Under the pieces are notes generated by a model. It was not told the DNA's origin and searched no databases. It was given only the letters and a program-made list of their open reading frames with translations. From Monocercomonoides exilis PA203 (Eukaryota; Protista; Preaxostyla): 64,000 nucleotides of DNA. Of the stretch, positions 1 to 64,000 are shown one piece after another (positions within the stretch are counted from its first letter, which is position 1; each line of letters opens with the position of its first letter). The translations under genes and the position numbers were made by a program. Where the stretch lies: NCBI GenBank assembly GCA_001643675.2, contig LSRY02000001.1, positions 1,488,001 through 1,552,000 of the forward strand, given 5' to 3'.

Positions 1-1489
1 CCCTGAGCAGATGTGTTTGATGAGCCCAGATGAATACATTAAAACCCCGTCAGGCAACTTCTTTGTGAAGGCATCTGTTAAAAGAGGGGTTCTTCCAATT
101 GTTCTTGAAGACTTGTTGAAGGCGCGTTCGAAGGCGAAGAAGGAGATGAAGGAGGCATCTGACCCGTTCAACGCTGCTGTTCTGAATGGGCGGCAGCTGG
201 CGATGAAGATAATGGCGAATAGCGTTTATGGCTTCACTGGAGCACAGGCAGGAAAGCTTCCTTGTTTGGAGATCTCGCGGAGTGTGACAGCGTTTGGACG
301 AGAAATGATTCTGAAGACGAAGAACATTGTGGAGACTCATTATGTGAAGGCGAACGGGTTTGAGAATGATGCTGTTGTGGTGTATGGAGATACAGATTCA
401 GTTATGGTGAAGTTTGGGATGAAAGACTTGCACACTGCAATGGAGAGAGGGAGAGAGGCAGCAGCGTTCATCACATCGCAGTTTGCTCCGCCTGTCAAAT
501 TGGAGTTTGAGAAGGTATATTGGCCGTATCTGCTGATGTCGAAGAAGCGATATGCGGGGCTGTTCTGGACGAAAGAGGATAAATTTGACAAGATTGACAC
601 GAAGGGCATTGAAACAGTGCGAAGAGATAACTGCCCGATGGTGCGACTGGTGGTGGAGACGTGTCTGCAGAAGATTCTGGTGGCGAGAGATTTGGAAGGC
701 GCACAGAACTTTGCGAAGCAGATCATCGCAGATTTGCTGCAGAACAAGTTGGATATGTCGCTTCTGGTGATCTCCAAGCAGTTCTCAAGGCCAGCAAGCA
801 TGTATTGCTCCAGACAGCCGCATGTGGAGCTTGCAGAAAGGATGAAGAAAAGAGAAGGAACAGCGCCACAAGTTGGAGAAAGAGTGTTCTTTGTGATGGT
901 AGAAGGAGCAAAAGGTGCGAAAGGGTTTGAAAAATCAGAGGATCCGCTGTATGCGATGACGAACGGCATCCCCATTGACACTGACTATTATCTGGAGCAC
1001 CAGCTGAAAGGGCCGCTGAAGCGTCTGTTCTCGCCCATTCTGAAAGAACGTGTGAGCAGTCTGTTTGAAGGTGACCACACGCGAATAAGGAGAAAACCAC
1101 CGACTTCGAGCTCGTCTCAGTCAGCATCATCTGCACTGATGAAGTTTGTGGGTGTGGCACTCGCCTGCATCAACTGTCGGGTGAAGCTGACTCCACAAGA
1201 GACAAACGCTGTATGTTCGTCGTGCAAGACGAGGGAGGGTGAATTTCTGATGGAGGCACAGAAGATCGTTGCACAGGCAGAGGAACAATTTGGATATGTG
1301 ATGGCACAGTGCCAGCGCTGCTCATCCTCTTTGCACACACCTTTCTTATGCTCAAGCAGAGATTGCCCTCTTTTCTATCTTCGTACAAAAGTGAAGAAAC
1401 AAATCGAAGATGCTTACGGATGTTTGGAACGTTTTGGCCCGCCATGCGTAATTCCAAATCCTCCAATTCCTGTATGTTCTATGATTTAG
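1..1489 (+). CDS. POLD1: DNA polymerase delta catalytic subunit, 3' part (5' end outside window)
   Basis: Family-B motifs QLAMKIMANSVYGFTG, YGDTDS, KKRYAG and KGIETVRRD; C-terminal CysA (CINC..CSSC) and CysB (CQRC..CSSRDC) motifs typical of Pol delta. Confidence 0.97.
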   Translation, partial: PEQMCLMSPDEYIKTPSGNFFVKASVKRGVLPIVLEDLLKARSKAKKEMKEASDPFNAAVLNGRQLAMKIMANSVYGFTGAQAGKLPCLEISRSVTAFGREMILKTKNIVETHYVKANGFENDAVVVYGDTDSVMVKFGMKDLHTAMERGREAAAFITSQFAPPVKLEFEKVYWPYLLMSKKRYAGLFWTKEDKFDKIDTKGIETVRRDNCPMVRLVVETCLQKILVARDLEGAQNFAKQIIADLLQNKLDMSLLVISKQFSRPASMYCSRQPHVELAERMKKREGTAPQVGERVFFVMVEGAKGAKGFEKSEDPLYAMTNGIPIDTDYYLEHQLKGPLKRLFSPILKERVSSLFEGDHTRIRRKPPTSSSSQSASSALMKFVGVALACINCRVKLTPQETNAVCSSCKTREGEFLMEAQKIVAQAEEQFGYVMAQCQRCSSSLHTPFLCSSRDCPLFYLRTKVKKQIEDAYGCLERFGPPCVIPNPPIPVCSMI

Positions 1490-1744
1490 AAGTTTTATTT
1501 TTTTCACAATAATAATAAGCATATTTTTATCATTTCATCTTTTCTCTTTATTTGTCTTTGTCATTTTAGTTTTTTTAACAAAATGTATAATTTTTTTAAA
1601 GCGTTATAAACTTAAGAGAATTGATGGGACTTTTTGATCAAATTGATAAAGAATGAAGTGTGTCTGCAAAATGTGACCAAGTTTTTATTTCTTTTATTGC
1701 TTTATGATTTGTTTGATTTTGTATAACATACTAATGCGTTGTGA

Positions 1745-4428
1745 ATGCTTAAAATTTTGCTTAGTCCTCTTAATTTAACTATTAACCCGCAGCCAAGAAA
1801 ATTGACTATTGAAGATATTAAGCACTTCCCAAAAGCTGAGCTTCATTGCCATCTTGGTGTGTTCACATATGTTATGTTATGCATCATTTTTATTTTTCAT
1901 TCCTGCTCATTAAAGACGGAAGCATTCGACCAAAAACAGTCATTGATCTTGCATTGGAGCAAGTTTGCTTTGTTCTTTAAGCAAAGAAATAATCGATTTA
2001 ACTTGGGATTCGTAATGTTATTGATTTTATTTTATTGGTTTTTATTTCATAGGGAGTGAAATTGGACACTTTTGATGTTGACGAATTGACAAAACTTTTA
2101 AAAGTCCCAGAAGATTGCCCTGATCTTACTGTTTATCTTCGTTCATTTGATATTTCGTTGAAAGTTTTGCAACAACCATATGCACTTACCAGAACAGTTT
2201 ATGAAATTGCTGAAGATGCTTATCATGATGGAATTTCATATTTGGAAATTCGTTTTGCTCCAATCCTCCATACTTCAAATGGTCATACTCTCTCAGAAAT
2301 TATGCATGCAGTTGTTGAGGGACGTCTTTTGGCAGAAGCAAATTTCCCTATTACAGTTCGTATCATTGTGTGCGCCATGCGTCAATTGTCTCCTGCTGAA
2401 TCTCTTAATGCTGTGGAAGTTGTGTGGAGATATAGCAACCAAGGCGTTGTTGGTTTTGATGTCGCAGGACCAGAGTTTGGATTCATGCCTGGAAATCATA
2501 AAGACGCATTTGAATTGGCTCACAGAAAGGGTCTTCCCGCAACAATTCATGCTGGAGAAGCTGCTGGATGGGAATCTGTTGATGAAGCTATTAATGTTTG
2601 CGGTGCTCAGAGAATTGGACATGGTGTTCGAATGAACGAAAATCCAAAGTTGGTTCAACACGTGATTAATAGACGCATTCCAGTTGAATCATGCCCAACT
2701 TCAAACACACAAACACGCGCTGTTAAGAGCATGAAAGAGCATCCAATCAGAGAATACTTTGACCAAGGAATGGTTATATTCCCTTGCACTGATAACACAA
2801 CTGTCAGCAACGTTACACTGAGCCAGGAGTATTTGCGCCTTCATTTGGAAAAGGACTTCACAGTTGAGGAATTGGTTAGGATGGTTGACTATGGTCTGTC
2901 ATCTGGCTTCATCTCATACACTCACAGAACACGTTTGCGTTTGGAGTCAATGAAGAAAATTCTGACTTATTTATCGTCTCAAGGATTCAACATCGACGGA
3001 ATTGTCCACGATCTCCCCATCCACGATCGAATTTTCTATTCAATCTGCCCACAGCAAACAGTTCCAAGAATGTACTTTGATAGCTACAAGAACCCAAAAA
3101 TTACAGCAGATTTAATTCGTCAATTACCAAAAGTTGATTTACATGTTAGACTTGTGGGAGGAATGACTTTGGATAATCTTTGGGACTTATCAGCAAAGCA
3201 AAAAGGAAACAAGATGGTCGAAGAATTTGAAACCAAAGAAGCTGTTGTCGAATACTTTAAGAATAAGAACCAAGAAGGAAGCAACTTTGAGTTAGCAAAA
3301 GCACGCAAGTTCATGCTGGATGTTATGCAGTCTAAAGAGCAAATTGAAATTGCGATGGACGATATCTTCCGCGTGTCAAAGTCTGAGAATATTATCTTCC
3401 AATCTCTGATGATCCGTCTGAAAGACCACACAATGGGTGGGTTAAAAGAGGAAGAAGTCATCGAAATTGTAATCAAGTCAAAAGAAGAGAACGAAAAGAA
3501 ATATGGTATTCGCTCTGATATCTTCCTATGCGCACGTCTTCCAGAAGATGATCCATTTGACGTAATGAATACTGCTCAGCTTATCTTGAAATACAGAGAA
3601 AGAGGTGTTGTTGGTTTTGCATCATTTGGTGACGATCTCCCATCGCACGATATCCAATTTTTCCAACAAGCATTTTCATTCATGAAGAAGAACATGATTC
3701 CTGTTATTATATCAGCCGGAAGAACAACTCCAAAATCAGTTCTCTCTGCCGTTGTTGATGGAGGTGCTGCACGTGTCTCTGGTGGCTACACTATCCACAC
3801 ACACCCGTACATCGTCAAGTGGCTTTCAGATCGTCAGATTCCTGTTGATCTTTCAGTCACACAGCACATGAAGGAGCATTCCAAGCGTATGGAATCATTT
3901 GCCGGCAATGTTATACGTTTCTTGTATGACAACGATGTGCGTGTTATTCTTTGCTCAGTTGGTAGAACACTGGAAGGCTGCCCTACTCTGGACACTGTGA
4001 TTGAGCGTGTCGTATCAGATTGCAACATCAAAGTGCACGAACTTCTGGATTTACTGTCATTTGCTGTGAGACGCTGCCTGCTTCCGTTTGCAGAGAAAGA
4101 AGTGCTGTATCGCGATTTTCTAGCTCAGTCCCACGATATTCTGGAGAAGAATGGCTTCCGCCACTTCTGGAAGAAAGCTGTTTATGGCGATACATGCATT
4201 CCATTCCCTGATCCACATCCGAAACTTACAGAGTTGACTGAGGGATCTGCTTCTCCTTCAACTATTCCAAGTGCGGCTCAGACGGAAGCTGCCACGCCAG
4301 CTTCGCAAGCACCTCCGGTGTCTCCTCATGGTGCTCAAACAAAATCACTCAAAGTTACAACACCTTCAGGAAAGGTCATCAGCGTCGAAGGTGGGTCTGC
4401 AAACATGAGACTGGCCGAAGAACAGTAA
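1745..4428 (+). CDS. Adenosine deaminase with two tandem ADA domains; exons about 1745-1856, 1916-1962, 2053-4428 (about 844 aa; start codon uncertain)
   Basis: Splicing two GT-AG introns joins PKAELHCHL-DGSIRP; domain 1 has HAGE, RIGHG, CPTSN and TDN; a second domain starts at LPKVDLHVRLVG. Confidence 0.9.
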
Positions 4429-4940
4429 GGAGCGGAGACAAAAGGTGTTTGCGAGTGTTATGAAATTGTATAGCGATTATAATTTCTGTTAATATCATTT
4501 TTACACCTGGTGTCTGTATTTATTGGGACACTCGTGCTTTCGTTTATTTTCAACAGGGCAAAATTTTTCAAGAATTTTGCTTCAGTTCCACATATTTAAA
4601 TATAATATTGTTTTTCATATGCGGATCTGACAATGTATGTTTGAAATCCATCAATGTATATGAGTGGCTTTCTTCATTATTTTTTAAAATTGTACCTTTC
4701 ACAACACCATTAAGCTTAATATTTACATATTATCCTTAAGTTACGATTTTTTATTTCATTATGCTTTAAAAGAACATCAAAGAAAAAATTTTTTTTCTTC
4801 TCCAATGTCGAAGTGCATAAAATGAAGTGAATGCAAGAAATATCCTTGCACATAAACTCAAACGAAAGATAGTACCGAAAAAAATACTTGTTTTTTTGAA
4901 AAAAATGATGAAGAAGTTTTGAAAGCAATCTCCATTTTAA

Positions 4941-7900
4941 TTATGATGTAATGAAAGGTGCCACTTCTGCTTTTCTTTCATCTGAAAGCGTTTCCCAGAC
5001 TTCTGCCATTGTTTGAGGCGACAAGCATTTCCTTATCACACCCAACATCGCAATGAACTTCGCATCTGTTTGCTCATCAACAAGTTTTGATTTTACAACA
5101 TTAATCATGATTTTGAACAGTCTAGTCAGACACGGCACTGCTCTTGATGTGGCAGGCAGAAGAACAGGATTGGCAAGGGCTGCTTTCACTTCAGCTGCCA
5201 CCGCCTCGTCTCCGCCTCCGAGGACTCCATCATCGTTGGATTCCAAAAGTGTGCACAAAAAGGCATGGTTTGCAACTGCTTCCAATTCGTCATTCAGCAA
5301 CGGCAAATGAGGCAGCCACAGTGCGATCATTTTGTCAACATCGTTGGCGTGTTCTGGATGGCCTGTTGCTTGATACATCATCACTTTCATTAGAGCAGAA
5401 ACTGCATTGTCTCGGCAGGAAAGCTCTTCTTCTTCCTCCTCGTTCACTGGCAGTTGAATCGCCACTCCAATAACTTCTAAAGCTTTGGCATAAAACGGAG
5501 CAAACAGCTCGCCTCCAATCTTTGCACAAATTCCAATACCACAAATTGCATTTTGTCTGGTCGCTGGCTCCTTCGTAACGACTTCATTTCTTGGATCTGC
5601 AAGACGCAGATAGTGCGGCATGAAATTCGGTATTTGCTTCACAGCAACATCTCCACCATACTCCAAATAATCACCCATCAAAAACAGACCGCAGACTCTG
5701 TCCTGCAAGTCTGCCGAGAGTGGCTCGGCAGGGGGAGGAGGAAGTGTTACGAACTCAAAGATAACGGGCATCAGAAGCTCAAATCCTTGCTCAAAGCCAG
5801 AACCGTATATTTTCAGCAGTGTTGATACGCATTCATCGATCATTCCCAGAACTTCGTCTTCAACATCAGCCTCTTGTGCAGCATCCTCGTCGTCCAATCC
5901 AATTAGCAGCTCGTTTTCCTGGTTGTATGTCCCGCTCCTCAGCCTTAATCTTCTTCGGCGGCATTCAATGAATTGCGCCTTCAAAAATGAAGTCAGCGAA
6001 ACAACATCTAAATTCCCTGCCCATGGAGGAATTGCAGCAAGCGGTGATGTTGCGCCAAATGGGCAGATTGTGTTTTGAAAATAAGGCGACTGGGGATTGA
6101 GCAGAGGAGCGATAGCTTTGATGCAGTCGTTCATGACAACCAACAGCGTTTTTCTATCTGCAGCCACAGTGACATCTTGATTTATCGCCATCATCATTGC
6201 TGGAAGCGCTTCATTCACCATTTTGACTGGATGCACTCCTTCACCCGGCGGAATCAAAGCAGGTGTTTTTTGCAGTGCTGGAGAGATGCCAGCTGCAGTG
6301 AAAGCAGGATCCACATAATCTGGGCGGAAATCAGAGTCAGCTGGGATCGGAGACAAGCTTTCCACACAGCTGGCAATAAGGTCGCCCACCTCATTCAAAG
6401 GACAGGCTGCGTCACCTCTCGACAAATCGTCTTGAAGCTGCTTCAGAGCCACGTCAAACGCTTCCTTTGCATACGGTGCAAAATACGGTCCCATAAAATC
6501 TGTGATGACTGAAAGCCGCTCAAGCGCATCTTTCCGATCCTTCATTGCGTTTCTTGCCTGCTGAAAGGCTGGATCTTGTGCAGCATCCACTTCGGCTGCA
6601 ATGTCCTCCAGAGCAGCTCCTAAACTGCCAGATGCGATGCTGGCTGCACTTATCTGTGCCGGCCCTGCAGGAATGCTTTCCACCGTCTGTGAGCAGCGAC
6701 GGATAAGAGGCGGAATGACTGTCGGGCACAGCATTGTGAAGCGGGGTCCCATCAGCTCTGCCATTCGCGTCCACGACACTTCAATGCTTTCTGCTCGATC
6801 GTCATCGTCAGACGAACTGATTGGCTGGGCAATTCCGCTTGCTTGAAATGTGACTGCTGCCGGTCGAGCAGCAGATGCTGATGAAGAGGAGGTAGCCAAT
6901 TCTGACTGGATTGTGTTGTATATTCTCAGCAATGCAGTCACATACGGTTCAATCGCAGGCGCAGCGATCTGCTTGCCAACAGAGCAAAGAAGCGAGCCAA
7001 GGCACTGAATTCCGGCTGCCTGAAAACTCTTATCATCGGCTGTAACCACATTCTCTGCTTGCACAATGCTCATCAGGAACGGGCTGAGAAGAGAATAGAA
7101 CGGCTTCACAGCGTCTCCCATGTTTTCAATCACGATTTCAAGACACTGAACAGCTTGAAGCTTCATTTTGAAGTCCGCAAGCTGTGTGTATGGGTAGATG
7201 GCTTTGATAATTGACTCGACAAATGGTTTGAGCAAAGCGCTTGGCGTGTTTTCAGCAATATCAACAGAAAGCCTCAGAAACACATCGCGAAGTGTTGGCA
7301 CATTGTTCCAGCGTTCTGTTGTAAGGCCGCTGATGCACTGCTCGATAACAGTCTTGACAAGCGATGCTTTTGATGTGAAGCGCTTTTGGCAGTCGCGGAA
7401 CAGAGCAGCAAAGACATTCACGCCTGCGTGACACACACGCGGCACGGTGTGCAGCTGGGACTGCGATGCCAATGAAATGATGTACTTCATCTGGTCGCGG
7501 GTGATCCGCTTGGCGTATGTCTCGAGACAGAACGCGATCTGCAGAAGAGCTGTCATGTGCGCACGCCAGTCGGTTTGGGCCATCAGACTGGTGATGAGCT
7601 CAAAATGAATTGGTAGTAGGAATTTTCCTCCTGAAATAAAGCATTGAGATGAAAATGAATAAGAAGAAAAGGAGAAAGTCGCAATTTCATATATGTATAT
7701 ATATATATGTATAATCATTGATGAAGGAAGAAATTGTGTTTGAATGAAAAAGAAAATATAAAGAAATGAAAATAAGGATCAAACCAACTGCCTTTGAAAA
7801 GCGATCAATATTTATGCTCATGTTATGAAGGGATTTATCTGCATCATCATCAGGCTTCAATATCAAAAATATTCAAATTATAAAAAATACAACAATAAAA

Positions 7901-9274
7901 AAAAGACTTAAAATATAAGCACACGTCATCAGGTTGAGTTTCCCAAGTTGGAGATGGTCTGAAATTAATCATTGTAATAGTCAAGATTTTCAAGAAGTTG
8001 TCTGTGAATTCTCTGTTCTTCTTGATTCTCTTTCTGAACGAATATGCAAAGTTGAGCAAGAGCTCAATGGCAGAAGTTCGAAGGCTGCACATAGAATCCA
8101 TCACAGAACATGGAAGCACGCCAGGAATATCTTGTGACGGTGAGGTCGTCACAACCGTTGCATCAGGCGTCGCAGATGCAGAAGGAACTGCTCCTCGTGC
8201 AACTGCTTGATCATAAGCGTTGTATGAATTGATGATTGCCTCTTCGCATGTGGTTGCTATTTGAAATAATGACTTTGTTAAAGAATCAAACACAGGCTCA
8301 AAGAACATTGGCCGCGCTTCTGCAATAGTAATCATCGAAGAAATTTGTTCTATTGCTTCTGCGTACAAGCCATCGTGAAGTTTGGCTGTTAAAAGCTGAA
8401 GCAAAAGAGGAGAAAGTTTTGAGTATATTTTTGCATTTTCACTCTTTCTTCCTGACGATGAAAGCATGGTGGCAAGAGCATCCATTGCAAAACTTTTAAT
8501 CTAAAAAATATGCGTCAAATTTAAAATAATATATAACTTTCTTCATTCGTGGAAAATCTATTTTCAAACCTTTGCACTTTCGGTGTCTTTCAAAGCATTT
8601 TCAAGAATAACTGACAGTGTTTGCGCAAATTGTTCAAAATATTCTCCATTTGATTCTACAACAACAGAAAAAATCTCAATTGATCTTTCGCGAACTTGTG
8701 GATTTTTGTTTCTTGTCCATTCAAACAATGATTTCAGAAAGTCTGGCCAATCCTTCAGCCCTTTGGAATAATAAAAAATTCATGTTGATATAAACATTCG
8801 GGAAAATATTTGTAATTTCATTTAATGCAAACCTTGAGCAATGTCCGAAGATCCTATTTCTGCAATTATCAAAGAAACAAATCTTCTCATTTTTGAAGGT
8901 GTCCTATCATCGAGAAGGAAAAAAACTGTTTCTTGAATAAGCCATGACTTTGTCTCCTGTGAAATGTGATAAAAAATTGAAGAAATCATCTTTGTATTCA
9001 CGAGATGAGAGCGAAGAGTTACAAGAGCAAGTTCTTGAACCTATCATCAGCAGAAAACAATTTTTTCATATCTTTTTCAAAAAAATGCTTATAAAATTCA
9101 TACAGCCTCGTTTGATGAAGTTCTGCACATTCCAAGAAGCGCACGAACATAGTTATCTGGACTACCTTCGAGAAGTTGTTTAAGAAATAATTCTCCTTCT
9201 TTGCGCATCGCATTATTCCCAGATGAAATCTTCAAAAGTTGTTGTTCAACATTCTTAGGATCGAGTAATTCCAT
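4941..9274 (-). CDS. IPO5: Importin-5 / karyopherin beta-3 (Kap121-like), multi-exon
   Basis: HEAT-repeat protein with WPDFLKSLFEW..P.VRE, IDRFSKAVGGK, DWRAHMTALL, PRVCHAG and C-terminal DNAVSALMK..WLPHLPL..DELEA..FLCTLLE; small GT-AG exons from the ATG at 9274. Confidence 0.85.
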
Positions 9275-9447
9275 GAATATTTGAAAATGCTTTATAAATC
9301 TTTTTTATTATTCAATATTAAAAAATAAAAATATTTAAAAAGGGCAATTGAGGATTTCCGGATCAAAAATATTTTTCCTCCTTTTGTTCGAAATAAAACG
9401 TGAAATGCTTAAATATAAATAAAATGAAGTGTAAATTTTTATAACAA

Positions 9448-10341
9448 TTATTTAGGATCAGTTGCAGAGGTTGATATGCGTGATTGTGTTGTTTCTTTCT
9501 GTTGAGAACTTTCTGGTTGAGATGGTGGAATTGTTTTGGAAGATGTGGAAAGTGTCGAGGAAGAATCAGAAGATTCTTTTGTTGTCTGTTGCCCAGAAGC
9601 AGGATGTGTGGTGAGAGAAGTCGAAGAAGACGTTGGCGGTGAATGTGTGGATTGTTGTGTAGTGATTTCGCCTTGCTTTCCTTGGAGAAGTGAATGAGCC
9701 CCCATTGCAATCCCTGGAGGAACTGCTGGTCCGCCCATAAATGTACCAGGCATCCCCATCGGAACTTTCATTCCGGAAGGCATCATCATTCCAGGTTGCA
9801 TCATCATGCCAGGCATAGACATCATTCCGGGCATCCCTAACATCCCTTGCATTGGAGGAAATCCTGGAGCGCCAGGCATCCCAGGAGCTCCTCGTCCTCC
9901 AGCCCCTGGAATTACAGGTCCAAATGGTAATGGACCAGCCATTGGAAAAGTCACTGCACCTGCTCTTCCCATAAAAGGCATGGACATTGCAGGATGCATC
10001 GCTCTTCCTGCAAATAAAGATGCGCCTGGTTGATTTATCCCTGGGATCGATTGTCCAAGTCCTGATGAAGAAAAATTAATATTTCAAAGATACTAATCGA
10101 AAAATGTTATACCTGCTGGTTGTTGTTTCAAAAATTGAGAGTAATACTTATATACATTTGCTTGATGCTTTTGACCGCTGTTATGTGCCCTTCGAACTTT
10201 CACTACAAGAAAAAGATAAAAAATAAAATGCAAAAATAACACAATATTAAAAAGTTTACTTATCTCAATACATGGCTATTAAAACAAACAAGAATCGTGG
10301 GTTAGCACAACATCGCAATAATCGCAATAGTACTTGGGCAT
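9448..10341 (-). CDS. SNRPC: U1 snRNP protein C (3 exons)
   Basis: Spliced N-terminus [30 protein letters not shown] (matrin-type zinc finger) followed by a Met/Pro/Gly-rich tail. Confidence 0.93.
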
Positions 10342-11072
10342 TAAATAACAAAAGCAAGAACTATTGCAGTAAAGTAATTGTATGGGTGGTGATGATCTTT
10401 GATGAAAGGTGGTAAAAAATATCACAAGTTTTGTTGTGTTTTTAAAAAGGCATTTGCTTTTTAACGTGTCATTTAGATAAGAGGAAGCAAAATGAGTATA
10501 AAATTTTTTCCATACATGGTGATGAATTTTGTTGACTTTTATTATCATTTTTTCATTGATAAATTTAATTCTATTAAATTTTCAGATTTGGTGTTGTTGA
10601 ACAAAGAATAAACAACGTCAAACTTGCTTTATGCATTCCTAATGTCAAAGAAAAAGAATCTATTTTATTATGGAAATATAAGTGGATCGTTCTTATCAGT
10701 TTCAATAACATTATTTGTTGATTTTTTTGATGATTTTGGACAATTGTTCAAAAATACACATGAATATAATATTGTAAAATATGTGAATTTATCTTCTTCA
10801 ATAAAAAATAAAAATTATTTCTTTTGAATTTTCTTCTGTGTGAGTTTTCAATTACTAATTACGTTTCTGAATTGAACAAAAAAACTCATAAAAATTATTT
10901 GAAAAATTCTGTTTTTAAAAATAAAATATTGAACGAACTTTAAAACCATATTGTTGTACTCATAATTGGTGTGACAAAATAGAACAAATAAATAAAATAT
11001 TGAATTGCACTCAAAAAAATAAAAACCACAGAAAAAATAAGGAAAAAAAGCGAAGTGGAAAAAGCTCAAAAA

Positions 11073-12535
11073 TCACAAATACGCTCGCTGAAGTGCGCGA
11101 AACAGTTCTGTCAGTTTATCTGTCAAAATTGCAAACGAAAAAAAAAAATAGTAACAAAAAACAATTAAAAAAAAAAAGCAGGCAAACCATTTGCATCAAT
11201 AAATCCGGACACAGTCGCTGGAGGAAACACTCCAATAACTTCTCTTTCGCACAGCTTGCGTCCAGTTATCCAGTGCCCGCTGCTTGTGCGAAGGAGAACA
11301 TCACGTGCAGGCGGAGACGCACTTGGGAAAAGCAGTCGTGTTTGTTGGGGCAAAAAATGAATAAAAAGCAATTTTTGCAGGAATTAAAAAAAAAAAAAAA
11401 AGAGAGAGAGAGAGAGAGAGAAAGAAATGAATTAAATATTATGAAAATGCACATACACGTTGAGCGTTTTATGGATTTCACAGACAAGATGAAGGATATC
11501 GCGTTGAAGAAAGATTTTGGAGTCTTCATCTGAAGAAGACAGTTCTTGTTGCATTATCCAATGAAGTTTAAATTTATAAGTAAAAAATAAAATATATTGT
11601 TTTGGTAATGGAGACATAATTAAAAAGATTATTAATATTTTCATGGGATAAAAAATAAATAGAGATACCATCTGCAATGTTTGACCTGATCAGCAAGTCA
11701 ACATGATTGATAAACACATGTCTCACAAGTTTTTGCCTGTATTTCATACAAAACGTTAATAAAAAAAAACAGCTTATTCGAAGCAAAGAATGATTCGTTT
11801 GATTTTTTGATCAAACCTCCGTTCTTCCGCTTTCTGTGAATGGTGCTTGTCGCTTGAAGAAGGCGAGCGTTTGGCTGAGGAAGAGAAGAACGGAACGGAC
11901 GACTTGGAAAGAGCAGACAAAGAGCGGTCCATTTCAGAGAGGACCGAGGAAGGGAAGAAGAGCTGAGAGGAAGGAGAAGGGCTGGGCTGAGATGGCTGTG
12001 AAGTGGATGACGTGGCTGGGGAAGAGGAAGAGCTTGGCTGTGGAATGAAGAGGAGGTATGAAATGTTGGAGTGCTGAAATGACAAGGATAGGAATTATTA
12101 TTATTATTATTATTGTATAAGTTAATATATATCAATCATAAGAAATAGGATGATAGTCAATGTAATGCAATCAATAACAGAAAAATCGTGAAGCATTTGT
12201 CGTTTGAAAATCAAAAGAAAATTAAAAACATGAAAAATAATAATAATAATAATAATAATTTTGATTTATCTTCACAAATAAATGCAATCCACAGAATGTT
12301 CTGGTATTTTCATTGGAAATCAGGCAAACTTTGAATATCAGAAGGCGATGAGGTTCTGAGCCGTTGTCTAAATAGACAAGCGGAAAAGAGCTAAGCGGAG
12401 TGGCATCGACGATTTCGGATTCAGTCTTCACTTTGAACTTCACTGGCTCAGGCACAAAACCTCTGAAGAAAATAGACAAGTATATGGAAGGAGATTTATT
12501 GCAAACAATATAAAATCAATAAAATTTTTTATTAA

Positions 12536-12614
<79 letters not shown>

Positions 12615-13961
12615 ATATTTAGCAATCAATTCTGGAAGCGAAAGAAACGAAATACGAAGCAAACAATGTCTCGGCAGACGAGCACAAAAACGGATGAAGA
12701 AGATAAGGGTTGGCAGTTATTGCAGGGCCATCTGACTTTGTTGATGCCCTTGAAGATTTTGCGATTGACGTGGATGAATAAGCCGGCGGCATCGAATTCT
12801 GTGAATTTTGTTTTGCTTCAGCTGAAGTTGAAGACTGCAGAAGAGGGTGCAGCGGCGAAGGGGCAGAGGATTGCTTGCTTTCTGCTTCTGCTGCACCGTC
12901 CTCTTTGGACAGCAGCTGTCCAAAGCGTCGTTGCTCTGCTGGTAGAAGCATGCTCCCGAAAAGCAAAACATACAAGGCGTGAGTGTCGTCCATGTTCAAC
13001 TCCGAAAATAGCAATGATTTCTCGTGAAACAACGCCACCCTCGTAACAAACGGAAATAAGGATTCAATTTCTGAAACCATTGTCTGCAAAAAAAGAAAGA
13101 AAGAAAGAAAGAAAAAGAAAAAGAAAAAGAAAAGAAAATAAAAGAAAAAGTTTTCAATTAATAAAGTGTGAGAAAGATAATGAAATTTGGAAAATTTACC
13201 TGTGCGCAAAGAGCGGAAGGTGTCGAAAGCAACGCTACATCAAGTCCAGATAGTCTATCAAAAAACGTCATTCGCGTAAAATCCAAGTGTTCAACATTAA
13301 ATTGGAAGAATGTGTTGCATCTGTCTCGAAGTTCTTTTCTGCTAAATTGGTTCATTGATCCATTTGTTAACTATTTTTGATAAAAATAAACTGAATTTTC
13401 TAATTTTTAAAATATGAAATCTCAAACTCTAAAATTTATATATAATTGCTGAACAATTCCTCTTAGAATGAAGTCATGCAAGTCATTTGGAAAACTCATT
13501 TCAATTGCTTCATCTTTCACCGGAACTATTAAAGATGGATTTTTTACAACCTAAAAATATATTTGCAATATGCAATAAAAATATGTGTTTTCAAACACTT
13601 CAACATACCATCACCATGTGATAATTTTCTTCAGGTTCAAAAAAAATATATCTATGCTTTTCAAGGTGAACAGATTCACATTTTCCACCAAAATTTTTTG
13701 AAAACGAACTATATTTAAAAAATAAATAAAGTAAAGTAAAGTAAAAATAAAATAAACATGGCTATATGCTTATGAGAATTAAATGGAGTAAGAATACGTT
13801 GCAAAATTAATGATAGCTTCAAAAAAACCGCAGAAATTTAGTTGTTCACTCATTGATGTTGTTGAAGGATAAAAAAATAAAAGCTTTTCTGTTTCGGAAT
13901 CCTTTCTACCAATTTCCGGATTGTATATCACGAAATTATCGACAAAAGGTAAATTTATCAT
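11073..13961 (-). CDS. CCZ1: Vacuolar fusion protein CCZ1 homologue (Mon1-Ccz1 GEF subunit), multi-exon; 3' end at 11073 or 11165
   Basis: N-terminal FVIYNPEIGRKDSETEKLLFFYP..CGFFEAIINF, FFEPEENYHMVMVV, and C-terminal WITGRKLCERE match CCZ1 longin motifs; exons have GT-AG borders. Confidence 0.8.
12534..12616. repeat. (AAAT)n microsatellite, about 21 copies, in a CCZ1 intron
   Basis: Directly visible. Confidence 0.95.
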
Positions 13962-14862
13962 CTTTTTTACGAAAACAAAAACAACAAAAATGATCCGTGC
14001 CACAAGTTATTATATATCAAAATTATTTTTGTTTAATCTAGTTAAACAAGTTTATTGAAAATAACAAAAAGAAAAAGAAAAACAAAAAAAAAAAAAAAAA
14101 AAAGAATTTATATAATTTTTCGAAAAAAAAAAATAGAGTTTTTACTGAATGATTCAGCGAATGTGAAAAAGTTGATTAGATTTCAAAATAGCAGACAATG
14201 TTAAGTTAGACAAAGAAACTTCAAAAATAAATCTCATTGAAATTTAAATAATGCATTAATAATAATTTTTTTATAAGCAGTGTTATGAACATGAAGATTC
14301 TAGCTTTTATCAGTTTCGTTATCAATGATTAGGCAACGTTGAAAAGTTCAGAAATAATCATTTTCGATTTCTCGTGATTTTTTATAACAACAACTTTATT
14401 TGATAATAGCCAAAGCAACATTTTCAAAGAAAAAAGGTTTTTTGAATCGGGTCAGTAATTGATTACGCACATTTTATTAATAATTTTTTCATAATTAAAA
14501 ATTAATAAAACAATAACAACGAATATGTTGTTTTCAGACTATTCGTTTATGTTTCAACATGTTCAAATTCTTATTCATCTGGGGGAAAATATTCTTTAAA
14601 AAAGGAATGCAACTGTTTATTTGCTCGTTTTTACTTTTTTTTCAAATTTTCTTTTTTCTTGTTGAGTAAAATTTTTGGATCAAGCCTAGAATAAAAATAT
14701 GATTAAAAAAAATAATCATTCATTTTATTAAAGATATTTCTAATAGATTCAGAATTTGGTTTGAAACAAAAGTTTTATTATTTACTGTTCGTCTCAATTG
14801 CAGAATAATGAAAAGAGATTATATTTTATAATGGAGTTTCGAAACGAAGGTGTAGTATTTCA

Positions 14863-16290
14863 TCATACATTCACGAAATAATCTGAAATATTCAACGACA
14901 GTTCATTCCCATGAGTTCCATTAAGATAAAAGAATTTTTCATGAAAGCATGTGATTGCATCTTCGAATCCTTCTTCTTCCATTTTTTCAAATATCATTCT
15001 TTTCACCTTCATCCATTCTTTATAATCATCATCCTCAATGGTATTTTCTGTCAATCTTTTTGAAAGAGTCAAAAAGAATAGCAAGCATTCATATTTAATA
15101 TCGTCTTCAATTGTTGAGTGATAAATTTCTTCCAAAAAGGAATCGATAACTCCACCCTTCAGAAAATCATTGAAAACATACAATGATGACTGTTGCTTTA
15201 TAATTTTCAAGAAAGTGAAACAATACTTCATGATTATTTCTCTGTTATTTTCTTTTGCTTCTTTGTACAACCTTGTCATGCAAGTTATTAATTCAACAAA
15301 CCTTTCTTCTTTAAACGTGCAACCAAAAAAGAAGTATTGAATTGTATCCATCCATCTTTTTGCAATTGCAATATTCTTTTTTTCTTTTCCTCTTTTTTCT
15401 TCTTTTTTCTTTTGAAAATCTCCATTTTCTATCAGTTCTTCTAGCTCTCTTTCCGCTTCTTTCGCAAATTGCAGTTCATTCTCAATCAAGTCTTCCAACT
15501 CTTTCTCTTTGAAGAATCTTTTGTTCAAAAACTCCCAGGCAGATTGATAGGCAAGTCGTGTCAGATTGCGATACACCTGATGATATTTGATTACCTCTTT
15601 GATCTCATTCAAATATCTATCTTTTTCTATTTTCTGTTTTCAATTTAATGGATTAGCCAATAAGTTTCATTAATAAACAAAAAAAAATACTCACTTTCAA
15701 CACCATAATTTTACTCAAAGCCAACAGAGCTACTTCCACTTCTTTTTGTGTTTTCTCGCTCTTCTCTTTGTTCAATGCCACGTTCAGAAGGCAAGGCATG
15801 CAAATACGAAGTAATGCAGGTTGAAAGCGGAAGCCTATCAAAAGATAGCAAACACATAATTCAATAAAGAGTTTTTCATCCTTTTCTTCTTTCTTCTCAT
15901 TTTCATCATAAATCAATTTTTCTATCCTTATTCTCAACTGAGATTTTTCAAAATGAAGACTCCAAATATTTTTCATCTCTTTGTTATAACCCATATGCTT
16001 CAATAGCAAAATCGCACTTTCAATTGAAAATTTCTCTTTATCAATCATTTTGTCCATTGCATCAAAGAATTCTTTTGTGAAAATTAATTTCAATTCTTTT
16101 TCATCCATTTCTTCCATTATTTCATTCATTCTTTCAATATTCCGTTTCTGTTCATTCTTGTCGCAATCTTCAAGCTCTGAAAATAATTCTGATAAAAAAA
16201 TTGCAACAATCTCCATTACAGTATTTTAAAGTAACAACAATTGCAAACCAGTGAATGATTTTTGGACTCCAATCTTCTCAATTTTTGAGT
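14863..16290 (-). CDS. Lineage-specific multigene-family protein, copy 1 (5' end approximate)
   Basis: ORFs 15653-16216 and 14863-15612 share LFSELEDC, EKLFIELC, VEVALLALS, YHQ..RNLTRLAYQSAW and EEEGFED motifs with copies 2 and 3. Confidence 0.75.
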
Positions 16291-19200
16291 ATTTATTGAC
16301 AAAAAACAATGAAATTTTGACATTCAAATTGAATTCGTATTTGTTTGGATAGAAAAAATAGGCACGAAATTATAACATGAAATAGACATGAAAATATATG
16401 TGTTCATGCTGTCATTCTATGCATTTGCATTTTTGAAAAGGTAATAATGAAGAAAAACAACGCTTATTATTTCTGAGATTGTTGTTATGGATTCAGAGAT
16501 CAATAAATATCTTATTGAAGAAATATCAATTAGCAGGAGGAGAGTTCAACATATTAATTTTCAACAGTAAGTTAGCAATATTATTTTTTGTTTTGAAAGT
16601 TGGCAATGATGGCAATGCATAAATGCTGAAATTCTTTCTGATGATTTTTGAAAATTGGATGGCTTTGGGGAATACAAAGATTTTATAAATAACACAAAAG
16701 ACGTAATGAATGTATTTTTTATTGTTTTATTTATTGTGAAGATATCCATATGTATCCTTTCCAAAGTTCAGGAATCCGAATTATTGTTGAAATGGCCAAT
16801 TTCCTTTTTGTGGAGCAATATGATGGGAACGGAGCAGATTATAATACAAAAATTGATAAATAAAGGAATATATGCAAGATGCATGATTTTTATATATTTT
16901 TATTTGGTGCAAGAGATGAAAACAAATTCGACTGAAGTTTTGTTGAATGAAGATGAAAAGAAGGAATTCTGTGAAGGACAAAATCTGCACAAAATCATAT
17001 AGAATTTAGGAGCATAAGGCAAAGGAGAAGCTTTTTTAGCAAGGAAAGTGGCTGGCAATATTGAGGGAAGGATATTTATCACAAAAAAAAGGCAATAAAT
17101 CAACGAAAAAAAGGAGAACCCCAAGATGTCAATAATATTTATAAGGTTTTCCTGTTTCTCTGACTGTGCCAGGCAGGCATGGAAGGCTGCGAAATTCTGT
17201 TTCTGATTCCGCTTTTGCTCCAAAAGAAAGTGGAAAAGCCAACGATGAGATGTCCATTTGTCGAATTCATTTTGCCAATCGAGCAGCGTTCTGTTCAATT
17301 GCATTTGGATTTCATTCTTCGAAGGGACAGTCATCATGAGCAAAAAAAGCGATTATCATTCGAAGTTTGCTTTCTTTATCACCGCATCCAATGAAAGAGA
17401 ATTTGATGGCTTTGGTTCTTCATCTGTTTTCAGAAAAGTGATTCTTGTGCTCCATTTCAATGCTTGTTCTTGATCAATTGAGTTGTGTGCCTTGAACATG
17501 AAGATTTCATTAAATCTGTATCATCATCCTCAGCATGAAAATAGCTGAATGAATGACAACTTTTTTCATCTTTCCTCCTCAAAGTTACTGAAGAACAGTG
17601 GATTTATTGTGAAAACATTCATTTCTCTTTTCTTCGTCATCTTCTTCCACATGCAAGTCTTCATCAAATCACATCACAATTCCATATTTGGCAATATCGA
17701 TATTGCAAAAGCGGAGTTATTCTCATCAGCTTCTGTGCCAGAAATAATGAGTGAAATGAAGAAGAAAACGATGAAAAACATTTCAAGAAATGATATTGAA
17801 ATGAACAAGTGAAGGTGGGAAGAGACATCAGCAAAAGAAGAAGGCAACAATGATTGTTTGGGAAGCGAAGATGATGTATTGAAATGTTGAGATAAAAGAA
17901 AAGATGGATGAAAAGAAAAAGAGCAAAACTTTGTGAAATTGCAGATGAAGAAGAAGATTGCATATTGGCTGATGAAAGTGTTGATTTCAAGAGAGGCGCA
18001 GGACTCTGGAACCATGTGCATGTTTGCATGTGAAGACTCTGTCATTTGAGGCTGATAACATCGACAATGCCATATTGTGAGATTCACCAGATACAAAAGG
18101 ATGCAGCATTTGTGTCTGAAGCAGTTGAAACGGACTTGTGCAACCCATGGCACAAAAAGCATCTTTGATATCATCGAAGCTTCAAATTCATTTTGGTGAC
18201 TTCTTTCGCTTTCCGTTTTGGCTTCAGTTTCAGCTGCTGCGTTCATGACAATTATTCTTCATTTTGCTTCGTCTTATTTTTCTTTCCACTGAACCTGCCA
18301 TCATACTGTATGCCTCACAGCTCATTCAGCAGATGCTGTCCAGGCAGCGATGTCTTTGCAGCTGATACTGTTGTGCCAAGTGAAGAAGGAGCAGAAGTGA
18401 AAAGACGTTGTAATTTCATTCATTTGCTTGTGTTATTGAGCTCAGCTTATGCAGTTGATTGAAGTGAAAAAGACTTCTTTGAATTATCCAACAATAAAGG
18501 AGTTTGAATAAAAAGAATACTTGGAAATTGAATCTGGATGCCAGCCATTCTCATCATTCTTGCAAATTTGAAGTTAAATCATTGCATTTGTTCTTTCCAT
18601 TCAAAACATTTAATTTCTATTGGTAACTGAAAGATGAAATGTTTGCATTTGTGCTTCCTTTATTCAAATTGCTTTCAAAAGGCGTCTTCTCCATTTTCGG
18701 CTCGCTATTTCCTTTCAGATGAAGCCAAGTGGCCTTTGGCGCAAAAGATGTTCAACAAAATGGCATGCTAATGTGAACATCTCTTTTTGAAATGACCTTG
18801 AAAAAGGCTGAATATTGTTTCTTCGCCATTGAAGTTGAACTCCAAAAGATTTCTTTTGTATAAACCTTTTTTTTGTAAAAAAAAAATCCATTATCCTGAT
18901 TAAGGAGCGTTGACTTGGTCTTCTATATGCCTGGGAATTTTTTTCATTTTTTCTTTCACATGGACTCTCCGATGCTTTTGTTCTGTGATTCCATTTTGAC
19001 TATCTGCTTTCACAACGAAAACCAACAATTCCTTTGGATTTGTCGAATGAAAGCAAACAAGAATGAAAAAAATAACAAATGAGAAAAAAAATACATAGAA
19101 TACGTAAACATCAAGTTCATTATTATTTTTTTTTCCCTGTTGCAAATCACAAAAAAGAAACGCAGGTTTTTTTCATCATCTTATTTTGTTTTCATTTTCT

Positions 19201-19551
19201 CTTCTGTCGTTATTCTTATTTGTGACTAAAATGAAGTTTTATTCATTCATACAAAAAATATGATAGTTTGAACTTCAATTTCAATAAAAAGAACATTTCA
19301 CCGATTCATAAGCTTTTGGTTTGATCAAAAATTAACAAAAGGTGTGTTTTTCTTCTCTAAGACAAAACAATCATTGGTTTTGTTGCTGTTACATATTGCA
19401 CATTTTTTTATTAAAAAAAGCCTTGTAATTGGTTTTTGATCAAAAACATATTTAAAAAAATCAGAAAAAAAAAAGAAGTTTGTTTTTGCTAATAATAACA
19501 TTGTTTGAAGTTTTATTGTGTTTATTGTTTTCTGAATATATCACGAACAGA

Positions 19552-20982
19552 ATGAGTGCTGGAGATGAAGGAATACAAGAAATGAACATTGTGGGCAAGT
19601 TTTTGAGTTTGTTTATTTCCAACTATTTTGAAAAACAAACAATTTTTCATCCTTTTTATGTTTTTTGAAGAACTGTTTGACGAACTTGAAGGTTGCAACG
19701 ATGATGAACAAAAAGTCAAAATTGAAGAAATGAATGGACTTCTTGATGAGATGAGCAAAGGTGAATTTGAAACAATTAGCAAAACAGAAATGTTTGACAA
19801 GATAGCAGAAATGATTGAAGAACAGAAATTGTTTTTGAGCAATGCATTGCTTCTATTGACGCACATGGGATATTTCAAAGTGTTGAAAGATACTTGGGAT
19901 TGTGGTTTTGATGGCTCTTCATTGAAGAATAAATTTGAAAAGATAATTCTTGAAGAAAATGGTATAAAAGAAGGAAGAAGTGAAAAGCTGCTGGCTGGCA
20001 TTTGCAGATGCTATATTTCTCTTAGTTATTGCTCTCCAGTCGAATCACTTTCAATTAGTTGTAATTTCCTTCTGACGTTTGCATCGGATAAAGTGCAAAG
20101 AGAAGAAATGCAGAAAGATGTGGAAATGGTTTTGCTGGCTTTGAGTTGCACTGGACTTTGTGGGGTGTGGATATTTCTGTTTTTCTTCATTGTTATTTGC
20201 TTATTCTTTTTTTTTGGAAGAGTTCAAAAAATGATAAATCAATGAATCGATTAATTGATATCATCAAATATCATCAGGAACACAGAAATCTTACACCGCT
20301 TGCTTATCAGTTGGCTTGGAAGTGTTTGGTGGAAAGGGAGCATGCTATAGGAACGTTGAATTGGGCAGTTGTTGATGATCTGCATTTTGCGAAGGAAGCA
20401 GCGAGAGAAGTGGAAGAGCTTGCTAGGCATGTGGATTGGAAGAGAAAAGAAGAAGAAAGAAGAAACGAAACAAAAGAAGAGATTCTCTTGATGAAATGGA
20501 TCCAAACATTGGCGAGTTATTTTAGCACATGTCAATTTAGGAGCGAAGAATATGTTGGGCTAATCAGAAGCGTTGTGCAGGTGATAAGAATGGCAAAGGA
20601 TAATTTCAGAGAAATAAGCAAACAATGTGCTTTTTCTTTAAGAAGAGCAGCGGAAAGCAGCGGAGTGGAAGTTGATTACATCTTTAAAGGGGAAGCTGTT
20701 GATATCTTTTTGGAGGAAATTCAACAGTCAATGTTAGATTATGAAATGACATTAAATTATTTGACATTTTTGATGAATGTTAAAAGAAAATTGAAAGAAA
20801 AAAATGAAAATGAAAGTGATGAAGCAAAAAGGCAGGAAGCAAAAAGAATACTGTTTGACAAGGCTGAAGAAAAAGGATATGAAGACATCATCATTAGTTT
20901 TCTAGAAACGATACGAACAGTGAAAACAAGTTTTTGTTTTCATCTGTCTGAATATTACTCAGATTATTTTGTATTCATTTGA
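19552..20982 (+). CDS. Lineage-specific multigene-family protein, copy 2 (3 exons; first intron probably GC-AG)
   Basis: Same motifs (LFDELEGC, VEMVLLALS, YHQEHRNLTPLAYQLAW, EEKGYEDII). Confidence 0.78.
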
Positions 20983-23374
20983 ATCGTGTATTCCTTTTTA
21001 TTCCGTTTTAATTTTTTAATTGATTTTTATTATTTTTTATTTTTTATTATTTTTTCCATTTTTTCAGAGAGAAAACTTTTGAAAAGAAATTGTTTGAGGT
21101 TTTATTTCATTTCAAATCTGTACTTCCAATCATGCAATATTTTAAAAAAAATATCATTGATGAATCAGATTTCGTTTTTTTTTTAAAATGTTCCAATAAT
21201 GATTAAAATAACCAAAAAAAATAAAAAAGAAATAAAATAATTGCTCACAACAAAAATTACAAAAATAAAAAACAAGAATGTGAAATAAGCATATTCACAT
21301 TCATCAGACTGGGGGCAGATTTTTGTGTATACTCAAGAGACGGTGTCAAGCTGGTGGAGCAGTACTGTTTCGATTGTATCATGGTCGTTTTCTGTTGTTG
21401 GGAAAATGTTTTAGAAGGTTATCTCTTAATTTTCGTCACCAACGATGAAGGAAAAGATGGAGAGGAGAGAAGTGGAAGAAGAGTAAGGATTTGACGGAGT
21501 TATTAGAAAGGTATAGTTAAAACGTTTCTCAAAAGAGAAGATGAAATTAGCTAAAAGGAAGTTCAATCTTTTTTCACGAGAATAACCACTTTTTGCTCAG
21601 ATTATCAGTATGAAATCAGAAATTGAAAAAGGATTCAGCAACGGATCATCATAAAGTTATTCTATTTTTTAACATTTGCATCTTCGAACACGCAATCTTC
21701 TTCAACGACTTTTTCAACAACAAGATCATCTTCATCATCATCTCATCATCCTCCTCCTCTTTTTCTTCTTCCTCTTCCTCCTCCTCTCTGTCAACTCAAA
21801 TCCTGTTACATATTCATTTGAATACGAAAGAATGAAAACCAATGAATTCATTACTGTTGATGGCAAAGGAGATATGGCAGAATGAAAAGGCTTCGATGAA
21901 CCATCTTGTCTGCTGCTGATTCCGCTGAAGCGCACGAAGCAACTGATGAGCGAGGTGGATGAGTGGAACGGGAAGGAAGTTGAGAAGCAGGAAAATACGA
22001 TGGGGCAAGTGAAGAAGAAGATGCTGAGTGGGGAGCAGGATGCAAGGCTTGGGTTGAATGACGTTGTTGATGATGACGGCAACGACATTGACTATCATGC
22101 TGTTGATTCTGATGGGATTTATTTGAAGGAAAAAGAAAAGACGGATTTTGAAGGAGGGAAGTTTTCTCATTGCTGAATATATTTGGAAGAAAATGAAAAA
22201 TTTCCCTTTTATCAAATGCAGCATTCAAAGAGGTGGAAGAAAGCTAAAGAGGATGCAAGCAGAACAGATAGAGCACATTGAACATTGAAAAAGAAATTGT
22301 GTTTGGCGGGGACAGAAGATGAAGAGATGACTGCGCTCCTGTCAGACTATATGGGACAGACCTCAGCCAACCATCTTCTGATTATGAAGCTTCCTTCCCT
22401 CACCTTCTCCACTTCTCTATCTCTGTGCCGAGTCTTTCAGCCATTGAGACAGCAGCCACAAAGCTGTTTAAAAGACAGAGAGAAACAGAGCAGCAACAAA
22501 AACAGATGAAACTGGAGGCGTTCCAGTTTTGAAAAAGCAGAAAATTGCATTCTATCTATTTATCAATTCAGAGGGGGAAAATATCTCTTGAAAAAGAATC
22601 TGTGCTTTGATTTTCATTTCAGTTCCAATCATTTTATTTTCCATGATAAAGTGGATGCTTGAAAGGAAATGCTTGATAAGAAAATGTTTTCTTGAAAAAG
22701 CAAAAAAATACAAATTAAAAAATTTTGTTAAATGAACAGACTGATGAAAAGTGTGAAATAAATGGGAAAATAGTTGGTGTTTTATGAGAATTTGAAAAGC
22801 TGTTTAATCAATGTGAACATTCCTTTGATGATGGTTCAGAAAAAGATTTGAAAACGAGAAACATTTCACAATTTGTGAGTGACTGATTTTTGTATAATTT
22901 TTGCAATGCAGTTCATTGGGGAAAAAAGACAAAAAAATGAAATTGACAAATAATAATATTGATTCATCTTCCAACAAAACTCTTTTAATAGAAATGTTAA
23001 TAATTTATTTATTTCAAACAACAAAATTGAAAGGGCAAATGCCAAGACATCTCCAAGATAAATAAACAACAATAAATAAGAAAAAGGAATAATGGAGGTA
23101 ATTTTGAAACGCATTCGATTTATGATTAAAAGGCAGATGAAAAAGATGGAGAAGGAAAAAAAAGGAAACAAAGAAAAATTAAACTTTAGCCAAACTCAAC
23201 TATTCGAACATAAAAACTTAAAAGCCCAATGAAACAGCAAGCGAAGTTGCATTGAGAAAAATAATGATGCAAATTTGCTTAAAAAGAAAAAAGTTAACAA
23301 ATGGCTAACATAAAGTCAAATGAAAAGATATTGTTTAAATAAAAAAAATGAAGCGAATGAAATAAGCACGTGAT

Positions 23375-24850
23375 TCAGCAACAAAGAAAATAGTTTTCAA
23401 TTTTAAAAAACATACAATATTCACCAAATATCCCCTTTGTTTTGTAATGACGCAACCTGATAATGCAATCCTCATATCCATCCTCCTCTAAATTTTCGAG
23501 TACTTTTTTTTTCGTCTCTTTTCTTATCTTTTCATCGCTTTCACCTTCCATCTTCTCATTTAATCTTTCACAAAGATATCTAATAAATGACTCGCAACTT
23601 TCAATCGTTGAATATTCATCATGCGAACAGTTCATTTCCGATAAAACAAGCTCAATAGCTCCATTTTTCAGCAGTTCATTAATATTCACAGTTCTGTTAT
23701 ATGCTGAACATCTAAATGAATCAATACACCAATAGCTAACATCTCTGTAATTATCCTTTGATGCAAGACACACTCTCGCAACACTTCTGATAAGCTCGGC
23801 ATGCTCTTCATTCCGCGATCTGCACAATAAAAGGGGTTCAAGTGTTTGGAGCCACCTAATCAAAGTAATCGCTTCTTCTCTTTCTTTTCCTCTTCCATCT
23901 TCTTCTTTGCTCTTCCAATCAATGCATCCCATCAGCTCTTCCAACTCACTTATTGCTTCTCTCACAAAATGCAGCTCGTTCATTATTGCCTCTTCCGTTT
24001 CTCGTTTATCGAATTTTCGACAATACAAAAACTGCCAAGCAGACTGATAGGCAAGTCGCGTAAGATTGTGATGCTTTTGATGGTGTTGAATAATCTCTTT
24101 GATTTCATTCGAATACAATTCTTCTGGCATTTTCTATCATTCCGAGCAGCAAATGAAAAAAATAAATAAATAAACTGATGCACATTATAGAGAATGAAGA
24201 AAGACGTTCATACAGGTTCTTCGCAAAAGCCACTCAAAGCCAGTAAAGCATATTCAATTTCTTTTTGTGCTTCTTTGCTTTCCTCCTTGTTTAACGCAAC
24301 TTTCAGAAGGCAAGGCACACAAATTTCCAGAAGACCATTGATGGTTGGATCATATCTTTCACACCAAAATAAATAGCATTCACAAAGATCAATCAACAGT
24401 TTCTCATCCTTTTCTTCCTTTTTCTTTCCCTCTTCCAGAATTACTCTTCCAAATCTTTTCTTCAAAAAAGGGTTTGTGAAAAATTGGCGCTTTGTTGGTT
24501 TTTTCGCATTTTCATGTCCAATATGCTTCAGCAACATAAGGGCTTTTTTAAAAGGATATTTGTTTAATTCAATCAATTTGTAATTTTCATCAAATTCTTC
24601 TTTCGAGAAAAATTGCTTCAATTCTTCTTTGTCCATATTCTTTAGCATTCCATTCATTTCTTCTTTCAGCAATCTTCGATCTTCTTCGGTAAAATCCAGG
24701 TCGGGAAACATTTCTTTAAAAAATCAAAAAATAAAAAGCAATCTTCAATCCCTTGAATAAATCAAAAGCACGCACCAAAAACCTGTCCCTCATCTATCAT
24801 CTTCTATATTTTCACGAAAGCAACGCGAGCATAAAGAGTTCATATTAATC
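23375..24850 (-). CDS. Lineage-specific multigene-family protein, copy 3 (5' end approximate)
   Basis: Same motifs (EKLLIDLCECY, IEYALLALS, HHQKHHNLTRLAYQSAW, EEDGYEDCI). Confidence 0.75.
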
Positions 24851-27800
24851 CATTCATTGAAAAAATAAGGAATAAAAAAGAGAAAAAAAAAGTTGAAATT
24901 TAAAAACTGATGGAAGATGCGCAAGTTTTATTGTTCATACCGTTCTTTCTTGTATTGGCTTTTAGACAAGAAAATATGGAGAAAAGCAAAGATTCATCAA
25001 ATAGCTAAAATTATTATTAGGGATATTTTGATCAAAATATGAATTTCAATCCATTAAAGTTATTCATTTGAGAAATTTCTAACAATCAGATATGCACCAT
25101 CATTATTAAAAAAGAAAATGTTTTTTGTATTGTTTCAGGGTGATGAAAACATTGAACAAATAGAATTAAAAAAGATAAAAAAAAAAAGATTTGATGACAA
25201 ATAAGAAATAGTTAGATAAAAATATTTGTATTCTCGATTTTTCATTGAGGATATGGGGGTGATATAAAGCAAATCATTCTTGAAAGCAACTGGACAAAAA
25301 TATTTATCAATGAGTTGGTTCTCTATTCATCGATTTCGTTTGTGATTTTTGCTGCAATGATTGCAGAAAATATAAAATTTGTCAATTTTTTCCTTAAGCG
25401 TAATCCAACTCATCGCCAACATCATGGGATAAAGTTTCTGTTTTTTTGTAAAAAACTTTTTTCGTTGATAACTTCTCGTTTAACGCCTCGTTTTTTGCTT
25501 CTTTATTTTCATCTTGATCAAAAGTTAAATCCTTCATTCATTTTATTTTTCGATAAAACAAAGAATTGCAAAAAAACGATTTGAAAAATGATTTCTCCAA
25601 TTATCTTTCTTCATCTAAGATAATTGAATTTTCAAATCCTTTTTTGTTTTTGAAAAATTTCACAAATTGTGATTGCAGAAATAAATGAGGAGCATCTTCA
25701 ATGCTTCAATAAGATTTGAACAAAAACCAGAGATGCAATTTGAATGAATAGAATTTTGCTCTTTTCTGAGCAATAACAAATAATTTGAACAACAATCGGG
25801 AGAAAAACTCATGAGCTGTTAATTGTTTTGGAGTGTTTTTATTTTTTTCTGAGAAAAGGACCAGCCTTCTTTTGATCAGGTTTTATTCTTGTTCATGGAA
25901 GAACGTATTTTTTTTAAAGAGAAAAGCTTTTGAAGTTGTTTTGCAGAAATTGTTGCAATTTTTGTTTGAATTATTTATTCATTTGACTTTTGTTAATAAT
26001 TTGCATTGAACTTCTGTTTTTAACGAACTGAAAAAAGTCACCGACCCAATATCACACAAATAAAAATTTGAACTTTGCATTATCCAATGATAGAATGCTC
26101 GAATTTTTTCAACCTTTATATACGAAGTCTCAGGCTTCGAATGGCTGATTACAGTTTGTTTTTGATGCTATTAGAGTTATTTATTCGTTGGTTTTTTGAA
26201 TTGAAGGAAAAGTTCAACATTGAATATTTTGACACTCAGATTTTTGAAATACGAACAGAGTCCGTTGATTTGCGGTGGAAATGTATTTATCTCATTATTC
26301 TGATCTAGCATCAACCTATGATGAAATAGAAAAAAAAATTTATGTTCATTTTCAAGAATTTTGTGATTGCAGACAAATATTAAATGTATTTTGAATAAAA
26401 GCATTGCAAAGCAAATATGAAGGAGTTACATGAATATACACATGTGGGTTGAACAATTAACAAGGAAAAAGGCAAGATCAAAAACAATAAAGATCAAAAA
26501 ATTTTTTGGATAAAGCCAATTCTTTGTCTATCCTTTGACCATGAGTGCCACAAAGGAAAAATTGATCAAATAAAGAAAATCATGAAATTGTGATGACTTC
26601 AATGCCAAAACTTTTATGAAGCATTTGAATCTGCGAAAATCCAACAATTTTCGGAGAAAAACATTGCTACGGAAATTAACTGAAAACTCATTCTTTCAGA
26701 ATTATTACCTCATAAATTATACAAAATAACTGCTTCATCAATTTCTTTCTGGGATTACAAAGAAAAAACAAAAATACTGCATAAGTTAATTAAAATCATT
26801 AGATAGCATTTATTTTCAAGCAATTATTCACCTTAAACAGCAGAGCCACTATCACATTCATAACAAATCATATGAAAATGATGGAGCATACTGACAACTC
26901 AAACATTCAATAAACTGTCTCACAAAAAGGATAATTAAAAAAAAAGAAAACAGTTTTTAATCCATATTCAAATTGCTCGAAGTACCTATTGAACTTGATT
27001 TATTGTACGAATCTCCAAAAGGAGCAAACAATTTTTTTTCAATTACAACGAAAAGCTATCATTTGTTTGCGAAATCAAAGAATATCATTTTTTTCCTGAA
27101 ACTGATCAAGTGCTGACAAATGTCCGCTGCTTCAATGAGGCAAATACCTTAATATCTGTGCAGCCGAGCATCCGTTTGAGAATTCAAATGATTCGATAGA
27201 AAAAGAAAGACAAGAATATTTGTATCGCGATCCTCCTTCACAAATGCAACGGGATATGGGAAATCGTAAAAATAAAACAATTATTGTCATATTTTCACAA
27301 TAAACTCAAATTTTCCTGCTCACTTCTGCTTTCTGAATCTCTTGGGCGTTCGCTTTCTCTACAGCAACCGCTGTAGCATTCGACAGCATCTGTCATTGTC
27401 AGTACTGCAGCACCTGGAGGGAAGCGTTGGATAAGCTCACGCTTCAGCAAAACCAAAGTGGGCCTTTGTGAGGCCCTTCCTAACAAGCAGCACTTGGCAA
27501 TATTCTCCATTGAGGATGTGTTTATTCTTTCAATATTTGGTCTCTCTCCATTCACTATCTTCTGCCCAGCAACTTCGGCTTCATACTCCCCAAACGGAAT
27601 CTCCAATGTCAAGCATTCCCACAGCATCATCCCAATCGAAAATGCCACTGATTCCTTTGTTGCCCCCATCTTCTTGTTCATCAGCAGTTCTGGTGCTTTC
27701 CACCTCAGACACTCTTTCTTGAAATCATCCTCCTCAAAGGCAGATGAAGGAGGTGGCGACTTGGTGAATCTCTCGCTCATCACTGAAATATTGGACGACG

Positions 27801-30800
27801 AAGAAGAGACAACAGTTAATGAAGAGATTGATGAGGAATCTGAACTGTCATCAGAAGAAAGGAAGTCAGAGTGCATCACAATGCAGATCACCATGTGCTC
27901 AGAGAATAACACAATATGTGGACTCAGATTTGCAAGAGATGAGAGAGGATTCTCCATTTCATTGAAGGAGTGGAGCGCAAGATTAGCCACCCAGAACAGG
28001 ATTTGAGCAGCTGTCATCTCTCTTTCTATAAAGGTGCCAATCTACATCTCCTTTGTTTTATTCCGCCCATGAAGCAGCATGAACAACGAATCCCTCAAGT
28101 CAACGATCAATTTCTCATGTGGAGACGAACATGCCATTGCATCCACCAGATTCGACATCGATGAGGTGGTGGGGCACAGATCCTCCCCACGAACAAATGT
28201 TGAATCTGAATCAGTTGTCGAAGTGGATGAAATGGAAGGTGATGGTGAAGGAGATCTCTTTCTCACCTCTTCCTCCTCTTCCTTTTCTAATGCCCAATCA
28301 GGGATCTTGTCTGAGTCTTTCCCCAAGATGTATTCAGTCGATCCGCTCTCAGAAAGAAGATGTTCAGATGATTCTGAATGTTGCATATTCGTATCATATA
28401 TTCTCTTCTTCATCCTCTCATCATTCTTCTTCTCTGCTTCTCTCTCTGCTCTCCTCCATTGCTCCTCAGGAGACATCTCCATTGTCACCATCTCAAATGC
28501 CTTCGGATCTTTTCTGATATTATCGTTCACAATCTCTCTCAGATCTTTATTCTCATTCTTTGCTTTTCTCCATCTAACTGCAAGAATAACAGAAACAATC
28601 AGAACGACAAAAAATAATATTGCCAGCACAATAACAATCAATAACCAATAAGATTTTCCTTCTTTTCCTCCTTCAACAATTCTTTCATCTCCTTTTGGTT
28701 CAGATTCGCTTCTGTTCTTTAGGATGAAAGACTCAGTTGCAGAAGGAGAATGGCTATCACCAAACAAGATGCACACCCTCACTTCCACACTCGCCTCTGC
28801 TTCACTGACCATCTCCAACCCAGTTGTTCCATGCGCTTCCTCTTCGCTCACAAACCCAGACTCACTTATTTCGTGTGTCTCCATCTGCTCCACATCCCCC
28901 ATAGACGAAACAACCTGAAACGATAGGTTGCATGGCAGAAGAAGTGTCCCTCTGAACACAATGTCCAGCACCCCCTCCTTCTCCTCGGTCTCCACCGATC
29001 GGAGTGTGGAGATGAATAATGGCGATGCTCGCTCCTCAACAATCCCCTTCAAACTGCATCCATCATTTAAGATCCAAAGAGAAGAATTTGGCATCAATCC
29101 ATCTCCCCCTTTCAAGCTGGAAATGGTCAGTGATGCAGAACCTGAACAAATGATGTTTCGATGAAGAGATGGATATTTTTCAATGAAAGGATTGTTGTTC
29201 ATAAACTCTCCTTTCTCAATCGTCACATCGCCAGCGGACACTGACAATCCACCAGATGAAGCATTCGAAATAATCACATCCTTCATCACCAACGAAGAAT
29301 TCGCTGAGTGAACAAGTGATCTATTCCATTTGCATATTTCTTCAAAGTTATTATTTCTCTCATTTTCACTTTCTTTTGAAAGAATTCCTTCAAATTCACA
29401 CATAAGCATCGAAACATCCTTTGTATTGCTTATCTCCACAATACTCCATTTTTCAGAGAGAGAATCACAGCTTGAACAGGAACAGTTTGAAAGAACGATT
29501 TGAGCAGAAGTTGAAGAAACTGAAAGGACAGAAGCTCCTTCTGAATTCCTCGAACAGTTGTTGAATGAAGAGATTCCAATTGAAATTGAATTCGAAGATG
29601 AATCGCTAGTATAAATAATGCAACCTTCAGACAATTTCACTCCATCTGCAGATACTCCATTTAATACAACACTTCCACATTGTCCAATCTCAAATATATC
29701 TGTTGTTGATTCAAGTTGTTCCAGTTTCATATTTGTGATTGAAACCTCATCTCCATTTAACAAAAAAGGAATCTTCTTGAATGAAAGCATTGATATTGAG
29801 CAGTTATCAACATAAAGAATTCCATTTTCGATGCTCAGCAATGTTGAATTGAGAATAACTAATTCGATGTTTTCTGATTGGCCAATCGAAGAGAAATCAA
29901 CAAATGAAAGAAAAAGTTGTCCATTTGCTTCATGAATAATAGAATTGCCTGAATATGAAAATAACTGACCAAAATTGAATTTCACACTTTCGATCCTTAC
30001 TTTTTCTGATGTTGTGATAATACTTTCCTCGTTGGTTATTGTTGAGCTCAGATGCACCAAAGCAGCTGAGGGAGATTGCAATGAGCGAATAGTCACGTCA
30101 AGAACATCACACTTCCCAACAATTTCTGTTTGCCCCAAGACCAACAGCTGCGAGTAAAGAGATGGAATGATGTGCTGAATTCCAAAGCTCAATGAGCGGC
30201 ATGGGGTGTTGAACTCTCCACATTGCTTGCTATCTGCTGTGTTTTCAGAAACAGAAGACACAAATATCGTCTCGCTCTGGTATTTCACGACTCTCAGCAG
30301 AAGATCTTCTTCTCCAACAAAGGAGTCTATTGTGCATCCCCACATTGCCAGCTCTTTCACAAATGGTGCTCTGAAATCCAGCAAGAATTGTTCGTCGGCT
30401 ATTTGTGTTTCAATTGAATTGCATCGAACATACATATCTCTCCCTCTCAATGCAGAGTTGTCTCTGAACGTGATATTTGACAGAACAAACTTCAGAGGCT
30501 GCTCAGCTGTCGAGGCGCATTCCAGAAACAGCCACCCACCTCTTCCTGTGGTAGAGCAGAAGCACTCAGAAATCATGCAAAATGAGCACTCAAAACTTCC
30601 TCCCTCATTCAACATATAAAACATCCCTCCTCCATTTCCACACTTCAACCCTCCGCATCTCTTCATCGTTGTGTTCCGAATCACTATTTTCAATGGCTCA
30701 TCATTTTCATTTCGAATGATCGAGATGTTTTCTGTTGTGTTCTGGATGACTTCTTCGAACGAACTCCACTCAATAACAACATCTTGTTCCTCTTCATTTG

Positions 30801-33800
30801 TCTCTCTTCTTGAACTCTTTGATATGCTCAATCCACTTGCTCCCTCTAACTCGATATTCTTCATCGTCAGATTCTTCACATTCAGCACTGTTGTTGACAG
30901 CACAGAAATAACATCCTGCGAAAAGCTCAATAATTGCATCGTCACCAATTCCAACACAACTGTCCCTCCATCTGCTTTGATCAGTTTATAATTAATTATG
31001 AACTCTCCATTTTCTTCATTTTTTGTGAACGAACAATCCTTCAGAGTTAACAAACCTTCGTTTGAGCCAACATGTATCAAAACACTCACTCCACTCATGA
31101 ATGAAGAAGGAATCACTAACTTCATCAGCTCGAAATTGGTTATGCCCCAAATCTTCATAGCTGCTCCTTCTGCTCCTTCAAGCGATGAGACACATTCTAA
31201 TGAGCACATATCGTTATCTTTCGATTTTATCATCACCCCACTGAGATTGACACTCTTTTTGAGAATTCCTTTTCCAATGATGTTTATTCTCCTTTCATTT
31301 TCGTCAGGCAATCTCGAATATGAATGATCTATTGACAGGCAAGGATAATCTGAAAGACCACAAATGCACACATCTTTTCCATCATCACTGACAACTATCT
31401 CTGAGCCAAAGGTTCGCCAAAAATAGATCAATGGAATGGCATTCGTTGAATCATTTCCGTCAAAGCCACTCAAGGAATTCAATGAAATATCAGCAAAATG
31501 ATCAGATATAAAAGGAAGAGAGGTGTTTGTAATGCTCTTTGACAGATTCGATGATTCGACAAACAGATCATTTCCAAATCTTGCAACATTTGGTTTTTCG
31601 AAATCAAAAACAGGGGATAAGATCACAAATGAAGAATCATCATCAATCAGCTTCAGTGCCAACCCTCCTCCAAAGCCAGTCATACCTTCTTCAGTTGGTG
31701 CTGTGCATCCTGTGAATGTGCATGAAATAATATTCATTTGAATGCTCCCTTTCAACTGAGCATCAATGGCCCCTCCTCTGCTTTCATCACCAGCCACAGA
31801 GCATCCATCAAATTCACATTCTTCAATATTAATATGTGTATTTGTATTTTCATCATTGCTGTTGTCAATGCTCACACACCCTCCACTTCCAGCAGTTCTT
31901 TTGATTTTTGTGAAATTGCTGTTCGTCATGTTCAACCATAGAGTGTTCATCAACTCGGTATTTGTTCCACTTCCAGACAATGAGATCAATGGATTTCTCC
32001 TCAAATCAACCGATGAAGCTGAGAATTTGTCGATTATCAGGATCCCTGACTCAACAGACAAGAACAGAATTGTCAATTCTGATGATGGATTTTGAAGAGA
32101 AATCGAACATTGAGACAGAGTCATTGATGATGAAGATGACGAAATGAAAGTGGAGTGAAGAGGAAGGGAAGATGGAAGAGAGAAGATGAGTTTTGATAAT
32201 TCTGTTTCAGTACTTGCTGTTATCATCGATGAATTGGATATTGAACTTGAATCAGAGACTGTCCAACCACTTTGATCATTATTTCCTTTGACTTCATGTT
32301 TCTGTCCAGCAAATGCCAATTCATCACTCATCGCAATCATTCCATTCACAACAACTTTCTTTTCTCCTGTCAACCGTGCGAGTGAGTGCTTCAAAGTCAA
32401 ACATGGGAATTGGACAATTCCGCAATGTGAGTGATCAGATGCCTCAGTATTACTCACATATATTTCTTCTGGTGTGGGGAGGAGATAGATGCACAGAGGA
32501 ATGGCCAAAGTTGTATTTCCATCGTCATATCCTCTCACTTTCTCAAGAGTATCCAAAGAGGCTTCCACACATGTGATTTTTTCCGATTTTGCTGTTTCTT
32601 CCAGATTGGGTGAAATGACAAAGATATCATTCCCCCGTTTGGCTGTATTTGTTCCAAATGAAGAGGAGATCAGGAAGTCAGGATTTTCATTCAAGAATTG
32701 AAGAAGAATTCCTCCACCTAGTCCGTACGATGCAGAGCAATAGCACCCATCAAAAGATCCGCCTTTCACTTTCACCTCATTTCCATTCCCATCACACAGC
32801 ATCATCGATCCCCCATCAGCCGATGTTCTGCTTCCACATCCTTCAAAAGTGCTCGAATTCACATCAATGTTGGCCTTGTCATTCGAAAACGATATCACTG
32901 CTGCTCCGCTCGTTGTTCTCTCAATCCCATAAAAGGCACACTCTGAAAGTGTCAATGAAATCTCATTTGTTGAAGAAAGCGAAAACAACGAAACAGTGGA
33001 GATTGTCTTTGCCCAGTTCACATGTTCCATCTGAAACATCCCATTCTGGACATTTATCAGTTCTGTCGAAAATGCTGTTTCTGCTGATTGTCCGCTCCCA
33101 AAAGATATGTTCAGTCGGCTGATCCTCATTTCTCCTTCTCCACTTATCTCAAACAGCCTTGACCCACGATTATTCGGATGAGTCGAGTCATACACGAGAA
33201 CAAAGTCCCTGACAGTCAATGTGCCTGTTGAGACTGAAAAAAGAGACAACCCAGATGCTTCAAATTCTGTCCGGATAGCTGTGCTCAGATTGCTTTGACC
33301 ATAAACAGTAAAACTGTCTGCTCCACAATCAAAACTATTTGTTTCGATTATCGTTCCCGAAAATACTTCGACATTGGGAACCAAGTCTGGAATGAGTTGT
33401 GTGAGGCAACGGCTGATCGTGCTGCATGGATGAGATTTATCCAGCCCACATGCATATGTGTCGATGCCTTTTGGTTGTGAATTAGTTGAAAAAGCAAATC
33501 TCACATTTCCAAAATCATTGCGAAGCCAATCACTTTTGTCTTCCATGATCATGTGATTCACGCTGACTCTATTTGTTGTTTGTCTTGTTGAATAACAACT
33601 TGAATCTATGTTATTTAATATTGATCCATGCAATGTGATATCATTCCCACCAATTTCGCATGAATTATTATGAAAAAAACAGAAAAATAGCAATGTTCCG
33701 TTATTGTTTTCATTGATAAGTTGGCTTACAGCTCCACCACTTGCTTTTGAATAACAATTCCAAAAGTAACAGTTTGAAATTACAGCTTTATCAGTACAGG

Positions 33801-33888
33801 CCCAATGTTCTATTGCACCTCCAGTTGATGACTCTGTGTGGTTCGCTTTGCAAGATTCAAAATACGAATTGATAAAAACGCAGTGAGA

Positions 33889-33952
33889 CAGGTTTGCTCC
33901 GAGATAATGAGTATTAATATAAATTATGGGCGGTTTAAGTGAGAACTTCGCC
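33889..33952. repeat. Inverted terminal repeat, left arm (3' end of the element in coding orientation)
   Basis: 33889-33939 is the reverse complement of 38683-38733 at 48/51 nt; after 5 mismatches ACTTCGCC (33945-33952) pairs with 38670-38677. Confidence 0.95.
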
Positions 33953-34526
33953 CTCACCAAAATGACGTGGAAAAAAGGGCGAAATAAAATACAAAACAAT
34001 AACATTAATAATTGTCAAATGAAATAATGCATTGTCCGCTTCACTTCACCACCGACTTCGCCTTTTGCCTTGGTCACGAAGACCAGAGGGCAGGGGACAT
34101 TGCCCCTCGGAGCTGTCTCCTGCTGTCAGTGCAGGGATTTCGTGAGGCGAGTGTTCTGTTCGGAGCAGAAAGAAAAACCACTCTCGCTTTCACGAGGCGT
34201 GGAAAAGAAAACTGCATGTGATGTTCTCTGCCTCCCGCTCTTCTGTTGCATCAGCAGAGCAATCCTAATCATCATACACTGCAAATTAAAAATTCAATTC
34301 TTTTCTGTAAAAACAATGATAATCTTGAAAGGAGTGGGATTATTCTTGAAGTTATTTGTTCGTTTTCATGTTTCTCTAAACCGGTTCTGGGTGTACATTA
34401 ATTTCTTCGGGCGATTGGTCTTTCGGTCTCTCCTTCCCTGTCTCGCCCTTTTTTCACGTCATCTCTCCACGAACTTCAGGTTCACCTTCGCACCCAGCCG
34501 CATATTGTCTCTCCATCCGCATCCCT

Positions 34527-34623
34527 ATTATCTCGGAGCAAACCTGTCTCACTGCGTTTTTATCAATTCGCAATGGAGCGAATCTGCAAACGCAAGGAGC
34601 AGGTTTGCTCCTCAATAATGAGT
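34527..34623. repeat. Internal complementary region (ICR), a copy of the joined element ends
   Basis: 34527-34570 is the reverse complement of 33865-33908 (44/44); 34566-34623 is the reverse complement of 38710-38767 (58/58); the two halves overlap at ATTCG. Confidence 0.97.
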
Positions 34624-35226
34624 CTTGAAAGCCCTTTTCCAAATATTTATTTTGATTTAATTATATTTTTATTTATTAATTTATTTATTAGTACTGATCT
34701 TAAACCCTCTTGCCTAGCACGTCCTCGTGCGGCGGATGTTTAGAGAGCATGCGGATGAAGATGCGGTTCCTGTCTCTACTCCCTTCCTTTCTTGGGGTGT
34801 TTCCGAGGCGTAATCGACCGGGAATTCGTTTCTCTTGAGTTATTTATCATCCAACCGAGATATCTCACCCCCTGCTTCCTCCGGTCTGTGCGCATCTTCC
34901 TCTCTCTGAGGCAGTGTGTTTTCTTCTAGTCAGCTCTCTTCTGTTGCTGAGAATTATGAGCGGTGTTCTCCTAAACTAGGGTGGTCGGGATGAGTTGTGT
35001 TGTGATTGAGTTCTTTCTCTTCGCTTTATCTCTTCTCAAAGCTTAAAGTCTCGTTTCTTTGACCGCTTTCTCCTTTTCTCATATCTTCTTCTCCCCAAGC
35101 TTCTGATGTATTTTGGTGAAATCTCTCATCTCTAATTTTCCTTTCTCTATCCTCATCCGACCTTCCTTCCTCTATTTATATCCCACTTTTCTTCTTCTCC
35201 ACGAGGGGGTTCTTGAAAGTCGATCT

Positions 35227-36146
35227 TCAACAGGATCCATGACATATCTTGAACCAGTTGAATGGTTTAAATTTTCGGTCCACTCTTGATCCTTGTTCCC
35301 CCCTTGCGCGCGTGTTTCTCGCTTTCCAATCCGAGCCTTCTTGTATTGATTTGTGTATTATAACTTTATGTCTAATCGAGAATGTGGTCAAAGCATCGTG
35401 TTTGTCAAACTTTCTTTGAATAATTTCTAATTCTTCTTTTATTCTCTGCAAGTTTGCAGGCTCACCTTCTTTTATATCAACCACACGTGTTCATCTTTTA
35501 AAGTTGTCTTGGAAAAATCCAGTTTACGTTGGAGCGCTTCTTCTGCATCGATGAGAACGTTTGAATGTTTGTAAATATCGATATTTTTTGTCTTCCTTCC
35601 TGTCATCTATATCTGCACTTCTAGTGACACAGTATTCTCTTGTAATGTTGAACGCTCCCTTCTCACTCTCTCCAGCTCAGCTGGCTCTAACGTTGCAAAA
35701 ATAATAATGAGGATGAGTGCTCTCCCCTGGAGAGCTTGTGGGTCTATTGGGTTGGATGTGGTGTCTTCTCATTTAGTAATAATTGTAAAATCCCACATTG
35801 GTTAACATCATTGGTAGTTTCTCGACTTCTCTCCTTCGTAAGTTTCTTGAAATATATCCACTCTTTCACATCATTCGTCTGATGAATCACTCCACTTAAA
35901 AAATTCGTAGTCGATAGGTTATCAATAACTCTTGCCAAAATTCACCAGGCATCTTTCTCGATGAGGTGTCTGTTTTGTCTGTTCGTTCTCATCCAAAAAT
36001 TGTTTAAATATTTGCAGCTGTCTCCACGTATCAATTTTGTTCTTTTGATTAGTCAATATGGTAGCTGATATATCCTCTACTCCTACATCTTCTCCTCCTG
36101 TTTGAAAAAGTTTCCTTCTTATATATTTTCCTCTCCCGTCAAACAC
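35227..36146 (-). pseudogene. Decayed tyrosine recombinase of the element
   Basis: Frameshifted pieces read ..RALILIIIFATLEPAELERV.. (Arg box-like), ..HVW/DIKEGEPA.. and ..TFSIRHKVI..G.DW..N..ARGEQGSRV..F (H/Y-x-x-R and W/Y box-like); contains stops and frameshifts. Confidence 0.65.
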
Positions 36147-36149
36147 TAA

Positions 36150-36261
36150 TTATTTTTCATGGGGGAGAATTCAAGTCATCATTTCTCATCTCTAAAAAAG
36201 GTCAATCCGATGTTTCTTAATAACGGACTAGCACTGTCTATCCTTCTGGCATTTCTCTTTA

Positions 36262-36297
<36 letters not shown>

Positions 36298-36490
36298 ACT
36301 CTCTTCAGAGAGGATAGTCTCCAAATAATTCTTCAGGGCACCGGAGCAATCGTGTCTGAAATATAATCTAGTCTTCTCGGTGCGAATATTTGAAATGTCT
36401 CTTTAACTTTTTCCACTCTCAGTACATTGTCCGGTTTCTTCTAAGTCCGGCTGAGTGCGTCTATCGGTATTTTTGCTGAGATATGTTGAT
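36150..36490 (-). pseudogene. Remnant of the RNase H / C-terminal part of the pol ORF
   Basis: QHISAKIPIDALSRT resembles the RNase H motif HIPGxxNxxADALSR; downstream EMRNDDLNSPP*KII; many stops. Confidence 0.45.
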
Positions 36491-37316
36491 TCTTCTTCAA
36501 TTTTCATCACGCTGCACTATGCGGCTTATTTCTGTATCCGTCTCTCGAAGTCTATAGCGGTCTCATGCTCTGTCTTCTCCTCGCGTTTTTTCGCGGATTC
36601 ACTTCTTCAATATTCTCGTGAAATTTCGTGGTTACTATATCTACACCTGACTCGCGAAAATGCACTGTCCCTTATCTAATTATCGATTCGCAATCTCTCT
36701 CGACTGCTTTCTCTATCCTTCTCTCACAGCAAACTCAGCTTTTTCTTCCTTCAAACCCTTTCGATCAAAAGCAATTTGTAACTCCCCTATCATCTCGCGA
36801 CAATACACAGCAATCTTTTATCTCTCCGTCCCGTTGTATTTCGCGGTTTCACTTTTGTGATTATTTCTCTCATATTGAATCGTATTCTATCTTATTATAA
36901 ATTGATGATATTTCACTCTTTCAGTTTTGATATGTTGTTGTAATGCAGCTTGTCAATATTTACTTTGCGAAGGCCTCTCTAATTACTGAGTTTTCTATCT
37001 TAATTATCATCTCGCTGTGAAGCGCGGTTCTCTGCTATCTCTACTCTCATGATCTCAAGACTTCACGTTGTCTTGTTCCTCGTAAATATCTCTTTATTTT
37101 GTGCAGCTTCATTTCAATTATCTAAATCTTTATTGTTATAAAATTATCCTTCCATTTATATCTCGCTGTAATATGTGTATCGATTCTCACAGATATCTTT
37201 GTTATGCATATATGTGTATATTTTGTTTTCACATTTATCCGTATCTCGAAAAGCTGCTCATCTCTTCTCCTTAATAATCTTTTCTTCGTTATAAGTTAAT
37301 TCTCTTCTTATCCATA

Positions 37317-37580
37317 TCTCGCGGCAAAGCGCGGCTCTCTCTTCTCTCTTTTCTCTCTCTCCTCTCTTGGTCTCGCGGCAAAGCGCGGCTCTCTCTTCTC
37401 TCTCTCCTCTCTCTCCTCTCTTGGTCTCGCGGCAAAGCGCGGCTCTCTCTTCTCTCTTTTCTCTCTCTCCTCTCTTGGTCTCGCGGCAAAGCGCGGCTCT
37501 CTCTCCTCTCTTTTCTCTCTCTCCTCTCTTGGTCTCGCGGCAAAGCGCGGCTCTCTCTCCTCTCTTTTCTCTCTCCTCTC
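37317..37580. repeat. 54-bp tandem repeat, nearly 5 copies, inside the element
   Basis: GCGGCAAAGCGCGG recurs at 37321, 37375, 37429, 37483 and 37537; the minus strand reads (ALPRDQERRERKERRESR)n. Confidence 0.95.
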
Positions 37581-37955
37581 TCTATCTTGCGTACAAGAAC
37601 AGATTAATATTCTTTCTCTTTTCTTATGATCACAAGATATAACTAGGTTTGATTCTTCATAATTTAGGTTTGAATATGCACAGCTTCAATTTGATTTAAT
37701 TAATTTACAACTGTTATAAAATTATACTTGTATTAAAGAATCGCTGCAGTATGTGTATTGATCTTCACAAATATTTTTGCAAAATATATATGTATATGGT
37801 TTGTTGCTGCGTTAATCCATATTTCGCGGAACTACCCTATTCCTTTCCCTTGTTATCTTCTTTCGGGATTTTGTAGTATATCTATTTATTTCTATCTCGC
37901 TGAAAACCGTTGCTCTTCTTTCCTTTCAAAACGAATCATGATCTCGCGATAGAAC

Positions 37956-37959
<4 letters not shown>

Positions 37960-38011
<52 letters not shown>
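37960..38011. repeat. (TA)n microsatellite inside the element
   Basis: Directly visible. Confidence 0.95.
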
Positions 38012-38014
<3 letters not shown>

Positions 38015-38669
38015 ATTGTCACGTATTAACAAAATTTTGTATTTATGCAACTATCTTTTGGAAATTCGCAGTTTCATTATAAGTAATTATCTTTTTGCAG
38101 TAACTAAATTCTTCCTTAATAGAATTCTTGCAGCAATGTGTGCATAAATCCTCCTCCATTCTATCAATATCAAGCGATTTATTATTAATATTTTTTATAT
38201 TCAACTGCATCTCGTAATTCTTCGTAGCTCTTGTTCCTGATTAGTCAATTTTTCTTTGATTTTGTTAAATTTTTATCTCGCTGCTTGCTTGGCTCATTTT
38301 CCTAATAAATTAACAAAATATTATGTAGTTTCATTTTCTTTGAATTTCTATTAAAATACATATCTTCATTTTACACAAATATCTCACAATTTTCATAATT
38401 TCAGTTTTCAGTTATGCAGCTTCTGTTCTCAATGCTATCTCTTCATACTACGCAGCCCTCTGTTCAACACTCTCAGCTGTGCACTTCCTTCCATTAAGAT
38501 GAAGCATTTCAAGCTCAGGTCCTGGTTCATTCTTCAATCATATTTTCCTCTCTTACCAGTTCCAAAAATAAATCAAAATCTTTTCCAACGCTGTCTCTGA
38601 ATTTTTTGTAACAGGCAGTTGCTTCTTTATTATTGCGGACAATGAAGCTCTTCTTTGAATTATAGAATT

Positions 38670-38733
38670 GGCGAAGTAAGATCTTAAACCGCCCATAATT
38701 TATATTAATACTCATTATTGAGGAGCAAACCTG
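38670..38733. repeat. Inverted terminal repeat, right arm (5' end of the element in coding orientation)
   Basis: Reverse complement of 33889-33952; overlaps the hairpin AGGAGCA-AACC-TGCTCCT (38721-38738). Confidence 0.95.
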
Positions 38734-40964
38734 CTCCTTGCGTTTGCAGATTCGCTCCATTGCGAATCGATAATACAATGTTTCTGCCTTTGAGTTATTG
38801 TTGGACGCAAATCAATTGCACCTGCATCATTTCCGGATGAACAATTTTGAAAAAAGCAATCATCAACGATTGGTTGAACACAGATGTTTTCGATCATGAT
38901 TCCGCCTCCCCCGCAATTTGTTGTAGCTTCAGCTGAGCATTGAATAAATAAAGAATGAAGAACAATGCATTCAGCTATTTTCAAGGCGTAAATTCCACCA
39001 CCTCTTGTCGACGAAGCATTGCATCTCGTAAAAGAAGAATTCTCAACTGTGAGAATGGTGCTTGTGTTGTCATGAACATAAAGAGCGCCTCCTTGTGGGG
39101 ATGTGCAATCTTCCCATTCACACAACGAAAAGGATTGGCTTTCTGTTGTGTTCAGTTTTTCCTTTTTCTGAAGAGCATTCATTTCTCTTTTCCCAAAGTT
39201 TATTGTCATATTTTTGCAGATGAATTCATGTGAAGAATATGATCCACTCGAGATCCCTCCTTCAAAGACATTCACACACGAATAAATGAGACAGTTCTCC
39301 ATTGAACTTCGAAAACATGAATGTTCCACAAAATGATCGCTATTCGCGGCATATTTCACAGACATGTTCCTGAAGGCACAATTAATGATCTGTTCAATTT
39401 TGCTCTTTCCTGATAATAGGAAATTGTCTGAAGATGAGATGCCCAGGTCTGTGATGATGGAATTGCTCAAAATGGCTGAATTGGAATCATCAGATGAAAA
39501 TATGAGACTGGACGGATTAAGATTTTTTGGGGGGATCAAACTCAAATTCACCATTTCTATTGACCCACTTTGCAAAACAAAGGGAGATTCCGATTTTTGG
39601 TGGAAAATGCATGAATCAATCAAAATGGCTGATTTGTCATAAATTCGCATTGATGGCGACAACGTATATTCAAATGCTATATTTTTCAGTCCAACTGAAG
39701 AATTGGCAAATGTGAAAAATGTGCCAATTACTGAAGAAATTCCTGAATGCAAAACTTTCTTTTCTAAAATATTTCTCTGTTCATCCAAGGAACAAATATT
39801 GTTATTTGAGGAATAAAGCTTATCTTCTGGCACAACTCCATAAAGATAATTATAAAATTTGTAAGAAATAAAAGTTTTCCAATCATTGTGCTTTTTCAAT
39901 GTGGCAGTTCCAATTTTGTCTTGTCCATTCAACGCTTTTGTCAGGAAAAGAAATGCCAAAAGAAACAAATACATGTTCATCTGAAATAAAAATCAATTTG
40001 ATCTGATGGATTTAATGTTTTTTAATTGAACAAACTTAGCATTATTGTTATTTATTTTTATTGAAAGCTAAACGAAAATCAATGAGTTTTTTGATTTCAA
40101 CATTCGTTTTTCACAAATGGAAATGTAATGATTTTCACCATTAATAGAAGTTCTGAATGAAGATGGGGTGGGTGAACTGAATTCAATTTTTGATAATAAT
40201 ATATTAATACAACAGAAAACAAATTGCAAGTGATGAAACCCTGCAACTATTTGCAATTTTAACCAAAAAGAAGATTCAAAAAAACAACACTTTTGAAGGT
40301 TTTTCACTTGATTGAAGCCTTTCATTGTTTTGATTCAAAATTGAGCAAAGAAAACATGAGAAAAAACTCCTGGGGGAAGTGGCGTCTTTCGGTAAAGTTG
40401 AAAAGAGTGTTGGAATGTCTCGATATGTTGAATCAATGTTTTCACCGAAGTTCTCATCCAATGCATTGGAAAATGTTCAGGCTAAAGAATGAGTTTTATT
40501 TTGTGCAGGGTTATGCATAACAAAAAAATTATTTTGGATGTTTGTTTGTTTGTCTGACCTTTTTATCAAAATGAACATTTGAAAACCTACTTTTAGAAGA
40601 TATTTTGAGTATTTCTTTTGGTGAAAAAGAAAATAGTTAACGCATCAATAAATTCATTTAAATGCACAATTTGTTTCTTTGAGTGGGGTGGAGAGGGAGG
40701 AAATGAAAGTTTTCTGTTGAAATTATATTGTTGCGGTTGATTCAAAAGTGCAAAATACAGTCCAAACTGGATTTAGTTACATCGCATATTATCACATTAA
40801 TTAAAAATTACATTTTTGTGTGCAATATCAATTTTTTTATTAATATTTCATTTATCATTCATCGCATTCAATCACAGTGAAATTTTCACATTATCACATT
40901 TTTTATTATTAAAAATGATTTTTTATGAAAAATCTGTTTTTTAATTGAAAATTTCGATTTTCAT

Positions 40965-41206
40965 TGTCTAAATTTTTTTGAAAAGTTCCTTTTGTTAAAT
41001 TTTCAAATAAAACTAAAAATTCATTTTTCGATCAAATTTCTGTTTTCACTCACCAAATTTTGCTGTTATAAAAACAAAATCTTGACAATGTTTGCATTTC
41101 CCTTTTAGTGAATTTTCATGATTTGGAAAGAAAATTTGATCGAAATTAGAATTTTCAATTCAATTTGAAAATTAAACAAAAGGAATTTATCAAAAAAATT
41201 AAGACA
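40965..41206. repeat. Imperfect inverted repeat (about 76-bp arms, about 90-bp spacer), foldback or MITE-like
   Basis: 40965-41040 (TGTCTAAATTTTTTTGAAAAGTTCCTTTTGTT...TTTCGATCAAATTT) pairs with 41130-41206 (AAATTTGATCGAAA...AACAAAAGGAATTTATCAAAAAAATTAAGACA). Confidence 0.8.
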
Positions 41207-43000
41207 TATATTATCCAAAAAATTTTTTTTAAAAATAATCTTAATAAAGTGTATTAATGATAAAAATTATTTTTTTTTTCAGAAAAATAGTTTTCATGAA
41301 GAAGTTCTGAAACAAAAAAGTTCTTCCAAAATTAATTATTAATAAAAAACGTTTTTTTTTTCCTATGAAAACCGACTCATTTGAAATAACAATAGATTAT
41401 TGTCGCAAAAAGACGTTCAAAAAATTATGTGATAATATCCAATTTTGACTTAACAATAAATAATATTCATTTGATGTTCCAAAAATGGAATTTTTTTGAA
41501 TATTGTTGATGAATTGTTTATTATTTTTTATATATGTGATTATTTTTGAAAATATATTTTTACTCACTATATTTTTGTTCAAAAAATTCTCTTGAATATA
41601 AACAAATGAACTGTGAACAGTGAAAGAGCATATTTGAGACATTTTCATCTTTAATTTGGTTGAAACATTTGTTTTAAATAAAGGTGATGATTTTAGCATT
41701 TGAATACAAAACCTCTTCCTAATGACAAACAACATGTGAAAAATCTTAATCCCGAAAAAAGTTATGATTTCAAAAACAATCATCCATGTCATATTTTGTC
41801 GACATAAAGTTATTTCTCTTTCAAAATTGTCCATAAATTTTTGATAAATGAACATTGAAAAGTTTTTTTTTATTTCTTATTTTTTTTCCTAGAATATCAT
41901 CTGAATTATCGTTATTCAAAATGATCACAATGTTTTTTTTTAATGTATGAAGTATACTTTTGCAACTAAATACAACCTTAAAAGAAAAAATAATGAGAAA
42001 ATAATTATGATTTTTTCAACTATCACACAAGTTTTTCAATCTGCATGTTTGAAATAACTTGCATTTAAGAAAAAAATTTTAAATGCTTTTTAATATTTTG
42101 TTTCTCTATTTTTTTAATACCAATCTCAATTTTTGAATGTAAAATGAAGGCTATCAAAAACAATAACTTGCATTTTCACACATAAAACACTAATCCTAAT
42201 AGAAATTATTCTTTTTTTAAAATCTCAACCAAATAATTCACTCAATGAAAATTAGAAATATATTTTTTTCAAATAAGTAGTTTTTAATCTTGCGTTCATG
42301 GGCTTCACCATTTTTCATATTCAATCCGTTTAACAAATAAATTAATTATTAAAATAGAAAAAAAATAGTTTTCCAAATAAAGGAAAAGTTGTTTTGCCAA
42401 CATATAACACTTTCAATGATGATATTTTTACTCACTCAACGTTGTTCCGCTTCGCCTTTTTAAAGTTTACTCTATCATTCCAAAAATGTCTAAAAATTTT
42501 TTGTTGAATAATGTTTGTTTTTATTCATAAGTGAAAGTTGAAAAAGATTAATTTTAATCTCATTTTTTTTTGTTCAAAAAATGAATATTTCACTTCATAA
42601 AAACCACATAAACATCATCAGAATTCCTGTTGGCACAGCATTTCACATAATTCACATACGCAATTACAAAGAAGAAAAAAATATTAAGCACATATTTTCA
42701 TGCTGCATTTCGCTTAAAGTTTTTAGAAAATATTCAGAATTTTAAGAAGCATTATATTTTTGATACTATTTTCATTTTTTCAAACAAGCATTGAGAAGTT
42801 GCAAAAAGCAATCCAAAAGAATAAAAGAATTATTGTTTAACATTTACAATATTATTGGGAAGTGATTGTTTTCTAAACCTGCTTTGACGAAGGATATCAT
42901 GCAGATTGGTCTTTGTTGAAATGAAATAGCTTTTTGTGAAGTGAAAAGGATGTGATCATTCACCAAAACATCAGTAATAAGAAAGACTGTGAAGTGCATT

Positions 43001-44436
43001 TCAAAGCTTCAACTTCTTTGCTTTTGTTGTAGTTATTTCCATTTCTCCTCCGGATGATTCATCTCGCTTCCTCTTTTTTGTCCCCCAACCACCTGCAGTT
43101 GAAAAAGCATTATCCTCACTTTCTGATCTTTTTCTTTTTTTGCCTTGTTTGCCTCCTTCGCTTGAACTTCCATCAGCTTGCATAATTGCTTGTTGAGCAG
43201 TTTTCTCCATCCCTTTCATGAAGCCAACAGTTCTCCGAAGGCCTTTCATTCCATCTCCTGTGAGCACAACATTGTGTGCGCCCATCCTCTTCAGCTGTTC
43301 AAATGCACCAACTTTAGCAGCTTCTTCTTTTTCCCTGCGAGTTTGTGCTTTTGCTCCCCCTGCTGCTGCTCTCATTGTCAGCTCTTCTGCTTTCTTTTTG
43401 GCATCTTCATCTAACTCTGCCATATCCACAGAGTGTCCGCCAAGTGCAATTCTTTTGATGGAATCTTCTCGTTCTCTGCGAAGATCCTCAAGCATTCTCC
43501 CTTTTCTCTCCACAGATTTCATCTTTTGTCTTTTCTTTTCCTTTCCTCTTTCTCTATCTCGTTCGCTGCTTGTCTTCTCCTTTTCTGTTTTTTCAATTGT
43601 CTTCATATGATCTTTAATTTCTTCTGGAGCAAGACGTGCTGCTGTACTTACGGCAACAGCTTCTGCATCAATTTTCAACGAGGCTTCAGGAGCAGTTGTA
43701 GTTGGAGTGGTTGTTGTTGGAATGACCGTATGAGTTGTAAACGAATATGATGATAATGAATCCAATTTGGATGAAATTGCAGTCCACATGGCGATTAAAG
43801 CTGTGTGCTCTTCTGCTAATGGATCAACTTCTTTTAATCCCATCACCTCTTCCTTGTACTTTTGAGTATACAACTCACCCAAACCAAGTGTTGATTTTTG
43901 TGCACTTACAGTCGGAAGCATAGCGCGTAAAGAAGGTCGACGAATGATTTTCCGTACGACGCTATCAAAAAGATTCTTCAAAATTGAAATGTTTTTAAAA
44001 AACCGCGTTTTCAATTAACACATACTTCACGAACTCGAGCTTTAATTAATTCCTCAATTGATGTTGTAGTTTCTTCAGTTATTGTTGGAGGCATCTAAGG
44101 TTTAATAATAGCATCACATAAAATGTTATAAAAGTAAAACGAAGAAATGAACGAAAAAAACATTGCACACTCTCGTAGCCGTTTCAAATTCAGTAATTTC
44201 TTCTAAAAGACTATCCTTTGGTCTTTTTGGAGCAATTACTTCTCCAGTTAAATGCCATTGCTTTTCTGCAACGAGCTGTTCCTCAACTGCAGCAATTTTT
44301 TTTGCTCTTGCTTGCTTCGCGAGCTCAAAAGAAGATAATTCTGAAAAAAAGTTGTAAAACAAATAAATGTTAATCTATATTCGTTAATTAAAGCTTTAAA
44401 ACCTTCTGAGTGCTTCGAAGAGCGTCTTTTATCCAT
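43001..44436 (-). CDS. MPP10: U3 snoRNP protein Mpp10, short form (about 415 aa); exons 44436-44403, 44340-44171, 44094-44026, 43975-43001
   Basis: LSSFE..WHLTGEVIAPKRPKDSLLE..EFE, PPTITEETT..IEELIKARV..FDSVVR, KSTLGLGELY, KLDSLSSYSF, LAPEEI. Confidence 0.9.
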
Positions 44437-44557
44437 TGATGATCTTAACCATTTCTTATCTTTTTTGCAATTTAATCGAGTTTTCTGTTGAACTAACGTT
44501 TATACCCTGAACATCTTTCAATTTTTTTAAAAAAGTTACTTTTGCAATATTTCAAAA

Positions 44558-45512
44558 ATGTGGTTCACTAGCTTTATCATCAGCTTTATTATTGGAAGCA
44601 CTTTTACTTTATCTTCAGATGGGCACAACGATAATTGGGCTGTAATTGTTGATGCATCTAATTTTTTCTTCAATTACAGGTTTATGATAAATGATTTGGA
44701 ATGAAATATAATATTATCTAACAATATTTGCATTTTTATACAACAGACATGAAGCTAATGCTCTTTCACTTTATCATGAGCTTCGAGAAAACGGATTTCC
44801 TGATGATCACATAATATTGATGATTTCGGAAGATTTTAGCGGAAATGTGAGAAATCAAATTCCAGGAACCATTTATTCCGATCGTTCTCATTCATGTAAT
44901 CTTTTCGATGAAACAATTCAGGTTGATTATAAGGGCTACGATGTTAATGAAGAAAGCTTTATGAGAGTTCTTGTTGATTCTCATCCAGAGGGAACGGCTC
45001 GATCAAGACGTATGCTTTCAACAGAAAACAGCAATGTTTTGGTGTATATTACTGGACATGGAGGAGAGAATTTCTTAAAGTTTAGAGATCAGTCAGCGAT
45101 TACCGGAGATGACCTTGCAAATACGATTGAACTTATGCATAAGAAAAAGAGATTTAAATCCCTATTTTTCATTGCTGATACGTGCCAAGCAAGTACATTG
45201 GCCGAGCAGATACACACGCCAGGATTCTTCTCTTTGTGCTGCTCTTCTGTTGGAGAGTCGTCGTACGCGACGCATTTTGATCCAAAAATTCACACACCGC
45301 TTGGAGACAGATTTACCATGTCGCTTGTGGAGTATCTGAAGCGCCACAGAAACAATCGATATGCAACAATTGAAGAGTTCTACCGAACCCTCAATCCTGG
45401 ATATCTCGAAGCACATCCAGTCTTTCGAACTGATCTTGTAAATGTGCCAGTTAAGACATTGTATTTAGCAGATTACTTTTCTTACAAAACTCAAGTTCAA
45501 AATATTACCTGA
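44558..45512 (+). CDS. GPI8: GPI-anchor transamidase catalytic subunit (GPI8/PIG-K); exons 44558-44679 and 44747-45512
   Basis: Signal peptide, NWAVIV..S.FFFNYRH.AN, catalytic YITGHGG and ADTCQA. Confidence 0.93.
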
Positions 45513-46146
45513 ATTTTTAAGCTGAAGCCAGTTGAAACAAAACTGTAATACACAGGCATTAAAGAAAATCTAATTTCTTGAGTCTGCGCCTGTGTTTGAT
45601 TGGGAAATTAAGTTGAGAATGCTTTGGCATCTCTTGTTATGAATTCCATTTTCGCTTAATGTTAAAGTTGAATTAAATTGTTCATTTGAAGTTTGCTGTT
45701 TCGATCCTTTTAGAAATCGAAAATTTCACTTTGCTGTTTGATCTTTTATCCTTTCCATTGAAGAGAAAAGAAGGAAAATTTGAACACAATAAAATTTGCC
45801 ATCCAACATTATTTTATCAAATTGAGCAATATGTTTTCAAAAGACAAAGTGCTGATTGATTGCTAGTTTTTTTTTTTTTTTTTTGTTTTCCATTTTCTCA
45901 TTTTGCACTTCTCATTTTTCTTTTAGAGAAGCACAAAAAGAGTGGCAAGTGAGTAGATTCTGAATTGATTAAGAAAGAATGAAGTCAATCGAGATGATTA
46001 ATAAAATGAAGTCATAGACATAAAATAATAAGCTAAACAAAAGGAAAGTTAGTTAGCAGATTAAGAAATACATCTGAAGTAATGTGACGTGAATAACAAG
46101 ACGATAAAATAGAGTGCTGTGAAATTCATAGCAACCAGGTGCTGCT

Positions 46147-49072
46147 TTATGCAAGCGAATGAATGAAAGGGAAAGATTTCCTCAGCTCCTCAATCACCTC
46201 ATCCAGCAAGCTTTTCCGCTCTTTCTCCTTCTCCATCTTCGCCTCCATCTCCTCCCTCGTCTTCACACCCGATGACCACTCGCCTTTAAGCTCTGTCTCA
46301 TATCGCTTGATGAACCGCTGGCAGCGCGTTAGCTTGTCCAGATTCTTCTGCTTCTCCATCAGCAGCTCTGTCGTTTTCTCCTGCTCGCCTTTCTTCATCG
46401 CCTCCAGCTCTGCTTTCTTCTCTGCATTCTGCTTCACTTTGTCCTGCAGCTGCGACTGCTGTTCAGCTGCTGCTTTGCAGTCTGCCTCTGTCCTCGCCAC
46501 TTCAGCCTCAATCGCTCTTGTCTTCCTCTGAATGTCTGTTATCTGCGCCTTGATGGCCGTCTTCGTTGCACCCAATCCGCCCGTCCGCCCAAACGACCGC
46601 GTTGTGACACCAGCGCCTGTCGTTCCTCTGATGCCGCGGGCAGTCGACGCCTTTGCCGCTGTCATCGCCATCTTCTGCGACGACCAGTTGGTCTGCGCAA
46701 TCGACGCTCGGCTCATCACAACCTGCTCCATCCGCTTGGCTGTCTCCTCCTCGCTCTTCTTGATGACCTGCAGGCGCAGCTCCATTCGGTGGATCTCTTC
46801 TTCCATCTCTTTGATTTCTGACTCAGCTCCTGCAGTGTCAAGAGTCGACTGCGTCTCCTTCTCCAGCTCGATCTTCCTGTTCCACAGAAGCACCTGACGC
46901 TCACACTCCACAATGTCCTGCGTCATCTGCTCCTTCCCTTTCCGCTCTTCCTCCACACTCCCTTCCAGCTTCACCGCCTCTTCCTCGAGCTGCCTCAGCT
47001 TCTCCACAAAGCGCGCTTCCAGGTCGATTGTCGAAGAGGCAAGCGTGTCGTGGTCTTTGTTCCGCTTCGCAATCTGCGAGTTGAGCATCTCCATCTGCGT
47101 GTACATCTTCTTCACATCCTCTTCTAATTCCTGGAGCTCCCTCGTCTCCCCTTTCACCTGCTGCTCCAGACGCAGTTTCCTCTGCGAAAGGACTGTCTCT
47201 TGTGCTGTCAGCTGCCTGACTGAGCCGTCCAGCTCGTCGTTCTGCTTCATCAAAGACAGCAGCGACATCTGCAGCCGCATCCAGTTCCGCTCCAGCTCAG
47301 CACACTCTTCTTTCTTCTTCTCAATCTCTTTGGACAGGTTGTGGATCGTCGCCTCCAGAGGCCCCATGTCTTCTTCCTTCTTGTTCTGAAGGATCGCATC
47401 GTATTTTCTGTTCAGCTTGTCCACTTCTGCCTGTTTCTTCGAAATTTCATCGTTTTTGCGCCGAATTTCAACCTCAAACTTCTCAATAATTGCGTCTTTC
47501 TCTGCAAGCTGTTTGATAAGAGCATCCAACGTCTTCTTGATGGAGCTGGTGTGTGCCTGTGTGTTCAGAATATCCAACTTCAGACACTCCAACTCGTTCT
47601 GAACGGTGGCTGCCTCCAAATCCTTTTCTCTGACCTTCTCAAGAATCTTCTCCCTGTTTGCTGCTGTCGACTTCGTGAACTTGTCAAACGAAGTCTGTTC
47701 GTCTAGAAAAGAGCTAATCTTGTCTTCCACCTGGATCTGCTCCGTCTGCAGCTTCTGCAGCTTGCCCTGGAGCGACTCGCTTTCGCTCTGCATCATCTTC
47801 TTGTTGTGCTGCGCAGACGCCACTTCTCCTTCGACAGAGTCTGCGCTCTTCTTCAGCACAGACAGGTCAGACATCAGCCGCTCGTGCTGCTCCTTCGCCT
47901 GCTCAATCCGCTTCAGCAGGCGCTCCTGGTCGCCCGACACATGCGACAGGATCTCCGTCTGCTTCTCGTTCTTCTCCTCTTCCTGCCGAATCAGGTTCCG
48001 ATACCCAATGATCTCTGAATTCAGCGTCGCCATCTGCTCCTTTTGTGTTCGCAGCGCCTCTTCGGTCTGCTGCAATGCTTCATCTCTCCGCTGCACACCA
48101 ACCATAGTCGAGTTGTATTGAAGCATAAGCTGTCTTTCTTCAACAAGCACATTCTGGGTGCAAATGTTGTAATCGTTGTGTTGTTTGATTTTTAAAATTC
48201 ATTGAAATGATTCGAAGAACAATGAAAATTAATTTTGTTCGAAAAAAGGAAATTGAGCAAAAAAATCAAAAAAATTGAAGACACAAACCTCTTTTTCTAT
48301 GTTTGCTTCGGCTAAAGTTGTTCGTGCAATTTCAGTTTCTTTTTGTTGCGCTGTGACTTGTGCTTCAAGAAGTGAGTATTGATCTTGAAGTGATCGCAAT
48401 TCTGCTTCTAGTTTATTCACAAGATAATCTTGTTCTTGCTTTGCGGCTTCTTGCTGCATTAAAGTTTCATCTGTGTGATATGCATCTCGCCTTGCAACAG
48501 CAATTTCTCCAACAACCGTATCATTATAATGTTTAAGTTTCATTAATTCCTCATTTGCTTCGTCTAATTCTCTCTGCGATTTAGCAACTTTTGCAGCAAG
48601 CTGCGTTAAAATATTTCTTTTTGCATCGGTTTCATCTTGTGCTTTTTTCAAGTCTTCATCAGATTTTTCTCTATCAACTTTTCCTGCATTGAAACGTTCT
48701 TGGAATTGTGCAAGTTCGGTATATCGATTTGTAAGCTCTTGCTGAAGTGAATAGAGCTCAACACCAATGTCTTCACGTCTTTTCTCTGCATTTTTAATTT
48801 CCCCCGACTAAATGATATTTTAAAAGTATCAGAGCATATTTCTAAAAAATGAAAAAGCAAACTTTTTCATATTTCTGTAATTTCAATTCTTCAAGCTGTT
48901 TTGTAAGCTGCTCTTTAATTTGAGCTTGAACACGGGCAATTATTGGCTAAAATGTCAAAAATAAATCTATCACGAGTTCTTATCTAATAATTGAGTCTCA
49001 AACATTATTTGGATCAAGGGGCTCTGTATCATCTTCAGGGTCATCTTCTGGATGATCCTCTAAATCAGACAT
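46147..49072 (-). CDS. CCDC40: Coiled-coil domain-containing protein 40 (axonemal ruler, FAP172-like), multi-exon
   Basis: LDPNNPIIARVQAQIKEQL, REDIGVELYSLQQ, MGPLEATIHNLSKEI, ERQVLLWNRKIELEKETQ, EIHRMELRL. Confidence 0.85.
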
Positions 49073-49637
49073 ATGTGATTTAGATAGGAAATTCCCAAGT
49101 GAAAATATAACAAAAACAGATACCCATTGTTTTAACTTTAATTGATCAAAACATTTTTGCAAAAAATTAAAAAACTCGTAAGAAGAGATTGATAAAGACA
49201 AAAAAATGCAAGAGCATACAAAGACAAAAAAGTTGAGATGATAAATCAATTGAAATTGATAAGATACATTTAATAGTTATATCGAATATTTGAACAAATA
49301 ATGTATACATAATGCATTCAACAACAAATGAAAATACAAAATTGAAAGACATCATTACAAGAAAAGGAAGAGCAATTGTAAATAAAAAAAATCAAATGAC
49401 TTTAAAGAAGACAAATGTTAAAGTAATTATCTTCTTGCAAATGAATAAAGAAGAAATAATAAATGCATAGACATGGATTTAAGCATGGTGAGATGTTTTT
49501 GCTAAGCTCTAAAGACAAAATAAGTGAAGAAAGAAATTGACAAAATTGAAAAATAAAATGGTTTATTAATTATTAATCAATCATATCATCAGAAAATATA
49601 ATAATAATAAAACAAAAAGTAATCTTTCATTCAATAT

Positions 49638-50945
49638 TCAATGACACACTATTGAAGCAGGATTTATTGGAGAAGTGTTTCCAGATGGAAGAAAGACTTT
49701 TTGGTGTGTAGAAGTTTTATTGCGGGTGGGAGAAGGTTTCAAATCTGCTCCTGGAATATACTCAGGAAACGGATTTATTGTTCCTGTTATTCCTTTCTTT
49801 CCAGGAGAAGAAGGACGGAATGGGATTCCTGGGTTGAAAGTGGATCGAGTTGAAGGGCGATCGCCTGCCAAATTGTGCGAAAATAGACATGTTATCAAAT
49901 ATTTCATATTTTATATTCGAAGAAAATTTCAATCATATTTATTTTGATTTAAGTTTAAAAAAAAAAATGCAAAATATGTTGAAAAAAGCATTTCACAAAC
50001 CCATGGTCTTCGACATCCTCTTCCGTTCTTTTGTAGAATCAATAGGAAGAGGCGCATAAACAGTCGTATCAAGTGGGCGCGATGGAGGCGACATTGAACG
50101 AAATGGAACAGGAGGCGGCTTTGGCTTCATTTTCTCCACTTTTGCGCGATCACCGCCATATGGTTCCGACATATATTCATACTAAAATAATAAAAAATTT
50201 GCTTGTTAAAAGATAGAATCTTCTGAAAAACCTCGTAGCCCCCAATTGTTGTGTGGAAATAACCAGAGCCACCACGCTTTCCAGGATTGGTGTAAAAATT
50301 ACGTTTCGAAATCTGAGATGGCCCTGGAGTTTGTGAGCGTTTAGTTTTTCGTTTTTTGTTTTGACTTTCATTTGAATCATCCAAACTCATTCCAGAGTAC
50401 GTAAATGGAGTGAAAAGACCATGAGTGTCTCCAGGACCAGTTCTTTCACATTACATAAAATAATCACACATTATAATAAAGAATGTTTTTTTCAAAAAAG
50501 AACACACAGAAGCTTTCCTGGACTACTTGGAAGAAACGGTTTATTTGAAACTGGAGGAGCGGAAGCATCTTTCTTTCGTTGAGCAGGATTTTGTTCGTAT
50601 GGTTCTCCCTGTTGAACGATGTTTAAAGAAGATTAACATAAACATTTCAAAAATCGAAAAACAAGGCATACCACTGCTAATGACTCAAAAGGTGTAAATG
50701 TCGTATCATTTGTAACTCCACGCTTTGGAGGCGATGTTAAAAGTTGCTTTCCAAAAAATCTACTATCTTTCAAAATCGAATCTTTATCACTGATGTATGG
50801 ATCCTAATAAAAAAGATAATATTAGCACAATATTCAGAAATATCAAACAAACCCCAGATGACAAATAAGGAGACAGCTCATACAAATCAATATGCTTTGA
50901 ACCTGAAGTAGAGCCCTTTGTAGAAGAAAGGGTTTGCGAGCTCAT
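49638..50945 (-). CDS. CFAP96 / C4orf47 (UPF0602)-like ciliary protein, multi-exon
   Basis: Spliced motifs GDPY, GKQLLTSPPKRG, GEPY, PFLPSSPGK, NFYTNPGKRGGSGY..T.G, YMSEPY, PFRPSSPGKKG..GTINPFPEY. Confidence 0.75.
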
Positions 50946-51049
50946 TTGAAAATTTACAAAATAAAAATTTCTTGATCTTTCCTATTATCAGAAAAACAGA
51001 AAAATTCACTCATGAATCTGTTAAATGAAAAAGTTTCAGTTTGCGAAAT

Positions 51050-51051
<2 letters not shown>

Positions 51052-51089
<38 letters not shown>
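51052..51089. repeat. Poly(T) tract, about 38 nt, intergenic
   Basis: Directly visible. Confidence 0.9.
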
Positions 51090-51090
<1 letters not shown>

Positions 51091-51270
51091 AAAAAAAGCA
51101 GAGTTATAAGTGAAGTTGGATTTCAATATTCTTTATCTGTTTTATTTCTTTATTGAAAAATTTGGAGAAGATTATAACTCGAGATATTTGTTGTAACATA
51201 AAAAGATAGAATAATCTGAATTATTTACAATTTATATGCGAAGCATTAAAAACATTTTGGCTTTGAAAAA

Positions 51271-52070
51271 TTACACATTCGCTCCAAGCCAACGGAATCC
51301 TTCTGTAAGTCCTTGACCAGTAAGAGCACAGCAACCTTGAATATGCCATTTTCGTGCTGATGGAAGTTCAGCAAGATCTAGCAAGCGTGCGACTTCTTCT
51401 GGCTTTGCAGCGCCTGTTATATCTTGCTTATTAGCCAAAATCAAAACTGGTGCATTTCTATTAAATGAGAAATTCATAAAGACAAGCTTGTTTTGCAAAA
51501 ATCAAAGCATACTCAAGATGAGGTGATTGAAGCACATGAGCTAATTCACAACGAGCACATTCGTCACATCCTTCAGCATGATTACAACGAATTCTCACTC
51601 GATCAGCACAATCAACAACATAAACTACAGCATTGCAACCTTCATAGTAATGTTCCTGGGAAATATTAACATGACGCATACACAAAAACAGTTTTATCTT
51701 TTACAAATATATTATGAATTGCTGTTCATACCCAAAGTGCTCTAAAATTGAAGCATTAATAAATTGTTATTTTGAAAAGCAAGATTCAAAAATACCTTAT
51801 TTTTTTTTGCCCACCAACATCCCAAATATTAAATTTAAGATTTTCGAATTGAACTTCTTCTACGTTAAATCCTAAAGTGGGATTGGACATCACATTTTCT
51901 CCAAGTTTTAGTCTATAAAGTACCTAGAAAAGATGGAAAAGGAGAAATGAGAACAAATAAATAACGTATCATACAGATGTTTTTCCTGCAGCATCGAGTC
52001 CAATCATAACTATTCTGGAAGGTTTTTTTGAAGTGAATTTAGCAAAAAACTTTGCTATTGTCAACCCCAT
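51271..52070 (-). CDS. ARF-family small GTPase, 5 exons including a 10-nt microexon
   Basis: MG N-terminus, [46 protein letters not shown]. Confidence 0.93.
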
Positions 52071-52748
52071 TTGTCTGGAAAAAAATATGCGCAAATATTC
52101 CAAAAAATATATGCAACAATAATTATATATTCATTTTAAAAAATAGCAATCATATTCAAAACTTTTATTTACAAAATTTTGGAAATTTATTTTTGATCCT
52201 ATTCCCTTATATATATCATTATTCAATCTACTTCAACAAACAATCAATAAATATTCCATGTATCAATAATAATTATTTTTAATCATCGAAACAAAAAAGG
52301 CAAAATTCACAAAATATTAAGTTAAAGCTTAAAATATTCCAACGAAATAATCAATGTTCTGGCTCTCGATCAATGAATAAAAAATACATCGACAATGCAA
52401 AAACATAAAAATGATCTAAAAAATTGTTTCAGCTTGAAAAAGCCATATGCTTATATTGCATTGTCATTTATCAATAAAATTTGAATTAAAAAAAATGGAG
52501 AAACAAAAAAAAAAAAGAAATATTTTTATTCGAAGAAAGCAAAGCAATCAATGAACAATTTCTATAATAAATTACAAATAAAACGAACTAAAAAAGAATG
52601 CTTTAACAAAATACTTTATAAACGATGCAAGGCTTCCAATAAACAGAGAAGAAACGAGTTGTATATTATTTAGATGCTAATAATCTCAGTAATCATAATT
52701 TGAAATCCGAAAAATCAATTCTGTTCAGTTTTCAATTATTATTTCTTG

Positions 52749-55700
52749 TTAGTTGCGATATGAACTCTTTCCTTCCTTTTTCCGTTTCTTTTTAATTTCG
52801 ATCAATTTCTTTGAGTGCTTTTCAAGCGTATTGAAACACCATTGTCTCAGAAGAGGTGAAGGAAGAGTACGATAAATAGCTGGAGAGAGTGATGATGTTA
52901 AGGAAATGCAAGGCTGAAGAAAGTATTTGTGCATTATTTCTGCAATTCGTATTGATTTAAAATCTACAATTCCTTGGAGCATGTTCATCGTTAGAGAAGT
53001 TAGCTCACCCAAAATGTCAATGGTTGGCAAATTCAGATTGTCAGATACCATTACATACTCAAACTCAGGATATTTTTTACCAATTGCATCATTAGAAGAT
53101 GCTGAGTCGCTTCCTGATTGCTTTTCTGAACCCGTTGCTCCATTAGCGCTGTCCTTTTCTGCTCTCTTCTGCTCCCCAACCATAACAGCAAGGGCAGCCA
53201 TCTTCTTTATGTGAAATTCTGTGCTTTTCCCTTCGGCCTTCTTTTTCTCCTCTCTCATTTTGTTCATGAGAAGCAGCTGCATAGGCACAGCAGCAGGAGA
53301 ATGAAAATCTTGGAGCGACCGCCAGACAGATGAAGAGGCAAGTGGAACGCTTTTCCCGTCTGAAGATTGCTGGTTCATTCCTCTTCTGGCGCTGCCCTTC
53401 TTTGCACCATATTGAAATTCACTCAGAAATGATTTCAGAATACGAGTAAAGGTCAAATAAGGAGTCCCTGTGTCGCTGGTCGCGAATTGCTGCTTGAAGA
53501 GCGTGCGGGCTGCACACAAGAAAGTGTTTCCTTCAACTGCACGTGTGGCGGATAGAACAACACGTGTAGTGGGAATAGTCAGGAAGGATTCAAGTGTGTA
53601 CTCCTCATCCAACGAATCTGCCAATGCATAACCTTTTTTGGTGTGTGCAATTGATGTGACTGTTGGCTGCCCCAGAAGGATATCCAACTGCTGATCAAGA
53701 ACCATGAATGAACTGGACAAGGCACTATCAACAGAGAGAGACGATTTAGCAGTTGTTTCGGCACGTGTTGAAATAAGTCTGTTTATCACATCTGAATTAG
53801 CAGATGTCAAAAAGCAAGGCAAGATTGTTTGAACTGTTTTAATTGATATTTCTTTGAGCTCAAGCTGTACCCACTCCTTGGCAGATGAAAACTCTTCATC
53901 TGTAGCTCGGACCATTAAAGATGACACACACAGCATTGCTCCACCATCAAAGTGCACATTAGCTTTGAGCCAGTTTTTGGCGAACTGAGAGACAGCAAGC
54001 TCAAATGATGCTCCAAGTGAGGCAATGGGAACTTCAGCACTTTCGTCCTTCGTCTTTTCTGATCCTGTAGCCGGTGAATAAGCATTGGATGATGCTGACT
54101 GAGAGCCAAGCCGATGAACAGATGAAGTTTTCGTTAGACTTGTCGATGAATGAATTGGAGTGGAAGGTGATGGATGGGTATTTGATTCACCAGGAAATAT
54201 TAAGTCTGAAATCGTTTTGTAAGGATTCGACAAAATGTTTTCAGGCGAGACGAATGATGAGTTCACACCCCGTGGAACAATATCCAAAAATCTTGACTCT
54301 GAATTTTGCATCAATTGGTATGGAAGCACTCCACTTATATCAGCTGAGCTTGATCTTAATTGCTTGTGCGCCAATTGTTCTGATCTTAATCTTGATTGAT
54401 AGCTTCCGCTGCCTGAAGAATATGCAGATTGAGATCTTCCTTGCCCTAACATTGCTCTCTTCTTTGGCTTTTCCTTTTCAGGTCTTTTTCTTTGCCTTAA
54501 TCTCGAAGAGCTATTGCTATCTTCTTCCAATGTGAAGGAATTACGAATGCTGCTCAGCTCTGACTCGCCTCTGCGAATCATATCTCCCTTCACAGAAACA
54601 AGAGCTGCATTCACTTGAGAAACCATCATCAGCACTTCGCTTTTGATAGATGCAACAGAAGAGATTAAAGTGGGTATTGTAAGTGACGACAGTGTAATTA
54701 CAACGCGATCAAAGAGAATTGGTAAGCAAGTAACAGTAAAAGAATTAACGAGTTGCATCTGCTGTTCAATAAGCATTTTTGAGCTTGGATAATCATATGT
54801 TTGTTTCACATTATCGTCAGATTGTTGTTCAGATTCCAAATGCAAAGGCGAAAGCGGAGTGGGAGGAGATGTGGCGGGAATGGTAGGAGAAACACCGCTT
54901 GATGGGGAAAAAGACCGTGGAATTGAAGGGGATTGATTCGATGAAGGCACATCCTGTTCAGCCAATATTGAACTCTGCTTGGAAGGAGTTGAAACGAAAA
55001 TCGGTTGCAATACTCTTTTTGCCGATGGAGAAGTAAATTCTGTTTCATTCTGTGTTTTTGCTGTGCTTGCTGGTGTTGCAGATGTTGGTGGAATTGCCGA
55101 TACGGTTGAATGATGACTTAACTGATTTATGCGCTTTTGTCCCTTTTGCATTTCTTTTAAGGCTAGTTGACCGTAAACGGAAGGATTCACCGAATTCATG
55201 TTAAGATTGACGCGAATATGGCTAATTGACGCATCCATCAGTGAATGAAGCGCAGAGTCCATTACAACTCCAATACTGTCAATGTCTGTAAACAGAACAC
55301 CACATCGATTGCCTTCAACTGTCACACCAAATGGCAAGCGCATCATTAACGAATGTAGAAGAGAAGAATGGTCCCATCCACGGCGCGCTGATGAATATGA
55401 GGCAGATTGAGAAGCTGCTTGAGGAGCAGGCTTTGATGTTCCAGTGATGTTGTCCAGAATCGTCTGGAGCGTTGAAGCGTCTCCAATTCCATAAACACCA
55501 TACGAAGGAGGACGATTTGCTCTATGCAGATCCTCTCTTGCATTGCACCGAATCCATGGAGATGGAATAACGTTGTTTATTGCATTGATATCATCATTGG
55601 TTATTCTCATTGGATCAAATTCTTGTGTTGACTCTGAAGGAGATAGTTCCTGTGGTTCTTTTTCTCCCTCCTTTTTTCTTCGTTGCATAACTTTCCTCAT

Positions 55701-58700
55701 CCTCACTTTGTTTTCGTGGTTTGGATCAGCAACACAAATAAGACGTTCAGAATATCCACATGGAATAATAAATACAGTGGGGATAAAGGCAGACACTCCA
55801 ATTTGAGCAATAGTAAAATCTGTTGTTAGAGAACCCTTGATTTTCAATGCAATACTTTCAACAGATGCAAATAGCAGTATTATTGGCTGCAATGATCGAT
55901 ACGCACTTGTTGCAGATGGAGATAGAGAAGACGATTGCTTAATGTTGGAAAGAGAATCATTTGAAAACAAAGAGTTGCTTTGCACAATTTGTTGAGACTG
56001 AACGCTTTCAATTGCTGTTAGAGATTCTTCAGAAACTTTCGTTGAATCAAGATGAGCGAATAAATTTACCATTGTTAATCTGAGTTGCTGCGGAGATGAT
56101 CCTTTCACCGGAGCTGTGTAGCTGCCTGAAATAATAAACGATCTTAGATTAATGCAGAATTCCCACGGTAATCGTTTCTTCTCCTTCTTTGTTCGTTCTT
56201 TTATTAAGGCTTCATAAGAAAGAGCTTCTTGTTCTTTCTGAGTTTGCTTGCCTCTGTCAGCTGATTCAAACAATGCATCTATTTGCTTGTACTTTCTGTT
56301 ATATGCATGTGTAGCCTCTTCTTCCTTTCGCTGAATTGAATCTGACCGGGCCCTATATTCTTCTGTTGCTGTTCCAGAAACGCTTTGCTTACGAGGCAAA
56401 CTGGACTCGTCCTTTGCTGTAAATGCTGAAATAAAGCGGGATACTGTCTTGAATATGGAGATGATTGGGGAGTAGTCTTCTAAGCTGATTGATTCGAAAG
56501 AAAAGGCACCAATCTCACCAGCCACATGAAGAAGAGGAGGAGGAATATCTGGATTGTATTCACAACTGTGAGGAACAGAGTATGTGGCATGGGCCATTGT
56601 GTTCTGTATTGCCAACGAAAAGGCATTCTTATCGGAAAATCTTCTCCCTGGCTTTGACGCTCGCAATACAGAAACATGAAACAGCGGTGCTGTGAGTGTA
56701 AACAGAGTGAGATTCATCCACATTTTGACGGGTCTGTAAGGTTCAGTTGAAGATTGAGAACTCGAAGAAGTTGCAGCTTCGGATTGTTCAGAGACAATCT
56801 CATTTTCATCTTCTGATGATTTCTCGTGTTGTTTGTGCCTCTTTTGATGCCTAAGTTGCTGTTGTTCGACATACTCCTCGTTTTCAGATGGGACAAACTT
56901 GTCTGATAAGCTGGCACTTTGCTCTTGTTGCATTTTTGAATCAGATACATTTCCACCATTTGCTTCATCTGCTGATGAATTAGCCTGCATTTGTGAAGAT
57001 GAGCTGGATGCTGCTTCTTCCAATAAGTCTTGCACTTCCTCATCCTCGTCCTCCGGTGAATCAAGTGAAAGACTGGAAATCGAAAATGAAGCATCCAATG
57101 ATGATTGTGGAAGCATTCTGATTGCACACGTTACACCATCATCACACCCAACAACCAGATCTTCCATCTCCACATGGAGTATAACTTGAACCGTTGTGCG
57201 CATTGACGGTGCTGGTTTAGACTCAGGTGGTGAAAGTGCATTTGATTGTTCGTTAGAAATCTTTGTAGAATCGGAAACAATGTCGGATGAAATCTTTTTA
57301 TTAGGAACCGAAGCAGAATAAGATTGAATAGAGGCAGAATACGATCCCTCATTTGGCTTTACAATTATATTTTGTTGATCAGCTTCTGAAGAAGCAAACT
57401 CTTGTAACTTTATCACAGGTGAAGGTTGTTGAATATTAATTGCTTCTGAACTATTCTTTGCTCCTTCTTGTTGAGCAATTTGATTCTGTCGAGAAGCAGA
57501 TGGCGAGGCTTCTTTGGAATTCGGGAATATGTTGTTCATCTGTTGCGATGGCTGCTTTTGCACAAAATGCAAACGATGCGCACGTGAAGTGCTTCTGTGA
57601 TGACCAATGGAAGGAAGAGGGTATAAAGGCGATGAAGCATATGGCAATTCATTTGGATTAATCATAAATTGTTTTTGAAGGGATGAAGGATCGCTCATAG
57701 AATGCACATAACTGTCCACAGAATGAAGAAGTATTTTCCTTTCGGCATATTCCTGCTCTTCATCCAATCTCATCAATCGTTTGATGTTAATTGCAACAAA
57801 ACAGTCTCTCAAATTCTGCTTTCTCTCCTTTGCAGCTGCTTTGATCATCCAACCGGCAACCATCGTTTGAGAGATCGAAAGAAGTGCAGCATCCACAAAA
57901 GTGCTTTGTAGCTCCAATTTTGATGGTGATCGAATATTGATAAAGGTAACCACATTTGCAGTTGATGGTTCTCTTGGTGCATTCTTTGCTGCAATGTCTG
58001 TGTCAGTGTTAAACGAGCTTGTTGTCAGACTTCCTGAACCATATCTTCCTCCGTCTTCGCTATTCGAAGCTGCATCAACGAACATCTGTGGAGCAGATTG
58101 TCCAGCTTTGGAACTTTCATCTTGATAGAAAAATGCATTTGTTTGCTTGTTTCCTTCAGTTGCTTGCTCTTTCCTAAGCATTTGAATGGTGACTTCATTT
58201 TCATCTTTGCTGTTTTCATTTGATTTTATAATTTTTCCTGGTTGCTGCGTTCCACTTGCTCGAATAATAACTTCTGGAGATAAAATTACATGTACAATAT
58301 TATACAGTCCGAATGCAGACACATTTGCAGGAAGCTTTCTCTGAGTTGTTGGAATAGGCATTCCGGATGATGTTGTTGGGCCAGCAAAACCTGTCAAATG
58401 GTCAAGTCCAAATTTCGAGTGAGGCATGTTTGTTTCTGTACTCAGCAAAGAAGGATGGAGAGAAATCGGAGAAATCAAAGCAATTTTTGTTGGAGACAAA
58501 TAGAACATTAAATTGACTTCGATTCGCCTGTCGCCAAATAGCGAAAATGATGGGAAATCAAAACTTTTTGCTGATGGAACAATCGAGACACCACTTGTTT
58601 CATATGTTATCTCAGTTTGCTTTTCGCCATTTCCATCTGTTGCACTTGTGAGAAGACCTTGTTCAGACAAAGCATTCGTCTCTTCGCAGGTTTGTCCTCC

Positions 58701-61700
58701 TGTCATGTTTGACGGAGCAAAACTTTTTACAGAAACCGGAGCTGTTGACAATGCCTCGCTTGATAACTTTTCTTGAATGATCGATGGTTGTTGCGAATTC
58801 CAGGTTGAACCTGACGCTATCGATGGGGATTTTTTGCGATATCTGGACAATTTACGATGGTGTCCATGTTTTACTGGTGGAGAAACGTTATCACGAATTG
58901 ACTTTGCAGCTGAGGAAATTGACAAATTGTGTGAAGATGCTTTCGATAACTGAGTTTCGGAAACAGAACTTATAAATGAGAAAGATGAGAGTCCAGTCTC
59001 TGACGTCTCTTCATCGGTGCTTTCTTCACTGGGCTGTTCACTTTCACTTTCTTTTTCTTCATCTGGTTCATTTCCGTCATTATCTTCATATAGAGAGGCT
59101 TTATCTGAAGCAGTATTTCCAGCAAATAATGGTTTAGAACCCCTTCCATCGGAGGGACCAGATATCGGTCCAGGAGTTGCACGACGTGATTGATTGGAGT
59201 CATTGCTCTCTTTCAGCAGCCTTCTGAACAATCGCTTTGTCTTCCAGCGATGCAGCACAACGTAAATCATTCCTTCAGAGATTGTATCTGTCCAACTCCT
59301 GATAATGGTTAGTATTTGCCGAGGAGCAGCAAGCTCACATGCCAATTCGACTCCAGATAATGCTATGTCTGAAGAAATCTTTCCATTTTTGTCGTTTATT
59401 CGAGCAACCAACTTTACAGTGGCCATTGGAATTAGGGCTCGACTCAGCCCAGCATCAGCAACCATTGGCTGCGTCAGTCCAGGAAGCACAACCATACGTT
59501 GAAAACCAGAATGTCCAGAACGTCGATTTTTGCTATCTGTCTGATATGAGTTTCCTCTTTGCTGTGACATCCTTTGTTTAGCCTGAAGTATCTTCTGCCT
59601 TTCTCTTGGATCGATTGGCAAAGCTCGAAGAGACATCAGCTCTGCATCAAGAGCTGATTCGCGCTTTGGTACCAACATGATTGATGTTCCAGCTCTTGCA
59701 AGCTGCTTCGCAGGCACAAGATATACAAAGACAGAGTTCAAGTTGAACAAAAACGATAGGAAAGTTCCCGATGTGAGCGGAGAGCCATTCATTTGTAGTT
59801 TTGATTTTCTTTCCTCATTGCTTTTGTCATTCTCCTGGAGGGTATCAGAAAAGATCGAGCCAAGCTCAGAAGTATGATCAGAGCTTTCTGTGTTACCCGA
59901 AGATGAAGAAAATGTGCCAGATGAAGAAAATAAACTCTCACTCGTTGGGTTTGTTGTATCGTAATACGAATCAATTGAATGTTCACTTGGAGACGACGTG
60001 TCCGAGCTGCTATCAGGATCCGAAGCTGTCTCTGTCATTATCTCTTCGTCATTGCGTAAAGCATTGCCACTTGAAAATCCACTGTCACTTGAAAGAAGCT
60101 GAGGTGGTTCATTATGAACTTCTCTGTTATTCAAAGTCATATCTTCCTCAATTGGCAAACGCTTATTTACTGATGAAGGATAATTCTGTAACCCTGTTGT
60201 TGAATTCGTTGCACTATTTGAAGACAATGCTGAAAATGGTGTGCAACTGTAAGACTCCGTATGAGGGAAAGAAAAAGCTGAATGTTCAGCATTTGGACGT
60301 AATTGAGATCCATAATTGTTTGTCATCGATGACTGACTTTCAGATAGTGTTCCAACTGAATGCGACGGATGGAGTGTTCCAGTTGAACTGTCGTCATCTC
60401 TGATTTCAACTCTTTTCCCAAATGAAACTGCACACGACAGACTTGTGAAGCCGAGAATGGCAGGCACAGGTGTCAGCCGAGGCAAAGTTCCAGGTCGTAG
60501 AGGAAGAGGCTCAACAGGAGAACCATCTGGAGTTGGAGAAGATGGTGATGGGGATGAAGAAGAAATAGAAGATGCCATCGCAGAAAAAGGTGGAGGGGAC
60601 GCCACCACTGATCCCAATGAAGAACGCCCTCTCAGCGAATGGCGCATTAAAACAGGAGAATAATTCTGATGACGACGATGCAAATCGGATATAATCGAAT
60701 CGAGTGATCCATCATGTTTAGCAATCCAAGGTGCCATCGAAGATACAATGGTAGCAGTTACATTTGTAATGTTCAGAGAAAATACAGTAAATGTTGTCAC
60801 ATACATAACACGAGGCTGAACAGACTCAGAAAATGAAGATTGGAGATTGTCAGACATCGCTGGAGAAGTATCAGAAGATGTGGACAATGAAGATGGAGTA
60901 TGGTTGTGGAGAGAAGATGAAAGAACCTGAGGACGCGGAGGAAGAGGAGAGGTGAAAAACGATGTTTTTGAGCGAGTCGAATCGCTGCCTGTTGTCAGCC
61001 GCAAGTTCGCTTTTGAATTATAGTTTGTATTCAACAATGATGTCAGATTCAGATTTTTTGTTGAAATCTTTCCGTTTTCAATAAAACGAGGACTGCTCAA
61101 TGGCTCCTTGAGCGTCTTATTTGAGGGGGCAGTTTTCTGACCAAGAGATGAAGAAGCATCATTCCTGTTTTTCTCGGCTTTCTTTTTCTTTTTCCACTTT
61201 TCTTTCTTCGATGAGTTTCTAAATGTTTCCAAAATTGTTTCATATCTTTGTACCATTATTTGGAGCAATGAAACAGCACTTGGTAATAAAGTGGCTGCCA
61301 CATCGGTAATATCAGCCCGATACAAATCTCTTGTTTGAACATGCTCACATGCCAATTTCGATGCCCCAGCTGCAGCTTCTCTTGGGCTTTGAATGGATGG
61401 AGACATTGACAATGCACCAGAAGTCTGAGGATATTGTGCAGACTCTTTGACAGAAAGAGGAGAGCTTTTCCTTGAGTTCTTTGACTGGTCCTGTGGAAGC
61501 TTCTTCGAAGAAGATTTTGGTGTTCGTTTTTGTTGTGTTGCTTTGACGGCTATTTGTGTTGAGTTTGCTTTTGGATCATTTGAAAGCTTTTCATGTGCAA
61601 GTTTTTCTACTTCAATTGACATCTTGACGATTGCCAGTGTGCTGTTCAACAGGAATTGAGGAGATGTTAAGAATGCTCTGATGTCATCCTGTGTCCACAT

Positions 61701-64000
61701 TGTTTGTTGACCTTTTGAGAACTGAGAGCTGTCAGCTTGAGAAGCGCTTAATGATGCATGATTTTGAGTATGTCCCAGTTTTGTTGGAGACTGAGCAGCA
61801 GAAGGCGAGTTTCTTATTTGAGTGCGTATGTCTGCATATTTGGCAAGGATGGCTTTACAACGTGGGACGCTAATAGCAAACGTGATCTTTGAAGAAGCAA
61901 TGGGCACTGCATGAAGATTGGCATAAAGAGCACCGGTTGAGAAGGATAGCAAAGATGTTGGAGAATCTGTAGCAATGGCAGATATTTCTTCAGACACAAT
62001 ACAGACATTATATCCAAATGACAGAGGCAGAAAGCGTTTAAGATTTTGCTCCTTTATCAGATCTTGCTTGGGAGTGAGCTCAAAAGACGAAGATGGAGAT
62101 AGAGAAGGCTTTTGTGAAGGCTCGTTGCTTCTGCTTGTTTGCAGGAAAGGAGATAAAAGTGAACTGCTTTGCATTTTTGATAGACTTGAGAATACACCAG
62201 ATATGTTTGATCTTTGTAGTGTACCTGTCTTTGCTTGAAGTCGCATCGGACCAAATGAAGGCGATCCAACTCTTCGGACTTTCTCCATTTTGTGCTTCTC
62301 AACCACATCTGTGATGATTTGCAGCTTTTTCAGTGATTCTCTCTCTTTCTTCTTTGCCATCTTTTCTTGGCTTGAAAACTTATCTCCAATTTCTTTTGCA
62401 ACAGTTTTGATTTCAGTCATTACTGAGTTCAATTGCAATGCTATGCCTTTCACTTCTGATTGAATGTTCTGGAAAACTAGCAGAATATGTGAAAACATCT
62501 CTGGATTGACTAATATTGACATCTTTCCCAATTCTACAATTGCTGATGTGCACAGTTGTTGAGCTATATCCTTCATCTGAAGATTGGTTGAAGTCGTGTT
62601 CTGGGTATCATTTACAAAACTCTGTTTAGGTGAATTCCAAAATTCGTTTTGAAGAGAAGGAAGAGTTGGAAATGAACTTGGCGCAAACGACGAAACAAAA
62701 GATTGACTTACAGATTGAACATTCTGTTGCGAAAATTGTTGCCTTTCAGCATTATTTTCTCCTTCTGAAGGCTTGCTGCTTTGCTCAGAGAGTTTGGTTG
62801 ATGTTGACAGATGAGAAGGAGAGAAAGATGTGACAGAGACAGCACCTTTAACAGAAGGAAGCAAAAGAGAAGGAATTCCAGCTGGAATCGGAGGAAGTGT
62901 TTCGAGAAACGGGATAGTCGATGGAGCCTTCGCTTGCTTCTGACTTGGTGCCACAAATGGAGATGGTCTCAAAGTTGGGCGTCTTGAATGTTTTCCCTTT
63001 GATTGGTGTGAATTAAGTTTTGGTGCTGCAACAGACGAAGATGATTTATGCGAAATAAACGCTCCTCCATCTGGACCGATGCTGTGGTTGTATGGAGAGT
63101 TGTGAGGCGAAATATAGACAGGTGTTGATTCAACGGCAGGCTGGATCTGTGTTGCTGTATGTGCCATCTGAGAGAACAATGCGGCCGCAGAAATTCTGCT
63201 CCTCTTTTGTGCAGGGAGGAATGTGACACGATTCTGTCTTATATAAAACAGCATGTTCAAAGTGAAGTCCTTGTCAACATGCTTTGCTGTTTCGAACTGT
63301 GTGATTTTTGAAAGATTCCGTGTAAATATCGTTGGATGAGGTGTTTCTGGTTGATTGCCTAAACGAGGTCCAGCTTGCTTTTTGCCCTTTGGCGCATCCT
63401 GAGCTTTCTCAGACTTCTCTGCCTTTAAGTGCTGAGCTTGTGTGGCAGAGGAAGGAGTAGTTGGAAGTGGCATTGGACGTTCCAATGAATTGCGCTGCAG
63501 CTGTTGAGTCCGAACATTCCCAGGAGCAGTCTGCATCGTGCGCGTATCTTGAACAGAAAGCGACAAATCACTGGTTGGATTTGGAATCACATGCAACGCA
63601 ACAGAAGGTTGACCAAGATGGTTCTTTCTCTTCACTCTCATTGGCTGATACACAACAGACAGTGACATTCCACAGAACTCATCCAGTAGAATTAAAGATG
63701 GCAGTGAAGATGCAATATGAGCGCGATGGAGTGTGAAAGTAATGTGAAAGGGAATGTGAAACAGACGAGGCTTCTTCTCAGATTGAGCTTTTTGTGAGCT
63801 CAACATAGTGCGAGAGGAAGATAGTGTTCCATGTGGAGAAGAAGACAATGGTGGAACATCTTGAATTCTTTGTCCGATTTCTGTGGGTGACTGCGAGGTT
63901 GGGATTGTAGTTCCATTGAATTGTTCAATTGAAATAGGAGCAGGCGGAGTGGGAATGCGAGGCAGAGGAGGAGTTGCTCTTCGGGTTGGCTTTGAATGAG
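52749..64000 (-). CDS. Giant Ser-rich protein (over 3,700 aa, 5' end outside window), possibly a BLTP1/Csf1/Tweek-like lipid transfer protein
   Basis: The frame stays open to the window edge. Short beta-strand-like blocks are separated by low-complexity linkers. The C-terminus FEYVMVSDNLNLPTIDILGELT..G..IAEIMHKYFLQP resembles the Csf1-type C-terminal motif. The ORF is certain; the family call is tentative. Confidence 0.55.
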   Translation of the reverse strand, partial: HSKPTRRATPPLPRIPTPPAPISIEQFNGTTIPTSQSPTEIGQRIQDVPPLSSSPHGTLSSSRTMLSSQKAQSEKKPRLFHIPFHITFTLHRAHIASSLPSLILLDEFCGMSLSVVYQPMRVKRKNHLGQPSVALHVIPNPTSDLSLSVQDTRTMQTAPGNVRTQQLQRNSLERPMPLPTTPSSATQAQHLKAEKSEKAQDAPKGKKQAGPRLGNQPETPHPTIFTRNLSKITQFETAKHVDKDFTLNMLFYIRQNRVTFLPAQKRSRISAAALFSQMAHTATQIQPAVESTPVYISPHNSPYNHSIGPDGGAFISHKSSSSVAAPKLNSHQSKGKHSRRPTLRPSPFVAPSQKQAKAPSTIPFLETLPPIPAGIPSLLLPSVKGAVSVTSFSPSHLSTSTKLSEQSSKPSEGENNAERQQFSQQNVQSVSQSFVSSFAPSSFPTLPSLQNEFWNSPKQSFVNDTQNTTSTNLQMKDIAQQLCTSAIVELGKMSILVNPEMFSHILLVFQNIQSEVKGIALQLNSVMTEIKTVAKEIGDKFSSQEKMAKKKERESLKKLQIITDVVEKHKMEKVRRVGSPSFGPMRLQAKTGTLQRSNISGVFSSLSKMQSSSLLSPFLQTSRSNEPSQKPSLSPSSSFELTPKQDLIKEQNLKRFLPLSFGYNVCIVSEEISAIATDSPTSLLSFSTGALYANLHAVPIASSKITFAISVPRCKAILAKYADIRTQIRNSPSAAQSPTKLGHTQNHASLSASQADSSQFSKGQQTMWTQDDIRAFLTSPQFLLNSTLAIVKMSIEVEKLAHEKLSNDPKANSTQIAVKATQQKRTPKSSSKKLPQDQSKNSRKSSPLSVKESAQYPQTSGALSMSPSIQSPREAAAGASKLACEHVQTRDLYRADITDVAATLLPSAVSLLQIMVQRYETILETFRNSSKKEKWKKKKKAEKNRNDASSSLGQKTAPSNKTLKEPLSSPRFIENGKISTKNLNLTSLLNTNYNSKANLRLTTGSDSTRSKTSFFTSPLPPRPQVLSSSLHNHTPSSLSTSSDTSPAMSDNLQSSFSESVQPRVMYVTTFTVFSLNITNVTATIVSSMAPWIAKHDGSLDSIISDLHRRHQNYSPVLMRHSLRGRSSLGSVVASPPPFSAMASSISSSSPSPSSPTPDGSPVEPLPLRPGTLPRLTPVPAILGFTSLSCAVSFGKRVEIRDDDSSTGTLHPSHSVGTLSESQSSMTNNYGSQLRPNAEHSAFSFPHTESYSCTPFSALSSNSATNSTTGLQNYPSSVNKRLPIEEDMTLNNREVHNEPPQLLSSDSGFSSGNALRNDEEIMTETASDPDSSSDTSSPSEHSIDSYYDTTNPTSESLFSSSGTFSSSSGNTESSDHTSELGSIFSDTLQENDKSNEERKSKLQMNGSPLTSGTFLSFLFNLNSVFVYLVPAKQLARAGTSIMLVPKRESALDAELMSLRALPIDPRERQKILQAKQRMSQQRGNSYQTDSKNRRSGHSGFQRMVVLPGLTQPMVADAGLSRALIPMATVKLVARINDKNGKISSDIALSGVELACELAAPRQILTIIRSWTDTISEGMIYVVLHRWKTKRLFRRLLKESNDSNQSRRATPGPISGPSDGRGSKPLFAGNTASDKASLYEDNDGNEPDEEKESESEQPSEESTDEETSETGLSSFSFISSVSETQLSKASSHNLSISSAAKSIRDNVSPPVKHGHHRKLSRYRKKSPSIASGSTWNSQQPSIIQEKLSSEALSTAPVSVKSFAPSNMTGGQTCEETNALSEQGLLTSATDGNGEKQTEITYETSGVSIVPSAKSFDFPSFSLFGDRRIEVNLMFYLSPTKIALISPISLHPSLLSTETNMPHSKFGLDHLTGFAGPTTSSGMPIPTTQRKLPANVSAFGLYNIVHVILSPEVIIRASGTQQPGKIIKSNENSKDENEVTIQMLRKEQATEGNKQTNAFFYQDESSKAGQSAPQMFVDAASNSEDGGRYGSGSLTTSSFNTDTDIAAKNAPREPSTANVVTFINIRSPSKLELQSTFVDAALLSISQTMVAGWMIKAAAKERKQNLRDCFVAINIKRLMRLDEEQEYAERKILLHSVDSYVHSMSDPSSLQKQFMINPNELPYASSPLYPLPSIGHHRSTSRAHRLHFVQKQPSQQMNNIFPNSKEASPSASRQNQIAQQEGAKNSSEAINIQQPSPVIKLQEFASSEADQQNIIVKPNEGSYSASIQSYSASVPNKKISSDIVSDSTKISNEQSNALSPPESKPAPSMRTTVQVILHVEMEDLVVGCDDGVTCAIRMLPQSSLDASFSISSLSLDSPEDEDEEVQDLLEEAASSSSSQMQANSSADEANGGNVSDSKMQQEQSASLSDKFVPSENEEYVEQQQLRHQKRHKQHEKSSEDENEIVSEQSEAATSSSSQSSTEPYRPVKMWMNLTLFTLTAPLFHVSVLRASKPGRRFSDKNAFSLAIQNTMAHATYSVPHSCEYNPDIPPPLLHVAGEIGAFSFESISLEDYSPIISIFKTVSRFISAFTAKDESSLPRKQSVSGTATEEYRARSDSIQRKEEEATHAYNRKYKQIDALFESADRGKQTQKEQEALSYEALIKERTKKEKKRLPWEFCINLRSFIISGSYTAPVKGSSPQQLRLTMVNLFAHLDSTKVSEESLTAIESVQSQQIVQSNSLFSNDSLSNIKQSSSLSPSATSAYRSLQPIILLFASVESIALKIKGSLTTDFTIAQIGVSAFIPTVFIIPCGYSERLICVADPNHENKVRMRKVMQRRKKEGEKEPQELSPSESTQEFDPMRITNDDINAINNVIPSPWIRCNAREDLHRANRPPSYGVYGIGDASTLQTILDNITGTSKPAPQAASQSASYSSARRGWDHSSLLHSLMMRLPFGVTVEGNRCGVLFTDIDSIGVVMDSALHSLMDASISHIRVNLNMNSVNPSVYGQLALKEMQKGQKRINQLSHHSTVSAIPPTSATPASTAKTQNETEFTSPSAKRVLQPIFVSTPSKQSSILAEQDVPSSNQSPSIPRSFSPSSGVSPTIPATSPPTPLSPLHLESEQQSDDNVKQTYDYPSSKMLIEQQMQLVNSFTVTCLPILFDRVVITLSSLTIPTLISSVASIKSEVLMMVSQVNAALVSVKGDMIRRGESELSSIRNSFTLEEDSNSSSRLRQRKRPEKEKPKKRAMLGQGRSQSAYSSGSGSYQSRLRSEQLAHKQLRSSSADISGVLPYQLMQNSESRFLDIVPRGVNSSFVSPENILSNPYKTISDLIFPGESNTHPSPSTPIHSSTSLTKTSSVHRLGSQSASSNAYSPATGSEKTKDESAEVPIASLGASFELAVSQFAKNWLKANVHFDGGAMLCVSSLMVRATDEEFSSAKEWVQLELKEISIKTVQTILPCFLTSANSDVINRLISTRAETTAKSSLSVDSALSSSFMVLDQQLDILLGQPTVTSIAHTKKGYALADSLDEEYTLESFLTIPTTRVVLSATRAVEGNTFLCAARTLFKQQFATSDTGTPYLTFTRILKSFLSEFQYGAKKGSARRGMNQQSSDGKSVPLASSSVWRSLQDFHSPAAVPMQLLLMNKMREEKKKAEGKSTEFHIKKMAALAVMVGEQKRAEKDSANGATGSEKQSGSDSASSNDAIGKKYPEFEYVMVSDNLNLPTIDILGELTSLTMNMLQGIVDFKSIRIAEIMHKYFLQPCISLTSSLSPAIYRTLPSPLLRQWCFNTLEKHSKKLIEIKKKRKKEGKSSYRN

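What the first reader, a model, noticed from the sequence alone, without database searches (positions are those of the whole stretch)
33865..38767. DIRS1-like element carrying an exact internal copy of its circular junction
Seen: inverted termini with different outer ends, and a 97-bp internal region (34527-34623) that is the perfect reverse complement of the right end joined to the left end (58/58 and 44/44 nt) across ATTCG. The order on the minus strand is ITR, repeat-rich region, RNase H remnant, recombinase remnant, ICR, ITR. Established: DIRS1-type retrotransposons have ITRs plus an ICR that templates end regeneration and yields a circular intermediate integrated by a tyrosine recombinase. 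Inference: a DIRS family with very short (about 50-65 bp) ITRs in this lineage, missed by ORF-based annotation.
Basis: partly seen in the sequence, partly recalled or inferred. Interest (0 to 1): 0.88.

Follow-up and report, generated by a model that had tools for sequence, protein, structure and literature searches.

The report
Non-autonomous DIRS1-type retrotransposon in Monocercomonoides
This is a 4.9-kb gene-less copy of a DIRS1-type (tyrosine-recombinase) retrotransposon that recently landed inside a large surface-protein gene of the oxymonad Monocercomonoides exilis; it is a textbook member of a known kind, notable because it has no genes of its own and must be copied by proteins of intact relatives.

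Summary
Window 34527-34623 is the perfect reverse complement of the 3' end (44/44) joined to the 5' end (58/58) of an element spanning 33865-38767, sense on the minus strand. The genome is Monocercomonoides exilis (82.3 Mb, 101 contigs).

At least 63 exact ICR junction cores occur in the genome. Intact 6-kb relatives encode gag-like, RT/RNase H and tyrosine-recombinase ORFs and have the same ends, so the DIRS1-like reading holds.

The window copy is not a decayed autonomous copy. It belongs to an RT-less family with no long ORFs (seven full copies examined, 4.3-4.9 kb). That family keeps only the termini, the ICR, a conserved 3' block and a broken recombinase remnant.

Three members are 96-98% identical at different loci, and two of them share the same stops, so the family moves in trans. 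ICR and termini co-vary between lineages.

There is no target-site duplication. The ATTCG overlap is particular to this copy; family-wide the 5' flank ends in A, AA or CAA. Removing the insert restores a 2350-codon host frame, so the insertion is young.

Its ITRs (64 nt) sit at the low end of the published range.

First-stage notes of this scan had already flagged DIRS elements elsewhere in this genome. Verdict: real, new member of a known kind, moderate interest.

The parts
33865..33888 (-). 3' outer extension (rE), complementary only to the ICR. Bases 33865-33868 (sense TTCG) are shared with the target and are ambiguous; the family-level 3' end ...ATCAA is at 33869.
33889..33952 (-). 3' inverted terminal repeat. 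It contains the 12-nt core CAGGTTTGCTCC at 33889-33900.
   Evidence: I2: 64 nt, 88%; D6
34040..34295 (-). Conserved non-coding block between the ICR and the 3' ITR. Function unknown.
   Evidence: column identity 0.89-0.97 over 21 copies; highest DNA word depth; no Rfam family, no significant fold
34527..34623 (-). Internal complementary region. 34527-34570 is complementary to the 3' end and 34566-34623 to the 5' end. The junction ...GCGAA|TTGATA... (sense) lies at 34568|34567.
34782..36202 (-). Tyrosine-recombinase remnant, 31-46% identical to residues 889-1378 of the intact relative's YR ORF. It is spread over three frames and no long open frame remains.
36309..36461 (-). Remnant of the C-terminal tail of the pol ORF (residues 823-873), downstream of the RNase H domain.
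36462..38669 (-). Repeat-rich 5' region of about 2.2 kb with no gag or RT homology. It replaces gag, RT and RNase H of the autonomous relative.
37317..37583 (-). 54-bp tandem repeat, 4.9 copies. One stretch of the array (window 37317-37362) matches nt 1392-1437 of the intact relative at 89%.
38670..38733 (-). 5' inverted terminal repeat. It contains the core GGAGCAAACCTG at 38722-38733.
   Evidence: I2, D12
38734..38767 (-). 5' outer extension (lE), complementary only to the ICR. Base 38767 (sense A) is shared with the target.
28042..33864 (-). Downstream part of the interrupted host gene, a large predicted membrane protein with cysteine- and GGAI-containing repeats.
38768..39980 (-). Upstream part of the interrupted host gene, with a signal-peptide-like start and a weak beta-helix match below the Pfam cut-off.

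Best explanation
Window 33865-38767 (sense on the minus strand) is a non-autonomous, RT-less member of a DIRS1-like tyrosine-recombinase retrotransposon family of Monocercomonoides exilis, and it has no long ORF.

Shown: it keeps the cis parts. These are two termini (a 64-nt ITR plus unequal outer extensions), a 97-nt ICR that equals the complement of the 3' end joined to the 5' end, a conserved block of about 250 nt, and a constant distance of about 700 nt from the ICR junction to the 3' end. It has lost gag, RT and RNase H and carries only a broken recombinase remnant.

Inferred from the established DIRS-1 model (Cappello and co-workers, as summarised in PMC7192593 and PMC3266345):
- A transcript lacking the outermost ends is reverse-transcribed by RT supplied in trans by intact relatives, for example the copies with the same ICR type on contigs C20, C38 and C53.
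- The ICR templates regeneration and joining of the ends.
- A tyrosine recombinase, also supplied in trans, recombines the joined ends with a target that shares A, AA or CAA (here, unusually, 10 of 11 bases around the junction). No target-site duplication results.

This copy inserted recently into the coding sequence of a large surface-protein gene.
For: - Exact ICR and termini complementarity.
- At least 63 exact ICR junction cores in the genome against 0 for the reversed control pattern.
- An intact 6.06-kb relative on C20 has the same ends and ICR, a gag-like ORF (364 aa), an RT/RNase H ORF (979 aa; RVT_1 1.2e-27) and a YR ORF (1379 aa; Phage_integrase 9.2e-12).
- The genome holds at least 150 RT and 98 YR matches.
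- The window copy aligns to that relative only at the 5' 100 nt, one 46-nt piece, the pol tail, and the YR-to-3'-end stretch.
- All seven full RT-less copies have a longest ATG ORF of 151 aa or less.
- C35a, C21 and C7 are 96-98% identical over their full length, at loci with unrelated flanks. C35a and C7 share the same HSP columns and stop counts in the YR remnant.
- ICR against own ends gives 0-4 mismatches (0-1 in most copies), against up to 8 when ICR and ends come from different lineages. Four ICR:3'-end pairs show compensatory changes.
- No target-site duplication in the other full copies.
- Among 44 distinct 5' flanks, the last base is A in 40, AA in 28 and CAA in 12 (my hand count).
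- Removing the insert while keeping one CGAAT restores a 2350-codon open frame.
- The nearest RT relatives outside oxymonads with a diagnostic domain carry Phage_integrase or Dam domains, and they score above rve-bearing Gypsy-type proteins.
Against: - No direct evidence of an RNA or cDNA intermediate for this copy.
- The only junction-like record is one low-depth contig from an RNA library. A k=31 assembler could create it from the 44-nt inverted repeat.
- No near-identical sibling of the window copy was found; the best other copy is 84% identical. Its immediate source is therefore unknown.
- The relative's pol ORF has no detectable Dam-type methyltransferase domain.
- In Dictyostelium a truncated DIRS-1 made cDNA in trans, but completion of its retrotransposition was not shown (PMC7192593).
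Confidence: 0.87

Rival explanations
1. DNA-level mobility. The RT-less elements behave like Cryptons: a tyrosine recombinase supplied in trans excises them as double-stranded circles at the ITRs and reinserts them, with no reverse transcription.
For: The family lacks RT. Integration shows a recombinase signature with no target-site duplication. First-stage notes in this genome mention RT-less elements that keep a recombinase (unchecked).
Against: The ICR would have no role in cut-and-paste, yet it is among the most conserved parts of the RT-less copies (0.93-0.96). It also co-varies with the termini between RT-less lineages. Copy number has grown. The ICR is experimentally required downstream of reverse transcription in DIRS-1 (PMC7192593).
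Confidence: 0.07
2. In-situ decay. An autonomous DIRS copy inserted here and later lost its genes by deletion and mutation at this locus.
For: The recombinase remnant is heavily mutated. No close sibling of this copy is in the assembly.
Against: The same RT-less architecture is collinear in at least seven full copies at other loci. ICR and termini show 0 differences over 102 compared bases, whereas the body differs by 16% or more from every other copy. The host reading frame is still open over 2350 codons once the insert is removed.
Confidence: 0.04
3. Chance inverted repeats or an assembly artefact.
For: None beyond the general risk in repeat-rich long-read assemblies.
Against: 0 matches expected in shuffles. 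63 junction cores against 0 for the control. Contigs from 2016 and 2022 DNA runs lie along the element at 95-100% identity.
Confidence: 0.01

Closest known systems
DIRS-1 of Dictyostelium discoideum (type element of the DIRS order)
   Same: Inverted termini with non-identical outer ends. An ICR near the 3' end that is the exact complement of both extremities placed side by side (88 nt there, 97 nt here). In the autonomous relative, gag, RT/RNase H and YR with a long out-of-frame overlap of the pol and YR ORFs. No target-site duplication (PMC7192593, PMC3266345).
   Different: ITRs are about 64 nt rather than about 300 nt. A conserved spacer of about 560 nt lies between the ICR and the 3' ITR. 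No Dam-type methyltransferase domain was detected. The window copy has no RT and no intact ORF.
DIRS1-like elements with short termini and both extensions (for example LgDIRS1, AcaDIRS1, RoDIRS1 in Piednoel et al. 2011, PMC3266345)
   Same: The fine structure lE-ITR ... lICR-rICR ... ITR-rE. A core of at least 10 nt repeated in both ITRs and both ICRs (here a 12-nt core, four times). ICR sum within the published 85-130 bp. ITR length next to the published minimum of 66 bp.
   Different: Most published elements begin and end with NTT (usually ATT) and have a strict 3-bp junction. Here the shared bases are A, AA or CAA on the 5' flank and the 3' flank is not T-rich. The host is a metamonad; in that 2011 survey the only excavate host listed (Naegleria gruberi) remained uncertain.
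SIRE, the truncated non-autonomous derivative of VIPER in Trypanosoma cruzi (PMC6681497)
   Same: A non-autonomous derivative of a tyrosine-recombinase retrotransposon that keeps terminal cis sequences and is amplified.
   Different: SIRE is a short element of roughly 435 bp by its described parts, derived from a split-direct-repeat element. The family here is 4.3-4.9 kb, has ITR plus ICR architecture, and retains a long non-coding body and a recombinase remnant.
Cryptons (tyrosine-recombinase DNA transposons)
   Same: Integration by recombination at a few bases shared between a circular form and the target, with no target-site duplication. No RT.
   Different: By my recollection Cryptons lack ITR plus ICR architecture. 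Here the ICR is conserved and co-varies with the ends, and the closest relatives are RT-encoding DIRS elements.

Membership tests
DIRS1-like retrotransposons (DIRS order, ITR/ICR type) | Inverted terminal repeats whose outer ends differ (extensions) | tested here: met
   pair I2 (64 nt, 88%). The outer 24 nt and 34 nt are unrelated.
DIRS1-like retrotransposons (DIRS order, ITR/ICR type) | An ICR in the 3' part equal to the complement of the 3' end joined to the 5' end | tested here: met
   44/44 and 58/58. The same holds in 8 other full copies.
DIRS1-like retrotransposons (DIRS order, ITR/ICR type) | A short core (at least 10 nt) present in both ITRs and both ICR halves | tested here: met
   The 12-nt core is at 33889-33900, 34535-34546, 34600-34611 and 38722-38733 (D6, D12, I19).
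DIRS1-like retrotransposons (DIRS order, ITR/ICR type) | No target-site duplication; a few bases shared between the joined ends and the target | tested here: met
   No duplication in the 7-8 other full copies. 5' flank: A 40/44, AA 28/44, CAA 12/44. 3' flank first base: A 13/23. The shared motif is not the usual NTT.
DIRS1-like retrotransposons (DIRS order, ITR/ICR type) | Encodes gag, RT/RNase H and a tyrosine recombinase | tested here: not met
   The window copy has no RT or gag homology and only a broken YR remnant. The feature is met by relatives with the same ends on C20 and C2. The copy is therefore a non-autonomous member.
DIRS1-like retrotransposons (DIRS order, ITR/ICR type) | Long overlap of the pol and YR ORFs, with the catalytic YR domain in the non-overlapping 3' part | tested here: met
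   In the C20 relative the YR ORF (sense 1058-5197) overlaps the pol ORF (885-3824). The Phage_integrase match lies at residues 1061-1218.
DIRS1-like retrotransposons (DIRS order, ITR/ICR type) | Dam-like methyltransferase domain at the end of pol | tested here: not met
   No PF05869 or any other family in the pol C-terminal 189 aa, even at E up to 10. A divergent domain cannot be excluded.
DIRS1-like retrotransposons (DIRS order, ITR/ICR type) | Replication through RNA and cDNA with ICR-templated end regeneration | tested here: inconclusive
   Indirect support comes from ICR and termini co-variation. RNA-library contigs lie on the element but strand and origin are unknown. The one junction-like contig may be an assembly artefact.
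Ngaro / PAT / VIPER (split-direct-repeat YR retrotransposons) | Split direct terminal repeats (A1 ... B1 A2 B2) | tested here: not met
   The termini are inverted, not direct. No direct terminal repeat family was found.
Crypton DNA transposons | YR-only element without ITR/ICR and without RT-encoding relatives (criterion from memory, not checked in a paper here) | tested here: not met
   ITR plus ICR are present and conserved. The closest relatives encode RT.

The most novel reading that the evidence does not exclude
The RT-less family with no long ORFs is a long-lived 'mini-DIRS' lineage in which every protein function is supplied in trans. It would then define the minimal cis requirements of DIRS retrotransposition: the termini, the ICR and the conserved 3' block of about 250 nt, which could be a new cis-acting signal for priming, packaging or recombinase binding. 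It would also give the first structurally complete DIRS1-like family in a metamonad, pushing the origin of ITR/ICR elements deeper into eukaryote history.
Probability: 0.5. Interest if true: 0.55.

Novelty: new member of a known kind. Interest (0 to 1): 0.4.

Why it matters
- Repeat annotation. The M. exilis genome paper left 35% of the assembly as unclassified repeats and does not mention DIRS (PMC8767320). This family, and the many RT and YR matches in the genome, explain part of that fraction.
- Distribution of the kind. The 2011 survey of DIRS1-like elements could not confirm them in Excavata because the copies were too degraded (PMC3266345). Here complete ITR/ICR architecture and intact ORFs are present in an oxymonad.
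- Trans-mobilisation. Experiments in Dictyostelium showed that RT acts in trans on a truncated DIRS-1 but could not show a full cycle (PMC7192593). Near-identical copies without long ORFs at independent loci are natural evidence that the whole cycle can be completed in trans.
- Minimal cis parts. The retained parts point to what DIRS retrotransposition needs in cis.
- Effect on the host. The insertion disrupts a large surface-protein gene.

Tried and rejected
- Target-site duplication reading of CGAAT: rejected. The other full copies have no duplication, and the shared bases vary from 0 to 5.
- 'RNase H remnant': the match lies after the Pfam RNase H region.
- Known RNA families or tRNA-like primers in the element: none. 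Two chance-level Rfam hits and 0 tRNAs.
- Structured RNA in the conserved 3' block: fold z-scores of only -0.8 and -1.1. Local hairpins are invariant, so they carry no information.
- Antisense ORF across that block: not conserved in frame between copies.
- Methyltransferase domain: not found.
- Reads: only assembled contigs were available. No joint for an empty site was seen. One junction-like contig in an RNA library is explainable by the 44-nt inverted repeat being longer than the assembler's word, so it is not counted as evidence.
The flank census therefore relied on pattern searches that print the matched letters, which I counted by hand. The outermost flank position was restricted to A or T.
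- Literature: no paper in the library combines Monocercomonoides with DIRS. This library does not include Repbase or Dfam, so prior deposition there cannot be excluded.
Full report
**1. Observation**

Reading window 33700-38950 and the repeat search confirm the finding at the stated coordinates.
- 33865-33908 and 34527-34570 are 44/44 complementary.
- The first 58 bases of the sense strand (38710-38767) are 58/58 complementary to 34566-34623 (checked).
- The two halves overlap on ATTCG, giving a 97-nt internal complementary region (ICR).
- The termini share a 64-nt inverted repeat (33889-33952 and 38670-38733, 88%).
- They carry unrelated outer extensions of 24 nt at the 3' end and 34 nt at the 5' end.
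- A 12-nt core (CAGGTTTGCTCC and its complement) occurs four times, once in each ITR and once in each ICR half (D6, D12, I19).
- A 45-nt pattern from the end has 0 expected chance matches in the window.

**2. Surroundings**

The element has no open frame longer than 125 codons on its sense strand. It splits a large intronless minus-strand ORF. Removing 33870-38767 and keeping one CGAAT restores a single open frame of 2350 codons, reading ...HCIIDSYFESC... across the site. The host protein has a signal-like start, a C-terminal membrane segment and only a weak, sub-threshold beta-helix match.

**3. Organism**

Proteins of related elements are named Monocercomonoides exilis in public sources. The genome size and contig count (82.3 Mb, 101 contigs) fit the Nanopore assembly described in PMC8767320. 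That paper reports 46% repeats, of which 35% of the assembly is unclassified, and it does not mention DIRS. No paper in the searchable library combines Monocercomonoides with DIRS.

**4. The family**

The element's DNA finds more than 225 matches in its own genome at 65-100% identity. The genome also holds at least 150 RVT_1 and 98 Phage_integrase matches, many inside open frames of 600-1480 codons.

A 6.06-kb relative on contig C20 (locus L051, positions 1053-7116, minus strand) has:
- the same ends and an ICR with perfect complementarity (59/59 and 41/41);
- a 364-aa gag-like ORF;
- a 979-aa ORF with RVT_1 (1.2e-27) and RT_RNaseH;
- a 1379-aa ORF whose 3' part is a Phage_integrase domain (9.2e-12). 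Its first 900 or so codons overlap the pol ORF out of frame.

This long overlap, with the catalytic recombinase in the non-overlapping 3' part, is the arrangement described for DIRS1-like elements (PMC3266345). No Dam-type methyltransferase domain was detectable in the pol tail.

An exact search for the ICR junction core gives 63 sites, against 0 for the reversed control pattern. Eight sites carry the window's ICR spelling. Four of these (contigs C20, C38, C53, C8) lie beside YR matches, and three of those (C20, C38, C53) also beside RT matches.

**5. The window copy is non-autonomous by descent, not by local decay**

Against the C20 relative it aligns only at four places:
- the first 100 nt (91%);
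- one 46-nt piece, which lies inside the 54-bp tandem array and matches nt 1392-1437 of the relative;
- the pol tail (residues 823-873);
- the stretch from the recombinase region to the 3' end (70% over 2.3 kb).

About 2.2 kb of repeat-rich sequence stands in place of gag, RT and RNase H.

Six further full copies (4.3-4.9 kb, on C12, C35 twice, C21, C7 and C69) have the same RT-less architecture, and their longest ATG ORF is 151 aa or less.
- C35a, C21 and C7 are 96-98% identical over 99-100% of their length and sit between unrelated flanks.
- C35a and C7 share the same frame breaks and the same numbers of in-frame stops in the same alignment columns of the recombinase remnant.
- These copies therefore transposed when they already lacked functional genes.

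The window copy itself has no close sibling; the best other copy is 84% identical. Yet its ICR and ends show 0 differences over 102 compared bases, and the disrupted host frame is still open. Its insertion is therefore much younger than its divergence from the other subfamilies.

**6. Evidence that the ICR is functional**

- Across nine full copies, each ICR half matches its own terminus with 0-4 differences (0-1 in most copies), against up to 8 when ICR and ends come from different lineages. This includes a lineage-specific 1-nt insertion present in both partners.
- In a 17-sequence alignment of the 3' module, the ICR:3'-end helix contains four pairs with compensatory changes, for example GC in 10 sequences and AU in 7.
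- The ICR columns are 0.93-0.96 conserved, more than the recombinase region.
- The distance from the ICR junction to the 3' end is 697-704 nt in all nine copies.
- In Dictyostelium the ICR is experimentally indispensable, at a step after first-strand synthesis (PMC7192593).

**7. Integration**

The other full copies show no target-site duplication.

Pattern searches that print flanks gave 44 distinct 5' junctions and 23 distinct 3' junctions. I counted them by hand.
- The base before TTCG is A in 40 of 44, AA in 28 and CAA in 12. From the A+T-rich composition I would expect only about 31%, 10% and 2% (my own rough estimate).
- The first base after ...ATCAA is A in 13 of 23 and T in 6.

The element body is therefore TTCG...TATCAA. 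The bases shared between the joined ends and the target are usually A, AA or CAA. This differs from the NTT (mostly ATT) reported for 23 of 28 annotated DIRS1-like elements (PMC3266345).

The window insertion is unusual. Its target, TTATCGATTCG, matches the joined ends, TTATCAATTCG, at 10 of 11 positions. That is why five bases (ATTCG) appear shared here. This is one post-hoc observation. I regard it as suggestive of homology-guided site choice, not as proof.

**8. Reads**

Only assembled contigs were available.
- DNA contigs from 2016 and 2022 runs of one sample lie along the element. Word depth is very high over the termini, the ICR and the block at 33962-34323, as expected for sequences shared by many copies.
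- Four contig sets from an RNA library of a synthetic community place 100%-identical pieces on 35661-36115, 36307-36489, 36976-37243, 37743-37900 and 38220-38495. Nothing lies on the host flanks. This is compatible with transcription, but strand and DNA carry-over cannot be judged.
- One 165-nt contig reads from 33985 to the 3' end at 33865 and then continues with the first 44 bases of the 5' end. This is the sequence of joined ends. However, the 44-nt inverted repeat is longer than the assembler's 31-letter word (as I understand Logan's contigs). The contig also stops before the position that would tell a 5' ITR from the ICR. I do not count it as evidence.
- No joint indicating an empty allele was seen.

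**9. Unexplained**

The block at 34040-34295 is the most conserved non-coding part of the family. It has no Rfam match and no significant folding signal on either strand. The antisense ORF across it is not conserved in frame. A helix between GGYGGT at its 3' edge and ACCRCC in the 3' ITR shows UA in 9 sequences and CG in 4.

**10. Comparison and verdict**

The architecture matches the published fine structure of DIRS1-like elements point by point: lE-ITR, lICR-rICR, ITR-rE, and a core repeated four times (PMC3266345).
- The ICR sum of 97 nt is within the published 85-130 bp.
- The 64-nt ITR is next to the published minimum of 66 bp.

The differences are:
- the (C)AA junction bases;
- the spacer of about 560 nt between the ICR and the 3' ITR;
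- no detectable methyltransferase domain;
- a metamonad host;
- for this copy, the loss of all genes.

Non-autonomous derivatives of tyrosine-recombinase retrotransposons are known in principle (SIRE of VIPER, PMC6681497).

I therefore file the element as a new member of a known kind. It is real, well supported and of moderate interest. First-stage notes of this scan had already flagged DIRS-type and RT-less DIRS-derived elements on other pieces of this genome. I treated those as leads only.

Noticed in passing
window 34040-34295 (minus strand): A non-coding block of about 250 nt between the ICR and the 3' ITR is the most conserved part of the whole family (0.89-0.97 per 25-nt bin over 21 copies). 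It has the highest DNA word depth. No Rfam hit, no significant fold, and no frame-conserved ORF.
   Followed up: partly
alignment A1 columns 593-598 / 723-728 (window about 34046-34051 with 33930-33935): A predicted helix GGYGGT / ACCRCC links the end of the conserved block to the 3' ITR. One pair shows compensatory change (UA in 9 sequences, CG in 4, UG in 3).
   Followed up: no
window 33865-33985 joined to 34571-34614 (run X6, record 23): A 165-nt contig from an RNA library reads the 3' ITR, the 3' terminus, then the first 44 nt of the 5' end. That is the joined-ends sequence. It may be real, an ICR-templated extension product, or an assembler artefact of the 44-nt inverted repeat.
   Followed up: partly
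L051 (G000:C20:1010600-1020500), positions 1920-6232, minus strand: In the intact relative, a 1379-codon frame that ends in the recombinase overlaps the 979-codon RT/RNase H frame out of phase for about 2.77 kb. How the recombinase is translated is unknown.
   Followed up: no
G000:C25:2123484-2123515 (+) and 2126453-2126484 (-): The same 15-nt flank precedes a 5' end on both strands about 3 kb apart. This is a head-to-head (palindromic) arrangement of two 5' ends rather than a normal copy.
   Followed up: no
G000:C51:173415-173448: The 3' flank of one copy begins with CAATTCG, the core of the joined ends. This is either another insertion into a junction-like site or a nested or tandem arrangement.
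   Followed up: no
window 37317-37583: A 54-bp tandem repeat (4.9 copies, 96% matches) lies inside the non-coding 5' region. One stretch of the array (window 37317-37362) matches a 46-nt segment lying just after gag in the intact relative at 89%. A motif resembling ATCTCGC recurs through 36600-38300.
   Followed up: partly
window 52749-63848 (minus strand): A second very large open frame (3699 codons) lies in the same window. It was not examined.
   Followed up: no
one search hit list: The closest RT relatives outside M. exilis are unnamed metagenome proteins at about 40-42% identity and Streblomastix strix proteins at 33-36%. This suggests the family is widespread in oxymonads.
   Followed up: no
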